This document shows positions 1 through 53,408 of a DNA stretch of 53,408 nucleotides, one piece after another (position 1 is the stretch's first letter; each line of letters opens with the position of its first letter). This DNA comes from Balneolaceae bacterium (GTDB taxonomy: Bacteria; Bacteroidota; Rhodothermia; Balneolales; Balneolaceae), in the NCBI GenBank assembly GCA_007135335.1, contig SLJB01000188.1:1-53408 (forward strand), given 5' to 3'. The position numbers and the translations under genes are program-made. Below the pieces are notes generated by a model. The model was given only the letters and a program-made list of their open reading frames with translations. It was not told where the DNA came from and searched no databases.

Positions 1-2
1 AA

Positions 3-1034
3 CTTTCAGCTATTGATGGTATTGTGAGCGTTTTCAGCTCGGCAGATCAGGGACGGCCGGAACTTCGTGTGGAGATGGATCGTGAACGCATAGCCCGCGT
101 TGGAATGACCACATCTCAGGTTGCAACAGCACTCAGTAATTCCGTTCAGGGTTCGGTGGCCACAACGTTTGTTGATCAGGGTATTGAATTTGAAGTATTG
201 GTTGAAGTAGATCCAATGGATCGTTCACAATCCACATCCCTTCAGGATTTACAGATTCAAACACCCGGCGGTGAGTGGATGCCGCTTCGCAATCTGGCAA
301 ACATCACAAGATTCACAGGGCCATCAAATATTCTGCGGGTTAATCAGGAGCGAATGGTTGAAGTAGAAGCTGATCTAGGCGATCTCGACCTGCGCTCAGC
401 AACAGAACTGGCAAGCCAAAGACTCAGTGCTATCGACTGGCCGGAAGGGTATCGCTACGAACTGGGTGGTTCATCAGAAGAGCAGCAGGAATCATTCCGT
501 TTCCTTCTCATAGCTTTCATGATTGCGGGTATACTTACCTATATGGTAATGGCTTCTCAGTTTGAAAGCCTGGTTGAGCCGCTCATCATCATTGTTACCA
601 TTCCGCTTGCCCTCACAGGAGTACTGCTTATGCTGCTGTTTACATCAACCCCGGTGAGTGTTACGGCTATGGTTGGCCTGGTTCTGCTTACCGGTATTGT
701 GGTTAATAACGGTATTGTGATGATTGATTACATCAAAATTTTGCAATCACGCGGGCAAAATCGCCACGATGCTATTGTGAACGGAGCGGGACGAAGGCTT
801 CGCCCCATTCTGATGACAGCATTTACAACCATATTGGCCATGGTGCCGCTTGCACTGCAGCTTGGAGCCGGTGCAGAAACCTGGAGTCCGATGGCCCGGG
901 CGGTTATCGGAGGGCTGGCAATGTCTACCCTGCTTATGCTTTTTGCAGTGCCTTGCATGTATTACCTGATCAACTCACTCGTTGAAAAAGCAGGGTTCGA
1001 TGCAGTTCACAAAGAAGATCCATTAATTGATTAG
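3..1034 (+). CDS. RND efflux transporter permease (AcrB/AcrD/AcrF family), 5'-truncated by the window edge
   Basis: The frame is open from base 3. It carries the C-terminal RND half: YMVMASQFESL, IPLALTG, GIVVNNGIVMID, RLRPILMT and WSPMARAVIGGL. Confidence 0.93.
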   Translation, partial: LSAIDGIVSVFSSADQGRPELRVEMDRERIARVGMTTSQVATALSNSVQGSVATTFVDQGIEFEVLVEVDPMDRSQSTSLQDLQIQTPGGEWMPLRNLANITRFTGPSNILRVNQERMVEVEADLGDLDLRSATELASQRLSAIDWPEGYRYELGGSSEEQQESFRFLLIAFMIAGILTYMVMASQFESLVEPLIIIVTIPLALTGVLLMLLFTSTPVSVTAMVGLVLLTGIVVNNGIVMIDYIKILQSRGQNRHDAIVNGAGRRLRPILMTAFTTILAMVPLALQLGAGAETWSPMARAVIGGLAMSTLLMLFAVPCMYYLINSLVEKAGFDAVHKEDPLID

Positions 1035-1125
1035 ATCATGGAGATATCGGATTGAGCACTCAAAACAATAAGCAACAGATTCAAAAAAACCTGAAAAATG
1101 AACTTTTAACCCTAAGGCGGTTTTT

Positions 1126-4100
1126 GTGAAAAAAATTACCATTACAGAAAAAATCCTGAAGAGACCGGTAACCGCAATCATGATGTCGCTGCTGGTTATT
1201 GGGTTCGGCATCTTTTCACTAACCAATCTCAAGGTAACTCTCTATCCTACATTCAATATTCCGGTGATGGGAATATCCGTAAACTACTCGAATGTAGCGC
1301 CGGATGATATGCTGCGCCTTGTAGTTGAACCGATAGAAGCCGCTGTAATGGGCGTTGAGGGTATTGAATCGCTGGATTCAAATGTTCGGCAGGGCGGGGC
1401 ATTTTTAATTCTACGCCTGAAGCCGGGAACCAGTATCTTGGTAACCGAGCAGAAAGTCAGGGAAGCAGTTGAGCGAATACGCCCGAACCTGCCCTCTGAG
1501 GCGAATGAGCCGTTTATTTTCCAGTTCGACCCCGACCGGGCACCGGTAATGCGCGTGAGTGTTGAGTCCGATGTTATGGGCCTTGATGAACTTCGAACGC
1601 TTTCTGTTGAGTTCATTGAACCCCGCTTTGAGAGAATTCAGGGGGTGGCTTCTGCAGAAACCCGTGGCGGCCTCACCAGAAATATCTATGTGGATATGCT
1701 GCCTGAGGCGCTTGCGCGGCACAATTTACTTCCCGGGCAGGTAGTAGCCGGTATTCGCAATAATAATGTACAGCAACCCATCGGCAGTCTTGTGGCCGAC
1801 CGTACCAGCTACAGCATTCGTGCCCAATCGATGTACACAAATGTTGATCAAATTGCAGAGACCGTTGTAGCCATGAATGGTGATATGCCCGTTCGTGTGC
1901 GGGATGTGGCTGTAGTCCGCGATGATTACGAGGAGATCCGAAGCCTTGTTGAAATTAACGGCAGGAACAGTGTTACGGTAGATATCCAGAAACAATCGGA
2001 TGCCAATACCCTTGAGGTTACACACCAGATTGTACAAACCATGCAGGAGTTTCAGCAGAATCTACCCTCAAGTGTAAGTATGCAAATTCTCAGTAATGAG
2101 GGGCAATTTATTGAGGATTCTATCTCAAACCTTGCGCAGTCAGCACTAATTGCTCTTGTTGTAGTGATTTTGATTTTACTCGTATTTATGGGCGGATGGA
2201 GAATAGCCTTTGTTGTGGCCATGAGCATACCGGTATCCCTCACGGCTACATTTGCAGCCATGTATGCCCTTGATATTACTCTTAACATCATTTCCATTAC
2301 CGGCCTTGCACTTGCCATTGGCCTTTTGGTTGATAATTCCATCGTAGTTTCAGAAAGTATTGCCAATCAGCTTGAAAAAGGGAAAAACAGATTCGATGCA
2401 GCTTTGGCCGGCACTAACGAGGTTGGCGGTGCTCTTCTTGGATCAACCCTCACAACCATCGCTGTATTTATCCCCATTTTAACACTCAGCGGATTTGCCG
2501 GTACGGTAGCCAAAGATCTGGCGATAACAATCTCAATCTCAATTGCATTTTCATTTATTGCCTCTATTGTTTTGATTCCGGTTCTGGCCTCTCTAATCCT
2601 CAAGCGCGAAGAGTTTCTGAAACGCAATAACACTCTCAACTGGATAAAATCACTCGAAACAAATTATATATCCATTCTTGAGTGGATTTTGGCAAGAAAA
2701 TACATTGTAACCATTGGTGTGCTTGGTATCATTTTTGGCGCTAATTATCTCTTTGGTAACATTGAAAAAGAATTTTTCCCGGAAACAGATGAAGGCTCAT
2801 TTGATCTTAGAATTGAACTTCCTGCAGGTACAAATCTTGCCAATACAACAACAACCCTTCGTGATTTTACACAGGTTCTCTTAAATGATTCGGATGTACG
2901 AACGGTAATTACCAACATTGGCAGGTCAGGACGCAGTACCGCTACCAATGCAGGGACACTTAGTATTACCCTGGTTGATGACAAATACCGTGACACACCC
3001 ACATCTGAGGTTGCTTCGAGACTGCAAAACGACCTTCGGGATGATGATATAAGTGTTGAAATTGCAAATCTTGGTGGCAGTGGTGGAATTCCTATGGGGA
3101 GAGGCGGCTGGAGCGGACGTGGTATCCGGGTGAGTTTAATCGGGCCCGATGTTGAAGTACTGCAGCTGCTCACACTTCAAATTGAAGAAGCACTGATCGG
3201 CGATCCGCAGGTGCTATCCGTTAGCAACATGCGAAACCGGCCGGGACCGGAACTGGTTTACGAACTCGACAGAAATCAGATCAGCCGAACCGGACTTTCA
3301 TCCTCTGCAATTGCAACTGAATTAGGAACTCAGGCCCGAGGCACCAGGGCAGGATTTTTCAGGGAAGATGGACGGGAAATCCCTATTCAGGTTCGCAATG
3401 TTCGTGAGCAGTTTCAAAACCGGGAGGATCTTTTTGCACTCGAATTGGCTCAGTATGAAGATCAGCGAATTCCCGTACTCGGGCTGGGTAATTTCAGGGT
3501 GAACGAAACCCTGAACAGCATTACACGGCGCGACCGTGAAACCCTGCTTGATGTGAACGTAATGGTTCGGGGCGATCTGGAAGAGTATCAGAACAGAATA
3601 GAGCAGATGTTTGCAAACAACGAAGTAGTTCTGCCGGATGGATATCGCTACGAATTTGGCGGCTCTGTTTTTGCCCAGCAAGAGAGTGGCAGTGAAATAC
3701 TCTTTGCACTCATGCTGGTTCTGCTTCTCACCTACATGGTAATGGCATCACTCTTTGAAAATCTCAGAGATCCGTTTATTGTGATGCTCTCTGTGCCACT
3801 TGCCTTTTTCGGATCGCTTCTCTTCCTCTATATCACTGGTACTTCGCTCAGTATTCCGGCCTATATAGGCATTGTGATTCTCATCGGTATTGTGGTAAAC
3901 AATGGTATTGTACTTCTGGACTTTATCCACCAAAACACAAAGGGGAGGGAAGATGATATTGACTATCTTGAGCAATTCCTCGAAGCTTGTAAGAGAAGAA
4001 TGCGGCCAATACTGCTTACTGCCATGACTACCATTTTCTCCATGATACCGCTCGCTCTGGAATTAGGTGCCGGCTCTGAAACCTGGAGTCCGCTGGCACG

Positions 4101-4215
4101 TTCAGTAATAGGCGGACTGGCATTCGCTACCATACTTACCTTGTTTGTGGTGCCAACAGTAGCAATTGGAATATCCAGAAAACGCAGAAAGAAAATTAAA
4201 CAAGCTCTCAGCTAA
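1126..4215 (+). CDS. RND efflux transporter permease (AcrB/AcrD/AcrF family)
   Basis: 1029 aa with a GTG start. It has the N-terminal KRPV + TM1, GLLVDNSIVV (TM4), EFFPETDEG, GIVVNNGIV and RMRPILLT motifs. Confidence 0.95.
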   Translation: MKKITITEKILKRPVTAIMMSLLVIGFGIFSLTNLKVTLYPTFNIPVMGISVNYSNVAPDDMLRLVVEPIEAAVMGVEGIESLDSNVRQGGAFLILRLKPGTSILVTEQKVREAVERIRPNLPSEANEPFIFQFDPDRAPVMRVSVESDVMGLDELRTLSVEFIEPRFERIQGVASAETRGGLTRNIYVDMLPEALARHNLLPGQVVAGIRNNNVQQPIGSLVADRTSYSIRAQSMYTNVDQIAETVVAMNGDMPVRVRDVAVVRDDYEEIRSLVEINGRNSVTVDIQKQSDANTLEVTHQIVQTMQEFQQNLPSSVSMQILSNEGQFIEDSISNLAQSALIALVVVILILLVFMGGWRIAFVVAMSIPVSLTATFAAMYALDITLNIISITGLALAIGLLVDNSIVVSESIANQLEKGKNRFDAALAGTNEVGGALLGSTLTTIAVFIPILTLSGFAGTVAKDLAITISISIAFSFIASIVLIPVLASLILKREEFLKRNNTLNWIKSLETNYISILEWILARKYIVTIGVLGIIFGANYLFGNIEKEFFPETDEGSFDLRIELPAGTNLANTTTTLRDFTQVLLNDSDVRTVITNIGRSGRSTATNAGTLSITLVDDKYRDTPTSEVASRLQNDLRDDDISVEIANLGGSGGIPMGRGGWSGRGIRVSLIGPDVEVLQLLTLQIEEALIGDPQVLSVSNMRNRPGPELVYELDRNQISRTGLSSSAIATELGTQARGTRAGFFREDGREIPIQVRNVREQFQNREDLFALELAQYEDQRIPVLGLGNFRVNETLNSITRRDRETLLDVNVMVRGDLEEYQNRIEQMFANNEVVLPDGYRYEFGGSVFAQQESGSEILFALMLVLLLTYMVMASLFENLRDPFIVMLSVPLAFFGSLLFLYITGTSLSIPAYIGIVILIGIVVNNGIVLLDFIHQNTKGREDDIDYLEQFLEACKRRMRPILLTAMTTIFSMIPLALELGAGSETWSPLARSVIGGLAFATILTLFVVPTVAIGISRKRRKKIKQALS

Positions 4216-4973
4216 CCAATTTTCTCTATGTAGCTTTCCGTTTTCTTATGCAGAGCCATGGAAAGCTCTTTCCGGTCAGACGAAACTACGGCATCCTCAC
4301 CAAAGTGGATGCTGCATCGGATTGCGCGATTCTGCGCCATTTTATAGAAATGTTTTCCAAAAGACTCCCGTGCACCATAAAAACAAACACTTTCTGATGC
4401 AGGCAGATCTTTTTCTGTAGTCTGATAGGAGATAGCAGCGGCATAAACCGGCAGTTTTACCGTTGCAGGATAATCAAGAAGTGACGGTTTAAATGGAAGA
4501 ATGGTTTTACCGCCTGATGTTGTGCCCTCCGGAAATATCACCAAACCCTGATATTTATTCAATGTATCAGAAATAACACGGTTTACCCTGATTACATCTT
4601 TTCGATTTTGCCTGTCAATAAAAATGACCCCCATTGTTTTAACCATAAATCCGAGAACAGGCCAGTTCTCCACCTCTTTTTTGGCTACAAATGTACATCG
4701 TGTAAAGATGAAAAGAGGCAGAATGTCAAGGTAACTCAGATGATTTAAAACTAGAAAAAAAGGTGCCCGTGGCGGGCTTCCTGTCATTTCATAGCTGATA
4801 TTCAAGATTTTTGAGTTCCCCTTTGAAATAGACCTCATTGCAAAATTTCTAAGTGGTTCGTGACGAGCACCAGCCGGAATAAAAAGGATGTAGAAAAAGA
4901 AATAAATGGTGTAAAGTGTCACCGTGTAAAGTATGACAAGCAAAATCTTAAGTACAGCCCTGATGTGCCTCAT
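4212..4973 (-). CDS. Lysophospholipid/lyso-aminolipid O-acyltransferase (PlsC/OlsA family)
   Basis: HX4D motif NHLSYLD, FVAKKE, FIDR, FPEGT and an N-terminal hydrophobic helix. Confidence 0.9.
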   Translation of the reverse strand: MRHIRAVLKILLVILYTVTLYTIYFFFYILFIPAGARHEPLRNFAMRSISKGNSKILNISYEMTGSPPRAPFFLVLNHLSYLDILPLFIFTRCTFVAKKEVENWPVLGFMVKTMGVIFIDRQNRKDVIRVNRVISDTLNKYQGLVIFPEGTTSGGKTILPFKPSLLDYPATVKLPVYAAAISYQTTEKDLPASESVCFYGARESFGKHFYKMAQNRAIRCSIHFGEDAVVSSDRKELSMALHKKTESYIEKIG

Positions 4974-4998
4974 ACGGTAACCGTATTAGTCGGATATT

Positions 4999-5754
4999 TT
5001 ATTTGCCAAAAAATAATTTTCTGGTTCGGTCAGTAATGGTTTCAATGTCGAGCAGTATAAGAAAATGTATTATGTTTAATATGCTATCATGTGCAGGTTT
5101 ACTGCAAACTTTCGTGCCAACCTCAATATAATTTTTAAGAAGGGGTGGAATATCAATATCCTCCACACCATTTTTCCTGGATGGATCTGCCTTATAGGTA
5201 TCTTTCACCTCAATATCATACCGATCATGTAAATGAGATGATTCTGCAAGATGTTTATATGTGTTCAATGCAACAAGTACGTTTGCAGTATCGAGAGCTG
5301 AGTAGCCAAAAAGGTAGCGCTTTTGAAAGTACTCCAGGTATCCGGCCAGGCCTTTCCAAAGCAAAAAAAGAACACGCCCATTTCTGTGATCAGGGTGGAT
5401 ACAGGCCCTGCCCACTTCAACTGCATTTTTTAGCACATCTTCAGGGAATTGTTCAATATGAAATCGCTTGCTGGTATAAAAACCTTCAGCTTTGGTTGCC
5501 ATTTCCCACGTCTGAAGTCTGTAGGTGCCAATCACGGCATCGCTTTCAATATGCCTGACGATCAGGTGGTGGCTCTGATCATCGTACTTGTCGTAATCCC
5601 TTGAATTGGTAAATGTGAAATTTCGATGCAATTCTTTACCAAAGACATCGAACCGAAGCCTTAATGCCGCATCAACATCTTGTTCAGTTTGGGCTATTTC
5701 TACAATATACTGCTGTGTCTTTAAATCGATGAGAATAGGGTGTTTTTCAATCAA
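4999..5754 (-). CDS. GNAT-family amino-acid N-acyltransferase (OlsB-like)
   Basis: LRLRFDVFGKEL, DYDKYDDQSHHLIV, IGTYRL, EVGRACIHPDHRNG, LLWKGL and PPLLKNY. TTG start, 25 bp upstream of the PlsC-family gene. Confidence 0.85.
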   Translation of the reverse strand: MIEKHPILIDLKTQQYIVEIAQTEQDVDAALRLRFDVFGKELHRNFTFTNSRDYDKYDDQSHHLIVRHIESDAVIGTYRLQTWEMATKAEGFYTSKRFHIEQFPEDVLKNAVEVGRACIHPDHRNGRVLFLLWKGLAGYLEYFQKRYLFGYSALDTANVLVALNTYKHLAESSHLHDRYDIEVKDTYKADPSRKNGVEDIDIPPLLKNYIEVGTKVCSKPAHDSILNIIHFLILLDIETITDRTRKLFFGK

Positions 5755-6014
5755 ACTGTATGTATTCTTTTTAATATTTAGTCCAAAAAAAATCTATTTC
5801 AGCTAACGCTCTATACTGATCTGACAGACCTGATAGGTTCTGCATTTAATTTGTAAATATGCAGCCGATTCAATTCCTAAAGTGTGATTCTAACTTCATA
5901 ATGATTCCTTAAAACTGAGAATAATTATTCTAAAATACAACAACTCAAATACATGTTACAAAAGCTTAAAACACTGACTAATAGATTAGAAAATAATATT
6001 TTATACAAAAAATC

Positions 6015-6034
6015 AATGTTAAGAAATTAACATT
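6015..6034. promoter_or_regulatory. Inverted repeat AATGTTAA-N4-TTAACATT, candidate transcription-factor site
   Basis: Perfect 8-bp arms in the divergent intergenic region, 35 bp upstream of the MFS gene. The AT-rich context raises the chance of coincidence. Confidence 0.4.
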
Positions 6035-6069
6035 ATTGAAAGAGCACAAACCTTTTTTAATCACTACCT

Positions 6070-7281
6070 TTGAGCTCATTTACTTTCAATGATACTCAGA
6101 AATTGAAGTCCGAAACTGAACAGACTGCCTTACGAAAAGATCTGAATCTCTATGTGATATTTGGTGTAACCCTTACTGCCGTAATGGGAGTATCGAGTAT
6201 AGCGCCGGCAATGCCCTCCATCTCTCATTCACTTGATGTATCAACAGATAAAATCGGGCTGCTGATCACCTTCTTTACATTACCCGGAATTATTTTAACA
6301 CCCATTCTGGGAATCATGGCTGATCGTTACGGCAGAAAAAGAGTGCTTGTCCCCTCTTTGTTTGTATTTGGTATAGCAGGTACCGCTTGTGCGTATGCTA
6401 CATCGTTTGAACAGCTTCTTCTTTTCAGGGCTTTTCAGGGAATGGGGAGTGCTTCACTGGGTGCACTGAATCTTACTTTGATCGGCGATTTATATTCCGA
6501 TAACAATCGTGCAAAAGTTATGGGGTATAATGGCAGCGTTTTAAGTGTTGGTACTGCAGCTTATCCGGCAATAGGTGGTGCATTAACACTACTCGGCTGG
6601 CACTACCCATTTTATCTTACATTGCTCGCCATCCCCGTTGGGCTTTTTGCCATTTTCTACCTGAAACCCAGTGAGCTAAATAACGGGATGAAACTACAGC
6701 TCTATTTTAGTGAGATTGGAAGCGCATTAAAGTCCAAGCTTGTTTTAGGGTTATTTGCCGGTATGTTTCTCACCTTTATCATGCTTTATGGTGGCTATAT
6801 TACGTTTTTCACAATACTTCTGGATGAACGCTTTGAGAAGAGTGCATTAATGATCGGCTTGATTTTGTCAGGTTCTTCACTTATTACTGCTATCACATCT
6901 GCACAGCTTGGCAGATTAACACTTCGTTTCAGTGAAAAAAACCTTATTCTAACAGCCTCTATACTCTATTTCATCATTTTTCTATCCATTCCGTCCATCA
7001 CAAATATCTGGTATTTCATATTCCCTATCAGCCTGTTCGGCATAGCACAAGGCATTAATATTCCAAGCATTTTAAACCTCTTAACGGGGCATGCTGCCAA
7101 AGAATACAGAGCAGCATTTCTTTCCATTAACTGGATGATTATGCGTTTTGGACAGGCACTGGGCCCATACCTTCTGGGTCTTGTGTACCTCTCTTATCAT
7201 ATTGATGGTACATTCTATTTCACCGCTTTAGCTGCGGCTCTCTTCATTTTGGTAAACCTGACTCTTGTAAGAAATGTGTAG
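6070..7281 (+). CDS. MFS transporter (drug:H+ antiporter-like)
   Basis: About 12 hydrophobic segments, MFS motif A (GIMADRYGRKRVL) and FRAFQGMG. Exact start uncertain (TTG). Confidence 0.9.
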   Translation: MSSFTFNDTQKLKSETEQTALRKDLNLYVIFGVTLTAVMGVSSIAPAMPSISHSLDVSTDKIGLLITFFTLPGIILTPILGIMADRYGRKRVLVPSLFVFGIAGTACAYATSFEQLLLFRAFQGMGSASLGALNLTLIGDLYSDNNRAKVMGYNGSVLSVGTAAYPAIGGALTLLGWHYPFYLTLLAIPVGLFAIFYLKPSELNNGMKLQLYFSEIGSALKSKLVLGLFAGMFLTFIMLYGGYITFFTILLDERFEKSALMIGLILSGSSLITAITSAQLGRLTLRFSEKNLILTASILYFIIFLSIPSITNIWYFIFPISLFGIAQGINIPSILNLLTGHAAKEYRAAFLSINWMIMRFGQALGPYLLGLVYLSYHIDGTFYFTALAAALFILVNLTLVRNV

Positions 7282-7282
7282 T

Positions 7283-8044
7283 TCAGATCCAGTCAATTTC
7301 CGCATCATTTGCCCGGCTGATGCCAACATACTGTTCAAAGATTTCAGCGAGTGAAGAATCTTTCTGCAACTCTTTTCGCGAAACAGAATCCAGGTAGGCA
7401 ACAATATGGCCGTTGTGTAATATGGCGATATCATCACAAAGATTTTCCACAACTTCAAGAATGTGGCTTGTAATGAAAATGGTGGTTCCCCTCTCCTTCA
7501 TTTTTCTGATTACGGTTTTCATTCGTCCGATTGAAATTACATCCACACTTTCAAACGGTTCATCCAAAAAAAGAAGCTTTGGATTTACGAGTACAGCTGC
7601 ACAGAACGATAATTTTTTCCTGCTCCCGGACGAGAGCTGTTTTGCCTGCACATAGCGAAATTCCTCAATCTCGAAGTAACTGAACAGTGAGCTTATTTTG
7701 GTATCCAGATCATCCGGTACCTCTTGATACATTTCACAGATATACTGTACAAATTCAATACTTGTAAAATTCTCGAACAAAAGCGGGGGCTGTAATACCG
7801 ATGATACATCTTTTTTTATCGTAACCTCATTGCTCCTGTTCATCTCAAGATCGTTAATCACAATTTGCCCTTCTTCGCAATTAAGCAGGCCTGTAAGAAT
7901 ACCGATTAATGTGCTTTTACCAGCGCCATTCGGGCCAATCAGCCCAAAGATATTTCCGGTTGGTACCTCAAGGTTCAGACTTTTCAGAACAGGGGCTTTT
8001 CCGTACGATTTTGTAAGATTGCTGATAATTAAAGCTCGTTCCAT
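7283..8044 (-). CDS. ABC transporter ATP-binding protein (CcmA/EcsA-like)
   Basis: Walker A GPNGAGKST, signature LSSGSRKK, Walker B LFLDEP and H-loop ITSH. Confidence 0.93.
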   Translation of the reverse strand: MERALIISNLTKSYGKAPVLKSLNLEVPTGNIFGLIGPNGAGKSTLIGILTGLLNCEEGQIVINDLEMNRSNEVTIKKDVSSVLQPPLLFENFTSIEFVQYICEMYQEVPDDLDTKISSLFSYFEIEEFRYVQAKQLSSGSRKKLSFCAAVLVNPKLLFLDEPFESVDVISIGRMKTVIRKMKERGTTIFITSHILEVVENLCDDIAILHNGHIVAYLDSVSRKELQKDSSLAEIFEQYVGISRANDAEIDWI

Positions 8045-9558
8045 AAGCGTGGTATCACCTTTTGATTAAACGGTTCAGAAATACGGGCCAGTTTTCTTCT
8101 GAAACTAATAAGAAGAAGCAGATTAATTACCATAAGAATTGATATGTGGTACCACACAAAGCTCTCTATAATGAAAAAGGTAAAGATACCGATAATCATC
8201 ACAATAAATACGGATGAAAACGTGATGGAAGCAGGCAACACAGGGTTTGATACAGACATAACACTCACCTCTTCAATCTTCTTATAATTGCTGATGCTGC
8301 TCCTGAGGATATAGTGCAGAAAAAACAGCGAAATCATAATGATGCCCATATGAATTTGCAGCATTGCAGGAATCGATTCTATGAACACAGGCACTAAAAT
8401 CAACACAACGCTGGAACCGGCAAGGCAAACAAGAAGAGCTGCTTTAATTCTCTCCCTCACAACGGTTTCCATTTTCATGGGCAACTGGAGTGAAAGCAGA
8501 ATTTCACGGTTTTCAAACCCAAACATGTTAGTAAGTAATACCATCAAAAAGATGATGGGAATGAGTGTGAGAAACACACCGATAACGTATGTATCATTCC
8601 CAAGAAAAACGATATATGGTATTACAAATACGTAGGTAATTAAGAGTTGAATTTTACTGTATTTATGGCTCCAAACAGCATGAAAGTATTTACCCCCTTC
8701 ATGCCCCAGCCATTTAATAAAGAGCGCAAGCTGACTCTTTTTGTTGATCTTCGAGGATGATTGGGGAGGAGAAAGCAGTGCTTCCTTTGTGTTTAGCATC
8801 ATGTCCCGGTTAACCACAACAAAGAGAAACAACAGTAGTGCCATGAGGAAGTAGTGAACGGCACTGCTTGTAAGAAGATTTCCAGCATAATAGAATAGAT
8901 AACCCGGAGTGTATATAAGCCATTTGTTGAGATAGTCAGCTGCAACATCGGGTGAACTTATATATGGAGTAAAGTCCAGATAGACGGCCATCAATACAAA
9001 AAAGAGAACGAATGTACCAACTACTGCGCTTACATGTTTAAACCGATCAGCTGAAAAAATTCTGAATCGCCATTTCAGTGAACTTATCACTCCGTAGTTC
9101 ACAAAAACAAGAATAGCAACCATTGCAACATGTGTGGCAGAACCTGCCATGCTGATCATATATATCAGCCAGACAAAAAGAAAAATTACATTTAACGGAT
9201 GGAGAAAGCCAGCCATATTCAGAAACCAGGCTAGTTTATTGGCCGACATACCAAATGAGAGTAACTTTCGATTTTCATTTAGCTGCAAGCGGCTGATCTT
9301 CACAAAAAAGATTTGTGAGAACCACAATGAATTCAAAAATATAATATGAGCCATATACTGAACATCTTCAGTTATCCATGAATAGAACTGCCGTGCCTGT
9401 TCAACGTCGTCCATAAAGATGAGGATCAGAATTACCCCGAGAAACTGTCCCAGAATAAGCAGTAAAAAGATGGAGTAGAACAACATGGCAGCAATCTCCA
9501 CCCCTGCCAGCGAACGCCACCAGATTCTTGCATTTAACGATGCAAATTGTTTCAGCAT
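8029..9558 (-). CDS. Multi-pass membrane protein, probable ABC permease partner
   Basis: 509 aa with about 12 TM segments. Its stop overlaps the ABC ATPase start. Confidence 0.7.
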   Translation of the reverse strand: MLKQFASLNARIWWRSLAGVEIAAMLFYSIFLLLILGQFLGVILILIFMDDVEQARQFYSWITEDVQYMAHIIFLNSLWFSQIFFVKISRLQLNENRKLLSFGMSANKLAWFLNMAGFLHPLNVIFLFVWLIYMISMAGSATHVAMVAILVFVNYGVISSLKWRFRIFSADRFKHVSAVVGTFVLFFVLMAVYLDFTPYISSPDVAADYLNKWLIYTPGYLFYYAGNLLTSSAVHYFLMALLLFLFVVVNRDMMLNTKEALLSPPQSSSKINKKSQLALFIKWLGHEGGKYFHAVWSHKYSKIQLLITYVFVIPYIVFLGNDTYVIGVFLTLIPIIFLMVLLTNMFGFENREILLSLQLPMKMETVVRERIKAALLVCLAGSSVVLILVPVFIESIPAMLQIHMGIIMISLFFLHYILRSSISNYKKIEEVSVMSVSNPVLPASITFSSVFIVMIIGIFTFFIIESFVWYHISILMVINLLLLISFRRKLARISEPFNQKVIPRLWNEL

Positions 9559-9582
9559 AACTTCATGGTATGAAGAGATTTA

Positions 9583-10674
9583 TTAAAACCGAAAGCCAAG
9601 TACAAACGCCATATAGACGTGTTTTTCACCCTCACTGAATTCTCCCTTCTGCAAATCTGAGAAAGATAAAGCGCCTCTTGCTTGTGCCTGCAGAGTGGTG
9701 TCTCCAACTTTAAAATCAACACCGGCACCGCCTATCCAGCCAAAATCAACATCCCGGGTGGAATCATCCAGGTCGCGGCGGCTGCCATTTTCACGCACTC
9801 GTTCGGCACTCACCATAAATGCCACGTAGGGTCCAAATAATACATGTGGTGAAATTCCATAGTCCAGACTATAACTGAATTTCCCTATGGCAGGTACTTC
9901 AATATAATCAAACTCAATAGCCACACCATCAAACCGGGCACTTGGATTATCAAATCCTTTTTGAGTGTAGTGAACCCCGGTCTGCACAGATGGTGTGATG
10001 TTAAAGGGCAAACGATAGGGTAAATCGGCAGTAATGGAGAAACCGAATGTCATTCCGCTTCGGGTGTCTCTGTTAAATGAAGCATTATACAAATTGGAAT
10101 AACTCACCCCGGCCTGCACACCGAACGTAACCGGTAACATAGCCCTGCTTCTCTCTGCAGTTCGGGGAGGAGCCGCCGGCTCGGAAATTTCTGGAACATC
10201 TTCTGCGTGTTCATACGGTTCCTCTTCCGGCACTTCTGTTGTTACGATATCCGCCAGAGTTCTTACCTCGTCTTGCGTTGCAAATCTTAGTGATAGCAGT
10301 ACGTCCCTGCCATTCACATCCGGATATGCATTCGCAACAAAGTACTCACCTTCAGCAAAATAGATATCCATACCAATACCACTGAGCAGATTGTAAAGAT
10401 CAATGTTTTCGATTTGAGAGGGAAATTGAACAGGAATCATCTGTTCTGTATTCAGATCCATGGAAAACAGCACCATTTCTACCCTGTTCTCATCCGGCTG
10501 GGAAACCCTGAATGAATCGGGTAATTGAGTAAGATGATATCTCACAACGAATCCCAGTCCGTCTGCCCGTTCAGTAGTTGAAATGCGCTGCAGTTCAACC
10601 TGTGCATGTAATGGCACTGCCCCTGCCAATAGTAGAAGAAGTGCTGTGATGATTCCTGTGCTGTAAAACCTCAT
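9583..10674 (-). CDS. Outer-membrane beta-barrel (porin/PorT-like) protein with an extra N-terminal domain
   Basis: Signal peptide (..PLHA-QV), an acidic Pro-rich linker, then amphipathic strands FGVQAGVSYS, YTQKG, DYIEVP, GPYVAF and DFGWIGGAG, ending LGFRF. Confidence 0.75.
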   Translation of the reverse strand: MRFYSTGIITALLLLLAGAVPLHAQVELQRISTTERADGLGFVVRYHLTQLPDSFRVSQPDENRVEMVLFSMDLNTEQMIPVQFPSQIENIDLYNLLSGIGMDIYFAEGEYFVANAYPDVNGRDVLLSLRFATQDEVRTLADIVTTEVPEEEPYEHAEDVPEISEPAAPPRTAERSRAMLPVTFGVQAGVSYSNLYNASFNRDTRSGMTFGFSITADLPYRLPFNITPSVQTGVHYTQKGFDNPSARFDGVAIEFDYIEVPAIGKFSYSLDYGISPHVLFGPYVAFMVSAERVRENGSRRDLDDSTRDVDFGWIGGAGVDFKVGDTTLQAQARGALSFSDLQKGEFSEGEKHVYMAFVLGFRF

Positions 10675-10756
10675 GAATTTTTAAAAATCAAAAAGATGAA
10701 TGGTTTGAACTTCATAATATCTGCAAAATATCAGATACTTTTTAAAGACTGTTTTT

Positions 10757-13579
10757 TTATTCAAGTACATCTCTCAGAAAACGGCCGGTGTGGCTCTCCT
10801 CAATGCCGGCAATCTCTTCAGGAGTTCCCATACCCACAATTTTACCGCCACGAAAACCGCCTTCAGGCCCAATGTCAATAATCCAGTCGGCCGATTTCAT
10901 GACATCCAGATTGTGCTCAATAATAATCACGGAGTGGCCATTTTCCACCAGCTCATTAAACGATTTGAGCAGCTTTGAAATATCTTCAAAATGAAGGCCC
11001 GTAGTTGGCTCATCAAAAAAGTAGAGTGTTTTATCCGTACCGGTTTTCGACAAAAATTTCGCAAGTTTTACACGCTGTGCTTCACCACCCGAAAGAGTTG
11101 TTGCACTTTGTCCCAGTCTGAGATACCCCAAACCTACATTTTCCATGGGCTGTAACTTCTTCACGATGGATGCCTCATCTACAAAAAATTCAATGGCATC
11201 GCTGATGTTCATCTCAAGCACATCATAAATGTTTTTACCGCGATATTTTATCTGCAGAATATCTTTCCTGAACCTTGTGCCGTTGCACTCTTCACAAACC
11301 AGTTCAATATCTGCCATAAACTGCATCTCGATTTTCTGGACGCCTTCGCCCTGGCATGCCTCGCAACGCCCGCCCGGCACATTGAATGAAAAATGACCGG
11401 GTGTATATCCCATAATTTTAGATTGACGGGTATGTGCAAAAAGATCACGGATTCCGTCGAATGCTTTTGTATAGGTAGCAGGGTTTGACCGCGTTGAGCG
11501 CCCGATTGGGCTTTGATCCACCATCTCAACCGATTCAATATTTCGGATACCGGTAATTCCTCTGTTTCTGCCAACTTTCTCTTTCCATGTACCCAGTCTT
11601 TTTTGAATGGATGCATACAGTGTGTCATGAACCAGGGTTGATTTCCCGGAACCGGACACGCCTGTTACACACACCAGTTTCCCGAGCGGAAATTCAACAT
11701 CAATATTCTTCAGATTATGTTCGGTAGCACCTTCAACCAAGATTGATTTTCCGTTACCTTTCCGGCGTTTTTCAGGAACGGGAATCTCTTTTTTCCCGCT
11801 CAGATACTTTCCGGTTAATGTTGCCGATTTAAGAAGTCCTTCAAAAGGGCCACTATACATCACCTCGCCGCCATGTGTACCGGCAAATGGCCCGATATCA
11901 ATAATGTTATCCGCCGCTTTCATCATTTCGGGATCGTGCTCCACAATCAGCACGGTGTTACCGATATCCCGCAGCGATTTCAGAATATTTATCAGCCGGT
12001 CATTATCCCGCGGATGAAGACCTATAGTGGGCTCGTCCAGTACATACAAACTCCCAATGAGCGAACTGCCCAGCGAGTTTGCAAGGTTTATTCTCTGCGA
12101 TTCGCCGCCGCTCAATGTATTTGTAAGCCGATCCAGTGTAAGGTAATCGAGCCCAACCTCATCAAGATACTTCAGGCGTTTTCTGATTTCGTAGAGAATT
12201 TGGCCGGCCACCGATTTTTCAAACTCTGTGAGTGCAAGATTCTCAAAAAACTCGCGGGCATAACCTATGGTCATCTCCGTAACTTCACCGATGTGAAGCT
12301 CGCCGATTTTCACATAAAGAGCATCGCGGCGAACACGGTACCCCTCACATTCCGGGCACCGGCTGTATCCGCGATATCGTGAGTAGAGAACACGCATGTG
12401 AACTTTATAAAACTGGCTTTTTACCTCCTCAAAAAATCCGTGGATGCCGGAATATCCCTCTTTTCCATACCATAAAATGCGTTTCGCCCCTTTACTAAGC
12501 GCCTTATAGGGAACATCAATCGGTATCTGCTCTTTCGCAGCTATCCGCACAAAGTCTCTCAAATATGAACTGAACTTTGGCGAATCAAAAGGAGCAACTG
12601 CACCGGCTCTAATCGATTTGTCATGATCCGGAATCACCAGATCCTCATCAATACCTGACACACGCCCGAATCCTTCGCACGAATCGCATGCACCATAGGG
12701 ATTGTTGAATGAAAACATTTGAGGTGTTGGCTCCAGATATTCCACACCACCCTGTTCAAACCGTTCGCTAAATTGCAGCTCTTTACCCTCTCGCAGTTTA
12801 ATTGTGCAACGGCCATTCCCCTCCCGAAATGCGGTTTCGATGGATTCGGCAATCCGGCTTCGGGTGGCGTCATCTTTTTTGATGGCAAGCCGATCTACGA
12901 GCACCCTGTATGTTTCCGGGGTGATCTGTTCCGGGATAATTTCATCCCGCGTAAGGTCTGTAATATCTTCGCTTTCAATGTGTAATAACCGCGGCAACCC
13001 CTTCTCTTTCAGAATATCCAGCTGATCACCAATATTTCTGCCATCCCGCATTTGCAGCGGAAACAGTACATAAAAACGGGTTTTTTCTTCGTAATTCTCA
13101 AACAATTCATTGATGATACTCCCCGGGTTATCCTTTTTAACTTCCTTCCCCGATACCGGTGATATGGTTTTCCCGATCCTTGCAAAGAGCAGTCTCACAT
13201 AATCGTAAATCTCGGTTGAGGTGCCCACGGTAGAGCGCGGATTGCTGCTGGTTGTTTTCTGCTGAATGGCCATTGCAGGGGATATACCATGCATATGATC
13301 CACATCGGGTTTGTCCATCCGTTCAAGAAACTGCCGTGCATAGCTGGACAGACTCTCCACATAGCGGCGCTGGCCTTCAGCGTAAATGGTATCGAATGCA
13401 AGGCTCGACTTACCGGAACCCGAAACACCTGTGATGACTGTCAGCTTGTTCCTGGGTATTTCAACATCAATATTCTTGAGATTATGAACCCGAGCCCCTT
13501 TTATAACAATAGGCCTTCCTGCAGCGGATGAACCTCTTTTTTGATCGGAATTTGTTGTGGATTGAGTGGTTTCGGGCAT
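10757..13579 (-). CDS. uvrA: Excinuclease ABC subunit A
   Basis: [11 protein letters not shown], two Walker A motifs [20 protein letters not shown], two LSGGE signatures and [15 protein letters not shown]. Confidence 0.97.
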
Positions 13580-14031
13580 GATTTTTTACTGAATTCAAAT
13601 CAAGAAAAATACAAAAAAACACAGCATGGAATGAGAATTTTCGCACGGGTTGATTAATCAGAACAGATGGCATCGTCAAGACGTTCTTCGCTTGTTTACA
13701 TTCACCAACTCGTCGATTGTTTCCATCTAACTTCAGACATCATCAATACCCTGGAAAGCCACTATTCAAACTATTTGTATGTCTTAAAAGATCTCTTTTG
13801 GCAATAAACCTGAAAACAGTAAACATCTCTTCACTTGTTGGTGCGTCCATTTGCAATTCGTTGTCCATTCTTATTTTTGTTGCATTCAGCGCTTATGATA
13901 TTTCAGATAGAAATTTTTCAGAAAGAGATAATCTTCTCATATTGATGTATACGAAAATACATCTATCAGTCTTATTTGATACATTTCAATAACGTACATT
14001 TCAACAAATCAATTATTTTGGGTGACTTTCT

Positions 14032-15126
14032 ATGGCTGATTTTATTTCAAGAAGAAGTTTTCTGATCCGTTCAGGATCTGCAATCGCAGTATCATCATTT
14101 GGATTCCCGTCTATTATTATACCGCGAAAAAAAGAGAAGCTGGGTGTGGCACTTGTGGGTTTGGGAAACTACAGCACAAATCAGCTTGCTCCCGGTTTGT
14201 TGCAAACAAGGCATTGTGAACTTCGCGGAATTGTAACCGGCTCGCCCGAAAAGATTCCCGTTTGGCAGGAGCGCTATGGAATTGCTGACCGCAATGTATA
14301 TAACTATGAAACCATGCACACCCTAGCCGATAACGACGAAATTGACATTGTTTATATAGTATTGCCAAATCACCTTCACGCAAAATATTCGATCATCGGG
14401 GCTGAAGCCGGCAAACATGTATGGTGTGAAAAGCCAATGGCAATGAATGCAGAAGAGTGCCTCACCATGATTGATGCAGCTGAAAAAAACCGCGTGCAGC
14501 TCACAGTCGGATACAGAATGCAGCATGAACCCAATACGAAAACCATTATTCGCTATGGCGCAGAGCAGAAATTCGGACGGATCAAAGAAATTGAATCGGC
14601 CGGCGGATTTAATGGCAATTTTCCTGAAGGGAACTGGCGTACAATTGCAGCCAAAGGAGGGGGTGCAATGTTTGATATGGGTGTTTATCCGCTGAACGCA
14701 GCGCGTTACTCAACCGGTTTGGAGCCGGTTGCCGTTCGGGCCACTCAGCACACAGACAGGCCGGAAATGTTTCCTGATGTAGATGAGCACACCAACTTTG
14801 AGCTGGAATTTCCGGGTGGAATTGTTGCCAGATGTGAAACCAGCTTTGGTAAAAATATGAATCATCTGCACGTTAGTTGTACTGATGGATGGTATCGTCT
14901 TGAGCCGTTTTTATCCTACACAGATGTGCAGGGAGAGGCGAGTGACGGCACTCAGCTTCCACCTGACACCGCTCATCAGCAGGCAAGACAGATGGATAAT
15001 GATACACTCGCAATCATAGAAAACAAACCACCTGTTGTACCGGGAGAAGAGGGTTTGGCAGACATGCGCGTGGTTGATGCAATTTTTAAATCAGCTTCTG
15101 AAAATGGAAGAAGAGTAGAAATTTAG
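14032..15126 (+). CDS. Gfo/Idh/MocA oxidoreductase (glucose-fructose oxidoreductase-like), Tat-exported
   Basis: Twin-arginine motif SRRSFL, ALVGLGNY, GKHVWCEKPMA and GGGAMFDMGVY. Confidence 0.9.
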   Translation: MADFISRRSFLIRSGSAIAVSSFGFPSIIIPRKKEKLGVALVGLGNYSTNQLAPGLLQTRHCELRGIVTGSPEKIPVWQERYGIADRNVYNYETMHTLADNDEIDIVYIVLPNHLHAKYSIIGAEAGKHVWCEKPMAMNAEECLTMIDAAEKNRVQLTVGYRMQHEPNTKTIIRYGAEQKFGRIKEIESAGGFNGNFPEGNWRTIAAKGGGAMFDMGVYPLNAARYSTGLEPVAVRATQHTDRPEMFPDVDEHTNFELEFPGGIVARCETSFGKNMNHLHVSCTDGWYRLEPFLSYTDVQGEASDGTQLPPDTAHQQARQMDNDTLAIIENKPPVVPGEEGLADMRVVDAIFKSASENGRRVEI

Positions 15127-15143
15127 GATGTTATATAAACCGG

Positions 15144-15168
15144 GAGAGTCCCGCAATACGGAACTCTC
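15144..15168 (-). terminator. Hairpin between the convergent oxidoreductase and carbonic anhydrase genes
   Basis: Minus-strand GAGAGTTCCG-TATTG-CGGGACTCTC forms a 10-bp stem with one G-U pair. No clear U-tract. Confidence 0.35.
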
Positions 15169-15253
15169 TACATAGTTATGAATTTTCCTGAAATTGCTTA
15201 CTTGCTACGGAATGAGTTCCTGGAAACTGGTATTGCCCGGTGGTGATCGGGTG

Positions 15254-15970
15254 TCAAAAAAACTCCACTCTTCCGGTGCTGATGTTATACATACCACCCG
15301 CAATCAGCAGTTTGCCATCCTGTTCAAGCTCTCTGAGTACCGGACTTTCATCTCGAATCTGTTTGATGGCAAGTTTTACATACTCCATGGCCAGATGGTC
15401 TACAAAGGCAATGTTATCCGGATGAGCCTCGCCATCAAAAGATTGCTTTGCCCCTGATTCAGCAACTTTAATTTTATTCACCAATTCTGTTAAATGGCCA
15501 AATTCCACGCTATCTGCCGCACCTTTTACAGCGCCGCATCGAGTGTGGCCCATTACAAAAATCAGTTTGGCTCCTGAAATACTTGTGGCAAACTCCATGC
15601 CTCCGAGCACATCGCTGTTAATCACATTCCCGGCTAATCTTGTACTGAACAGTTCTCCAATCCGTGCATCAAAAATAGTTTCAACAGGAACGCGGCTGTC
15701 TATACAACTGTGTACAATGGCATAGGGTGTCTGCTTTTCTGATGTAGCAGAGACCTCCTTTACAAATTTTCTTCTTCTTAAATTACCCTCAACAAACCGC
15801 CTGTTGCCATCTTTAAATGCCTTCAGTACTTCGTCAGGTTTCATGTTCGATCTTCTCTCGTCAGTGAGCAGGTCATCACTATCTTCATCGTTTTCAGCCC
15901 TGGTGCTGATATTCATCACACCTAAAAGTCCTATGGATAGAAAAAGGATATTAAGAATACCGAAAATCAT
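15254..15970 (-). CDS. Beta-class carbonic anhydrase
   Basis: GNRRFV, Zn ligands CIDSR and HTRCGA, and RLAGNV. The hydrophobic N-terminus may be an anchor or signal; start uncertain. Confidence 0.93.
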   Translation of the reverse strand: MIFGILNILFLSIGLLGVMNISTRAENDEDSDDLLTDERRSNMKPDEVLKAFKDGNRRFVEGNLRRRKFVKEVSATSEKQTPYAIVHSCIDSRVPVETIFDARIGELFSTRLAGNVINSDVLGGMEFATSISGAKLIFVMGHTRCGAVKGAADSVEFGHLTELVNKIKVAESGAKQSFDGEAHPDNIAFVDHLAMEYVKLAIKQIRDESPVLRELEQDGKLLIAGGMYNISTGRVEFF

Positions 15971-16060
15971 ATATTTCGTTTTTTGGGTTTTGGTTAGCAG
16001 ATTGTTGACAAAAAGCTGCTTTAAGAACTTGCAGATGCTTGAAGGACTTTTGGTTCATTT

Positions 16061-16121
16061 AAAAATAAAAAGCTTTCTGCCGATTTCAGAATGAATCTAT
16101 AGATCAATCAGCAGAAAGTTT
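16061..16121 (-). terminator. Probable intrinsic terminator after the amidohydrolase pair
   Basis: Imperfect inverted repeat (CTTTCTGCCGATT / AATCAGCAGAAAG) followed on the minus strand by a T-rich run. Confidence 0.45.
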
Positions 16122-16153
16122 CAGTGATGGGGTCCGGCTTTTGTAATTTTGGT

Positions 16154-17392
16154 CTAATCCAGTGTGTGCACCAAATTTCCGTTGATAATTACAGCTTCTG
16201 TATTGGTGAGATATTCAAACGGATCTCCATCAAACAGAACCACATCGGCATCTTTCCCTGCTTCAAGAGAACCAACTCTATCTTCAATCCCGAGAACAGA
16301 AGCGGCACCTAATGTTAGGGCATATAAAGCTTTCTCCATTCCAAGCCCGTTTGCAGCGGCAATGGCAGCTTCAAATTTTGCTACACGGCTTTTTGGCACA
16401 TAGCCTTCAAATCCGCTTTGAAATACAACCGGGATACCGGCTTCATGCAGTTTGGCAGCTGTTTCAAAACTTGAATTTTTAGCTTCCCCAAACGGGCGGA
16501 TCATCTTCGGGTGAATAATAACCGGCACACCTGCTTCCTTCAATTCATCAATTACCAGATACGCCTCTGAGGCACCTTCAAGAACCATCGGGAAACCAAA
16601 TTCACGCTGAATGCGCAATGCAGTAATTATATCACTCGCAGTATGCGCTGAAACAAGGGCTTTGATTTTCCCCTCAAGCAGATCTGCCAGAGATTCCATT
16701 TTAAGATCGCGGCTGTTTACTTCACCCGCTGCACGATTTTCTGAGTAGGTTTGCGCCCGGATCAGATCCTGCCGTAAAACTGCCACTGCTTTTGATCGTG
16801 TACCCGGTGAACTGAAGTTACTACGTATACTTGATCCAAGCGTCACAGCAAGCATCGTGGTGGAATCCACAAGAGCTTCATCCACAGTACTGCCTGTAGT
16901 TTTTACAATCATGGTTTGTCCGCTGATGACCGCTCCGGGTCCATGGCCGGTATGTACGGTTGTAATTCCTTCTCCACGCAAATAGCTTACCAGAAATTCT
17001 CTTGCATTGTATGAGTCGATAGCACGAAGTTCAGGCTGAACCGCATTTGAGGTTTCAAGCTGATCCTGATCGTGATTCTGATTATAATAACCTGCCAGGC
17101 CAACCACTGACCGTGCATCAATCAACCCGGGAGTTACAATCTTTGCTTCGTGAACTTCGTAAGCATCCGGTATTGTAATACGATCGGCTGAGCCAACGCT
17201 CTCAATCACTCCATTGTTAATGAGAACAACACCATTTGGGATTGGGTCGCCGGCCATGGTGTACACCACTTCTCCTTTAACTGCAATTTGCGCATTCGAT
17301 GTACTGCTCAATCCTGCAAAAATGCAGATCGAAAATGCCAGTGAGAGTATTCCTTTCATATATGTGATTTTTAATGCTCTGAATTTCATCAT
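16154..17392 (-). CDS. Amidohydrolase-family protein, exported, metal ligands degenerate
   Basis: Signal peptide. PGLIDARS replaces PGxIDxHxH, and the C-terminal GSLEAGKDADVVLFDGDP motif is present. The start overlaps the upstream stop (TGATG). Confidence 0.85.
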   Translation of the reverse strand: MMKFRALKITYMKGILSLAFSICIFAGLSSTSNAQIAVKGEVVYTMAGDPIPNGVVLINNGVIESVGSADRITIPDAYEVHEAKIVTPGLIDARSVVGLAGYYNQNHDQDQLETSNAVQPELRAIDSYNAREFLVSYLRGEGITTVHTGHGPGAVISGQTMIVKTTGSTVDEALVDSTTMLAVTLGSSIRSNFSSPGTRSKAVAVLRQDLIRAQTYSENRAAGEVNSRDLKMESLADLLEGKIKALVSAHTASDIITALRIQREFGFPMVLEGASEAYLVIDELKEAGVPVIIHPKMIRPFGEAKNSSFETAAKLHEAGIPVVFQSGFEGYVPKSRVAKFEAAIAAANGLGMEKALYALTLGAASVLGIEDRVGSLEAGKDADVVLFDGDPFEYLTNTEAVIINGNLVHTLD

Positions 17393-18696
17393 CAGTGTCC
17401 CTCCAGGTGAATGTGTGAGTTGGCAGAAGCCCGGAAAATTTCGTACCCGCCTACAGCATAATCACGATCTTCGGGGTTCTCCCGGTCCCAGATTTTTTCG
17501 CCTTCAATCCAGGTCTGCTCCACATGGGTGTACACACTAAAGGGATCACCTGAAAGGATTAGAAAATCAGCATCTTTACCCGGCTCCAGGGAGCCCACGC
17601 GATCTTCAATATCCATCATTCTGGCGCCGGCAATAGTGAGTGCTTCAAGAGCTGCTTCTCGGCTCATTCCTTCGCGAATGGCCTGTGCGGCAGAGCGAAT
17701 CAAAAAGCGAGAATCCACAATGGGATCATCCGAATGAAATGCCACAGGAGCACCGGCTTTTTCAAGTTCACGGCCATTAATATTCAGCAGATTAATCGCT
17801 TCCATTTTGCCGCCCGGCGAATCAAGAGTTATTATTGACGAACCCAATACCGATGATTTGGCAATCTCTTCAGCCACTTTCCAGCCTTCACTTACATGCT
17901 GCAGAACCATCCTGTAGCCGAACTCTTCAGACAGGCGAATTGCGGTAAGAATATCATCATGACGGTGGGTGTGGTTATGCACAATCCGCTTTCCTTCTAA
18001 CACTTCAACCAGTGTTTCCATTTGCAGATCCCGTGAAGGCATCTCATCCGGATTTCCATTAGCTGCATCAACTTTAGCTTTGTATTCCTGCGCTTTCACA
18101 AACAGTTCACGTGCCAGAGCAGCAGATTTTGCCCTTGTGGATGGTGACCCATCTGCCCTGAGAGGATTGGTGCCGTTTGCCATTTTGAGACCGCCGTAAA
18201 TTCCGTTTTCTTCATCTACTATAATCAACATCTCTTCAATGGTGTTAGCAGGCCTGGTTTTTACGTACACGGTCTGTCCGCTCATCAGCAAACCTGAACC
18301 GGGCATAATATTTACTGAGGTAACTCCGCCGGATGCTGCCTTACGAAATGTTTTACTTCGCGGATCTATGGTATCAAGAATGCGAACATCAGGATGGAGA
18401 GCTGCAGAGCGATCGCCGCCGTCACCTTCACCAATGTGAGAGTGGGTGTCAACAATACCGGGCATAATCACTTTACCTGATGCATCAATACGCTCAGCGT
18501 TCGCCGGGATGGATACACTGCCCGCCTCGCCAACTGCTGTTATTTTTCCATTTTCAACCACAAGCACACCATTTGATATGGTTTCGCCCGTGATGGTTAT
18601 TATCTCTGCCCCTTCAAATGCATGGGGCCTCTCCTGTGCAAACAGGGAGGAGGTCATGCAAATTATTAAAAGAACAGCTTTTAAAGCTATTTTCAT
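17392..18696 (-). CDS. Amidohydrolase-family metallohydrolase, exported
   Basis: Signal peptide (SLFA-QE), PGIVDTHSH, KMANG, HNHTHR, LQHVSE, FHSDDP and GSLEPGKDADF. Confidence 0.9.
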   Translation of the reverse strand: MKIALKAVLLIICMTSSLFAQERPHAFEGAEIITITGETISNGVLVVENGKITAVGEAGSVSIPANAERIDASGKVIMPGIVDTHSHIGEGDGGDRSAALHPDVRILDTIDPRSKTFRKAASGGVTSVNIMPGSGLLMSGQTVYVKTRPANTIEEMLIIVDEENGIYGGLKMANGTNPLRADGSPSTRAKSAALARELFVKAQEYKAKVDAANGNPDEMPSRDLQMETLVEVLEGKRIVHNHTHRHDDILTAIRLSEEFGYRMVLQHVSEGWKVAEEIAKSSVLGSSIITLDSPGGKMEAINLLNINGRELEKAGAPVAFHSDDPIVDSRFLIRSAAQAIREGMSREAALEALTIAGARMMDIEDRVGSLEPGKDADFLILSGDPFSVYTHVEQTWIEGEKIWDRENPEDRDYAVGGYEIFRASANSHIHLEGH

Positions 18697-18881
18697 CGGT
18701 ATTCCTGGTTTGGTTTAGTTGGTTTGAAAGAATTGAAGTAACATACTTATTCGGATTTAGTTTGTAAAAAGAATTATATACTGATATCTGTTCCTATCAT
18801 ATTAACAATTTGCCGGCAAGCAGACTCCATCATCCATTCAGAAGAAATCAAGCACTTTTTGTTCGAAATAGAGCTCTTTAT

Positions 18882-19940
18882 TTATGCCGGTTTAATAACT
18901 GCACGGCCGGTTATTTCACCCTTTTTCACTTTATCCAGGAGTTTATCAGCCGCTTCAAGGCCGTACGTTTCTACGGGAATAGATTTCAGCTTTTTTCCCC
19001 TTACAATATCTATCAGCTCTCTTAACTCATCCAGTCCGCCGGTGTATGATCCACGGATGGTAAGATTTTTTAGTGTAGCTACGGGATTTGAAAATGTAAG
19101 TTTTCCGCCAAATAAGCCTACCATAACCATAACCCCATTTTTTTGGAGCATACTGAATGCTGCTGCAGACGTCTGCCCGTTATTAACAAAATCAACAATA
19201 GCGGATGCACCTTTTTGATCTGTCAGCTCCATAACCCTGCTTACCGCATCCTCCTTTTTCGAGTTTACAGTAACATACTCACCCAGTTCTTTTGCAGATT
19301 TCAGTTTGCTGTCATCCACATCTATCACAACAACCTTTGCAGCAGTTAGCTCATGTACCACCTGCATTGCCATTAAACCAAGCCCTCCCGCCCCGATAAT
19401 TACCAGGGTTTCACCCGCTTCAAGCGGCATTGTTTTTTTGAGTGCGCTATACGCTGTAAGTCCTGCACAGGCGTAAGAACAGGCATTTTCAGGTTTCAAA
19501 CCGTCAATATCCACGAGGTACTTTTCATCCGGAACGAGAATATAATCGCTGTAGCCTCCATTCCGAAACACACCCAAAGAATCAGGGGAGAGACACATGT
19601 GCATACGATCGTTTTTGCAATATTTGCAATCACCGCAACCCACCCATGGGTAGACCAGACGCAGATCCCCTTTTTCAACTCCTTTCACGTCATCACCTGT
19701 TTTTTCAACAGTGCCTACAACTTCATGCCCAAGCGTTAATGGCAGATTAACTCCGCGTTCTGCTATGTACATACGCTCGTCGTCCCCAAGTTCGTAGTAT
19801 CCTTCCCATATATGCAGATCGGAATGGCATACACCACAGGCATCTACTTTCAGAAGTACTTCTCTGCCTTTTGGAACAGGCGTATCGAGATGTGCCCATT
19901 TTAAAGGTTTACCGAATTCTGCAAGTTGTAAGCTTTTCAT
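18882..19940 (-). CDS. Zn-dependent alcohol dehydrogenase, 6-hydroxyhexanoate dehydrogenase (ChnD)-like
   Basis: GVCHSDLHIWEGYYELG, LPLTLGHE, VYPWVGCGDCKYC..C and GAGGLG. The WEGYYxLG insertion is typical of the ChnD-like MDR subgroup (recalled, not searched). Confidence 0.88.
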   Translation of the reverse strand: MKSLQLAEFGKPLKWAHLDTPVPKGREVLLKVDACGVCHSDLHIWEGYYELGDDERMYIAERGVNLPLTLGHEVVGTVEKTGDDVKGVEKGDLRLVYPWVGCGDCKYCKNDRMHMCLSPDSLGVFRNGGYSDYILVPDEKYLVDIDGLKPENACSYACAGLTAYSALKKTMPLEAGETLVIIGAGGLGLMAMQVVHELTAAKVVVIDVDDSKLKSAKELGEYVTVNSKKEDAVSRVMELTDQKGASAIVDFVNNGQTSAAAFSMLQKNGVMVMVGLFGGKLTFSNPVATLKNLTIRGSYTGGLDELRELIDIVRGKKLKSIPVETYGLEAADKLLDKVKKGEITGRAVIKPA

Positions 19941-20027
19941 AACATCTTTTTTGTTGATTATAAATTTAGCATCGATATACGTTGAGAATCTGTGAACTCT
20001 TAACGAATGATCGAAATATCCGCGGAT

Positions 20028-21458
20028 TTACGAACCATGATTAATAACCACCGTTTTAACAGCGGTAACATCAAAAAGAGCTTCAAAGCCCTTCTCACGG
20101 CCAAACCCGCTCTTTTTCATGCCGCCAAACGGAAGCTCCACTCCGCCGCCGGCACCGTAACCATTTATGTATACCTGCCCGGCATGGATGGCATTAGTCA
20201 CTCGGTGCGCCCGGCCGTTGTCTTTTGTCCAGACTGCGGCAATCAAGCCGTACTCCACATCATTGGCAATACGAATGGCATCAGCCTCATCTTTGAAAGG
20301 AATGACCGCCAATACCGGACCAAACACCTCATTTTGTGCGATAAAGCTGTCGTTGTTTACTCGTCCCATCAGTGTAGGCGGATAGAAATATCCTTTGCCT
20401 TCAGGCTTTTTGGCTTGAGCAAGAATTTTTGCTCCATTCTCCTTGGCACGTTTCACAAATTCTTCTACCCGCTGCAGCTGTTTTTTGTTGATGATGGGTC
20501 CGATATCAGGATTCGTATCAGCAGGGCCTACTTTAATTTTTTTAAATCGCTCAATCAGTTTATCCACAAAATCATCATGAATATCTTCCTGAATTACCAA
20601 ACGCGAGCCGGCAGAACAGGTTTGGCCTGCGTTCTGAATGATGGCATTCACCACTACGGGAAGTGCTGCATCCAGATCGGCATCGTTAAAAATTACCTGC
20701 GGAGATTTTCCGCCAAGCTCCAGCAAAACGGGACGTATGTGATTAGCTGAATTTTTCATGACCTCAATTCCCACTTCCGGTGATCCTGTAAATGCCATGT
20801 GATCAATTCCGGAATGATTGGCAAGTGCAGCACCCGCTTCCTGACCAAGCCCGGTAATAAGATTAAGAGTACCTGCCGGAAAATCGAGTTCTGAAATCAG
20901 CTCAAAAGCCCGTACCACGGCAAGGCAGGCATCTTCGGCCGGTTTAAATACCACGGCATTCCCTGCTGCCAGTGCGGGTGCCAGAGTTCTGCCTGTCATC
21001 TGCAGAGGATAGTTCCACGGTATGATATGGCCGGTTACACCAAGAGGAACCCGTTGTGTATAAACCGTGTAACCGTCTTTAAATGGAATGGTATCTCCAT
21101 GAAATTTATCAGCCGCACCGGCATAAAATTCAAAGTAACGGGCAATGAGCGTGGCATCGGTTTTAGCCTGCTTTATCGGTTTGCCGGTATCCATCGATTC
21201 CAGTTCAGCCAGTTCATCGCTATGCTCCAGTAATATCTGAGCTGCTTTATATAGTAATCTACCACGATCTTCAGCCGAGGTTTTACCCCATTCACCTTCA
21301 AAAGCAGCACGTGCAGCTTTCACAGCTTCATCCACATCTTTCTCGCCACTTCGGGCAATTTCACCTGCTTTGGTATCGTACGATGGGTTCACCATATCAA
21401 GTCTACCGAGTGAACCGTCCTTCCATTTTCCGTTGATATAATTTTGTGCTTTGGTCAT
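20028..21458 (-). CDS. NAD-dependent aldehyde dehydrogenase
   Basis: IIPWNYP, FTGS, LELGGKSP, catalytic Cys in NAGQTCSA, EVFGPV and PFGGMKKSGFGREKG. Confidence 0.95.
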   Translation of the reverse strand: MTKAQNYINGKWKDGSLGRLDMVNPSYDTKAGEIARSGEKDVDEAVKAARAAFEGEWGKTSAEDRGRLLYKAAQILLEHSDELAELESMDTGKPIKQAKTDATLIARYFEFYAGAADKFHGDTIPFKDGYTVYTQRVPLGVTGHIIPWNYPLQMTGRTLAPALAAGNAVVFKPAEDACLAVVRAFELISELDFPAGTLNLITGLGQEAGAALANHSGIDHMAFTGSPEVGIEVMKNSANHIRPVLLELGGKSPQVIFNDADLDAALPVVVNAIIQNAGQTCSAGSRLVIQEDIHDDFVDKLIERFKKIKVGPADTNPDIGPIINKKQLQRVEEFVKRAKENGAKILAQAKKPEGKGYFYPPTLMGRVNNDSFIAQNEVFGPVLAVIPFKDEADAIRIANDVEYGLIAAVWTKDNGRAHRVTNAIHAGQVYINGYGAGGGVELPFGGMKKSGFGREKGFEALFDVTAVKTVVINHGS

Positions 21459-21469
21459 GGTACTCTGTT

Positions 21470-22777
21470 TTATTTTATGATTAATTCCGGTATCAGATCT
21501 TCTGGATCTGAGTGCAAAATCCAGTCTGATATCATGCTTGATCTATCATTTTCAACACCCGCGTAATTCATCAGACCCTTAAACTTTTTGATCAGCTCTT
21601 CTTTATTCAGCGGATTCTCAGGATCGCCTTTCGCCGATTTTATTACGGAAACAGACTCACTTTTGGCCATTTTTACTATTATCTGTGCACCCCAATGCCG
21701 CGGAAAAGCATCCTCAAATTCTTTCCCGGTTCGAACGGTTATTTTTGAGATCAGCTCTGATGCCCGCTGCGAATCAAGCTGATTTCCCTCAAAATGCTGA
21801 AGGACAGGAAATCCTTTTTCAAGGGCAAGACTCACACAGTATTGAATGCTGAATTTTGCAGCAAACGTGGAGTCCGGCATTGGATTGTCCGTAATTCGAA
21901 GGGCCGTTTCGTATGTAGTTATATCAATAGACTCAATTTCTTTTGTTGGAATTTCTGAGTCTTCATTTTTTTGCCTGATTTCAAGAGCAGCGTCAATAGC
22001 GGGGTGTGTGTGCCTGCAAGAGGGATACGGTTTGATGGACGTTTCACTCAGTTTCCATCCGTCTGACGGTTTCGTAACGGCGCCGGGATTGGGATCGGGA
22101 CAGAAACCTTCAAAAAAACCCTTTTTGCCTTCAAATATTTTTTCTGCTCCTGTAAAGTTTTCGGCAGCAAGAAGTGCAGCTTTTAATCCCGCTTCGGCTG
22201 CATGGCCTGCATGCAGGTGTTTGCTCATTGCGGCATCTTCGTTGAATTGCCAGAGGCCTGCAGCCTGAGTTCCCGCATTTCCCATTGCCCACACAAACCT
22301 GTCTTCGCTCAATTCAAGCAGTTTCGATGCAGCAGCAGCAGCCCCGAATACACCGGTTGTAGCCGTGTTATGAAAAATCTTATAATGCCCGGGCCCCACT
22401 CCCTCGCCAACTCTGCACATAACCTCATATCCATAAAGCGATGCAAGCAAACACTCTGTAAAACTTTTCTTTAAAAACCGGGTAAGGTGCCACGAAACCG
22501 GAAACACCACACACGCCGGATGCGTTACCGAAGCTCTGTGTAAATCATCGGTTTCTGTGATGTGTGAGTGAGCTGCCATCAGAAATACTTCCTGCAGCAA
22601 ACCGGTTCCGGCCCACTTAGAATTCCATCTGCTTAGTATTTCACCTTGATTTGTAACCGTCCCGGCCGCGTAACAGCCCATCCAGTCGAGCATAAACAGC
22701 CTTGCATCCTCCAGATCATTTTCTGCAACTGATTTTTCCTCCAGTAAATGATACAGCTGCCGGCTTATTGATTCCAT
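21470..22777 (-). CDS. MmgE/PrpD family protein (isomerase/epimerase/decarboxylase-type)
   Basis: ETDDLH..SVTHP, GYEV, HNTATTG, KHLHAG, KPYPSCRHTH, AKFSIQY and KGDPENP. I chose the ATG at 22777 (MESIS..), which overlaps the end of the upstream gene. Confidence 0.9.
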   Translation of the reverse strand: MESISRQLYHLLEEKSVAENDLEDARLFMLDWMGCYAAGTVTNQGEILSRWNSKWAGTGLLQEVFLMAAHSHITETDDLHRASVTHPACVVFPVSWHLTRFLKKSFTECLLASLYGYEVMCRVGEGVGPGHYKIFHNTATTGVFGAAAAASKLLELSEDRFVWAMGNAGTQAAGLWQFNEDAAMSKHLHAGHAAEAGLKAALLAAENFTGAEKIFEGKKGFFEGFCPDPNPGAVTKPSDGWKLSETSIKPYPSCRHTHPAIDAALEIRQKNEDSEIPTKEIESIDITTYETALRITDNPMPDSTFAAKFSIQYCVSLALEKGFPVLQHFEGNQLDSQRASELISKITVRTGKEFEDAFPRHWGAQIIVKMAKSESVSVIKSAKGDPENPLNKEELIKKFKGLMNYAGVENDRSSMISDWILHSDPEDLIPELIIK

Positions 22778-23616
22778 GAATAAACCCACTTTACAGTAGC
22801 CATCATCGCTATTTTATTATCAGGGCCGAGAACTCTCATTTCAGCTCTGGTATTATCCACATCTTTACTGGTAATCGTTATCTCTTCGCCCAGATAAATT
22901 GGGCCTGCGGCTCTATATTCAACCTCCTCAATCACTTTTCCATCGCTTTTCGATTTGAATGCATTCAGCATCAGGGTGAGCAAAAACGGGCCGTGCACAA
23001 CCAGATTCGGATAACCCTCTTTTTCATGGGTGTATGGATAATCATAATGAATTTTGTGCCCGTTAAATGTCAGTGCAGAGTACCGAAACAATTCAGCTGA
23101 GGTAAGTAAACGGTTTTTTTTCCAGTCAAAATCGATATCCATCGGTTTGGTTCTGATGGGGTGTGCACCCTCTTCTGATTTTTCTCTGTACACAATTTGC
23201 TGCTCTTCATCTACAGCCACTGAACCCGATGCGCTGATCTGATGCCGAACTGTAACAAAACAGAGTTTTCCGCTTGTTCCCTCTTTTTCATCAATCTTTA
23301 CAATAGTTGATTTTTTATCAGCCGGATTTCCGGTCTTCAGAGGTTTTTTGAAGAGAATTTTTCCGCCTGCCCACATTCGAACGGGCAGATCAACCGGGGG
23401 CAGAAAATCCCCTTTTTTTGCGTGGCCATCATCAGCAATATCCGATTGCCTTTCAATGGGTGTAAAATATACCCAGTGAGCGCATGGCGGCAAGGTAGTG
23501 CCGGCCCGGACATCACCGGTTTGTCTATCCATAAGTGCTTCAAACCGCTGAAGCTGTTCAGGTGCCATTGTATCACTCTGATCTTTCGATTTACCAATCC
23601 ACTCTTTGTAGTTCAT
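22765..23616 (-). CDS. Double-hotdog (MaoC-type) hydratase, itaconyl-CoA hydratase / mesaconyl-C4-CoA hydratase-like
   Basis: WIGK, LPPCAHWVYF, DGHAKKGDFLPP, RMWAGG, IVYRE, LFRYSALTFNGHKIHYD and EGYPNLVVHGP match the Ich/Meh group as recalled. Confidence 0.88.
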   Translation of the reverse strand: MNYKEWIGKSKDQSDTMAPEQLQRFEALMDRQTGDVRAGTTLPPCAHWVYFTPIERQSDIADDGHAKKGDFLPPVDLPVRMWAGGKILFKKPLKTGNPADKKSTIVKIDEKEGTSGKLCFVTVRHQISASGSVAVDEEQQIVYREKSEEGAHPIRTKPMDIDFDWKKNRLLTSAELFRYSALTFNGHKIHYDYPYTHEKEGYPNLVVHGPFLLTLMLNAFKSKSDGKVIEEVEYRAAGPIYLGEEITITSKDVDNTRAEMRVLGPDNKIAMMATVKWVYSWNQ

Positions 23617-24743
23617 TCTTCAAACTCCTTTTTAATTTTTTCATCATGTTCTCCAAGCGCAGGAATCGGACCAAAATCTGATTCAAAGCCTGAGAAAATT
23701 GCAGGCCTGTCGGCCATTTGAATATCCCCTGCAGGCGATGCAATTGTAGTAAGCCGCAACTGAGGATGCTCCTCAAACTGTGCCATTGTGTTCAAGTTGG
23801 CATACGCTATTTTTTGCTTCTTCAACTCATCCAATACCTCATTATAACTTAATTCCTTGAATTTCCGTTGGATAATGCTGTTCAGCTCCTCCCGGTTTTT
23901 AACTCTGAGCGAATTTTTACTGAACCGTTCATCCTCCGGGCTGATGGCACCCTCCAACAAAATATCACAAAACCGCACCCATTCACGCTCATTCTGTATC
24001 CCGATCATAACTTCTCTGCCGGAAGCTGTTTTAAACGGGCCATAGGGAGCTATAGCTGCATGGTGAACACCGGTTCGGGCGGGTGCTTCCCCGCCATATT
24101 TCTGATGCAGCCAGGGAACCATCATCCAATCAGCCATGGCATCAAACATGGAGATTTTTATGGCCACACCCTCTTCGGATTGTTTGCGATGAATCAGAGC
24201 TTCAAGAATGGCAGAATACGCGTGCATGCCCGTACTGATATCGGCGATAGAGATTCCAACTTTGGCACGAACATCTCCGGCACCCGTTACATCAATCAGC
24301 CCGGTTTCTGCCTGCACAAGATTATCATAGGCCTTCATCTCTGAATACTCACCCTCTTCACCATATCCGCTGATGTCGCAGGTAATGAGCTGCGGGTGAA
24401 TTTCCCTGAGTTTTTCGCTGTGAAGATTAAGCTTCTTCAGCGCGCCGGGTGCCAGATTCTGAATGAATACATCAGCTTCTGCAATCAGTTTTAAAAATAG
24501 CGAGCTACCCTCATCCGATTTTATATCAACCCGAACGGATTCCTTCCCGCGATTCAGCCAGGTAAAATAGGTGCTTTGTCCCTTCACCACTTCATCGTAC
24601 TGCCGCGCGAAATCACCTGTACCTTCTCTTTCAATTTTGATGACTCGTGCACCCGCATCAGCGAGTCTGCAACTGGCAAACGGCGCCGATACAGCCTGTT
24701 CTATACTTACAACGATAATCTCCTGCAGAGGTTTGAATTTCAT
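23613..24743 (-). CDS. Family III (CaiB/BaiF) CoA-transferase, itaconate CoA-transferase-like
   Basis: EQAVSAPFASCRLADAGARVIKIER, WLNRGKES, QNLAPGA, KAYD and SIADISTG (catalytic Asp). Confidence 0.92.
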   Translation of the reverse strand: MKFKPLQEIIVVSIEQAVSAPFASCRLADAGARVIKIEREGTGDFARQYDEVVKGQSTYFTWLNRGKESVRVDIKSDEGSSLFLKLIAEADVFIQNLAPGALKKLNLHSEKLREIHPQLITCDISGYGEEGEYSEMKAYDNLVQAETGLIDVTGAGDVRAKVGISIADISTGMHAYSAILEALIHRKQSEEGVAIKISMFDAMADWMMVPWLHQKYGGEAPARTGVHHAAIAPYGPFKTASGREVMIGIQNEREWVRFCDILLEGAISPEDERFSKNSLRVKNREELNSIIQRKFKELSYNEVLDELKKQKIAYANLNTMAQFEEHPQLRLTTIASPAGDIQMADRPAIFSGFESDFGPIPALGEHDEKIKKEFEE

Positions 24744-24783
24744 CGATTCTATTATTCAAATATCAAAAAGTTAACTTTACAAC

Positions 24784-25947
24784 TCAGTAGGATCTTGGCA
24801 GGCCAAGTACATGCTCAGAAAGGTATGCCAGAATCAAATTTCTGGATATGGGTGCCACCTGATAAAGTCTTGTTTCACGGAATTTTCGTTCAATGGCAAA
24901 ATTTGCATCAAATCCTCGCCCGCCATAGGTTTGCATGGCTACATTAGCGGCTTCCCATGAGGCTTCAGAGGCCAGCAGAAGTGCTGTATTTGCTTCTTCG
25001 CCACATTTTTTACCCGCTTCAAAGATTGCGCATCCTTTTTTCACCATCATTTCGGCGGCCAGCATGGAAGCATAGGCACGGGCTATCGGAAACTGAATAC
25101 CCTGGTTCTGCCCGATCGGGCGCTCAAACAGCTCTCTTTGATTAGCCCAGCTAACTGAACGGTTAATAAACCACTTTGCATCGCCCACGCACTCCGAGGC
25201 AATGAGCAGGCGTTCGGCGTTCATCCCATCAAGAATATACCGAAAACCCTTACCCAGCTCACCAACCAGATTCTCATCCGGGATGAATAGATCTTTAATG
25301 TAGATCTCAGTAAGTGAGTGATTCATCATGGTTCGGATGGGGCGAATGTCCAGGCTTTTACCCTTCTCTTTTCGCATATCCACAAGAAATGTCGAAAGTC
25401 CATCCACTTTTTTTTCAACATCTTCAAGCGGGGTCGTGCGGGCAAGCAGAAGCATCAGATCGGAATACTGTCCGCGCCCAATATAAAATTTATGGCCATT
25501 TACCAGATAGCCGCCATCTACTTTTTTTGCGAATGTTCGCAGCTTTGTGGTGTCACTACCCGTGTGTTTTTCCGTTACGCCGAACACCTGGAGCCGCAAC
25601 TCACCAGAGGCAATTTTTGGTAGATATCGCTGTTTTTGCTCCTCATTTCCGTGCTTTAACAAAGAGCCCATAATGTACATCTGCGCATGACACACCCCTC
25701 CGTTGCAGCCGTTGGCCTGTATCTCTTCCATAATAGCAGTGGCTTCAGTAAGCGTTCGTCCTTCACCGCCGTATTTTTTTGGAATGAGTACAGATAACAG
25801 TCCGCTTTGGCTCAGTTCATCCACAAATTCAGATGGATATTTTCTGTTTTCATCGAGATCCTGCCAATACTCGTCCGGATATTTTTTGGTGATTTCACGG
25901 ACTCTGCTTCTTAACTCTTCATGCGTTTCTTGTAAACTTATATTCAT
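24784..25947 (-). CDS. Acyl-CoA dehydrogenase (candidate methylsuccinyl-CoA dehydrogenase)
   Basis: CHAQMYIMG, FGVTE..TGSDT, NGHKFYI, GMNAERLLIA, RPIGQNQGIQFP and RETRLYQVAPIS. Substrate inferred from context. Confidence 0.92.
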   Translation of the reverse strand: MNISLQETHEELRSRVREITKKYPDEYWQDLDENRKYPSEFVDELSQSGLLSVLIPKKYGGEGRTLTEATAIMEEIQANGCNGGVCHAQMYIMGSLLKHGNEEQKQRYLPKIASGELRLQVFGVTEKHTGSDTTKLRTFAKKVDGGYLVNGHKFYIGRGQYSDLMLLLARTTPLEDVEKKVDGLSTFLVDMRKEKGKSLDIRPIRTMMNHSLTEIYIKDLFIPDENLVGELGKGFRYILDGMNAERLLIASECVGDAKWFINRSVSWANQRELFERPIGQNQGIQFPIARAYASMLAAEMMVKKGCAIFEAGKKCGEEANTALLLASEASWEAANVAMQTYGGRGFDANFAIERKFRETRLYQVAPISRNLILAYLSEHVLGLPRSY

Positions 25948-25972
25948 ATTCTACCTCTGTATCATAAGTTAC

Positions 25973-26815
25973 CTAATTAAATCTTTTCGCTCGTTCAACA
26001 ATCCGTTTTGCCTGATGGATCACAGGCGGTTCCAGCACCATGCCCCGCCACGCCACTGCATGTCCGCCGGCTTCTTCAAAAATCCGGATCATCTCCCCGG
26101 CATCTTTAGCTTCTTTTTCGGATGGAGTAAATATGTTGTTAATTAATTCTATCTGTGCGGGATGTATGGCGGCCTTTGCTGTAAATCCAAATCGCTGAGC
26201 CTTTTCTGTTTCATGCTGAAGCCCGTTCAAATCATCTAATCCAAACCACGGCATATCGATTAGAGCAAGTTTAAGGCCGCCGGTACTTCGGATAAATTCT
26301 GACCGATAGGCAGAGAGCACATCCCACTCTTTCGAGCAGCCAAGTTCCATTGCCAGATCGTGTCCGCCAAAAACAGCAGCTGTAACCAGATTTATACTCA
26401 TTATTTTACGTGCGCTTTCCAGACCTTCTGAAGTTTCAATAAGCGGAATAAGCTGCGTTTTTTTGTCGAACATAATGAGCTGTTTCCCCAAACGCTCAAG
26501 GGGTTCCGGCCCGGTAAGTTTTGGTACCATAAGCCCCCCTGCAGGCCGGCTCAACTCCCTGATCATCTCTATATCACTGTTTCCGGCATCTGTTTCGGGC
26601 GAATTGATTCTTAACATAACCGGCACATGAGCTGTTATACCATGCTCAAGAAATGCAAAAACTTTGGATCTTGCGTCTCTTTTTTCAGCAGCAGGCACAC
26701 TGTCTTCAAGGTCAATGCAGATAGCATCCGTACCGGATGCCACAGCTTTTTCCCACTTATCCAGTTTACCGGCCGGAACAAAAAGCAGGCTGCGAATGTG
26801 AGTTAAGTTATTCAT
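25973..26815 (-). CDS. CitE/HpcH-HpaI family CoA-ester lyase (citramalyl-CoA lyase-like)
   Basis: RSLLFVPA, IDLEDSV, LRINS, VPK, LIET, GGHDL and GFTAKAAIHPAQI. Confidence 0.92.
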   Translation of the reverse strand: MNNLTHIRSLLFVPAGKLDKWEKAVASGTDAICIDLEDSVPAAEKRDARSKVFAFLEHGITAHVPVMLRINSPETDAGNSDIEMIRELSRPAGGLMVPKLTGPEPLERLGKQLIMFDKKTQLIPLIETSEGLESARKIMSINLVTAAVFGGHDLAMELGCSKEWDVLSAYRSEFIRSTGGLKLALIDMPWFGLDDLNGLQHETEKAQRFGFTAKAAIHPAQIELINNIFTPSEKEAKDAGEMIRIFEEAGGHAVAWRGMVLEPPVIHQAKRIVERAKRFN

Positions 26816-26834
26816 ATCAGAAATGGTTCTTGTA

Positions 26835-27389
26835 TTAATAATCTACGTTCTCTTTTTGAATGTATGATAAAACTTCGGGCCTCAATGAAAGTTTTGCCGC
26901 TGCCTGAAAGTGTTCATCAATATAGAGCCAGTCTTGCGGAGGCCGATTTTTCAGTTTCACCACAAATGTTTTCAGATAGAAGAGCCTGCAGTTATCTGCA
27001 GACAGTTCATAATCTTTTAGCAGTTTATTTCTGCTGAGAACAATTCCTTTCATCAGATCGATAGCTTCGTCATCTGCATCTTTCTCCGTTATTTTTAAAT
27101 CGGGAACAATGCCCTTCATCACACCGGATGAATGTATTTCCGGATAAGATGTTACTCTTTCACGAATCGGTCTCAGGCAATCAACTGCCACCAGATCTTT
27201 GTATGCCATACCTTTTTTCAGGTAGGTATCCATTTGTACTGTAACAGATACGTAGTACCATGGATACCAGAAGGTTAAAAATCCTTCTTTTTCATATTTG
27301 TTCAAAAACCTGCGAAACGGGTAAGCGCTTTTTATCCCGAAGCGAATCTGCTTATCACTAAGCTCTGCATGTACAGCTGTTTTCTTCAT
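26835..27389 (-). CDS. Hypothetical soluble protein in the catabolic operon
   Basis: A 184-aa ATG ORF filling the gap between the symporter (41 bp) and the lyase (19 bp). No recognised family. Confidence 0.8.
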   Translation of the reverse strand: MKKTAVHAELSDKQIRFGIKSAYPFRRFLNKYEKEGFLTFWYPWYYVSVTVQMDTYLKKGMAYKDLVAVDCLRPIRERVTSYPEIHSSGVMKGIVPDLKITEKDADDEAIDLMKGIVLSRNKLLKDYELSADNCRLFYLKTFVVKLKNRPPQDWLYIDEHFQAAAKLSLRPEVLSYIQKENVDY

Positions 27390-27430
27390 GAATCAGGATT
27401 TCTAAATATCCCGCTTTACCGAGATGAACA

Positions 27431-28933
27431 TTATTTACGAACCGGTGAAAATATTTCGTTTAACTTATCCTCCGGCATGGGCTCTGTAACCAGGCTTACC
27501 ACAACCATCACAACAGAGGCAAGAATTACGCAAACACCCGCTGCTCCAAATGGATTTTGCCAGCCTATAACCAACCACATTGCTGCATAGCTTACTACCC
27601 CCACAAGAAATGAGGAGATCGCGCCTGCCTTGGTGGATCTTCTCCAAATAGACCCAATCACAAGCGGGCCGGCTGCACCACTCATAATTCCTCCAACTCC
27701 TATCCACAGAAGTATAGCAAGGAAATCAGGCGGATTCCAGGCCAGCCACATCGCTGCAAAAACTGTAAGGATAGTGGCTCCCCGTGATATATTTAATGCT
27801 GTTTTTTCAACCTCTTTTTGAGATTTGTTGGGATGAATTTTGTGTGAAAACGTTTTTCTATACAGATCGTTACTGAAAATCACAGCAATGGATACAAATA
27901 GCCCGTCTGCTGTGGAAATAATGGCTGATAAAATAGCGATACCTAAAAACCCGGCAAGTGCGGGCGGGAACAGCTCCACAAAAAGTGCGGGGATAGCAGC
28001 ATCAGGACGCAACTCAGGACCAATCAGCGCCCTTGCATGCAACCCACCCAAAACAGCAAAACCAAGAATAGAACCAATTGGAATAGCCATGATTAAAAAC
28101 TTGCGTAACTGTGCCGAATCTTTCAGAGCGAATGCTTTATTGCCGATATGCGGGTTCATCGCAAAGGGCAAATGGGCAATAAACATCAGAATAACCAGCC
28201 ATAAACTGCCAAATATCGGATCACCGGCAGAGAAGTAGTTATCCCAGGTCAGGCTGGCATCCTGTGCACCAATCGCTGCATTGATCCCGGCAGCTCCACC
28301 TTCCGTTCCGGTTCCAAGAAAAAACATTACGGTTATCAGCAGGGCTATCAGCAGCATGAGCCCACCCTGAAATGCATCTGTTAAAATATCTGCATGCGAT
28401 CCGCCAATGGTTATGTAAATGCCGATAACTATCACCGTTACGATTACGCCCCATTGGTAATCAACCCCAAGCATTACCTCAAAAGCCGTTGCTGCGGCAA
28501 CAACCTGTGCCGTTACATAATAGATTAATAACAGAGATAGCAGTGCGAACCCAACCCTAAGAAAATCGCTATCGAACCGCTGACCCAGAAACTCCGGCAG
28601 GGAGTTCGACCGAAAAGCATCACCAGCCCGTTTTATCAGCTGCACAGATAAGATCAGCCCAATGTAAATTCCAATTGGATAAATTGCAGGATACCACAAC
28701 GCGGGAAAACCTTTATCATAGGCGAGCCCGGGAATTCCCATAAATGTGGCACCGCTGGCTATGGTTGAAGCCAGGGCCAGAACAAGGATGTATGGGCCGT
28801 ACGATTTTCTGGCAACGGCAAAGTCCTCGTCAGTTTTGGTTTTGGTCATTGCGTAAACGCCAATGCCCAATGTGCCAACAATAAAAAAGACTAACCAAAA
28901 CCAGGCCCAGGCACCAATTGAGAGTTCATCCAT
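27431..28933 (-). CDS. Sodium:solute symporter (PanF/PutP-like)
   Basis: 500 aa, about 13 TM segments. EDFAVA, ASGATFMGIPG, LPEFLGQRF, GGSHADILTDAFQG, SAIISTAD and WRRSTKAGA. Confidence 0.95.
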   Translation of the reverse strand: MDELSIGAWAWFWLVFFIVGTLGIGVYAMTKTKTDEDFAVARKSYGPYILVLALASTIASGATFMGIPGLAYDKGFPALWYPAIYPIGIYIGLILSVQLIKRAGDAFRSNSLPEFLGQRFDSDFLRVGFALLSLLLIYYVTAQVVAAATAFEVMLGVDYQWGVIVTVIVIGIYITIGGSHADILTDAFQGGLMLLIALLITVMFFLGTGTEGGAAGINAAIGAQDASLTWDNYFSAGDPIFGSLWLVILMFIAHLPFAMNPHIGNKAFALKDSAQLRKFLIMAIPIGSILGFAVLGGLHARALIGPELRPDAAIPALFVELFPPALAGFLGIAILSAIISTADGLFVSIAVIFSNDLYRKTFSHKIHPNKSQKEVEKTALNISRGATILTVFAAMWLAWNPPDFLAILLWIGVGGIMSGAAGPLVIGSIWRRSTKAGAISSFLVGVVSYAAMWLVIGWQNPFGAAGVCVILASVVMVVVSLVTEPMPEDKLNEIFSPVRK

Positions 28934-28939
28934 ATCAGA

Positions 28940-29029
28940 TTACGTCCAGTCTTCTTTTTTACTTACATAATAGATACCGCCCACCCAATAGATGAGAATA
29001 ATGATTCCTAAAAGGATGAGCAGATTCAT
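28940..29029 (-). CDS. 29-aa single-TM peptide, probable symporter accessory subunit (not in ORF track)
   Basis: Manual translation gives MNLLILLGIIILIYWVGGIYYVSKKEDWT*. Its stop is 6 bp before the symporter ATG. Confidence 0.75.
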   Translation of the reverse strand: MNLLILLGIIILIYWVGGIYYVSKKEDWT

Positions 29030-29064
29030 ATTTCAGAGGATGAAATTGGAGGTGGTATGAAGGT

Positions 29065-29111
29065 AAAAAATATAAAGCACCGGACTCTGTACAACCCAAT
29101 TTCCGGTGCTT
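29065..29111 (-). terminator. Intra-operon hairpin/terminator after the lactonase gene
   Basis: Perfect 10-bp stem AAGCACCGGA (29075-29084) / TCCGGTGCTT (29102-29111) with a 17-nt loop, followed on the minus strand by TATATTTTTT. Confidence 0.55.
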
Positions 29112-29133
29112 CAATTTAGTTGTTAATCAAAAA

Positions 29134-29991
29134 TTAGTCGTAATACTCAGGGAGCAGTCTTCTTTGCTGAAATTGCTCCATGCTATGCCCGAGCCAAATT
29201 TCACCATTTTCCCGGTCGCGTATCAGTTTCATTCGTTCAATGGCTTCCATTGCATCCTGAACACTCCACACAATTCCGGGAACAGTTCCTTGAAGGTTTT
29301 CAGGCATATAAGCTGCATCAGCCGCGAGAATTACAGTTCCTGTATTTGGGAGCCTCACTATTAGAGACTGGTGCCCCTGGGTGTGGCCTTTCGTATCAAT
29401 AAGTTCGATAGCGCCATCACCGAACAGATCAAGATCGTCAGTTACCTCAATGAAGTTGAAATTTCTGGTGTTTTTGTAATCATCCAATACATAAGCAGCG
29501 CGCTGAAACTGCTCCGGCCACCATGCATTTTTCAGCTCAGCTTTACGGACTATGTGAGTGGCATTGGGAAACATGCTGATGTTACCGGCATGGTCCAGGT
29601 GGAAATGAGAATGAATCACATATTTTACATCTGTAGTGGATTTACCGATTTGCTGAAGCCGTTCATCAATACCCTGATCGCGGGTCATACTTGGTATGAA
29701 TGCCTGCGATACGGGGCCCCAATACTCAGCACCGTTGTCAGGAACTACATCAACACTCATCCCCGTATCGAAAACAACAAGGCCTTTAGGATGGTCGATG
29801 ATATACATAGGCACAGGAATATCAATCATAGTGCCGTGGTTAGTCATAGCTGTAAGCCAGCCCTGATCAAGTTCAAGCTCACCACTTGTTGTTACGTACA
29901 TTTTGATATCGCTATCCTGAGCATGGGTAGATGAGAGAAGAGCAAACATCAATAAGAGGGAAATTGCAGCTGAAAAAAGATATTTAATCAT
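29134..29991 (-). CDS. Exported metallo-beta-lactamase-fold lactonase (AiiA/AttM N-acyl homoserine lactonase family)
   Basis: Sec signal (..SSTHA-QD), FDTG, HxHxDH motif HFHLDH, GHTQGH, ADAAY (bridging Asp plus Tyr) and a C-terminal GH. Confidence 0.9.
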   Translation of the reverse strand: MIKYLFSAAISLLLMFALLSSTHAQDSDIKMYVTTSGELELDQGWLTAMTNHGTMIDIPVPMYIIDHPKGLVVFDTGMSVDVVPDNGAEYWGPVSQAFIPSMTRDQGIDERLQQIGKSTTDVKYVIHSHFHLDHAGNISMFPNATHIVRKAELKNAWWPEQFQRAAYVLDDYKNTRNFNFIEVTDDLDLFGDGAIELIDTKGHTQGHQSLIVRLPNTGTVILAADAAYMPENLQGTVPGIVWSVQDAMEAIERMKLIRDRENGEIWLGHSMEQFQQRRLLPEYYD

Positions 29992-30132
29992 AGTTGAAAC
30001 CGGTTAGAATTAACGATTTAAAAAAGCGCTTCCGTGATTTTAGTAAAATGAATCCACGATCGCAACTGCAATACGAAATGTTTACATTTTGATATAAATT
30101 GTTCACTTCATTCAACTTATTAAGGAGACATT

Positions 30133-30927
30133 ATGAAAAAAAGAATCAGAGCTGTTCAGCAGATACTGCAGGAAATGGGGTTGTATAATGGCCAAATTGA
30201 TGGAATTGCCGGGCCAATTACCAGAAAAGCTATACAAACCAACCAAGAAATTGATCCAGCCCTGCCCATGACTCGCCAGATTACTGCATTCATACAGATT
30301 GAAGCAAAAAAGAGAGGGATCGATGCCGGACCTGTCGATGGCCTTTGGGGGCCGAGAACCTCCGCTGCTTTTGATGAGCTCCTCTATCAACTGGAATATG
30401 AAACCCCGCAACCGGTATGGAGGCCCGACGAGATTTCCATACCAAACCCCAACAATTGGCCCGTGCAGCAAACGGATCAATTTCTAAATGTTTTCGGGGA
30501 GAGAGGTTCTCAGCTTGTAATGATCAATCTGCCCTATGAAATGAAACTATCCTGGGATTTGCGCATCCGAACCCGACGTACTCAGTGCCATACCAAGGTT
30601 GCTGACAGCCTCGGGCGCATCCTGCAGAAGGTTCTTGAAATCTATGGGGAAGATGAGATCAGCAATCTTCAGCTCGATCATTTTGGTGGTTGCTATAATG
30701 ACAGGGTTATGAGAAACGGAACGGCATGGTCTATGCACGCATGGGGATTAGCCCTCGATTTTGATCCTCGGCGGAATGCTCTTAACTGGGGGCGTGATCG
30801 AGCCGCACTTGCCCGCCCTGATTATTATGATTGGTGGAAATGCTGGGAAGAGGAGGGGTGGATAAGTCTTGGGCGAAAACGCAATTTCGATTGGATGCAT
30901 GTGCAAGCTGCCAGGCTGCCTGAGTAG
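30133..30927 (+). CDS. Peptidoglycan-binding domain + M15 family metallopeptidase
   Basis: Two PG-binding motifs (IDGIAGPIT, VDGLWGPRT) and M15 motifs YNDR..SMHAWGLALD..DWMHVQ. Confidence 0.88.
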   Translation: MKKRIRAVQQILQEMGLYNGQIDGIAGPITRKAIQTNQEIDPALPMTRQITAFIQIEAKKRGIDAGPVDGLWGPRTSAAFDELLYQLEYETPQPVWRPDEISIPNPNNWPVQQTDQFLNVFGERGSQLVMINLPYEMKLSWDLRIRTRRTQCHTKVADSLGRILQKVLEIYGEDEISNLQLDHFGGCYNDRVMRNGTAWSMHAWGLALDFDPRRNALNWGRDRAALARPDYYDWWKCWEEEGWISLGRKRNFDWMHVQAARLPE

Positions 30928-30965
30928 CCTTGTTCGATAAGTTGAATCCAGAAAATTTTGCCAAT

Positions 30966-30994
30966 AAAAAACCCGATACAAAGACCGGGTTTTT
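30966..30994. terminator. Bidirectional intrinsic terminator between the M15 peptidase and susD
   Basis: AAAAAACCCG-N10-CGGGTTTTT between convergent genes. Confidence 0.6.
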
Positions 30995-31049
30995 CAAACG
31001 ATTGTAATTTAGTGATAACCGGCAAGATCAAATCCTGCAGGGTAGATTA

Positions 31050-32954
31050 CTACTGCGCCCACCATAATGGTGTTAGTACTTCATCAGGGCCATTTAAATA
31101 CCCAACAGCCTGCTCATACCCGGCCGGGTTTTCATTTGACAATCTGGATGGATAACGTAAGCGCTGAGGGAAAAAGGATCTTCTGCTTTCCATATAATTT
31201 CCCTGGTTCAGATCCGGCAGATTCACGATTGGCAGTTCTACTGAAGGATTCTCAAAGAATGGGAGCCCCAGCCTGCGGTGATCATTCCATGCTTCTAAGG
31301 GTAAGTAGGGAAGCTGAGCTAAATATTTTTGAGTAATCACTTTAGTAAGATGGTCGTTTTTCACATTTCCATTTGCATACAGATGATTATCCGGATAATT
31401 GAACTGATACACACCCTCCTCATTTGTGTACCCATTTACATACGTTTTACTAACTGTTGATGGAGGTTCCGTGGTATGATCCCAGCTAACGGATGTGCCT
31501 GCTCGGTTGTAGCTTTCAGATCGAATATATTCATCAAAAAACTGATCTGAGTCCCAATATGCTAAACTTGCACGAATACCTTCTTCATAGGCAGTTTTAG
31601 CATCCATAGGCACACTCCAGCCCCTGATACCGGCTTCGGCTATTAGAAAATGAGTTTCCCATGCAGCAAAAAATATCCGATCTTCACTCCCTGAACGGAA
31701 TCTTTGGCTGAGACGAGGTGATGTTCCCGCATACCCTGCCAATTGATTTCTCGGTGCTTTATTCCCCCAGTTGCCTAAAGGTACTGCATTCCAGTGCCCG
31801 GTGGCATCTACAGTTTTCATGACTTCACCATCTTCATCCATCAGATTTCGCTGAACGGTAAAGGCATCCTGTGTCCAGGATGGGAAATGGCTAAACCCTG
31901 AATTATCGAACCAGCCGGGAATGATAAATGCTTTATAGGCTCTTGGATCGATTTGATTGGGAAGACCATCAAGCCAAAATCCGGCAGTCGGATCATTTGT
32001 ATATGTGCCCAGATGATTTTCCAACCTCAGACCCATATATTCAGCAGGTTTTATATAGTTATGGAAACTTTCCGGTACTTGTCTTTCTGTGGGAATCCCA
32101 CCCAGGCCCAAGTATAAATTATTCATAGTTGCCGAAAGAACCTGCGCGTTCCACTCGCGTGACATCACCGCTGTGAGATCATCCCAGCCGCCGCCTTCCT
32201 CAACTGTGAATGCGTGGTCGGCATGTGTGATGATTAGCCCGGATGCAGCATCCTCAAATTCTGACTGAGCTCTCGCCGGCTCTACTTCTGATAACCTCAT
32301 AGCAAGCCTCATTCTCATGGAATTGCCATATCTAACCCAGTTTTCAAGATTGAAACCGTAGGCTTTATCAAACCTGTCGATGCTTGACGGAATCGGTGTG
32401 TTCATATCAATCTGAGCTACGGCATCTTTTAGCTCTTCCAGCATGTACGAATAAACAGATGCCACATCTCTGAATTCAGGGTTCTCTCCCTGAAAGCCAT
32501 CAATCGGCATTGGGCCAAAGTTATCCGTGAATTCACTCATCAGATATGTACGCCAGATGCGTGCAACCTGAATCAGATTGTTAGTGTATGCGAAATTTAC
32601 ACCTTCTGAAATCTGCTCTTCTCCCACGGAAACGGCAAGATTGGCAGTTCGAAGCCATCTCGACAGCGAACCATAATAATCGTTGGTCCAGCCATCATTA
32701 TATGAACCTAATGCTAATGAACCGTTAGCCCGATGCTGCCTGCCTGCAGTTTTCCAGTAGAGAACAAAAGCTCGTTCAGCATCATGAGGATTCATTTGTG
32801 CCCCGGTAATCGAGGAGTTTATAAAGTATTCTACCTGAACCTGGTCGAAGCTTGCGGCTTTTGGATCTGTATTCACGTCCAGAAAACCATCAGAACATGA
32901 AACCAGGAATAGTATTCCGGCAATGATTGACGTAAGTATTGTTATTTTCTTCAT
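31050..32954 (-). CDS. SusD/RagB family outer-membrane lipoprotein
   Basis: Lipobox LVSC, FTDNFGPMP, GNSMRMRLAMRLS, ITQKYLA, EAWNDHRRLG and RLRYP. Lies directly downstream of susC. Confidence 0.93.
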   Translation of the reverse strand: MKKITILTSIIAGILFLVSCSDGFLDVNTDPKAASFDQVQVEYFINSSITGAQMNPHDAERAFVLYWKTAGRQHRANGSLALGSYNDGWTNDYYGSLSRWLRTANLAVSVGEEQISEGVNFAYTNNLIQVARIWRTYLMSEFTDNFGPMPIDGFQGENPEFRDVASVYSYMLEELKDAVAQIDMNTPIPSSIDRFDKAYGFNLENWVRYGNSMRMRLAMRLSEVEPARAQSEFEDAASGLIITHADHAFTVEEGGGWDDLTAVMSREWNAQVLSATMNNLYLGLGGIPTERQVPESFHNYIKPAEYMGLRLENHLGTYTNDPTAGFWLDGLPNQIDPRAYKAFIIPGWFDNSGFSHFPSWTQDAFTVQRNLMDEDGEVMKTVDATGHWNAVPLGNWGNKAPRNQLAGYAGTSPRLSQRFRSGSEDRIFFAAWETHFLIAEAGIRGWSVPMDAKTAYEEGIRASLAYWDSDQFFDEYIRSESYNRAGTSVSWDHTTEPPSTVSKTYVNGYTNEEGVYQFNYPDNHLYANGNVKNDHLTKVITQKYLAQLPYLPLEAWNDHRRLGLPFFENPSVELPIVNLPDLNQGNYMESRRSFFPQRLRYPSRLSNENPAGYEQAVGYLNGPDEVLTPLWWAQ

Positions 32955-32967
32955 GTCTATAATTGTT

Positions 32968-35900
32968 TTAGTACGATACAGTTAAATTGAATAAGAATGA
33001 TCTGGATGTGGGAGGCGCTGCATTTTCAAATCCTAATGCATTCGTTCCGGTTGCAAATACTGATTCAGGATCGTATCCGTTGAGATGGCTGGTAATAAGC
33101 CACACATTATTAACAGTAGCACCTACCCGCAAACCTTGTACCGGTAAATTTTCTATCAATCTGCTCGGGAGATCGTAGTTCATAGATACGTATCTGAGCC
33201 TGATATTGGTTGCGTCGTAGATGTTGGCCTCGTTGATACCCAAATTACCTGTACCGGCAACTACGGTCCAGTACTGCTGCTGAGTAATTTCAGTAGTATT
33301 CGGGCTGAACGATCCATCGCCATTCTGAATAACTCCCTCTACCACCATGTTTTGCCTTTCTCCTCCGGGAGCAGTCACTGCTGCGGTTCCCATGAGCTGC
33401 ATTTGCTGGTTAGTTTGTGAGAATATTTCTCCCCCAATCCGGGCATCAACCAGGAAGCTTAAACTCAGGCCTCTGTAGCCAAATGTATTGGTAACACCCA
33501 TAAGTGCAGTTGCCTGCTGGTTGCCCAACCGAACATTTTGGTCGGCCAGTGGGAAACCATTTGAATCAACTATTTTCTGGCCAAAATATGGGCTTGATTC
33601 ATCTTCAACCCTCCTGAATCCGGATCCATATATTTCACCAAACAGTTCACCTGTTTCTGCACGGATCGACAGGTTATCAAATCCTCCAAGGCTATAGAAA
33701 TCTACCCCATCATAGAGTTTGATAATTCTGTTTCTGTTTGTTGAAAAGTTGAACTGTGTATTCCACTGAAACCCTAAGCGGCTCTCTACCAAATTTGCAT
33801 TTATCATTAATTCAACCCCTTTATTCTCGATATCACCGGCATTGATCAGCCTGGCACTAAAGCCGCTGAGCGGATCCATCGGAATAGGCAGTAATTGGTT
33901 CGTGGAATTGGATTGATACCAGGTAAAATCAATTCCTAATCGATTATCGAAAAATCGAAAATCGACTCCAACTTCTCTTGAAGTAATTAACTCACTTTTC
34001 ACATTGGGATTGAACAACACGTTCCGGCTGTCTGCTGTGGTATTTCCTCGCGGATCGTTCCCAATTGAAAACGTATTAAAGAGCTGATAAGGCTCGAGTG
34101 CATTACCCACCTGAGCTACAGATCCTCTGACGCGTGCAAATGTAAGCCATGTCGGCAGCGACACATCCATACTCCTCAACATATCAGTAAATACTAATGA
34201 AGCACTTACTGATGGATAAATAAATGACCGGTTATCGGTACTCAGAGTTGATGCCCAGTCGTTCCTTAAAGTGCCCTCAAGGTAAAAATAGTTATCCCAG
34301 TTGAATTCAAGCATTCCGTATAGTGAAAGGATCCGTTTTTGAGAAAAATATTCATTTACAGTTGGGTTAGTTGTACTGTTGTTAAGTGCAAAAAGATTTG
34401 GAACCTCAAGCTGTCCTGCATTTGAAGAGATTCCTTCACTTTCTTGCAGCATCACATTCCCTCCCAAACTTCCTGAAACACCCAACCTGTCAAATAGATT
34501 ATCCTGATTTGCTGAAATCAGATAACTAAAATTATGCTCAAAGAATGTGTCTTTACCCATGCTAAACTGACCCCCTGTTGCAAGCGGGCCGCCTGCATAC
34601 ATTCTTCGTTCAGTATTTGTGGTGTATAAATCAGAACCGGCCGTTACTTCAGCTCCAATCCAGTCAGCAAACTGATGGCTAACCGTTGCCTGAAGTAAAA
34701 AGCGGTCACGTGTATCTTTATTCAGGTTGTTATTTACAGTCCAGTGAGGATTGAGCTGCATGCTACCGCCATACCAAATCATGTTGCCATTCGCATCAAC
34801 GGATGGGTCAAACTGCCGTATATCCATACTAACAGGCAGCCTGTACATTGTGAAATATGGGTTTGATTGGTTGTGACCGAGTAATGGCCTGTTATTTGCT
34901 TCTGCATTGGAGTACTGAACTTTAGCATCAATAGACCAGTTATTATCTACACCAAAATTTGAAACAGCGCGCGTTGTAAGGTTTGTGCGCGTTAATTCCG
35001 TTCCGGGAATCATGCTGTTCTCGTTTCTCCGTGTAACAGACGTATAAATAGAGGTGTTTTCATAACCCTGCTGAAACGACAGATTATAGTTTTGGCTTAC
35101 ACCCGTGTCAAAATAGTTTCTGATATTATCATAGGATGCCATTTGAACCTGTCTGCCATCCCAGTTTTCAACTGTTTGACCCGCAATTCTTGGACCCCAG
35201 CTTGAGTTCGACTCATTATTAAAACTGTTCTCTGTTCCCTGCCCGAAAGTACGCTGCATTTCTGGGTTTGCAAATATACTCTCAATTCCAAGAGATGTGG
35301 AAAATGTAACTCCCAATCCGGGTCTGCTTTGGCCTGATTTTGTTGTAATCAAAATCACACCATTACCTGCACGCGCACCATACAGCGCAGCAGCTGATGC
35401 CCCTTTCAATACAGAAACACTCTCAATGTCATTTGTATTGATATCACCAAGACCATTCCCCATATCGAGAGAGGGGCTCCAGTAATCACTGTTATCAGGG
35501 CCCGTAAAGTTATTTATCGGTATTCCATCAACCACAATCAGAGGCTGATTATCACCCGTAAGAGATGAATGTCCTCTAAGCACTATTTGCGATGATCCTG
35601 CCGGGCCTGTGCTTGAACGAATTACCTGTAACCCGGAAACTTTTCCGGTGAATGCATTCGCCAGATTTGTCTCTCTCGATTCGAGAAGAGCGTCTCCCTG
35701 AATATCCTGAATTGCATATCCAAGTGATTTCCGCTCACGCGGAACACCAAATGCAGTTACAACAAGATCTCCAAGCTGCCCAACCTCCTGCTGCAGTCTG
35801 ATTGTAATGTTGCTTCTGCCATTTACATCAATAATTTGTACCCGATAGCCAATAAATGATACCCGAATCTGAACATCAGAACCGGATGCTGTAAAGCTAA

Positions 35901-36123
35901 ACTCGCCATCAGCATTCGTTACAGTTCCCGTTTGTGTGCCAACTTCCATAACATTGGCCCCTGGTATGGGCTCGTTGGTTTCACCATCAACAACCTGGCC
36001 GGATATTCCGAAACCCTGTGCTGACACAAAGTTCGGCAAACTCATCGCCAGACAAAGTACCAGACTCAGTAAGCCCGTCGCTTTTGCTGCCTTTTGTAAG
36101 ATATGATTGTACAAAGTGTGCAT
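32968..36123 (-). CDS. SusC/RagA family TonB-dependent transporter
   Basis: Signal peptide, N-terminal GQVVDGETNEPIPGANV domain, PLIVVDG, IESVSVLKGASAAALYGARAGNGVILITTK and a C-terminal aromatic residue. Confidence 0.96.
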   Translation of the reverse strand: MHTLYNHILQKAAKATGLLSLVLCLAMSLPNFVSAQGFGISGQVVDGETNEPIPGANVMEVGTQTGTVTNADGEFSFTASGSDVQIRVSFIGYRVQIIDVNGRSNITIRLQQEVGQLGDLVVTAFGVPRERKSLGYAIQDIQGDALLESRETNLANAFTGKVSGLQVIRSSTGPAGSSQIVLRGHSSLTGDNQPLIVVDGIPINNFTGPDNSDYWSPSLDMGNGLGDINTNDIESVSVLKGASAAALYGARAGNGVILITTKSGQSRPGLGVTFSTSLGIESIFANPEMQRTFGQGTENSFNNESNSSWGPRIAGQTVENWDGRQVQMASYDNIRNYFDTGVSQNYNLSFQQGYENTSIYTSVTRRNENSMIPGTELTRTNLTTRAVSNFGVDNNWSIDAKVQYSNAEANNRPLLGHNQSNPYFTMYRLPVSMDIRQFDPSVDANGNMIWYGGSMQLNPHWTVNNNLNKDTRDRFLLQATVSHQFADWIGAEVTAGSDLYTTNTERRMYAGGPLATGGQFSMGKDTFFEHNFSYLISANQDNLFDRLGVSGSLGGNVMLQESEGISSNAGQLEVPNLFALNNSTTNPTVNEYFSQKRILSLYGMLEFNWDNYFYLEGTLRNDWASTLSTDNRSFIYPSVSASLVFTDMLRSMDVSLPTWLTFARVRGSVAQVGNALEPYQLFNTFSIGNDPRGNTTADSRNVLFNPNVKSELITSREVGVDFRFFDNRLGIDFTWYQSNSTNQLLPIPMDPLSGFSARLINAGDIENKGVELMINANLVESRLGFQWNTQFNFSTNRNRIIKLYDGVDFYSLGGFDNLSIRAETGELFGEIYGSGFRRVEDESSPYFGQKIVDSNGFPLADQNVRLGNQQATALMGVTNTFGYRGLSLSFLVDARIGGEIFSQTNQQMQLMGTAAVTAPGGERQNMVVEGVIQNGDGSFSPNTTEITQQQYWTVVAGTGNLGINEANIYDATNIRLRYVSMNYDLPSRLIENLPVQGLRVGATVNNVWLITSHLNGYDPESVFATGTNALGFENAAPPTSRSFLFNLTVSY

Positions 36124-36310
36124 ATATTTTACCGTTTTTTTTGCTGGTTTATGTGATTACTCAAAGAAGTCTGTTTACTTCTTATTATAAATACACTGTC
36201 GTTTTTTACATCTCATCATTCCGATTTTAAATACAATAATTGAAGACAGCGTATTCATTTAACAATTTCATAATACGATATAAGTATACACAACAGAAGA
36301 TCAGAAACAA

Positions 36311-36328
36311 TTTGGAACCGGTTCCAAA
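36311..36328. promoter_or_regulatory. Perfect 18-bp palindrome TTTGGAACCGGTTCCAAA, LacI-family-type operator
   Basis: Exactly self-complementary with a central CG and a TGGAAC-CG-GTTCCA layout. It sits between divergent susC and the CBM9-like gene. Confidence 0.75.
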
Positions 36329-36415
36329 ATTGATTTTATGTTTAACAAAATTATCCATTAGTACTTATATACCCATAACAAGATTAGTTCAAACATCACA
36401 CTGTGTCACGGCATT

Positions 36416-37549
36416 ATGGAACCAGTCAAAGAACTTATTTCACCTTTGATACTCACGGTACTTTCTATGGTAATAGCTGTGAATCCGGCAGCTTCCCAGG
36501 AAGTCAGAACCCCGGAAATTCCTTTTAATCCGGAAACTTATGTTGTTTACAAAACTGAAAATCCTTTAGCCATAGATGGAGATCTCTCAAAACAAGCATG
36601 GAAAAAGGCAGAATGGACATCCCTATTTGTTGATATAAGAGGTGGAGATTACCCCGCTCCCCGCCTTGATACCCGGGTAAAAATGCTATGGGATGATGAC
36701 TATTTCTATTTCGCGGCCAAACTTGAAGAGCCGCATATTTGGGCTACAAAAACCGAGCGCGATGCTGTTATTTATATGGATAACAATTTCGAAATATTCA
36801 TCGACCCAAACGGTGATACCCATAACTATTACGAACTTGAAGTAAATGCACTCGGCACCTATTGGGATCTCATGCTTACAAAACCTTACAGAAATGGCGG
36901 ACGCGCAATTGATGCCTGGGATATAAAAGGACTGAAAATCGGAATTGAACTTCAGGGTACTATCAATAACCCCTCGGATATGGATGTGGGGTGGACTGTT
37001 GAAATTGCCATTCCCTGGAATGTACTGCTTGAAGCCACTCAGGATGGCATGCCGGCTGATGGAACCCAGTGGAGGGTGGCCTTTTCTCGCGTGCAATGGC
37101 AAACCGAAGTTATTGATGGAGAATACATAAAATTGAAAGATCCCTTAACGGGACGTGATCTGCCTGAAGATAACTGGGTATGGTCTCCTCAGGGACTTGT
37201 AAATATGCACTTTCCTGAAATGTGGGGTTTTGTTCAGTTCACTGAAATATTTGCCGGTGAAGGCAAAGTTCTTTTTAAACAGAACCCTGATGAACGTTAT
37301 AAGTGGCTCCTGAGAAAGCTCTATTACGCACAGCAAGAGTACCGGATAAACCAAGGAGAATATGCAACTGACAAAGAATCTCTAAATTACCGAGGAATTG
37401 TAAAAAATCTTTTTGGTGATGAAGCCCCACCTCCTAATATAACCATGCAGGTGCTTGACAACCACTACATTATTCGGCTTCAGCCTGAAAATATGGAAAC
37501 CAATTTCTACATCCGCAGCGACAGCAAAGTCTGGAAAACCCATCGCTGA
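36416..37549 (+). CDS. Exported CBM9-like (DOMON-like sugar-binding) domain protein
   Basis: Signal peptide, IDGDLS..W, KMLWDDDYFYF, NFEIFIDP, YYELEVNALGT, WTVEIAIPW and NWVWSPQG..MHFPEMWG. Confidence 0.85.
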   Translation: MEPVKELISPLILTVLSMVIAVNPAASQEVRTPEIPFNPETYVVYKTENPLAIDGDLSKQAWKKAEWTSLFVDIRGGDYPAPRLDTRVKMLWDDDYFYFAAKLEEPHIWATKTERDAVIYMDNNFEIFIDPNGDTHNYYELEVNALGTYWDLMLTKPYRNGGRAIDAWDIKGLKIGIELQGTINNPSDMDVGWTVEIAIPWNVLLEATQDGMPADGTQWRVAFSRVQWQTEVIDGEYIKLKDPLTGRDLPEDNWVWSPQGLVNMHFPEMWGFVQFTEIFAGEGKVLFKQNPDERYKWLLRKLYYAQQEYRINQGEYATDKESLNYRGIVKNLFGDEAPPPNITMQVLDNHYIIRLQPENMETNFYIRSDSKVWKTHR

Positions 37550-37588
37550 ATTCCATCTGACAATGAAACCCAAATAATTAACCCGATC

Positions 37589-38677
37589 ATGAAACGAAAA
37601 GAATTTTTAAAAACAGTTACTGCCGGTACTGCCGGCTTAGCCGCTTTCGCCACAATCCCGGCCGTCAGTCATGCAAGAAAACAAGGCCGCCGATGGAATT
37701 CCAATAATTATACCTGGATTTCACATCACGGTGATAGTAATGACGATGCAAAAAGACGTCTCGAACAGATCAAAAAAGCAGGCCTGAAAGGGATTCTACC
37801 CTCCGGGCATTACGAACGATGGGTACAGCTTGCAGATGAGTTTGATCTCGATGTACACGCTTGGTGGATTACATTGCAGCGCGGTGGCGATCAGTTTCTC
37901 ATTGAAAATCATCCCGATTGGTTTATGGTGAATAGAAATGGAGAATCATCTGTTGAAAAACCGGCCTATGTGAATTATTACAAATGGCTTTGCACAACCC
38001 GGCCCGAAGCACAAGAGTACCTGATGAAACAGGTTGATGAACTTCTCGCAATCAGTGAAATTAAGAGTGTGCATCTCGATTACATCCGCTACCCCGATGT
38101 GATTTTACCCATTCAGCTGCAGCCGGAATATGGCATAGTTCAGGACCGGGAGTATCCCGAATACGATTATTGCTACTGCGAAGCCTGCCGGGGTAAATTC
38201 AAAGAACTTCACGGAGAAGATCCCATTGAGCTTGAAAAGCCGGAAGATCACGAAGTGTGGAATCGTTTCAGGTACAATCAGATCACACATCTTGTAAATC
38301 AAATTGCAGTGAAAGTTCGCAACAAAGGAACCAAACTCACAGCCGCGGTATTTCCCACACCTGACATTGCACGTTCCCTGGTTCGCCAGAACTGGCCCGA
38401 TTGGAACCTTGACGCTCTGTTTCCAATGATTTATAATCATTTTTACCACAAAGATGCCCGCTGGGTGGGTGAGGCTGTTGCCGAATGCCGGCGTGAAATG
38501 CCCAAAACAACCCCACTTTATTGTGGCCTTTACATTCCAGAAATGAGTGCAATAGAGATCTCTCAAGCTTATGAATATGCTATGGAAAACGGTGCCGCAG
38601 GGGTTACCCTATTCCCCGATCATACCATGACTGATGAGCAGTGGAACTACCTTAGCAGAGTAATTCAACAGGGTTAA
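37589..38677 (+). CDS. Glycoside hydrolase-like protein, GHL10/DUF187 family
   Basis: VHAW, HPDWF, VHLDYIRYPD, LTAAVFP, QNW..W and PMIY motifs, with a Tat-like leader MKRKEFLK. Confidence 0.82.
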   Translation: MKRKEFLKTVTAGTAGLAAFATIPAVSHARKQGRRWNSNNYTWISHHGDSNDDAKRRLEQIKKAGLKGILPSGHYERWVQLADEFDLDVHAWWITLQRGGDQFLIENHPDWFMVNRNGESSVEKPAYVNYYKWLCTTRPEAQEYLMKQVDELLAISEIKSVHLDYIRYPDVILPIQLQPEYGIVQDREYPEYDYCYCEACRGKFKELHGEDPIELEKPEDHEVWNRFRYNQITHLVNQIAVKVRNKGTKLTAAVFPTPDIARSLVRQNWPDWNLDALFPMIYNHFYHKDARWVGEAVAECRREMPKTTPLYCGLYIPEMSAIEISQAYEYAMENGAAGVTLFPDHTMTDEQWNYLSRVIQQG

Positions 38678-38771
38678 ACTAAATCACGTTGTAACGTAAG
38701 CCCTAATGAATTGAACATTCATCAAGCCATTTCTGTTGATTAAGTGAGTTATAAAGTTACATCAAACAAAG

Positions 38772-39224
38772 ATGAATGTATTTATGAACTATCAATCAAT
38801 CTTTTTTCTAAGTGTGCTTCTGCTTTTAGTATTTACGGCATGTGATGAAGATACCACCTCAGCCGACCTTGAAATGGAAGTGATGGGTGTTTTTATTGAG
38901 AACAGCGGAACATCCGATCTGATTATCAGACAAGCTGTTGTAACCTTCTGCTACGAAAGCAGCGGTTGTATAGAAAGCAATGTGGCAAATTATACACTTC
39001 CGCCGGATGCAGGAGCACCCGTTGAGCTTGGCGTTTCTGATGCAGATTTGATTGCCGTAGGAGCCATTGTGACTTTTCAGGCAGTTACAGGGAGCGGATC
39101 GATAGAACTGGTACAAGGCTCACCCATCAGCAACAGCGAGTTTGATACGGAAGAAATCCTGAAAACAGCTGAGTTCGGATCGGGTGAAATCGTGACCATT
39201 CGCTACGGACAAACAGAATTCTGA
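38772..39224 (+). CDS. Hypothetical lipoprotein
   Basis: A hydrophobic stretch ending in the lipobox FTAC, followed by an acidic mature region with a Cys pair. Confidence 0.75.
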   Translation: MNVFMNYQSIFFLSVLLLLVFTACDEDTTSADLEMEVMGVFIENSGTSDLIIRQAVVTFCYESSGCIESNVANYTLPPDAGAPVELGVSDADLIAVGAIVTFQAVTGSGSIELVQGSPISNSEFDTEEILKTAEFGSGEIVTIRYGQTEF

Positions 39225-39348
39225 CCAGCTGAAATATACGCTATTGCAGATTCAGGCCTCAGCTTCGCACTCTGTTTTTTTAAAAGAATAACCAATAATT
39301 TGTATTTATATTGACAGAGGGTGTAACTGCCAGGCAGCAGGTTCAATC

Positions 39349-39909
39349 ATGCAAAAAAAATCAGAGTTCATTTTCAAATATCCGCCAAATCTGCAAGAAC
39401 TCGATCTTGCAACGATGGTCAGTATGTACCGCGACAGAGGCGAACCAAGACGGGCAGCTCCCGGAAAATATCTCGCCTGTGCAGAGTCTCATAAACTTTT
39501 AAAACATGCCAAATGGTGGTTTGGATTGTACTACAGCCAGCCGGCGTGGGATAGTCTCCTCACAAAATCATCAGAAGGTTATCCGCTCACAGAAGCTGAA
39601 TTAAATCTGCTCGGTTTGCTGCTTACACTGGACGAAGAACCTCCGCAGCGCGAATTTGCAGAAAAAAACCTGGGCGTTCTGCAAAAGCTCGGGTATCTCA
39701 TTGTGAATGATATGCGGCAGTTTGGCTTTATCAGTGAAGATGAATACGGCTATCTATCCATCACAACAGCAGGTGAGCGTGCACTTCAGGGTATTTGCAG
39801 ACGATTATATGGAAAACGGTTCTCCCCCGAAATGCTCGAACTTTATCATCTCGATCCTACCTTTGCCCGCACAACCACTTCACCGAACGATCAACCCTCT
39901 CTTTTCTGA
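39349..39909 (+). CDS. Hypothetical protein with a winged-helix-like C-terminal half and a terminal QPSLF motif
   Basis: 186-aa ATG ORF. It contains VNDMRQFGFISE..GYLSITTAGERAL and ends QPSLF*. Confidence 0.8.
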   Translation: MQKKSEFIFKYPPNLQELDLATMVSMYRDRGEPRRAAPGKYLACAESHKLLKHAKWWFGLYYSQPAWDSLLTKSSEGYPLTEAELNLLGLLLTLDEEPPQREFAEKNLGVLQKLGYLIVNDMRQFGFISEDEYGYLSITTAGERALQGICRRLYGKRFSPEMLELYHLDPTFARTTTSPNDQPSLF

Positions 39910-40022
39910 AACCACTTCTCTCACAATAAAAAACCGAAAGAAATGGGATTTGGAAAGCGCTATATTTAAATCTTTTACACCGTCAGTATAACATAAACCC
40001 GTTCAGATTTTTTAGTTCTTTT

Positions 40023-41657
40023 ATGGAATCTTACCTCCAGAAAATTATTGGCAATGCACTGCAAAACATGGGACTTGATGACGATCAATTTCCCGAAATA
40101 AAAATTGAAACCCCGAGAGATGCCTCCCATGGAGATGCTGCCACTAATATTGCAATGCTTCTGGCAAAACCTCTGAGAAACAACCCCCGTAAAATTGCAG
40201 AACAACTTGTTGATGAGATGAAATTTGATCCCTCAAAAATTTCAGCTGCTGAAATTGCAGGGCCGGGATTTATCAATTTTCGTTTTGCGAAAGATTACCT
40301 GTATGATGAACTCGAGGCACTCCTGGATGAAGGTGAAGAGTACGGAAAAACCACTGATAATAAGGAAGTAAAATGTCTTATTGAGTTTGTAAGTGCAAAT
40401 CCCACAGGTCCGCTTACCGTTGGGCACGGAAGAAATGCAGTACTTGGCGATACCGTTGCCCGATTGCTGGAGTGGACAGGAGCCGATGTTCAGCGAGAAT
40501 ATTATTTCAACAATGCCGGCAGACAAATGAGAGTTTTGGGCCAGAGTGTGCAGGCCCGTTACAATGAGATAGTGGGTGCTGAAATTAACTTTCCCGAAGG
40601 CGGTTACGAAGGTTCATACATTGCAGATATAGCTCAGGAGCTTGTGAATGAACACGGAGACAAACTGCTCTCAGAAACCAATGAGAAGTTATTCAAAGAG
40701 AAAGCTGAAGCTGTAATTTTCGATGAAATTCGAAAAACACTTGAGCGCATGAACATTGTGATGGACTCTTACTTCAATGAGCATTCACTCTACGAAAGCG
40801 GTGCTATTGACCGGGTGATTGATACCTTCCGGGAAAAGGGAGTGGCCTATGATAGCGATGGCGCTGTCTGGTTCAAAACCACAGCATTTGGAAAAGATCA
40901 GGATACGGTTTTGGTAAAAAGCTCAGGGGAGCCGACATATCGCCTGCCGGATATTGCCTACCATGCCGAAAAGCTGGATCGCGGTTTTGACCTGTGCCTC
41001 GATGTTTTTGGCGCTGATCATATTGATACCTATCCCGATGTGCTGAACGGTATTGATGTTCTCGGGTACGACAAAAGCAAAGTTGAAGTATTGGTATATC
41101 AGTTTGTTACTCTTGTAAAAGATGGCAAGCCCTATAAAATGAGCACCCGAAAGGCCAACTTTGTAACGCTGGATGATCTGATGGATGAAGTGGGAGAGGA
41201 TGTTACCCGTTTCTTCTTTCTGATGAGATCACCCAACACTCATCTTGAATTTGATGTAAATCAGGCGAAGGAAGCCGGTGATAAAAATCCCGTTTTTTAT
41301 CTTCAATATGCACATGCACGTATCTACTCTATTCTGCGAAAAGTGAATGATCTTGAGCCATTTAGTGAAAAACCCGTTCTCAGTGAGTTGAAACATCCGT
41401 CTGAAATCACCCTCATCAAAAAGCTGCTCAGTTTTCCCGGAGCTGTTTCAAATGCAGCTGCAAACCGTGAACCTCACCGCCTCATTACCTATTTGAATGA
41501 GCTGGCATCGGAATTCACATCATTTTATCACGATTGCCGGATTGTGGGCGAGGAAAAGGAAGTGATGCATGCGCGCAAAGTATTAGCCGGAGCTACGGCA
41601 CGAGTGCTGGCAAACGGGCTTACTATTTTGGGAATCACAGCACCCGAGAGAATGTAG
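40023..41657 (+). CDS. argS: Arginine--tRNA ligase
   Basis: AGPGFINF, EFVSANPTGPLTVGH, KMSTRKAN, YLQYAHAR and the C-terminal APERM. Confidence 0.97.
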   Translation: MESYLQKIIGNALQNMGLDDDQFPEIKIETPRDASHGDAATNIAMLLAKPLRNNPRKIAEQLVDEMKFDPSKISAAEIAGPGFINFRFAKDYLYDELEALLDEGEEYGKTTDNKEVKCLIEFVSANPTGPLTVGHGRNAVLGDTVARLLEWTGADVQREYYFNNAGRQMRVLGQSVQARYNEIVGAEINFPEGGYEGSYIADIAQELVNEHGDKLLSETNEKLFKEKAEAVIFDEIRKTLERMNIVMDSYFNEHSLYESGAIDRVIDTFREKGVAYDSDGAVWFKTTAFGKDQDTVLVKSSGEPTYRLPDIAYHAEKLDRGFDLCLDVFGADHIDTYPDVLNGIDVLGYDKSKVEVLVYQFVTLVKDGKPYKMSTRKANFVTLDDLMDEVGEDVTRFFFLMRSPNTHLEFDVNQAKEAGDKNPVFYLQYAHARIYSILRKVNDLEPFSEKPVLSELKHPSEITLIKKLLSFPGAVSNAAANREPHRLITYLNELASEFTSFYHDCRIVGEEKEVMHARKVLAGATARVLANGLTILGITAPERM

Positions 41658-41661
41658 ATTT

Positions 41662-42468
41662 TCAGGCTGGTACTAATTTGGTAAAACAGACAATGCCTTT
41701 TGTGAACTGCTCTTCCACCCGGAAGCCGGCTCGCTGAAACATCTCATTACTCTCTTCCACACTCCAGAATTGTATACCGCTCCATGAAGCAGAATTTTGT
41801 AGTACTTTACCATACCAGCTTCCCGCCTGAATAAGGTGCATCACAAAAAACATGCCTGTCTTTTTTAACACACGATGGCATTCATAGAGAACCTTCAGTT
41901 CATCGCTCAGTTCGTTCAGGGTTCCTCCCATTACAATACCGTCAAATGTGTTTCCAAAGAATGGCATCTCTCTGGCATCTGCACGGATTAAGAACATATC
42001 GGTCTGATCAGCCTCTGCCTTGAGTCTTGCTTCATCGAGCATGGCCAGGGAAAAATCGATGGCAATTTGTATGCTTTCAGGCTCTGCTTTTTTTAATGAT
42101 CGGGCATATAGTGCTGTTGAGCAGCCAACATCAAGGTAGACTCCATTTGGTTTTGGATGAACCCATTTATTCAGCAGTTCTTTCTCTTTTTCAATTGGAA
42201 AAGGCTCACCGGTAAGCAGGGATAAGGAGCGAACTCTCCAAAGATCTTCATAAACCGATGCGGTTACATTCCAGTGATTTGTACTCTGAGCAAGTGTGTA
42301 GTGCTTCTCCTCAGAAATCAGATCAATGATATTATTTTTAATGGTGTATTCATCTCCTTTGGGCGAGCAGATGGTGCCATTGAAGGTTTTGGAAAGTTCT
42401 GATACTTCAGCCGGCAGGGAGATTTTTTCACCGTCGAAAAGGGGGGAACGAAGAACTGGTTTTTTCAT
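41662..42468 (-). CDS. Class I SAM-dependent methyltransferase (UbiE/Methyltransf_11-like)
   Basis: YLDVGCSTA, AIDFS..ML, ADAREMPF..FD and HRVLKKTG. Confidence 0.88.
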   Translation of the reverse strand: MKKPVLRSPLFDGEKISLPAEVSELSKTFNGTICSPKGDEYTIKNNIIDLISEEKHYTLAQSTNHWNVTASVYEDLWRVRSLSLLTGEPFPIEKEKELLNKWVHPKPNGVYLDVGCSTALYARSLKKAEPESIQIAIDFSLAMLDEARLKAEADQTDMFLIRADAREMPFFGNTFDGIVMGGTLNELSDELKVLYECHRVLKKTGMFFVMHLIQAGSWYGKVLQNSASWSGIQFWSVEESNEMFQRAGFRVEEQFTKGIVCFTKLVPA

Positions 42469-42521
42469 GTCGCTGCATTTGGTTACATCAGTTAATACGC
42501 AAACAGAACGTGTGTGTTACG

Positions 42522-43310
42522 CTATTTCTGAACGATGATGGAGATTTGAGCTCCCTTCTCAACACCTAACATCTCTTTAGCATTTCCTTTGTTGATTGCC
42601 ACCTCCAATGTCCCCGAACTTCCAATGTAGGCCGCCGGTTCGCCATCGGGTACCGCACCATAGGTGAGTACCATTTTTTTTAATATCGTATTGCCCACAT
42701 AGATTCTGAATTGAGATGTGTTTACCGCTTCCGTAATTAATGCGGCGGGAATATTAGAAATAAGATTTCCGAAGCGATCAATGTGAACAATCCAGCCCTG
42801 AATGCCATCTTTATCTGATATTGGAATTGCCCATCGAAAGGTTACCAGTTTCTCCAGCGGGCGCCCCAAATGGCTGATATTCAGGCCTTTCGATAAGTGT
42901 GCGGCAACCGGAGCAAAAACATCACGTCCGTGAAAAGTGTGGGATCTCTCCTCTCGCCAGAATTTTTCGTTATCCAGGACAACAGCATCATATTCAAAAT
43001 CTTCACCAATCAGTGAAAAAATGCCGTTATCCGGGCCAACAAAAATCTGATCTTTGATTTTAATCGCTACCGGATGGCGATCTGTACCCACACCCGGATC
43101 AATCACAACAAGGTGAACCGTGTTTGGCGGATATAGCATGGTTGCATTCCGGACAACCCATGCACCGGCCATAATATCCTGTGGCGGTATTTGGTGGGAA
43201 ATGTCCACAAGGCGAGCTTCCGGAGCAATTGCAAGAATAGATGCTTTTATGGCACTTACGTAATGATCCTGTAATCCGAAATCTGTAGTAAGAGTAATAA
43301 TGGATGCCAT
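42522..43310 (-). CDS. DUF62 family SAM hydrolase (SAM hydroxide adenosyltransferase)
   Basis: ITLTTDFG, VDISH, VIDPGVGTDR, GPDNG, TFHGRDVFAP and IDRFGNLISNI. I preferred the ATG at 43310 (MASIITL) over the longer ORF-track start. Confidence 0.92.
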   Translation of the reverse strand: MASIITLTTDFGLQDHYVSAIKASILAIAPEARLVDISHQIPPQDIMAGAWVVRNATMLYPPNTVHLVVIDPGVGTDRHPVAIKIKDQIFVGPDNGIFSLIGEDFEYDAVVLDNEKFWREERSHTFHGRDVFAPVAAHLSKGLNISHLGRPLEKLVTFRWAIPISDKDGIQGWIVHIDRFGNLISNIPAALITEAVNTSQFRIYVGNTILKKMVLTYGAVPDGEPAAYIGSSGTLEVAINKGNAKEMLGVEKGAQISIIVQK

Positions 43311-43312
43311 AA

Positions 43313-43483
43313 CTAATCTTCGCGGTAGCTGATTAATAGTCCTGATGAATAGAGGATGTCCAAAAAGTGCGTGCAAAATATATATTCATCATCAATTCCG
43401 TAATACCGGCCTCTCCTTCCTCTATTTGGGATTGGGAGCGCCGCATCATGTGCGGGTCGACGCCTTTTTTTGAACAGTCTCAT
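43313..43483 (-). CDS. Possible 56-aa small protein between dnaN and the DUF62 gene (not in ORF track)
   Basis: AAGGAG-N4-ATG, then MRLFKKRRRPAHDAALPIPNRGRRGRYYGIDDEYIFCTHFLDILYSSGLLISYRED*. The stop is 2 bp before the next ATG. No family recognised. Confidence 0.3.
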   Translation of the reverse strand: MRLFKKRRRPAHDAALPIPNRGRRGRYYGIDDEYIFCTHFLDILYSSGLLISYRED

Positions 43484-43541
43484 TACGCTCCTTCTTACCC
43501 GGGTTTGCAGCCGAAGTTTCTGCCTGAATTTTGTGAACAGT

Positions 43542-44663
43542 TTACGCGTAACTATTCAGCATTACCGGCATCACAAGCATTAACATCTCTTCACCCTCAT
43601 CCTCTGCAGCAGGTTTAACAATACCGGCACGGTTTGGTGTGGAAAATTCGAATTTAGCTTCATTCCCATCTACATTACTTAAAACATCGGCCAGGTATTT
43701 TGCATTGAAGCCAATTTCCATGCCGTCTGAATTGTACTCACAGGCAATGGTCTCTTTGGCTTCACTGCTCATATCAAGATCTTCGGCGCGAATGGTTATT
43801 TTATCCCGCTCCAGTTGAAGGCGAATCTGGCGGGTTGAACTGCTTGAAAAAACAGATACCCGGCGAACGGTAGAGAGCATCTGATTTTTATCGATCAGAA
43901 GCTGCTTGTCATTATCGCGCGGAATAACGGATTCATAATTCGGGTACTGCTCGTTGATTAGCCGGGTAATTACAATTGTGCTTCCGCTTTTAAACTGGGC
44001 ATGATCACTTGAAACTTTCAGCTCACAATCGGCACCGTCCAGTGCTTTTGAAACCAGGCTCAGTGCTTTATCAGGCACAATAAAAGAGAGTGGTTCTTCT
44101 GATGTAAAATTGCTGTTGATAAAACGTACAAGCCGGTGCCCGTCGGTTGCTACAAATTTGGTGGCGTCTGTGCCTATATCAAAATATACACCCATCATAG
44201 CCGGCCGCAGATCGTCTGTGGATACCGCGAACATGGTTTTACTGATGGCATTCTGAATCAGGTCGGTATCTGTATTAAGTGTAATACCACTCTCCATATC
44301 GGGTATTTCAGGAAACTCGTCTGCTTCTTCGCCAACCAGTTTATACTTACCTTTATCGGTTTTAAACTCAATATTCTGATCAGTATCAACTTCGAAAAAT
44401 ACAGGGATGTTGGGCAGCTGACGCAATGTTTCGAGCAAGCGTTTGGCTGGTATCGCTACGGAACCCTCTTCTTCAATTTCCGCATCAATATACTCGATGA
44501 TTGAAATTTCCAGATCTGTTGCCGTGAGTTTTAATCGGCCTTCTTCACTTTCAAACAGAATGGTTTCAAGAATAGGCAGCGTTGCTTTGTTTGGAACTGC
44601 TCCGATAACGGCTGAGAGCCCCCCGTTTAAATCGTTACTTGCTACATTAAATTTCATAGTCAA
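43542..44663 (-). CDS. dnaN: DNA polymerase III beta sliding clamp
   Basis: LTATDLEI, VATDGHRL, YPNYESVIP, IGFNAKYL and the C-terminal LVMPV. Confidence 0.97.
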   Translation of the reverse strand: MTMKFNVASNDLNGGLSAVIGAVPNKATLPILETILFESEEGRLKLTATDLEISIIEYIDAEIEEEGSVAIPAKRLLETLRQLPNIPVFFEVDTDQNIEFKTDKGKYKLVGEEADEFPEIPDMESGITLNTDTDLIQNAISKTMFAVSTDDLRPAMMGVYFDIGTDATKFVATDGHRLVRFINSNFTSEEPLSFIVPDKALSLVSKALDGADCELKVSSDHAQFKSGSTIVITRLINEQYPNYESVIPRDNDKQLLIDKNQMLSTVRRVSVFSSSSTRQIRLQLERDKITIRAEDLDMSSEAKETIACEYNSDGMEIGFNAKYLADVLSNVDGNEAKFEFSTPNRAGIVKPAAEDEGEEMLMLVMPVMLNSYA

Positions 44664-44838
44664 AAATCAAAAATTTGTGGTCAGTTTTCTCGTAGGTTTC
44701 TCAAAATCTTGTATAGGTTCAATCATCTTATACTAACAAATCCTGCTTCTTACCGCAACTTGTAAACGCCTGAACAACCATAATTTCACCGAGTGAATAT
44801 CGAAAATATTTTGCAGTGTTGAATGCAATGAACCGGGT

Positions 44839-45288
44839 TTACCCGTCTCGTAATCCAAGTTTTTTACAAAGGTTTGCCAAAGTCTCTTTCTCGTTTTCAG
44901 AGAGTACACTAAACTCTTCTTTTATTTTACTGAGATGTTTTGGAAAAAAATCTTCGATAAACTCTTTCCCTTTCGGTGTCAGATGAATCAATACTGCACG
45001 CCTGTCATTGGGATCTTTTTTTCGTTTTACATACCCGCTTTTCTCAAGGTTATCGATCACCATGGTGATGTTACCGCCACTTTTCAGTAGTTTCTCTCCG
45101 ATGGCACGCTGATTTAGCGGACCCAGATGCAAAAGTACTTCGAGTGTTCCAAACTGGCTTACAGTTAGATTTGCATCCGCCAGATGCCGGTTCAGCCGGA
45201 TGTTGATAGATTCCGTGGCTCTCATCATTTTAATGAAAGCGTTCAGAGTGTTTTTATCTGATTTTGAACCTGAGTAATGAGTTCCCAT
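44839..45288 (-). CDS. MarR family transcriptional regulator (MhqR-like)
   Basis: LTVSQFGTLEVLLHLGP, SGGNITMVIDNLEKSGYV and DRRAVLIHLTPKG. Confidence 0.93.
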   Translation of the reverse strand: MGTHYSGSKSDKNTLNAFIKMMRATESINIRLNRHLADANLTVSQFGTLEVLLHLGPLNQRAIGEKLLKSGGNITMVIDNLEKSGYVKRKKDPNDRRAVLIHLTPKGKEFIEDFFPKHLSKIKEEFSVLSENEKETLANLCKKLGLRDG

Positions 45289-45346
45289 ACCGGTTATTCG
45301 TTAAGTAAACATCTGCAAAGTGTGGAATATATGATTTTATGGGATA

Positions 45347-46564
45347 CTATGATGCACTTACCAGCCGTGCAAACTTTCTCTTGCCTACTTTAAGTTCCAG
45401 CTCGTCACCCTCGCTAAATTGAATGGAGTGATTGGGATCGCTGATTTTATCTTCATTGATACTAATTCCGCCCTGTTTCATCATTCGCTTGGTTTCGCCG
45501 TTACTTCCCGTGAGCCCGGCATCTGCAATTATATCCATCAGCCTGTGCTCACTGCCTGATTTAAATTCAATTACCGGAGCATCATCCGGAATATTCTTTT
45601 TGATGACGGTTTCCTCAAAATGCTTTCTTGCGGCGGCAGCGGCCTCTTCGCCATGATACATACGCGTGATGGTAAAAGCCAGATGATGTTTTGTGTTCCG
45701 CGGATCCTTTCCGATGTTCTCTCTGAGAGCAGGAAGCTCTTCAGCAGGCACATCCGTTACCAACTCAAAATATGGGAAGATCAAATCATCCGGAATGGAA
45801 AGCGATTTTCCGTACATCTCGTTTGCGGGTTCATCAATACCGATATAGTTATCGTACGATTTGCTCATTTTCATAGAGCCATCTGTGCCAACAAGCAGCG
45901 GCATCATCAGGCACACCTGTGGCTCAATATTCTCTGCCCGCTGTAAATCACGGCCAACCAGCAGATTAAATTTCTGATCAGTGCCTCCCAGTTCCACATC
46001 CGATTTCAGGTATACAGAATCCTGACCCTGTGCAAGCGGATATAAGAATTCATGCAGAGAGATGGGTTCATTGTTATGATATCTCTTTGAAAAATCATCC
46101 CGTTCAATCATCCGGGCTACCGTAAGTCTTGATGAGAGCTGAATCACATCCATAAAACCCATCGGGCCAAGCCAGTCATTATTATTCACAATGGTGGTTT
46201 TCGAGTGATCCAAAATTTTCTTTGCCTGCTCAATATAGGTTTCTGCATTCTCCAGAACCTCCCGTTCCGTGAGCGGAGGTCTGGTTTTATTCTGGCCGGT
46301 AGGATCGCCAATCATGGCTGTAAATCCGCCGATAATTAAAATCGCTTCGTGGCCAAGATCCTGAAATTGCCTCAGTTTTCTCAGAATTACAGAGTGGCCC
46401 AGGTGTAGGTCGGGGCGGGTGGGATCAACACCCAGCTTAATTTTTAACGGAGTGTTGGTTTGGAGTGATTTTTTTAGTTTCTCCTTCAGTTCCTCAACAG
46501 GAACAATTTCAACGGTTCCTCTTTTTATTACTGACAGTTGTTCATCTACCGATTTAAAACTCAT
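45347..46564 (-). CDS. tyrS: Tyrosine--tRNA ligase
   Basis: [27 protein letters not shown] and a C-terminal S4-like domain. Confidence 0.97.
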
Positions 46565-47130
46565 GATTCGGACTCGGGTTTATCAAAAATTGGTAAGGTT
46601 CGGAGTGTATTGTTTTCTCGTATTGTTTTTTCGATGGTTTCAACAAAGCTTACAGACTGCGGAAATACTGATGCAATCAAATTGAATGCCGTCGGAGCAA
46701 TAGTAATCGCAATTGGATAACTCATGGAATTTTGCCTGGAATCTTCGTCAGGTTTATCGAAACCTGCAAGCAGAAGAAGAAAAGCACTGATAAGGAGTGC
46801 AACTTTAACCCCACCGAATGCAGCACCACTCACAGCATTTACTATTCCAAGCCGGGCGTAGGTAAATATTCGCTCAAGCCAGAATGCCGTAACCTGTACA
46901 GCAACCAGCGTGACAAAGAAGATAAACACGCCGGTTACAAGGACGGCATTATCTGCATTATCCACAAAGGGGCGCAAGAAGCCGGAAACAGGGCCCATAT
47001 AATTAAAGGTTACAAAGATGGCAATAACCAAGCCTGCAACACCAAAAAACTCCTGAATAAACCCCTTCATAAAACCTCTGTAAGCAAAATAGCCAATCGG
47101 AATGAGAATAAAGAAGTCCAGAACGTTCAT
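46561..47130 (-). CDS. cvpA: CvpA family membrane protein
   Basis: [16 protein letters not shown], four TM segments and [10 protein letters not shown]. Confidence 0.85.
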
Positions 47131-47136
47131 TCCATA

Positions 47137-47595
47137 TTAGTTAGACAGTTCATCTTTAACCACTGAACTGATTAAGTAACCGTCTGCTTTTCCTTTTAAT
47201 CGGCCCATGAGTGCACCCATTACTTTACCCATATCAGCCGGGGAAGAGGCACCCATTTTTTCAATCTGCTCTTTTGCTGCAACACGAACCTCATCTTCAC
47301 TCATCATTTGAGGAAGGAATTCATCTATAATTTCAAGTTCATATTTCTCTTTTTTGGCCAGATCTTCCCGCCCGCCTGCTTCAAACTGATCAATCGATTC
47401 TTTTCTCTGTTTTGCAGCTTTCATCAGAACTTCAATGATCTGCTCATCGCTCAAGACGGATTCCCCGCCTTTCCGTTCGGCAATTTCCTTTTCAAGGATT
47501 TTGGCTTTCAACGAACGAAGCACCATAGTTTTACCGGCATCTTTCGCCTTCATGGATACCTTTAGATCGTCAAGGATAGCTTCTTTGATACTCAT
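47137..47595 (-). CDS. GatB/YqeY domain protein
   Basis: SMKAKD, KQRKESIDQF..GGREDL, FLPQMM and DMGKVMG. Confidence 0.93.
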   Translation of the reverse strand: MSIKEAILDDLKVSMKAKDAGKTMVLRSLKAKILEKEIAERKGGESVLSDEQIIEVLMKAAKQRKESIDQFEAGGREDLAKKEKYELEIIDEFLPQMMSEDEVRVAAKEQIEKMGASSPADMGKVMGALMGRLKGKADGYLISSVVKDELSN

Positions 47596-47734
47596 TTTAA
47601 GATAGTTTTAAGATGAACTAATTATGTACCTCAGATGGCCAAAGTTACATTCAGGTACTCCTGAATGTAAGAAAATCAAATTCAAAACAAGAAGTTTTAA
47701 ATCCGGTGAATTATGACCGGTTAAAATATGAGGC

Positions 47735-47771
47735 AAAAAAAAAGGTTTCATCTTTTCAGGATGAAACCTTT
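47735..47771 (-). terminator. Intrinsic terminator of the rpmB-rpmG-DUF4295 operon
   Basis: 12-bp stem AAAGGTTTCATC / GATGAAACCTTT with a 7-nt loop and a U-run on the minus strand. Confidence 0.85.
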
Positions 47772-47788
47772 CTGTACAGCCTTGTAGT

Positions 47789-47959
47789 TTAAGCTTTATT
47801 TCTTTGAATAAAATCTGCTGCGCTTTCCTGATCAACCATTGTTTCCTTGTAAGAAAACTTGCCTGATGCATTCTTGTTTGCAATGATAACTTTAGCCATT
47901 CTCTTATGAGAACCTTTCATTGACTTTGCGTCTTCGCCAAAAACCTGTTTCTTAGCCAT
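47789..47959 (-). CDS. DUF4295 family protein (Bacteroidota ribosomal protein bL38-like; not in ORF track)
   Basis: Manual translation MAKKQVFGEDAKSMKGSHKRMAKVIIANKNASGKFSYKETMVDQESAADFIQRNKA* (56 aa), directly after rpmG. Confidence 0.85.
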   Translation of the reverse strand: MAKKQVFGEDAKSMKGSHKRMAKVIIANKNASGKFSYKETMVDQESAADFIQRNKA

Positions 47960-47968
47960 AACAACTAC

Positions 47969-48133
47969 CTATTTAATTTCTTTGTGAACCGTGTGTTTTC
48001 TCAACACAGGATTGTACTTTTTAATTTCCAGCCTTTGTGTGGTTGTTCGCCTGTTTTTTGTTGTTACATAGCGAGAACTACCGGGCTTTTCCGTGCATTC
48101 AAGAATAACTTGTATTCGATTGCCTTTTGCCAT
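47969..48133 (-). CDS. rpmG: 50S ribosomal protein L33 (not in ORF track)
   Basis: Manual translation [54 protein letters not shown] (54 aa). Confidence 0.97.
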
Positions 48134-48136
48134 GGT

Positions 48137-48382
48137 TTACACCTCTTTAAGTAAAGTTCCTTTTTTCTTGGCTTCTTTAAGTACCGCAGCAATACCCTTC
48201 TTGTTGATGGTTCTCAATGTTTTTGCTGATACTTTCAAAGTAACCCACCGATCTTCTTCGGGTATATAAAAACGTCTTCTTTGCAAATTCAGATGAAAGC
48301 GATGCTTTGTCTTATTATTCGCTTTAGACGACCGGTAACCATTTAAAGGTGATCTTCCAGTAATATCGTCTTTCCTTGCCAT
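48137..48382 (-). CDS. rpmB: 50S ribosomal protein L28
   Basis: ITGR..G..SKANNKTKHRF..NLQ..RW..LKVSAK.LRTINKKG. Confidence 0.96.
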   Translation of the reverse strand: MARKDDITGRSPLNGYRSSKANNKTKHRFHLNLQRRRFYIPEEDRWVTLKVSAKTLRTINKKGIAAVLKEAKKKGTLLKEV

Positions 48383-48770
48383 ATCTTTTACCTGTTAACT
48401 GAATTTTTGATAGACCCCAAAATTAGGGTTTATACTATTTAATTTCAATTATTATTTCACAACATTTACAGGGCACCCATTTCCTTCGAATTTTCAACCC
48501 TCGGCAATGAGTATCCCGCACCGATCAGCAGGGCCTTAACCATCAGATTACTTCCCGATTATTTCATTGATTGCAGCTCATTTATCAGCCAATTTCTTTT
48601 GTGTTTTCCATCAATTTAATATAGCTTTATATGGATTTATTCCACCCCTGTTAACTTGCTGAAATTTGAATAGACTCTATCATCTCGTCAATTGCCATCT
48701 AAAAAGACTCTTTTCTTTGATTTTGCGCTTATAAGCGGTATTTTTATGCGTCTAAGAGGCTATTAAATAA

Positions 48771-50729
<1,959 letters not shown>

Positions 50730-50817
50730 ATAATGAGAAGTGAAAAGATTACATTTTAGGATCCTAACAGTATACAATCACTCTCATATCTCAAGACTCA
50801 AGACTTATACCTAAAAA

Positions 50818-53289
50818 ATGGCTAGCGAAAAAATTATACCCATTACTATTGAAGATGAGATGCAATCATCCTACATCGATTATTCGATGTCGGTTATTGT
50901 TTCACGTGCCCTGCCCGATGTACGGGACGGCCTCAAGCCGGTACACAGACGTGTACTGTATGGCATGAGCGATCTGGGCATGCTTCACAACCGAAACTAC
51001 AAAAAGAGCGCCCGTATTGTGGGTGAGGTCTTGGGTAAGTATCACCCGCATGGCGATTCGGCCGTGTACGACTCCATTGTAAGGATGGTGCAGGATTTTT
51101 CCCTTCGTTACCCGCTGGTGAACGGACAGGGTAACTTTGGCTCGGTTGACGGCGACTCTGCGGCAGCCATGCGGTATACTGAAGTACGCATGCAGCGGAT
51201 TGCTGAGGAACTTCTCGCCGATATCAACAAAGGCACAGTAGATTTTCAGACCAACTTCGATGATACCCTTACCGAGCCTACTGTTCTGCCCTCTATGCTG
51301 CCCAACCTGCTTCTCAACGGAGCTTCGGGAATTGCCGTAGGGATGGCCACCAATATGCCGCCACACAACATTAAAGAAGTTGTAGATGGTACAGTTGCTG
51401 TGATCGAAAATCCGGAGATTGAAACCAAAGAGCTGATGAAGCTTATCACCGCGCCGGATTTTCCGACGGGTGGTATTATCTATGGTTATGAAGGCGTGAA
51501 AGAAGCCTATGAAACAGGCCGCGGTAAAATTACCATGCGTGCACGCGCCAACACCGAAGAGCTGAGAAACGGCCGTGAGCAGATCGTGGTAACTGAAATA
51601 CCGTACCAGGTAAACAAAGCCACACTGATTGAGAAAATTGCATCTCTCGTTCATGCCGAAAAAATTACCGAAATCTCAGAAATCCGGGATGAATCGGACA
51701 GGGAAGGGATGCGTATCGTAATCATCCTGAAAAGAAATGCCAATGCCGGTGTTGTTCTGAACCAGCTGTTTAAATACACCCAGATGCAGCAGACTTTTGG
51801 TGTGATTAATCTTGCACTGGTAAAAGGGCGGCCGAAAGTAATGGCCCTTAAAGAGCTGATTGAGCGATTTATTGAGCATCGTGTTGAGGTGATCATTCGC
51901 CGAACCATCTACGATCTTGACCAGGCCGAAGCTCGCGCTCACATTCTTGAGGGATTGAAAATTGCCCTCGATAATCTCGATGAGGTTATCAAAACCATTC
52001 GTGCGTCGAAGAATCCAAATGAGGCAAACCAGCAACTTCGCAAGAGATTTGCCCTCACCGATATCCAGGCAAAAGCTATTCTGGATATGCGCCTGCAGAA
52101 ACTAACCGGCCTTGAACGGGATAAAATTGACCAGGAGTATCGCGACATTGTAGACAAGATTTCTGAGTTCCGTGATATTCTCTCAAACCGCGATCGCCAA
52201 AACGAAATCATCAAACAGGAACTCTTAGAACTGAAAGACCGCTACGGCGATGAGCGGCGAACGCAAATCGTCTACTCAGCCGAAGATTTCAGCATTGAAG
52301 ATATGATTGCCGATGAAGATGTGGTGGTTACCATATCTAACAAAGGCTTCATCAAACGAATGCCTGTAAGCGGGTATCGCCGGCAGCGCAGGGGCGGCAA
52401 AGGGATGAAAGGCACAACCACGAAAGATGATGAGTATGTAGAACATCTGTTTGTAGCCACTAATCACAACTACATCCTCTTCTTTTCGGAAAAAGGAAAT
52501 TGTTACTGGCTCAAGGTGTACGAAATCCCCGAAGGCTCGCGATTATCTCGCGGCCGGGCAATTGTGAATCTTATTGATATTGCCAAAGACGACAATATTA
52601 AAGCTTTTGTACCTGTAAAAACCCTTGATGACGAGGAGTACATCAACTCTCACTCCATCATTATGTCAACCAAAAAGGGCCAGGTTAAGAAAACCACACT
52701 TGAGGCGTACAGCCGTCCACGCCGCGATGGCATTATAGCTATCAACATTCGTGATGACGACAGGCTTCTTGGTGCAGCACTCACCGATGGCGACAGCAAT
52801 ATTATTCTTGCCAACAAAAAAGGGCGTGCCATCCGCTTCCACGAAAGTGAAGCGCGCGAAATGGGACGAAATACATCCGGTGTGCGCGGTATGAACCTCG
52901 GTAAAAATGATGAGCTGGTGGATATGGTTGTGATTAAAAACACACACGAAGCCACTGTTCTTGCCATCTCGGAAAACGGTTACGGAAAACGATCGCTCGT
53001 GGATGATTATCGCGAGCAGAGCAGGGGCGGAAAAGGAGTTATAACCCTGAAAGTAACGGCCAAAACCGGCAACCTGATTGCACTGAAAGAAGTATCAGAC
53101 AACGACGACCTGATGGTCATTACCGAAGGCGGAAAAGTGATCCGAATGCAGTGTAAAGGCATCCGAACCATGGGCCGCAATACACAGGGAGTTCGCATTA
53201 TGCGTCTTGATGAAGACGGCAAAATTGCTGCCATAACCCGTGTTGTTAATGAAGATGATGAAGAATCAGAAACACCTGTCGTTATATAA
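50818..53289 (+). CDS. gyrA: DNA gyrase subunit A
   Basis: [33 protein letters not shown] (catalytic Tyr), an intact GyrA-box QRRGGKG and an acidic tail. Confidence 0.98.
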
Positions 53290-53312
53290 ACAGGTTTTCC
53301 TGGTAAAAGATT

Positions 53313-53348
53313 AAAAAGCTGAGCGGTGAGAGCCGCTCAGCTTTTTTT
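53313..53348 (+). terminator. Intrinsic terminator after gyrA (possibly bidirectional)
   Basis: AAAAAGCTGAGCGG-TGAGAG-CCGCTCAGCTTTTTTT. Confidence 0.92.
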
Positions 53349-53408
53349 GTTTACAGGATTTTCTAAATAAAAACATTGTTCTCAACCTGATTATGATTTT
53401 TTTCTAAT

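Follow-up and report, generated by a model that had tools for sequence, protein, structure and literature searches.

An eleven-gene cluster of Balneolaceae-type bacteria as a candidate operon for branched-lactone catabolism through 2-alkylsuccinates

The closest described systems cover separate parts of the gene set considered here. The PA0878-PA0883 cluster of Pseudomonas aeruginosa and its Cupriavidus necator counterpart bring together the Ich, Mcd, Msi, Ict and Ccl families; isomerases of the Msi type work on free acids rather than CoA esters, 96% of Msi are found in Pseudomonadota, and the environmental origin of methylsuccinate was left as an open question (PMC12290011). Msi is inactive on itaconate, mesaconate, citraconate and citramalate. 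The blcABC (attKLM) operon of Agrobacterium degrades gamma-butyrolactone via the hydroxy acid and the semialdehyde (PMC5924552). Finally, Rhodobacter Mcd has been engineered into an oxidase, Mco, by the exchanges W315F/T317G/E377N, of which T317G forms part, the resulting enzyme being slow at 97 mU/mg (PMC6017585).

Our window, the whole stretch of DNA that was analysed, comprises 53,408 nucleotides of a Balneolaceae bacterium (assembly GCA_007135335.1, contig SLJB01000188.1, positions 1-53,408, forward strand). Between 18882 and 29991 it carries 11 co-oriented open reading frames, all on the minus strand, which are spaced in gene order by 104, 6, 41, 19, 25, 40, -4, -25, 11 and 87 bp; the next gene beyond the cluster is 185 bp away. 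The features are the following, with the basis of each in brackets.

30037..30065, minus strand: sigma-70-like promoter, TTGCGA-17-TAAAAT (promoter scan and TTGCNAT conservation)
30022..30033, minus strand: palindrome GGAAGCGCTTTT just past the -10 box (conserved AGCGCTT core)
29134..29991, minus strand: metallo-beta-lactamase-fold (MBL) lactonase, AttM/AiiA-like, 285 aa (models, motifs)
29062..29113, minus strand: hairpin and U run after the lactonase, terminator-like or stabilizing (z against shuffles)
28940..29029, minus strand: 29-aa membrane peptide (open reading frame, conserved beside the symporter)
27431..28933, minus strand: sodium:solute symporter, 500 aa (Pfam SSF)
26835..27389, minus strand: 184-aa protein of no known family (family searches negative)
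25973..26815, minus strand: CitE-family C-C lyase, RipC/citramalyl-CoA lyase-like, 280 aa (models, residues)
24784..25947, minus strand: acyl-CoA dehydrogenase (ACAD) in the PA0879 (Mcd) superfamily, flavin site remodelled, 387 aa (alignments, tree)
23613..24743, minus strand: family III CoA-transferase, Ict-like, 376 aa (Pfam, homology)
22765..23616, minus strand: itaconyl-CoA-hydratase-type double hot-dog hydratase, 283 aa (PDB matches)
21470..22789, minus strand: MmgE/PrpD protein with seven methylsuccinate-isomerase residues, 435-439 aa (alignment)
20028..21458, minus strand: aldehyde dehydrogenase (ALDH), 476 aa (Pfam Aldedh, homologs)
18882..19940, minus strand: zinc alcohol dehydrogenase (ADH), 352 aa (Pfam ADH_N/zinc, neighborhoods of relatives)

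Strands, coordinates and gaps bear out the initial annotation, which had described 11 co-oriented, tightly spaced genes, and its family calls are correct by Pfam: Lactamase_B for the lactonase, SSF for the symporter, HpcH_HpaI/C-C lyase, Acyl-CoA_dh, CoA_transf_3, MaoC/FAS1_DH for the hydratase, MmgE_PrpD, Aldedh and ADH_N/zinc, the 29-aa peptide and the 184-aa protein belonging to no Pfam family. No cluster gene reaches the cut-off of a function-specific NCBIfam model, and GC content (36-47% in each gene versus 43% in the genome) gives no signal of horizontal transfer. The flanks are variable. Two downstream amidohydrolases, absent from the initial annotation of the cluster, follow the ADH in only one of the four relatives whose locus extends past it, and hence do not belong to the unit; the upstream peptidase and the ABC/Gld-type genes that some relatives have next to the ADH are variable too. 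The second family has a GntR-type gene ahead of the cluster; in the Balneolaceae genome studied this gene sits elsewhere.

The gene order is common to two families of the order. Eight of 15 related loci run from lactonase through ADH in identical order and the other seven end at a contig or locus edge with the order unbroken, so that the arrangement is not due to chance. Of 201 genomes from the order, eight have the ADH and these eight are also the ones with the ACAD, neither being found without the other in any sampled genome, and MmgE at a minimum of 51% identity is confined to those same eight; a lactonase ortholog is present in seven, and in the eighth the contig stops just upstream of the symporter. 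Because the carriers are kin, few independent events lie behind this co-occurrence. Among metagenomic ACAD loci of at least 8 kb, a lactonase accompanies only one of 37, and that locus is of the same clade. The co-conservation of upper and lower genes that had been predicted for this locus is thus observed, as is the recurrence of the linkage between lactonase, ADH and ALDH and the lower module; in the literature searched, mostly outside subscription journals, we found no description of the joined operon, as had been supposed, or of the candidate substrates.

From this gene content, order and co-occurrence, and from the conserved catalytic residues described below, we infer a catabolic operon that would convert an alkyl-gamma-butyrolactone or its 4-hydroxy acid through a 2-alkylsuccinate into a 2-oxo acid and acetyl-CoA, a proposal in which we place about even confidence; the diacid is most likely methylsuccinate and the 2-oxo acid pyruvate. 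The exported lactonase would hydrolyze the ring of a small, alkyl-branched gamma-butyrolactone outside the cytoplasm, and the symporter, with the peptide and the 184-aa partner, would import the 4-hydroxy acid with sodium. ADH and ALDH would oxidize C4 to the acid, giving a 2-alkylsuccinate whose enantiomers the MmgE protein would interconvert. The CoA-transferase would then activate C4, the ACAD would desaturate the product to a mesaconyl-C4-type ester, perhaps with direct transfer of electrons to O2, the hydratase would form a citramalyl-type ester, and the lyase would cleave the latter to the 2-oxo acid (pyruvate) and acetyl-CoA. A search for malate synthase in five carriers found it in none of them; a pyruvate-yielding split therefore suits them better than a glyoxylate-yielding one. 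Several points count against the pathway: besides the low identities to the characterized cluster, the model scores below cut-off, a Glu for Asp exchange in the lyase, the kinship of the carriers and the rarity of the lactonase beside metagenomic ACADs, simple lactones hydrolyze spontaneously at high pH, and we know of no abundant natural source of methyl-gamma-butyrolactone in the habitats of the carriers.

Upstream of the cluster, TTGCNAT is kept in 12 of 12 regions, while the promoter scan overall gave sites no commoner than in shuffled sequence (27 versus 27.6). The AGCGCTT core of the palindrome is likewise kept in 12 of 12 upstream regions. Genome-wide there are 29 such sites, 18 of them intergenic, and the genes for both PEP carboxykinases, for GAPDH and for citrate synthase, as well as paaA, have the same palindrome upstream. 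It is likely the operator of a global regulator that would control the promoter, and points to a global regulon without prior description. In the 104-bp gap 3' of the lactonase, a hairpin followed by a U run scores z -2.8, and in 12 of 13 relatives z against base shuffles is -2.8 or lower. In the proposed operon it would give more lactonase than later products; it could also uncouple the lactonase from the later genes, which counts against the proposal. The initial annotation mentions neither this hairpin nor the promoter and palindrome.

The lactonase itself carries HSHFHLDH at 127, GHTQGH at 202, ADAAY at 224 and GH at 268; aligned to 9kho, it shows the HXHXDH motif together with the additional His, the Asp and the Tyr expected of an AttM/AiiA-type dizinc site. 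It scores 226 bits against the AttM family model NF045700 (below the cut-off of 390), is about 35% identical to proteins annotated as AttM, has a signal-peptide-like N-terminus (by eye and by hydrophobicity) and finds its best matches among gamma-lactonases. Its sister group, at about 50-63% identity and with N-termini that are mostly hydrophobic, carries the annotation AHL lactonase, and one ortholog is labelled MomL. In a sample of 401 genomes of another phylum, four relatives matched at 37-42% and none belonged to the 50-63% group; no lower-module gene lies near the three whose surroundings were read. One of these three has an adjoining iron-type dehydrogenase, with an ALDH about 5 kb off.

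These annotations, together with the hairpin and with the ability of BlcC to cleave gamma-butyrolactone and AHLs alike (PMC5924552), would suit an operon of two co-regulated, chemically separate functions: an exported lactonase for AHLs or plain gamma-butyrolactone whose product ADH and ALDH would take to succinate, and a module using methylsuccinate or itaconate imported as such by the symporter. Moreover, Ich homologs occur in 24 of the 201 genomes, 17 of them without the cluster ACAD and some with the CoA-transferase only; part of the lower module can therefore stand alone. Taken as a joint claim, this is nevertheless unlikely, given the identical presence of ADH, ACAD and MmgE in eight of 201 genomes, the distal position of ADH and ALDH, beyond the lower module, and a Chelatococcus lower module that is also accompanied by an ALDH of the same type.

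The zinc ADH is likely an omega-hydroxy-acid dehydrogenase. It is 40-42% identical to ADHs in cycloalkanone-type neighborhoods, which we take to be of the chn kind; the earlier label 'ChnD-like' draws its support from gene neighborhoods only. In four of five inspected plasmid loci, relatives of the ADH have a flavin oxidoreductase and an alpha/beta hydrolase close by, as in cycloalkanone clusters, and in two of these loci they adjoin an Mcd/Ict/Ich/lyase module. Such a pattern would favor a branched lactone or omega-hydroxy acid of greater length (C6-C7, or a fragment of an isoprenoid) whose diacid, for example 3-methyladipate, would be shortened to methylsuccinyl-CoA by beta-oxidation enzymes encoded elsewhere. 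We assign this a low probability, since the cluster lacks a monooxygenase, a thiolase and a hydroxyacyl-CoA dehydrogenase, its lactonase resembles gamma-lactonases, and an isomerase of the free-acid type (PMC12290011) fits a free alkylsuccinate coming directly from the ALDH.

In the lower module, the CoA-transferase is 48% and the hydratase 38% identical to the P. aeruginosa enzymes, and the only PDB matches of the hydratase are 8khg and 8huc (E about 2e-55). The lyase scores 211 bits against the RipC/Ccl model NF038242, under the cut-off of 375; despite this, the RipC type is both its best model and its best PDB match, and is closer than the Pseudomonas lyase to which it had been likened. It keeps R69, E127 and D153, and E262 replaces the Asp of proteobacterial lyases. 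The proposal of a Pseudomonas-type module thus holds insofar as homologs of Ich, Ccl, Ict, Mcd and Msi stand together in one cluster, and fails as regards close orthology, the five enzymes being 30-53% identical to PA0878-PA0883 and ACAD and MmgE falling in separate clades.

All 13 cluster copies of MmgE keep H88, E91, H102, Y148, H152, K202 and K266 (P. aeruginosa Msi numbering), a set that also occurs in several non-Msi relatives and hence is not Msi-specific; its retention favors a chiral 2-alkylsuccinate over itaconate. The protein is 35% identical to PA0881, and in a FastTree phylogeny the Msi clade (support 100; 62-71% identity to PA0881) leaves it out. The three closest distant matches in the order (34-39%) have lost catalytic residues, and the cluster is absent there. 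The ACAD, 53% identical to the P. aeruginosa enzyme, nests among Mcd-like enzymes, and a quick tree separates it from the clade of P. aeruginosa Mcd, placing it in a clade with SH-aLRT 100 and a stem of 0.6. Since the ACAD does not group with Mcd, nor MmgE with Msi, the alkyl group could be of another kind or size, for instance larger. His87, considered as a carboxylate-binding marker, was discarded since isovaleryl-CoA dehydrogenase shares this residue.

The ACAD is among the best conserved cluster genes (78-80% across families) and, with the intact two-base isomerase, therefore favors a saturated, chiral alkylsuccinate. This weakens the earlier suggestion of tulipalin A or itaconate, which would need neither enzyme, and more broadly that of an unsaturated or hydroxylated substrate (alpha-methylene-gamma-butyrolactone, methylbutenolide, paraconate or a sugar-derived lactone) entering as itaconate, mesaconate, citramalate or itatartarate. 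Even though an unrelated lactonase, for 2-hydroxyparaconate, belongs to the P. aeruginosa cluster (PMC9875883), and Ich and the RipC-like lyase are itaconate enzymes, such routes would likewise bypass both ACAD and isomerase, and the inactivity of Msi on unsaturated and hydroxylated acids also leaves them very improbable.

The symporter is well conserved (mean column identity 89% in 11 copies), and scores 151 bits against PanF and 142 bits against PutP, both far under cut-off. The 29-aa peptide, present in 13 of 13 loci holding both lactonase and symporter, is likely its small partner; a membrane peptide of 43-45 aa also precedes related haloarchaeal symporters in two of three loci. The 184-aa protein falls in unnamed Atlas clusters only. 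A profile search matches it to the gene after the symporter in three haloarchaeal loci (probability 84%, E 7e-6), direct BLAST against one haloarchaeal protein being not significant, and it is likely tied to the symporter; symporter, peptide and 184-aa protein would make up a three-part unit shared with haloarchaea.

PanF as best specific transporter model recalls pantolactone, also put forward originally. Pantolactone or pantoate would yield 3,3-dimethylmalate, to be epimerized, activated and split into glyoxylate and isobutyryl-CoA, the latter passing to ACAD and hydratase; every cluster gene would be used, the Msi site is predicted to accommodate C3 substituents, and ACAD and lyase show clade-specific changes. 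However, the PanF score barely exceeds that of PutP, the ACAD belongs with Mcd-like enzymes, and the five carriers yielded neither a malate synthase nor, above cut-off, a methylmalonate-semialdehyde dehydrogenase, hence no evident sink for glyoxylate or isobutyryl-CoA. Pantolactone is thus disfavored, with a probability smaller still than that of an unsaturated substrate.

Returning to the alkylsuccinate route, the flavin site of the ACAD (Y155, G157, L212, R344) suggests that this enzyme may be a natural oxidase. Gly at the K-X-W/F-I-T flavin motif position occurs in 14 of 14 cluster sequences and in none of 93 relatives, and G157 aligns with the Gly of ACX4, in place of Thr/Ser. A bolder joint reading, tentative and on balance doubtful, is that Balneolaceae-type bacteria have an undescribed route by which a branched lactone of natural origin yields pyruvate and acetyl-CoA, with a natural alkylsuccinyl-CoA oxidase at the desaturation step. 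The ACAD would have evolved the flavin-site change that engineers made for the CETCH cycle and would hand its electrons to O2, since the respiratory chain of these menaquinone-using cells could not readily accept them; if true, the route would also reveal an unrecognized environmental source of methylsuccinate. As a naturally occurring variant, the ACAD bears on the question of how acyl-CoA dehydrogenases come to avoid O2, and a natural counterpart of Mco would show which further residues are needed and could be put to use in cell-free pathways.

Compared with the P. aeruginosa and C. necator clusters (PMC12290011), the locus shares the five families, the seven Msi residues and a hydratase whose only PDB match is the Ich structure. 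It differs in its 30-53% identity, the separate clades of ACAD and MmgE, the RipC-type lyase with Glu262, the remodelled flavin site, the MBL lactonase, ADH, ALDH and sodium symporter joined on, and its Balneolaceae-type hosts, as opposed to the Pseudomonadota that hold 96% of Msi; it suggests a testable class of methylsuccinate precursors and widens the pathway type beyond that phylum. Like blcABC (PMC5924552), it combines an MBL lactonase with alcohol and aldehyde dehydrogenases leading to a dicarboxylate, whereas its lactonase is only about 35% identical to AttM-annotated proteins, below the AttM cut-off and signal-peptide-like at the N-terminus, and a CoA-dependent branched-acid module comes after. 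As in Mco and Arabidopsis ACX4 (PMC6017585), Gly ends the K-X-W/F-I-T motif of the ACAD, which is also altered, as Mco is, at the match of W315 (Tyr) and, by inferred spacing, of E377 (Leu); unlike Mco, an ethylmalonyl-CoA C1 enzyme, it is natural, of the C4-type PA0879 superfamily and has an extra Arg344. Finally, a hydrolase, an alcohol dehydrogenase and an ALDH also adjoin a branched-succinate module in three alphaproteobacterial plasmid clusters known from their genes alone. Chelatococcus pCO-6 carries MmgE, Ich, ACAD, CoA-transferase, an ABC importer, a 55%-identical ALDH, an SDR, an MBL hydrolase and a lyase; Actibacterium pNS6002 and Pseudosulfitobacter pSMR1-4 carry a 42%-identical ADH, an ALDH, an alpha/beta hydrolase and a flavin oxidoreductase, the adjoining ACADs being 81% and 73% identical to P. 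aeruginosa Mcd, respectively. Their hydrolase or ADH families differ, two have the flavin oxidoreductase, and all three ACADs retain Ser at position 157 where the cluster ACAD has Gly; the same pathway logic thus appears to recur in these plasmids with partly different enzymes.

The cluster is real, conserved and uncharacterised. The 11 ORFs proposed in the initial annotation were recovered at their coordinates, all on the minus strand and with intergenic gaps of -25 to 104 bp, and Pfam and NCBIfam agreed with the family calls made there. None of the 11 genes reached a function-specific NCBIfam cut-off: the lactonase scored 226 bits against the AttM model (cut-off 390), the lyase 211 bits against RipC (cut-off 375) and the symporter 151 bits against PanF (cut-off 328). 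Every cluster gene is present as a single copy at close identity in its own genome. The cluster and its surroundings are as follows:

16154-18696: two amidohydrolase genes in tandem (35% identity between their products), both with signal-peptide-like N-termini
18882-29991, minus strand: the 11-gene cluster
30022-30033: AAGCGCTT-type palindrome flanked by A/T-rich sequence
30133-30927: divergent M15-type peptidase gene, separated by 141 bp from the lactonase gene; its product has a peptidoglycan-binding domain
31050-38677: probable polysaccharide locus comprising a SusC-like/SusD pair plus divergent CBM9 and glycoside-hydrolase-like genes
43542-53289: dnaN, tyrS, gyrB and gyrA

A set paralogous to the amidohydrolase pair is found on another contig of the genome (C135), the divergent peptidase gene occurs in some relatives only, and the GC skew levels off around 30-44 kb.

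Among 201 genomes of the order Balneolales, the ACAD was detected in eight and the ADH in the identical eight. MmgE matches were obtained in 14 genomes, namely these eight carriers at no less than 51% identity and six others at 29-39%. The lactonase search matched eight genomes, of which seven are ACAD/ADH carriers (at least 72% identity) and one is unrelated (31-35%); in the eighth carrier, which lacks a lactonase match, the contig stops just upstream of the symporter. Fifteen loci were retrieved with the lactonase or the ACAD as anchor; eight of them contain the lactonase-to-ADH span in the same order, and the order is unbroken in the remaining seven, all of them incomplete. That a single operon serves two separate functions here seems unlikely. 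Since the carriers are kin, drawn from two families, they represent few independent events. The distribution of the exact gene combination is narrow: of 80 metagenomic ACAD loci, 37 span at least 8 kb, and among these an ALDH match was found in four, an ADH match in three and a lactonase in one, itself of this clade. The nearest named lactonase relatives are from MAGs labelled Balneolaceae or Rhodohalobacter (83-96% identity over the mature protein), followed by three labelled Bacteroidetes or Chitinophagales (75-76%); the isolate names of several of these MAGs presumably point to alkaline or salt lakes. The Ich-type hydratase is more widespread (24/201 genomes, 17 without this ACAD), and some ACAD-less copies adjoin a CoA-transferase, ALDH, lyase or 184-aa gene alone; such occurrences look like what is left of a larger cluster, or like a second role. 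Five Ich loci (L029, L030, L031, L032 and L035) retain CoA-transferase and Ich without ACAD, MmgE or lyase, often next to a universal stress protein gene, and this pair is possibly a two-gene itaconate-to-citramalate unit.

The lower genes had been attributed to an itaconate/methylsuccinate module. The enzyme families are indeed the same, but the module is not strictly a member of the Pseudomonas cluster, given its identities of 30-53% to one P. aeruginosa copy of PA0878-PA0883 (lyase 30%, ACAD 53%, CoA-transferase 48%, hydratase 38%, MmgE 35%) and the placement of ACAD and MmgE in other clades. The ACAD forms its own clade on a long stem in a quick tree of 40 chosen rows, and FastTree places the cluster MmgE outside the Msi clade, whose proteins are 62-71% identical to PA0881, as against 35% for the cluster protein. 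The lower module would probably work like its Pseudomonas counterpart. According to PMC12290011, the Msi site consists of H88, E91, H102, Y148, H152, K202 and K266, and the characterised substrates of the family have a four-carbon 1,4-dicarboxylate in common. All seven residues are intact in 13/13 cluster MmgE copies; as several non-Msi relatives likewise carry the full set, they indicate the chemistry and not the side chain. MmgE/PrpD homologues akin to this clade, but with most of the catalytic residues lost, occur in three other loci (L219, 4204-5619; L220, 10354-11691; L221, 9792-11123). The lyase, whose top PDB match is RipC, retains R69, E127 and D153. At a further position, one with a catalytic role, it carries Glu262, whereas Asp is found in the four proteobacterial lyases aligned. 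A CitE-type lyase requires a 2-hydroxy acid, which implies a succinate backbone. With the isomerase intact and the ACAD conserved at 78-80% across families, a saturated chiral 2-alkylsuccinate is the more likely predicted substrate of the lower module, over itaconate. A longer branched lactone, trimmed by enzymes from outside the cluster before reaching this module, is improbable.

The dizinc motifs of the lactonase are complete and its N-terminus resembles a signal peptide; 112 of 120 homologues among the matches listed have a hydrophobic N-terminus. The succession of lactone, hydroxy acid and semialdehyde is modelled by blcABC (PMC5924552). For the ADH, 54 plasmid matches were obtained and five neighbourhoods examined: a flavin oxidoreductase and an alpha/beta hydrolase lie close to the ADH relative in four, and a P450, a CoA-transferase and an ALDH in the fifth. 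From these neighbourhoods, a role as omega-hydroxy-acid dehydrogenase fits, an activity for which the name ChnD is in use. An ALDH 56% identical to that of the cluster is located on a Klebsiella plasmid (L096, 7295-15354), inside an AtuA/DUF4387/SDR/ADH/fumarate-hydratase cluster, with CTX-M-24 and fosA3 close by. For a lactone substrate that is unsaturated or hydroxylated, P. aeruginosa's own 2-hydroxyparaconate lactonase provides a precedent (PMC9875883); we nevertheless regard such a substrate as very unlikely. Pantolactone is weakened as a candidate by the five carriers tested, as searches found malate synthase in none and MmsA above cut-off in none, and is highly improbable. The preferred candidate starting compound, at about even odds, is an alkyl-gamma-butyrolactone or its 4-hydroxy acid.

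All 14 distinct cluster ACADs, one of them a partial duplicate, carry the motif K-F-Y-I-G-R with Y155, G157 and L212, and R344 is found in 13/13 sequences covering that position. The 93 other relatives have S157 (93), W155 (89), Thr or Ser at 212 (90) and Phe or Tyr at 344 (92). In PMC6017585, the flavin motif is defined as K-X-W/F-I-T, T317G by itself confers oxidase activity (27.7 mU/mg), and W315F/T317G/E377N reaches 97 mU/mg at the expense of transfer to ETF. In the alignment, G157 falls at the Gly of Arabidopsis ACX4, where dehydrogenases have Thr; L212 would be the counterpart of E377, judged by spacing. The genome has five further ACAD-like genes, of which four keep the Thr and a distant one has Gly. 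It encodes ETF, menD and a catalase-peroxidase, and a search for the ETF-QO iron-sulfur family gave no match. Electron transfer from this ACAD step to menaquinone would be uphill, which on general grounds would give an oxidase a purpose. The cluster ACAD may be a natural oxidase, a reading to which we accord slightly less than even chances: the flavin-site changes are confined to one clade and count as one event, and solvent access alone does not give O2 reactivity (PMC6017585). The changes could instead suit an acceptor other than O2.

The closest plasmid relatives of the symporter are haloarchaeal (41-43% identity). In 3/3 examined loci the symporter is followed by a homologue of the 184-aa protein, matched by profile comparison at a probability of 84% (E 7e-6); in 2/3 it is preceded by a small membrane peptide that is annotated, and an alcohol dehydrogenase or hydroxyacid transhydrogenase is nearby in each. 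In these loci (L092, L093 and L094, ~9850-12350), the symporter/184-aa unit adjoins CoA-transferase, ACAD, MmgE or hydroxyacid transhydrogenase genes.

All 12 upstream regions carry TTGCNAT together with an AGCGCTT palindrome that closely follows the -10 box; a hairpin with a U run lies directly 3' of the lactonase gene in the window and in relatives. The palindrome, which we presume to resemble a LacI-type site, recurs at 17 other intergenic positions of the genome, which has six LacI genes. By our own ORF calls, 18 of 29 sites are intergenic, as against ~11% of the DNA, this share being the only baseline. Of 24 adjacent ORFs, 18 were scanned and 16 named: both PEP carboxykinases, GAPDH, citrate synthase, glutamate synthase, aspartokinase, ProC, IlvD, PaaA, HisC, two SusC, amidase, GatB, CysH and FolP. 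Among these, the palindrome stands upstream of the genes for PEP carboxykinases, GAPDH, citrate synthase, glutamate synthase, aspartokinase, IlvD, PaaA and the two SusC. These sites look like a candidate global carbon and nitrogen regulon, a context more in keeping with an operon for a carbon source than with a defence gene standing alone.

Comparable joins exist on other plasmids. In two of the five ADH plasmid loci, the flavin oxidoreductase/hydrolase genes lie next to genes for an ACAD, a CoA-transferase, Ich and a lyase. These two loci, on Actibacterium and Pseudosulfitobacter plasmids (L099, 4278-15592; L098, 4916-14951), thereby pair cycloalkanone-type genes with an Mcd/Ict/Ich/lyase module, and their ACADs share 81% and 73% identity with P. 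aeruginosa Mcd; they are likely routes for substituted cycloalkanones. A Chelatococcus plasmid (L087, 11998-25236; L091, 4736-8928) unites all five lower genes with an ABC importer, an SDR, an ALDH 55% identical to the cluster ALDH and an MBL hydrolase whose N-terminus is twin-arginine-like. These uncharacterised alphaproteobacterial clusters follow the same logic with other components. Literature searches, covering result listings and the papers cited here, returned no description of the joined operon. The proposed chemistry is assembled from known reactions, with a putative substrate; the upper and lower modules are each of known kinds, and what appears novel is their combination, the lineage, the transporter triad and the oxidase-like ACAD.
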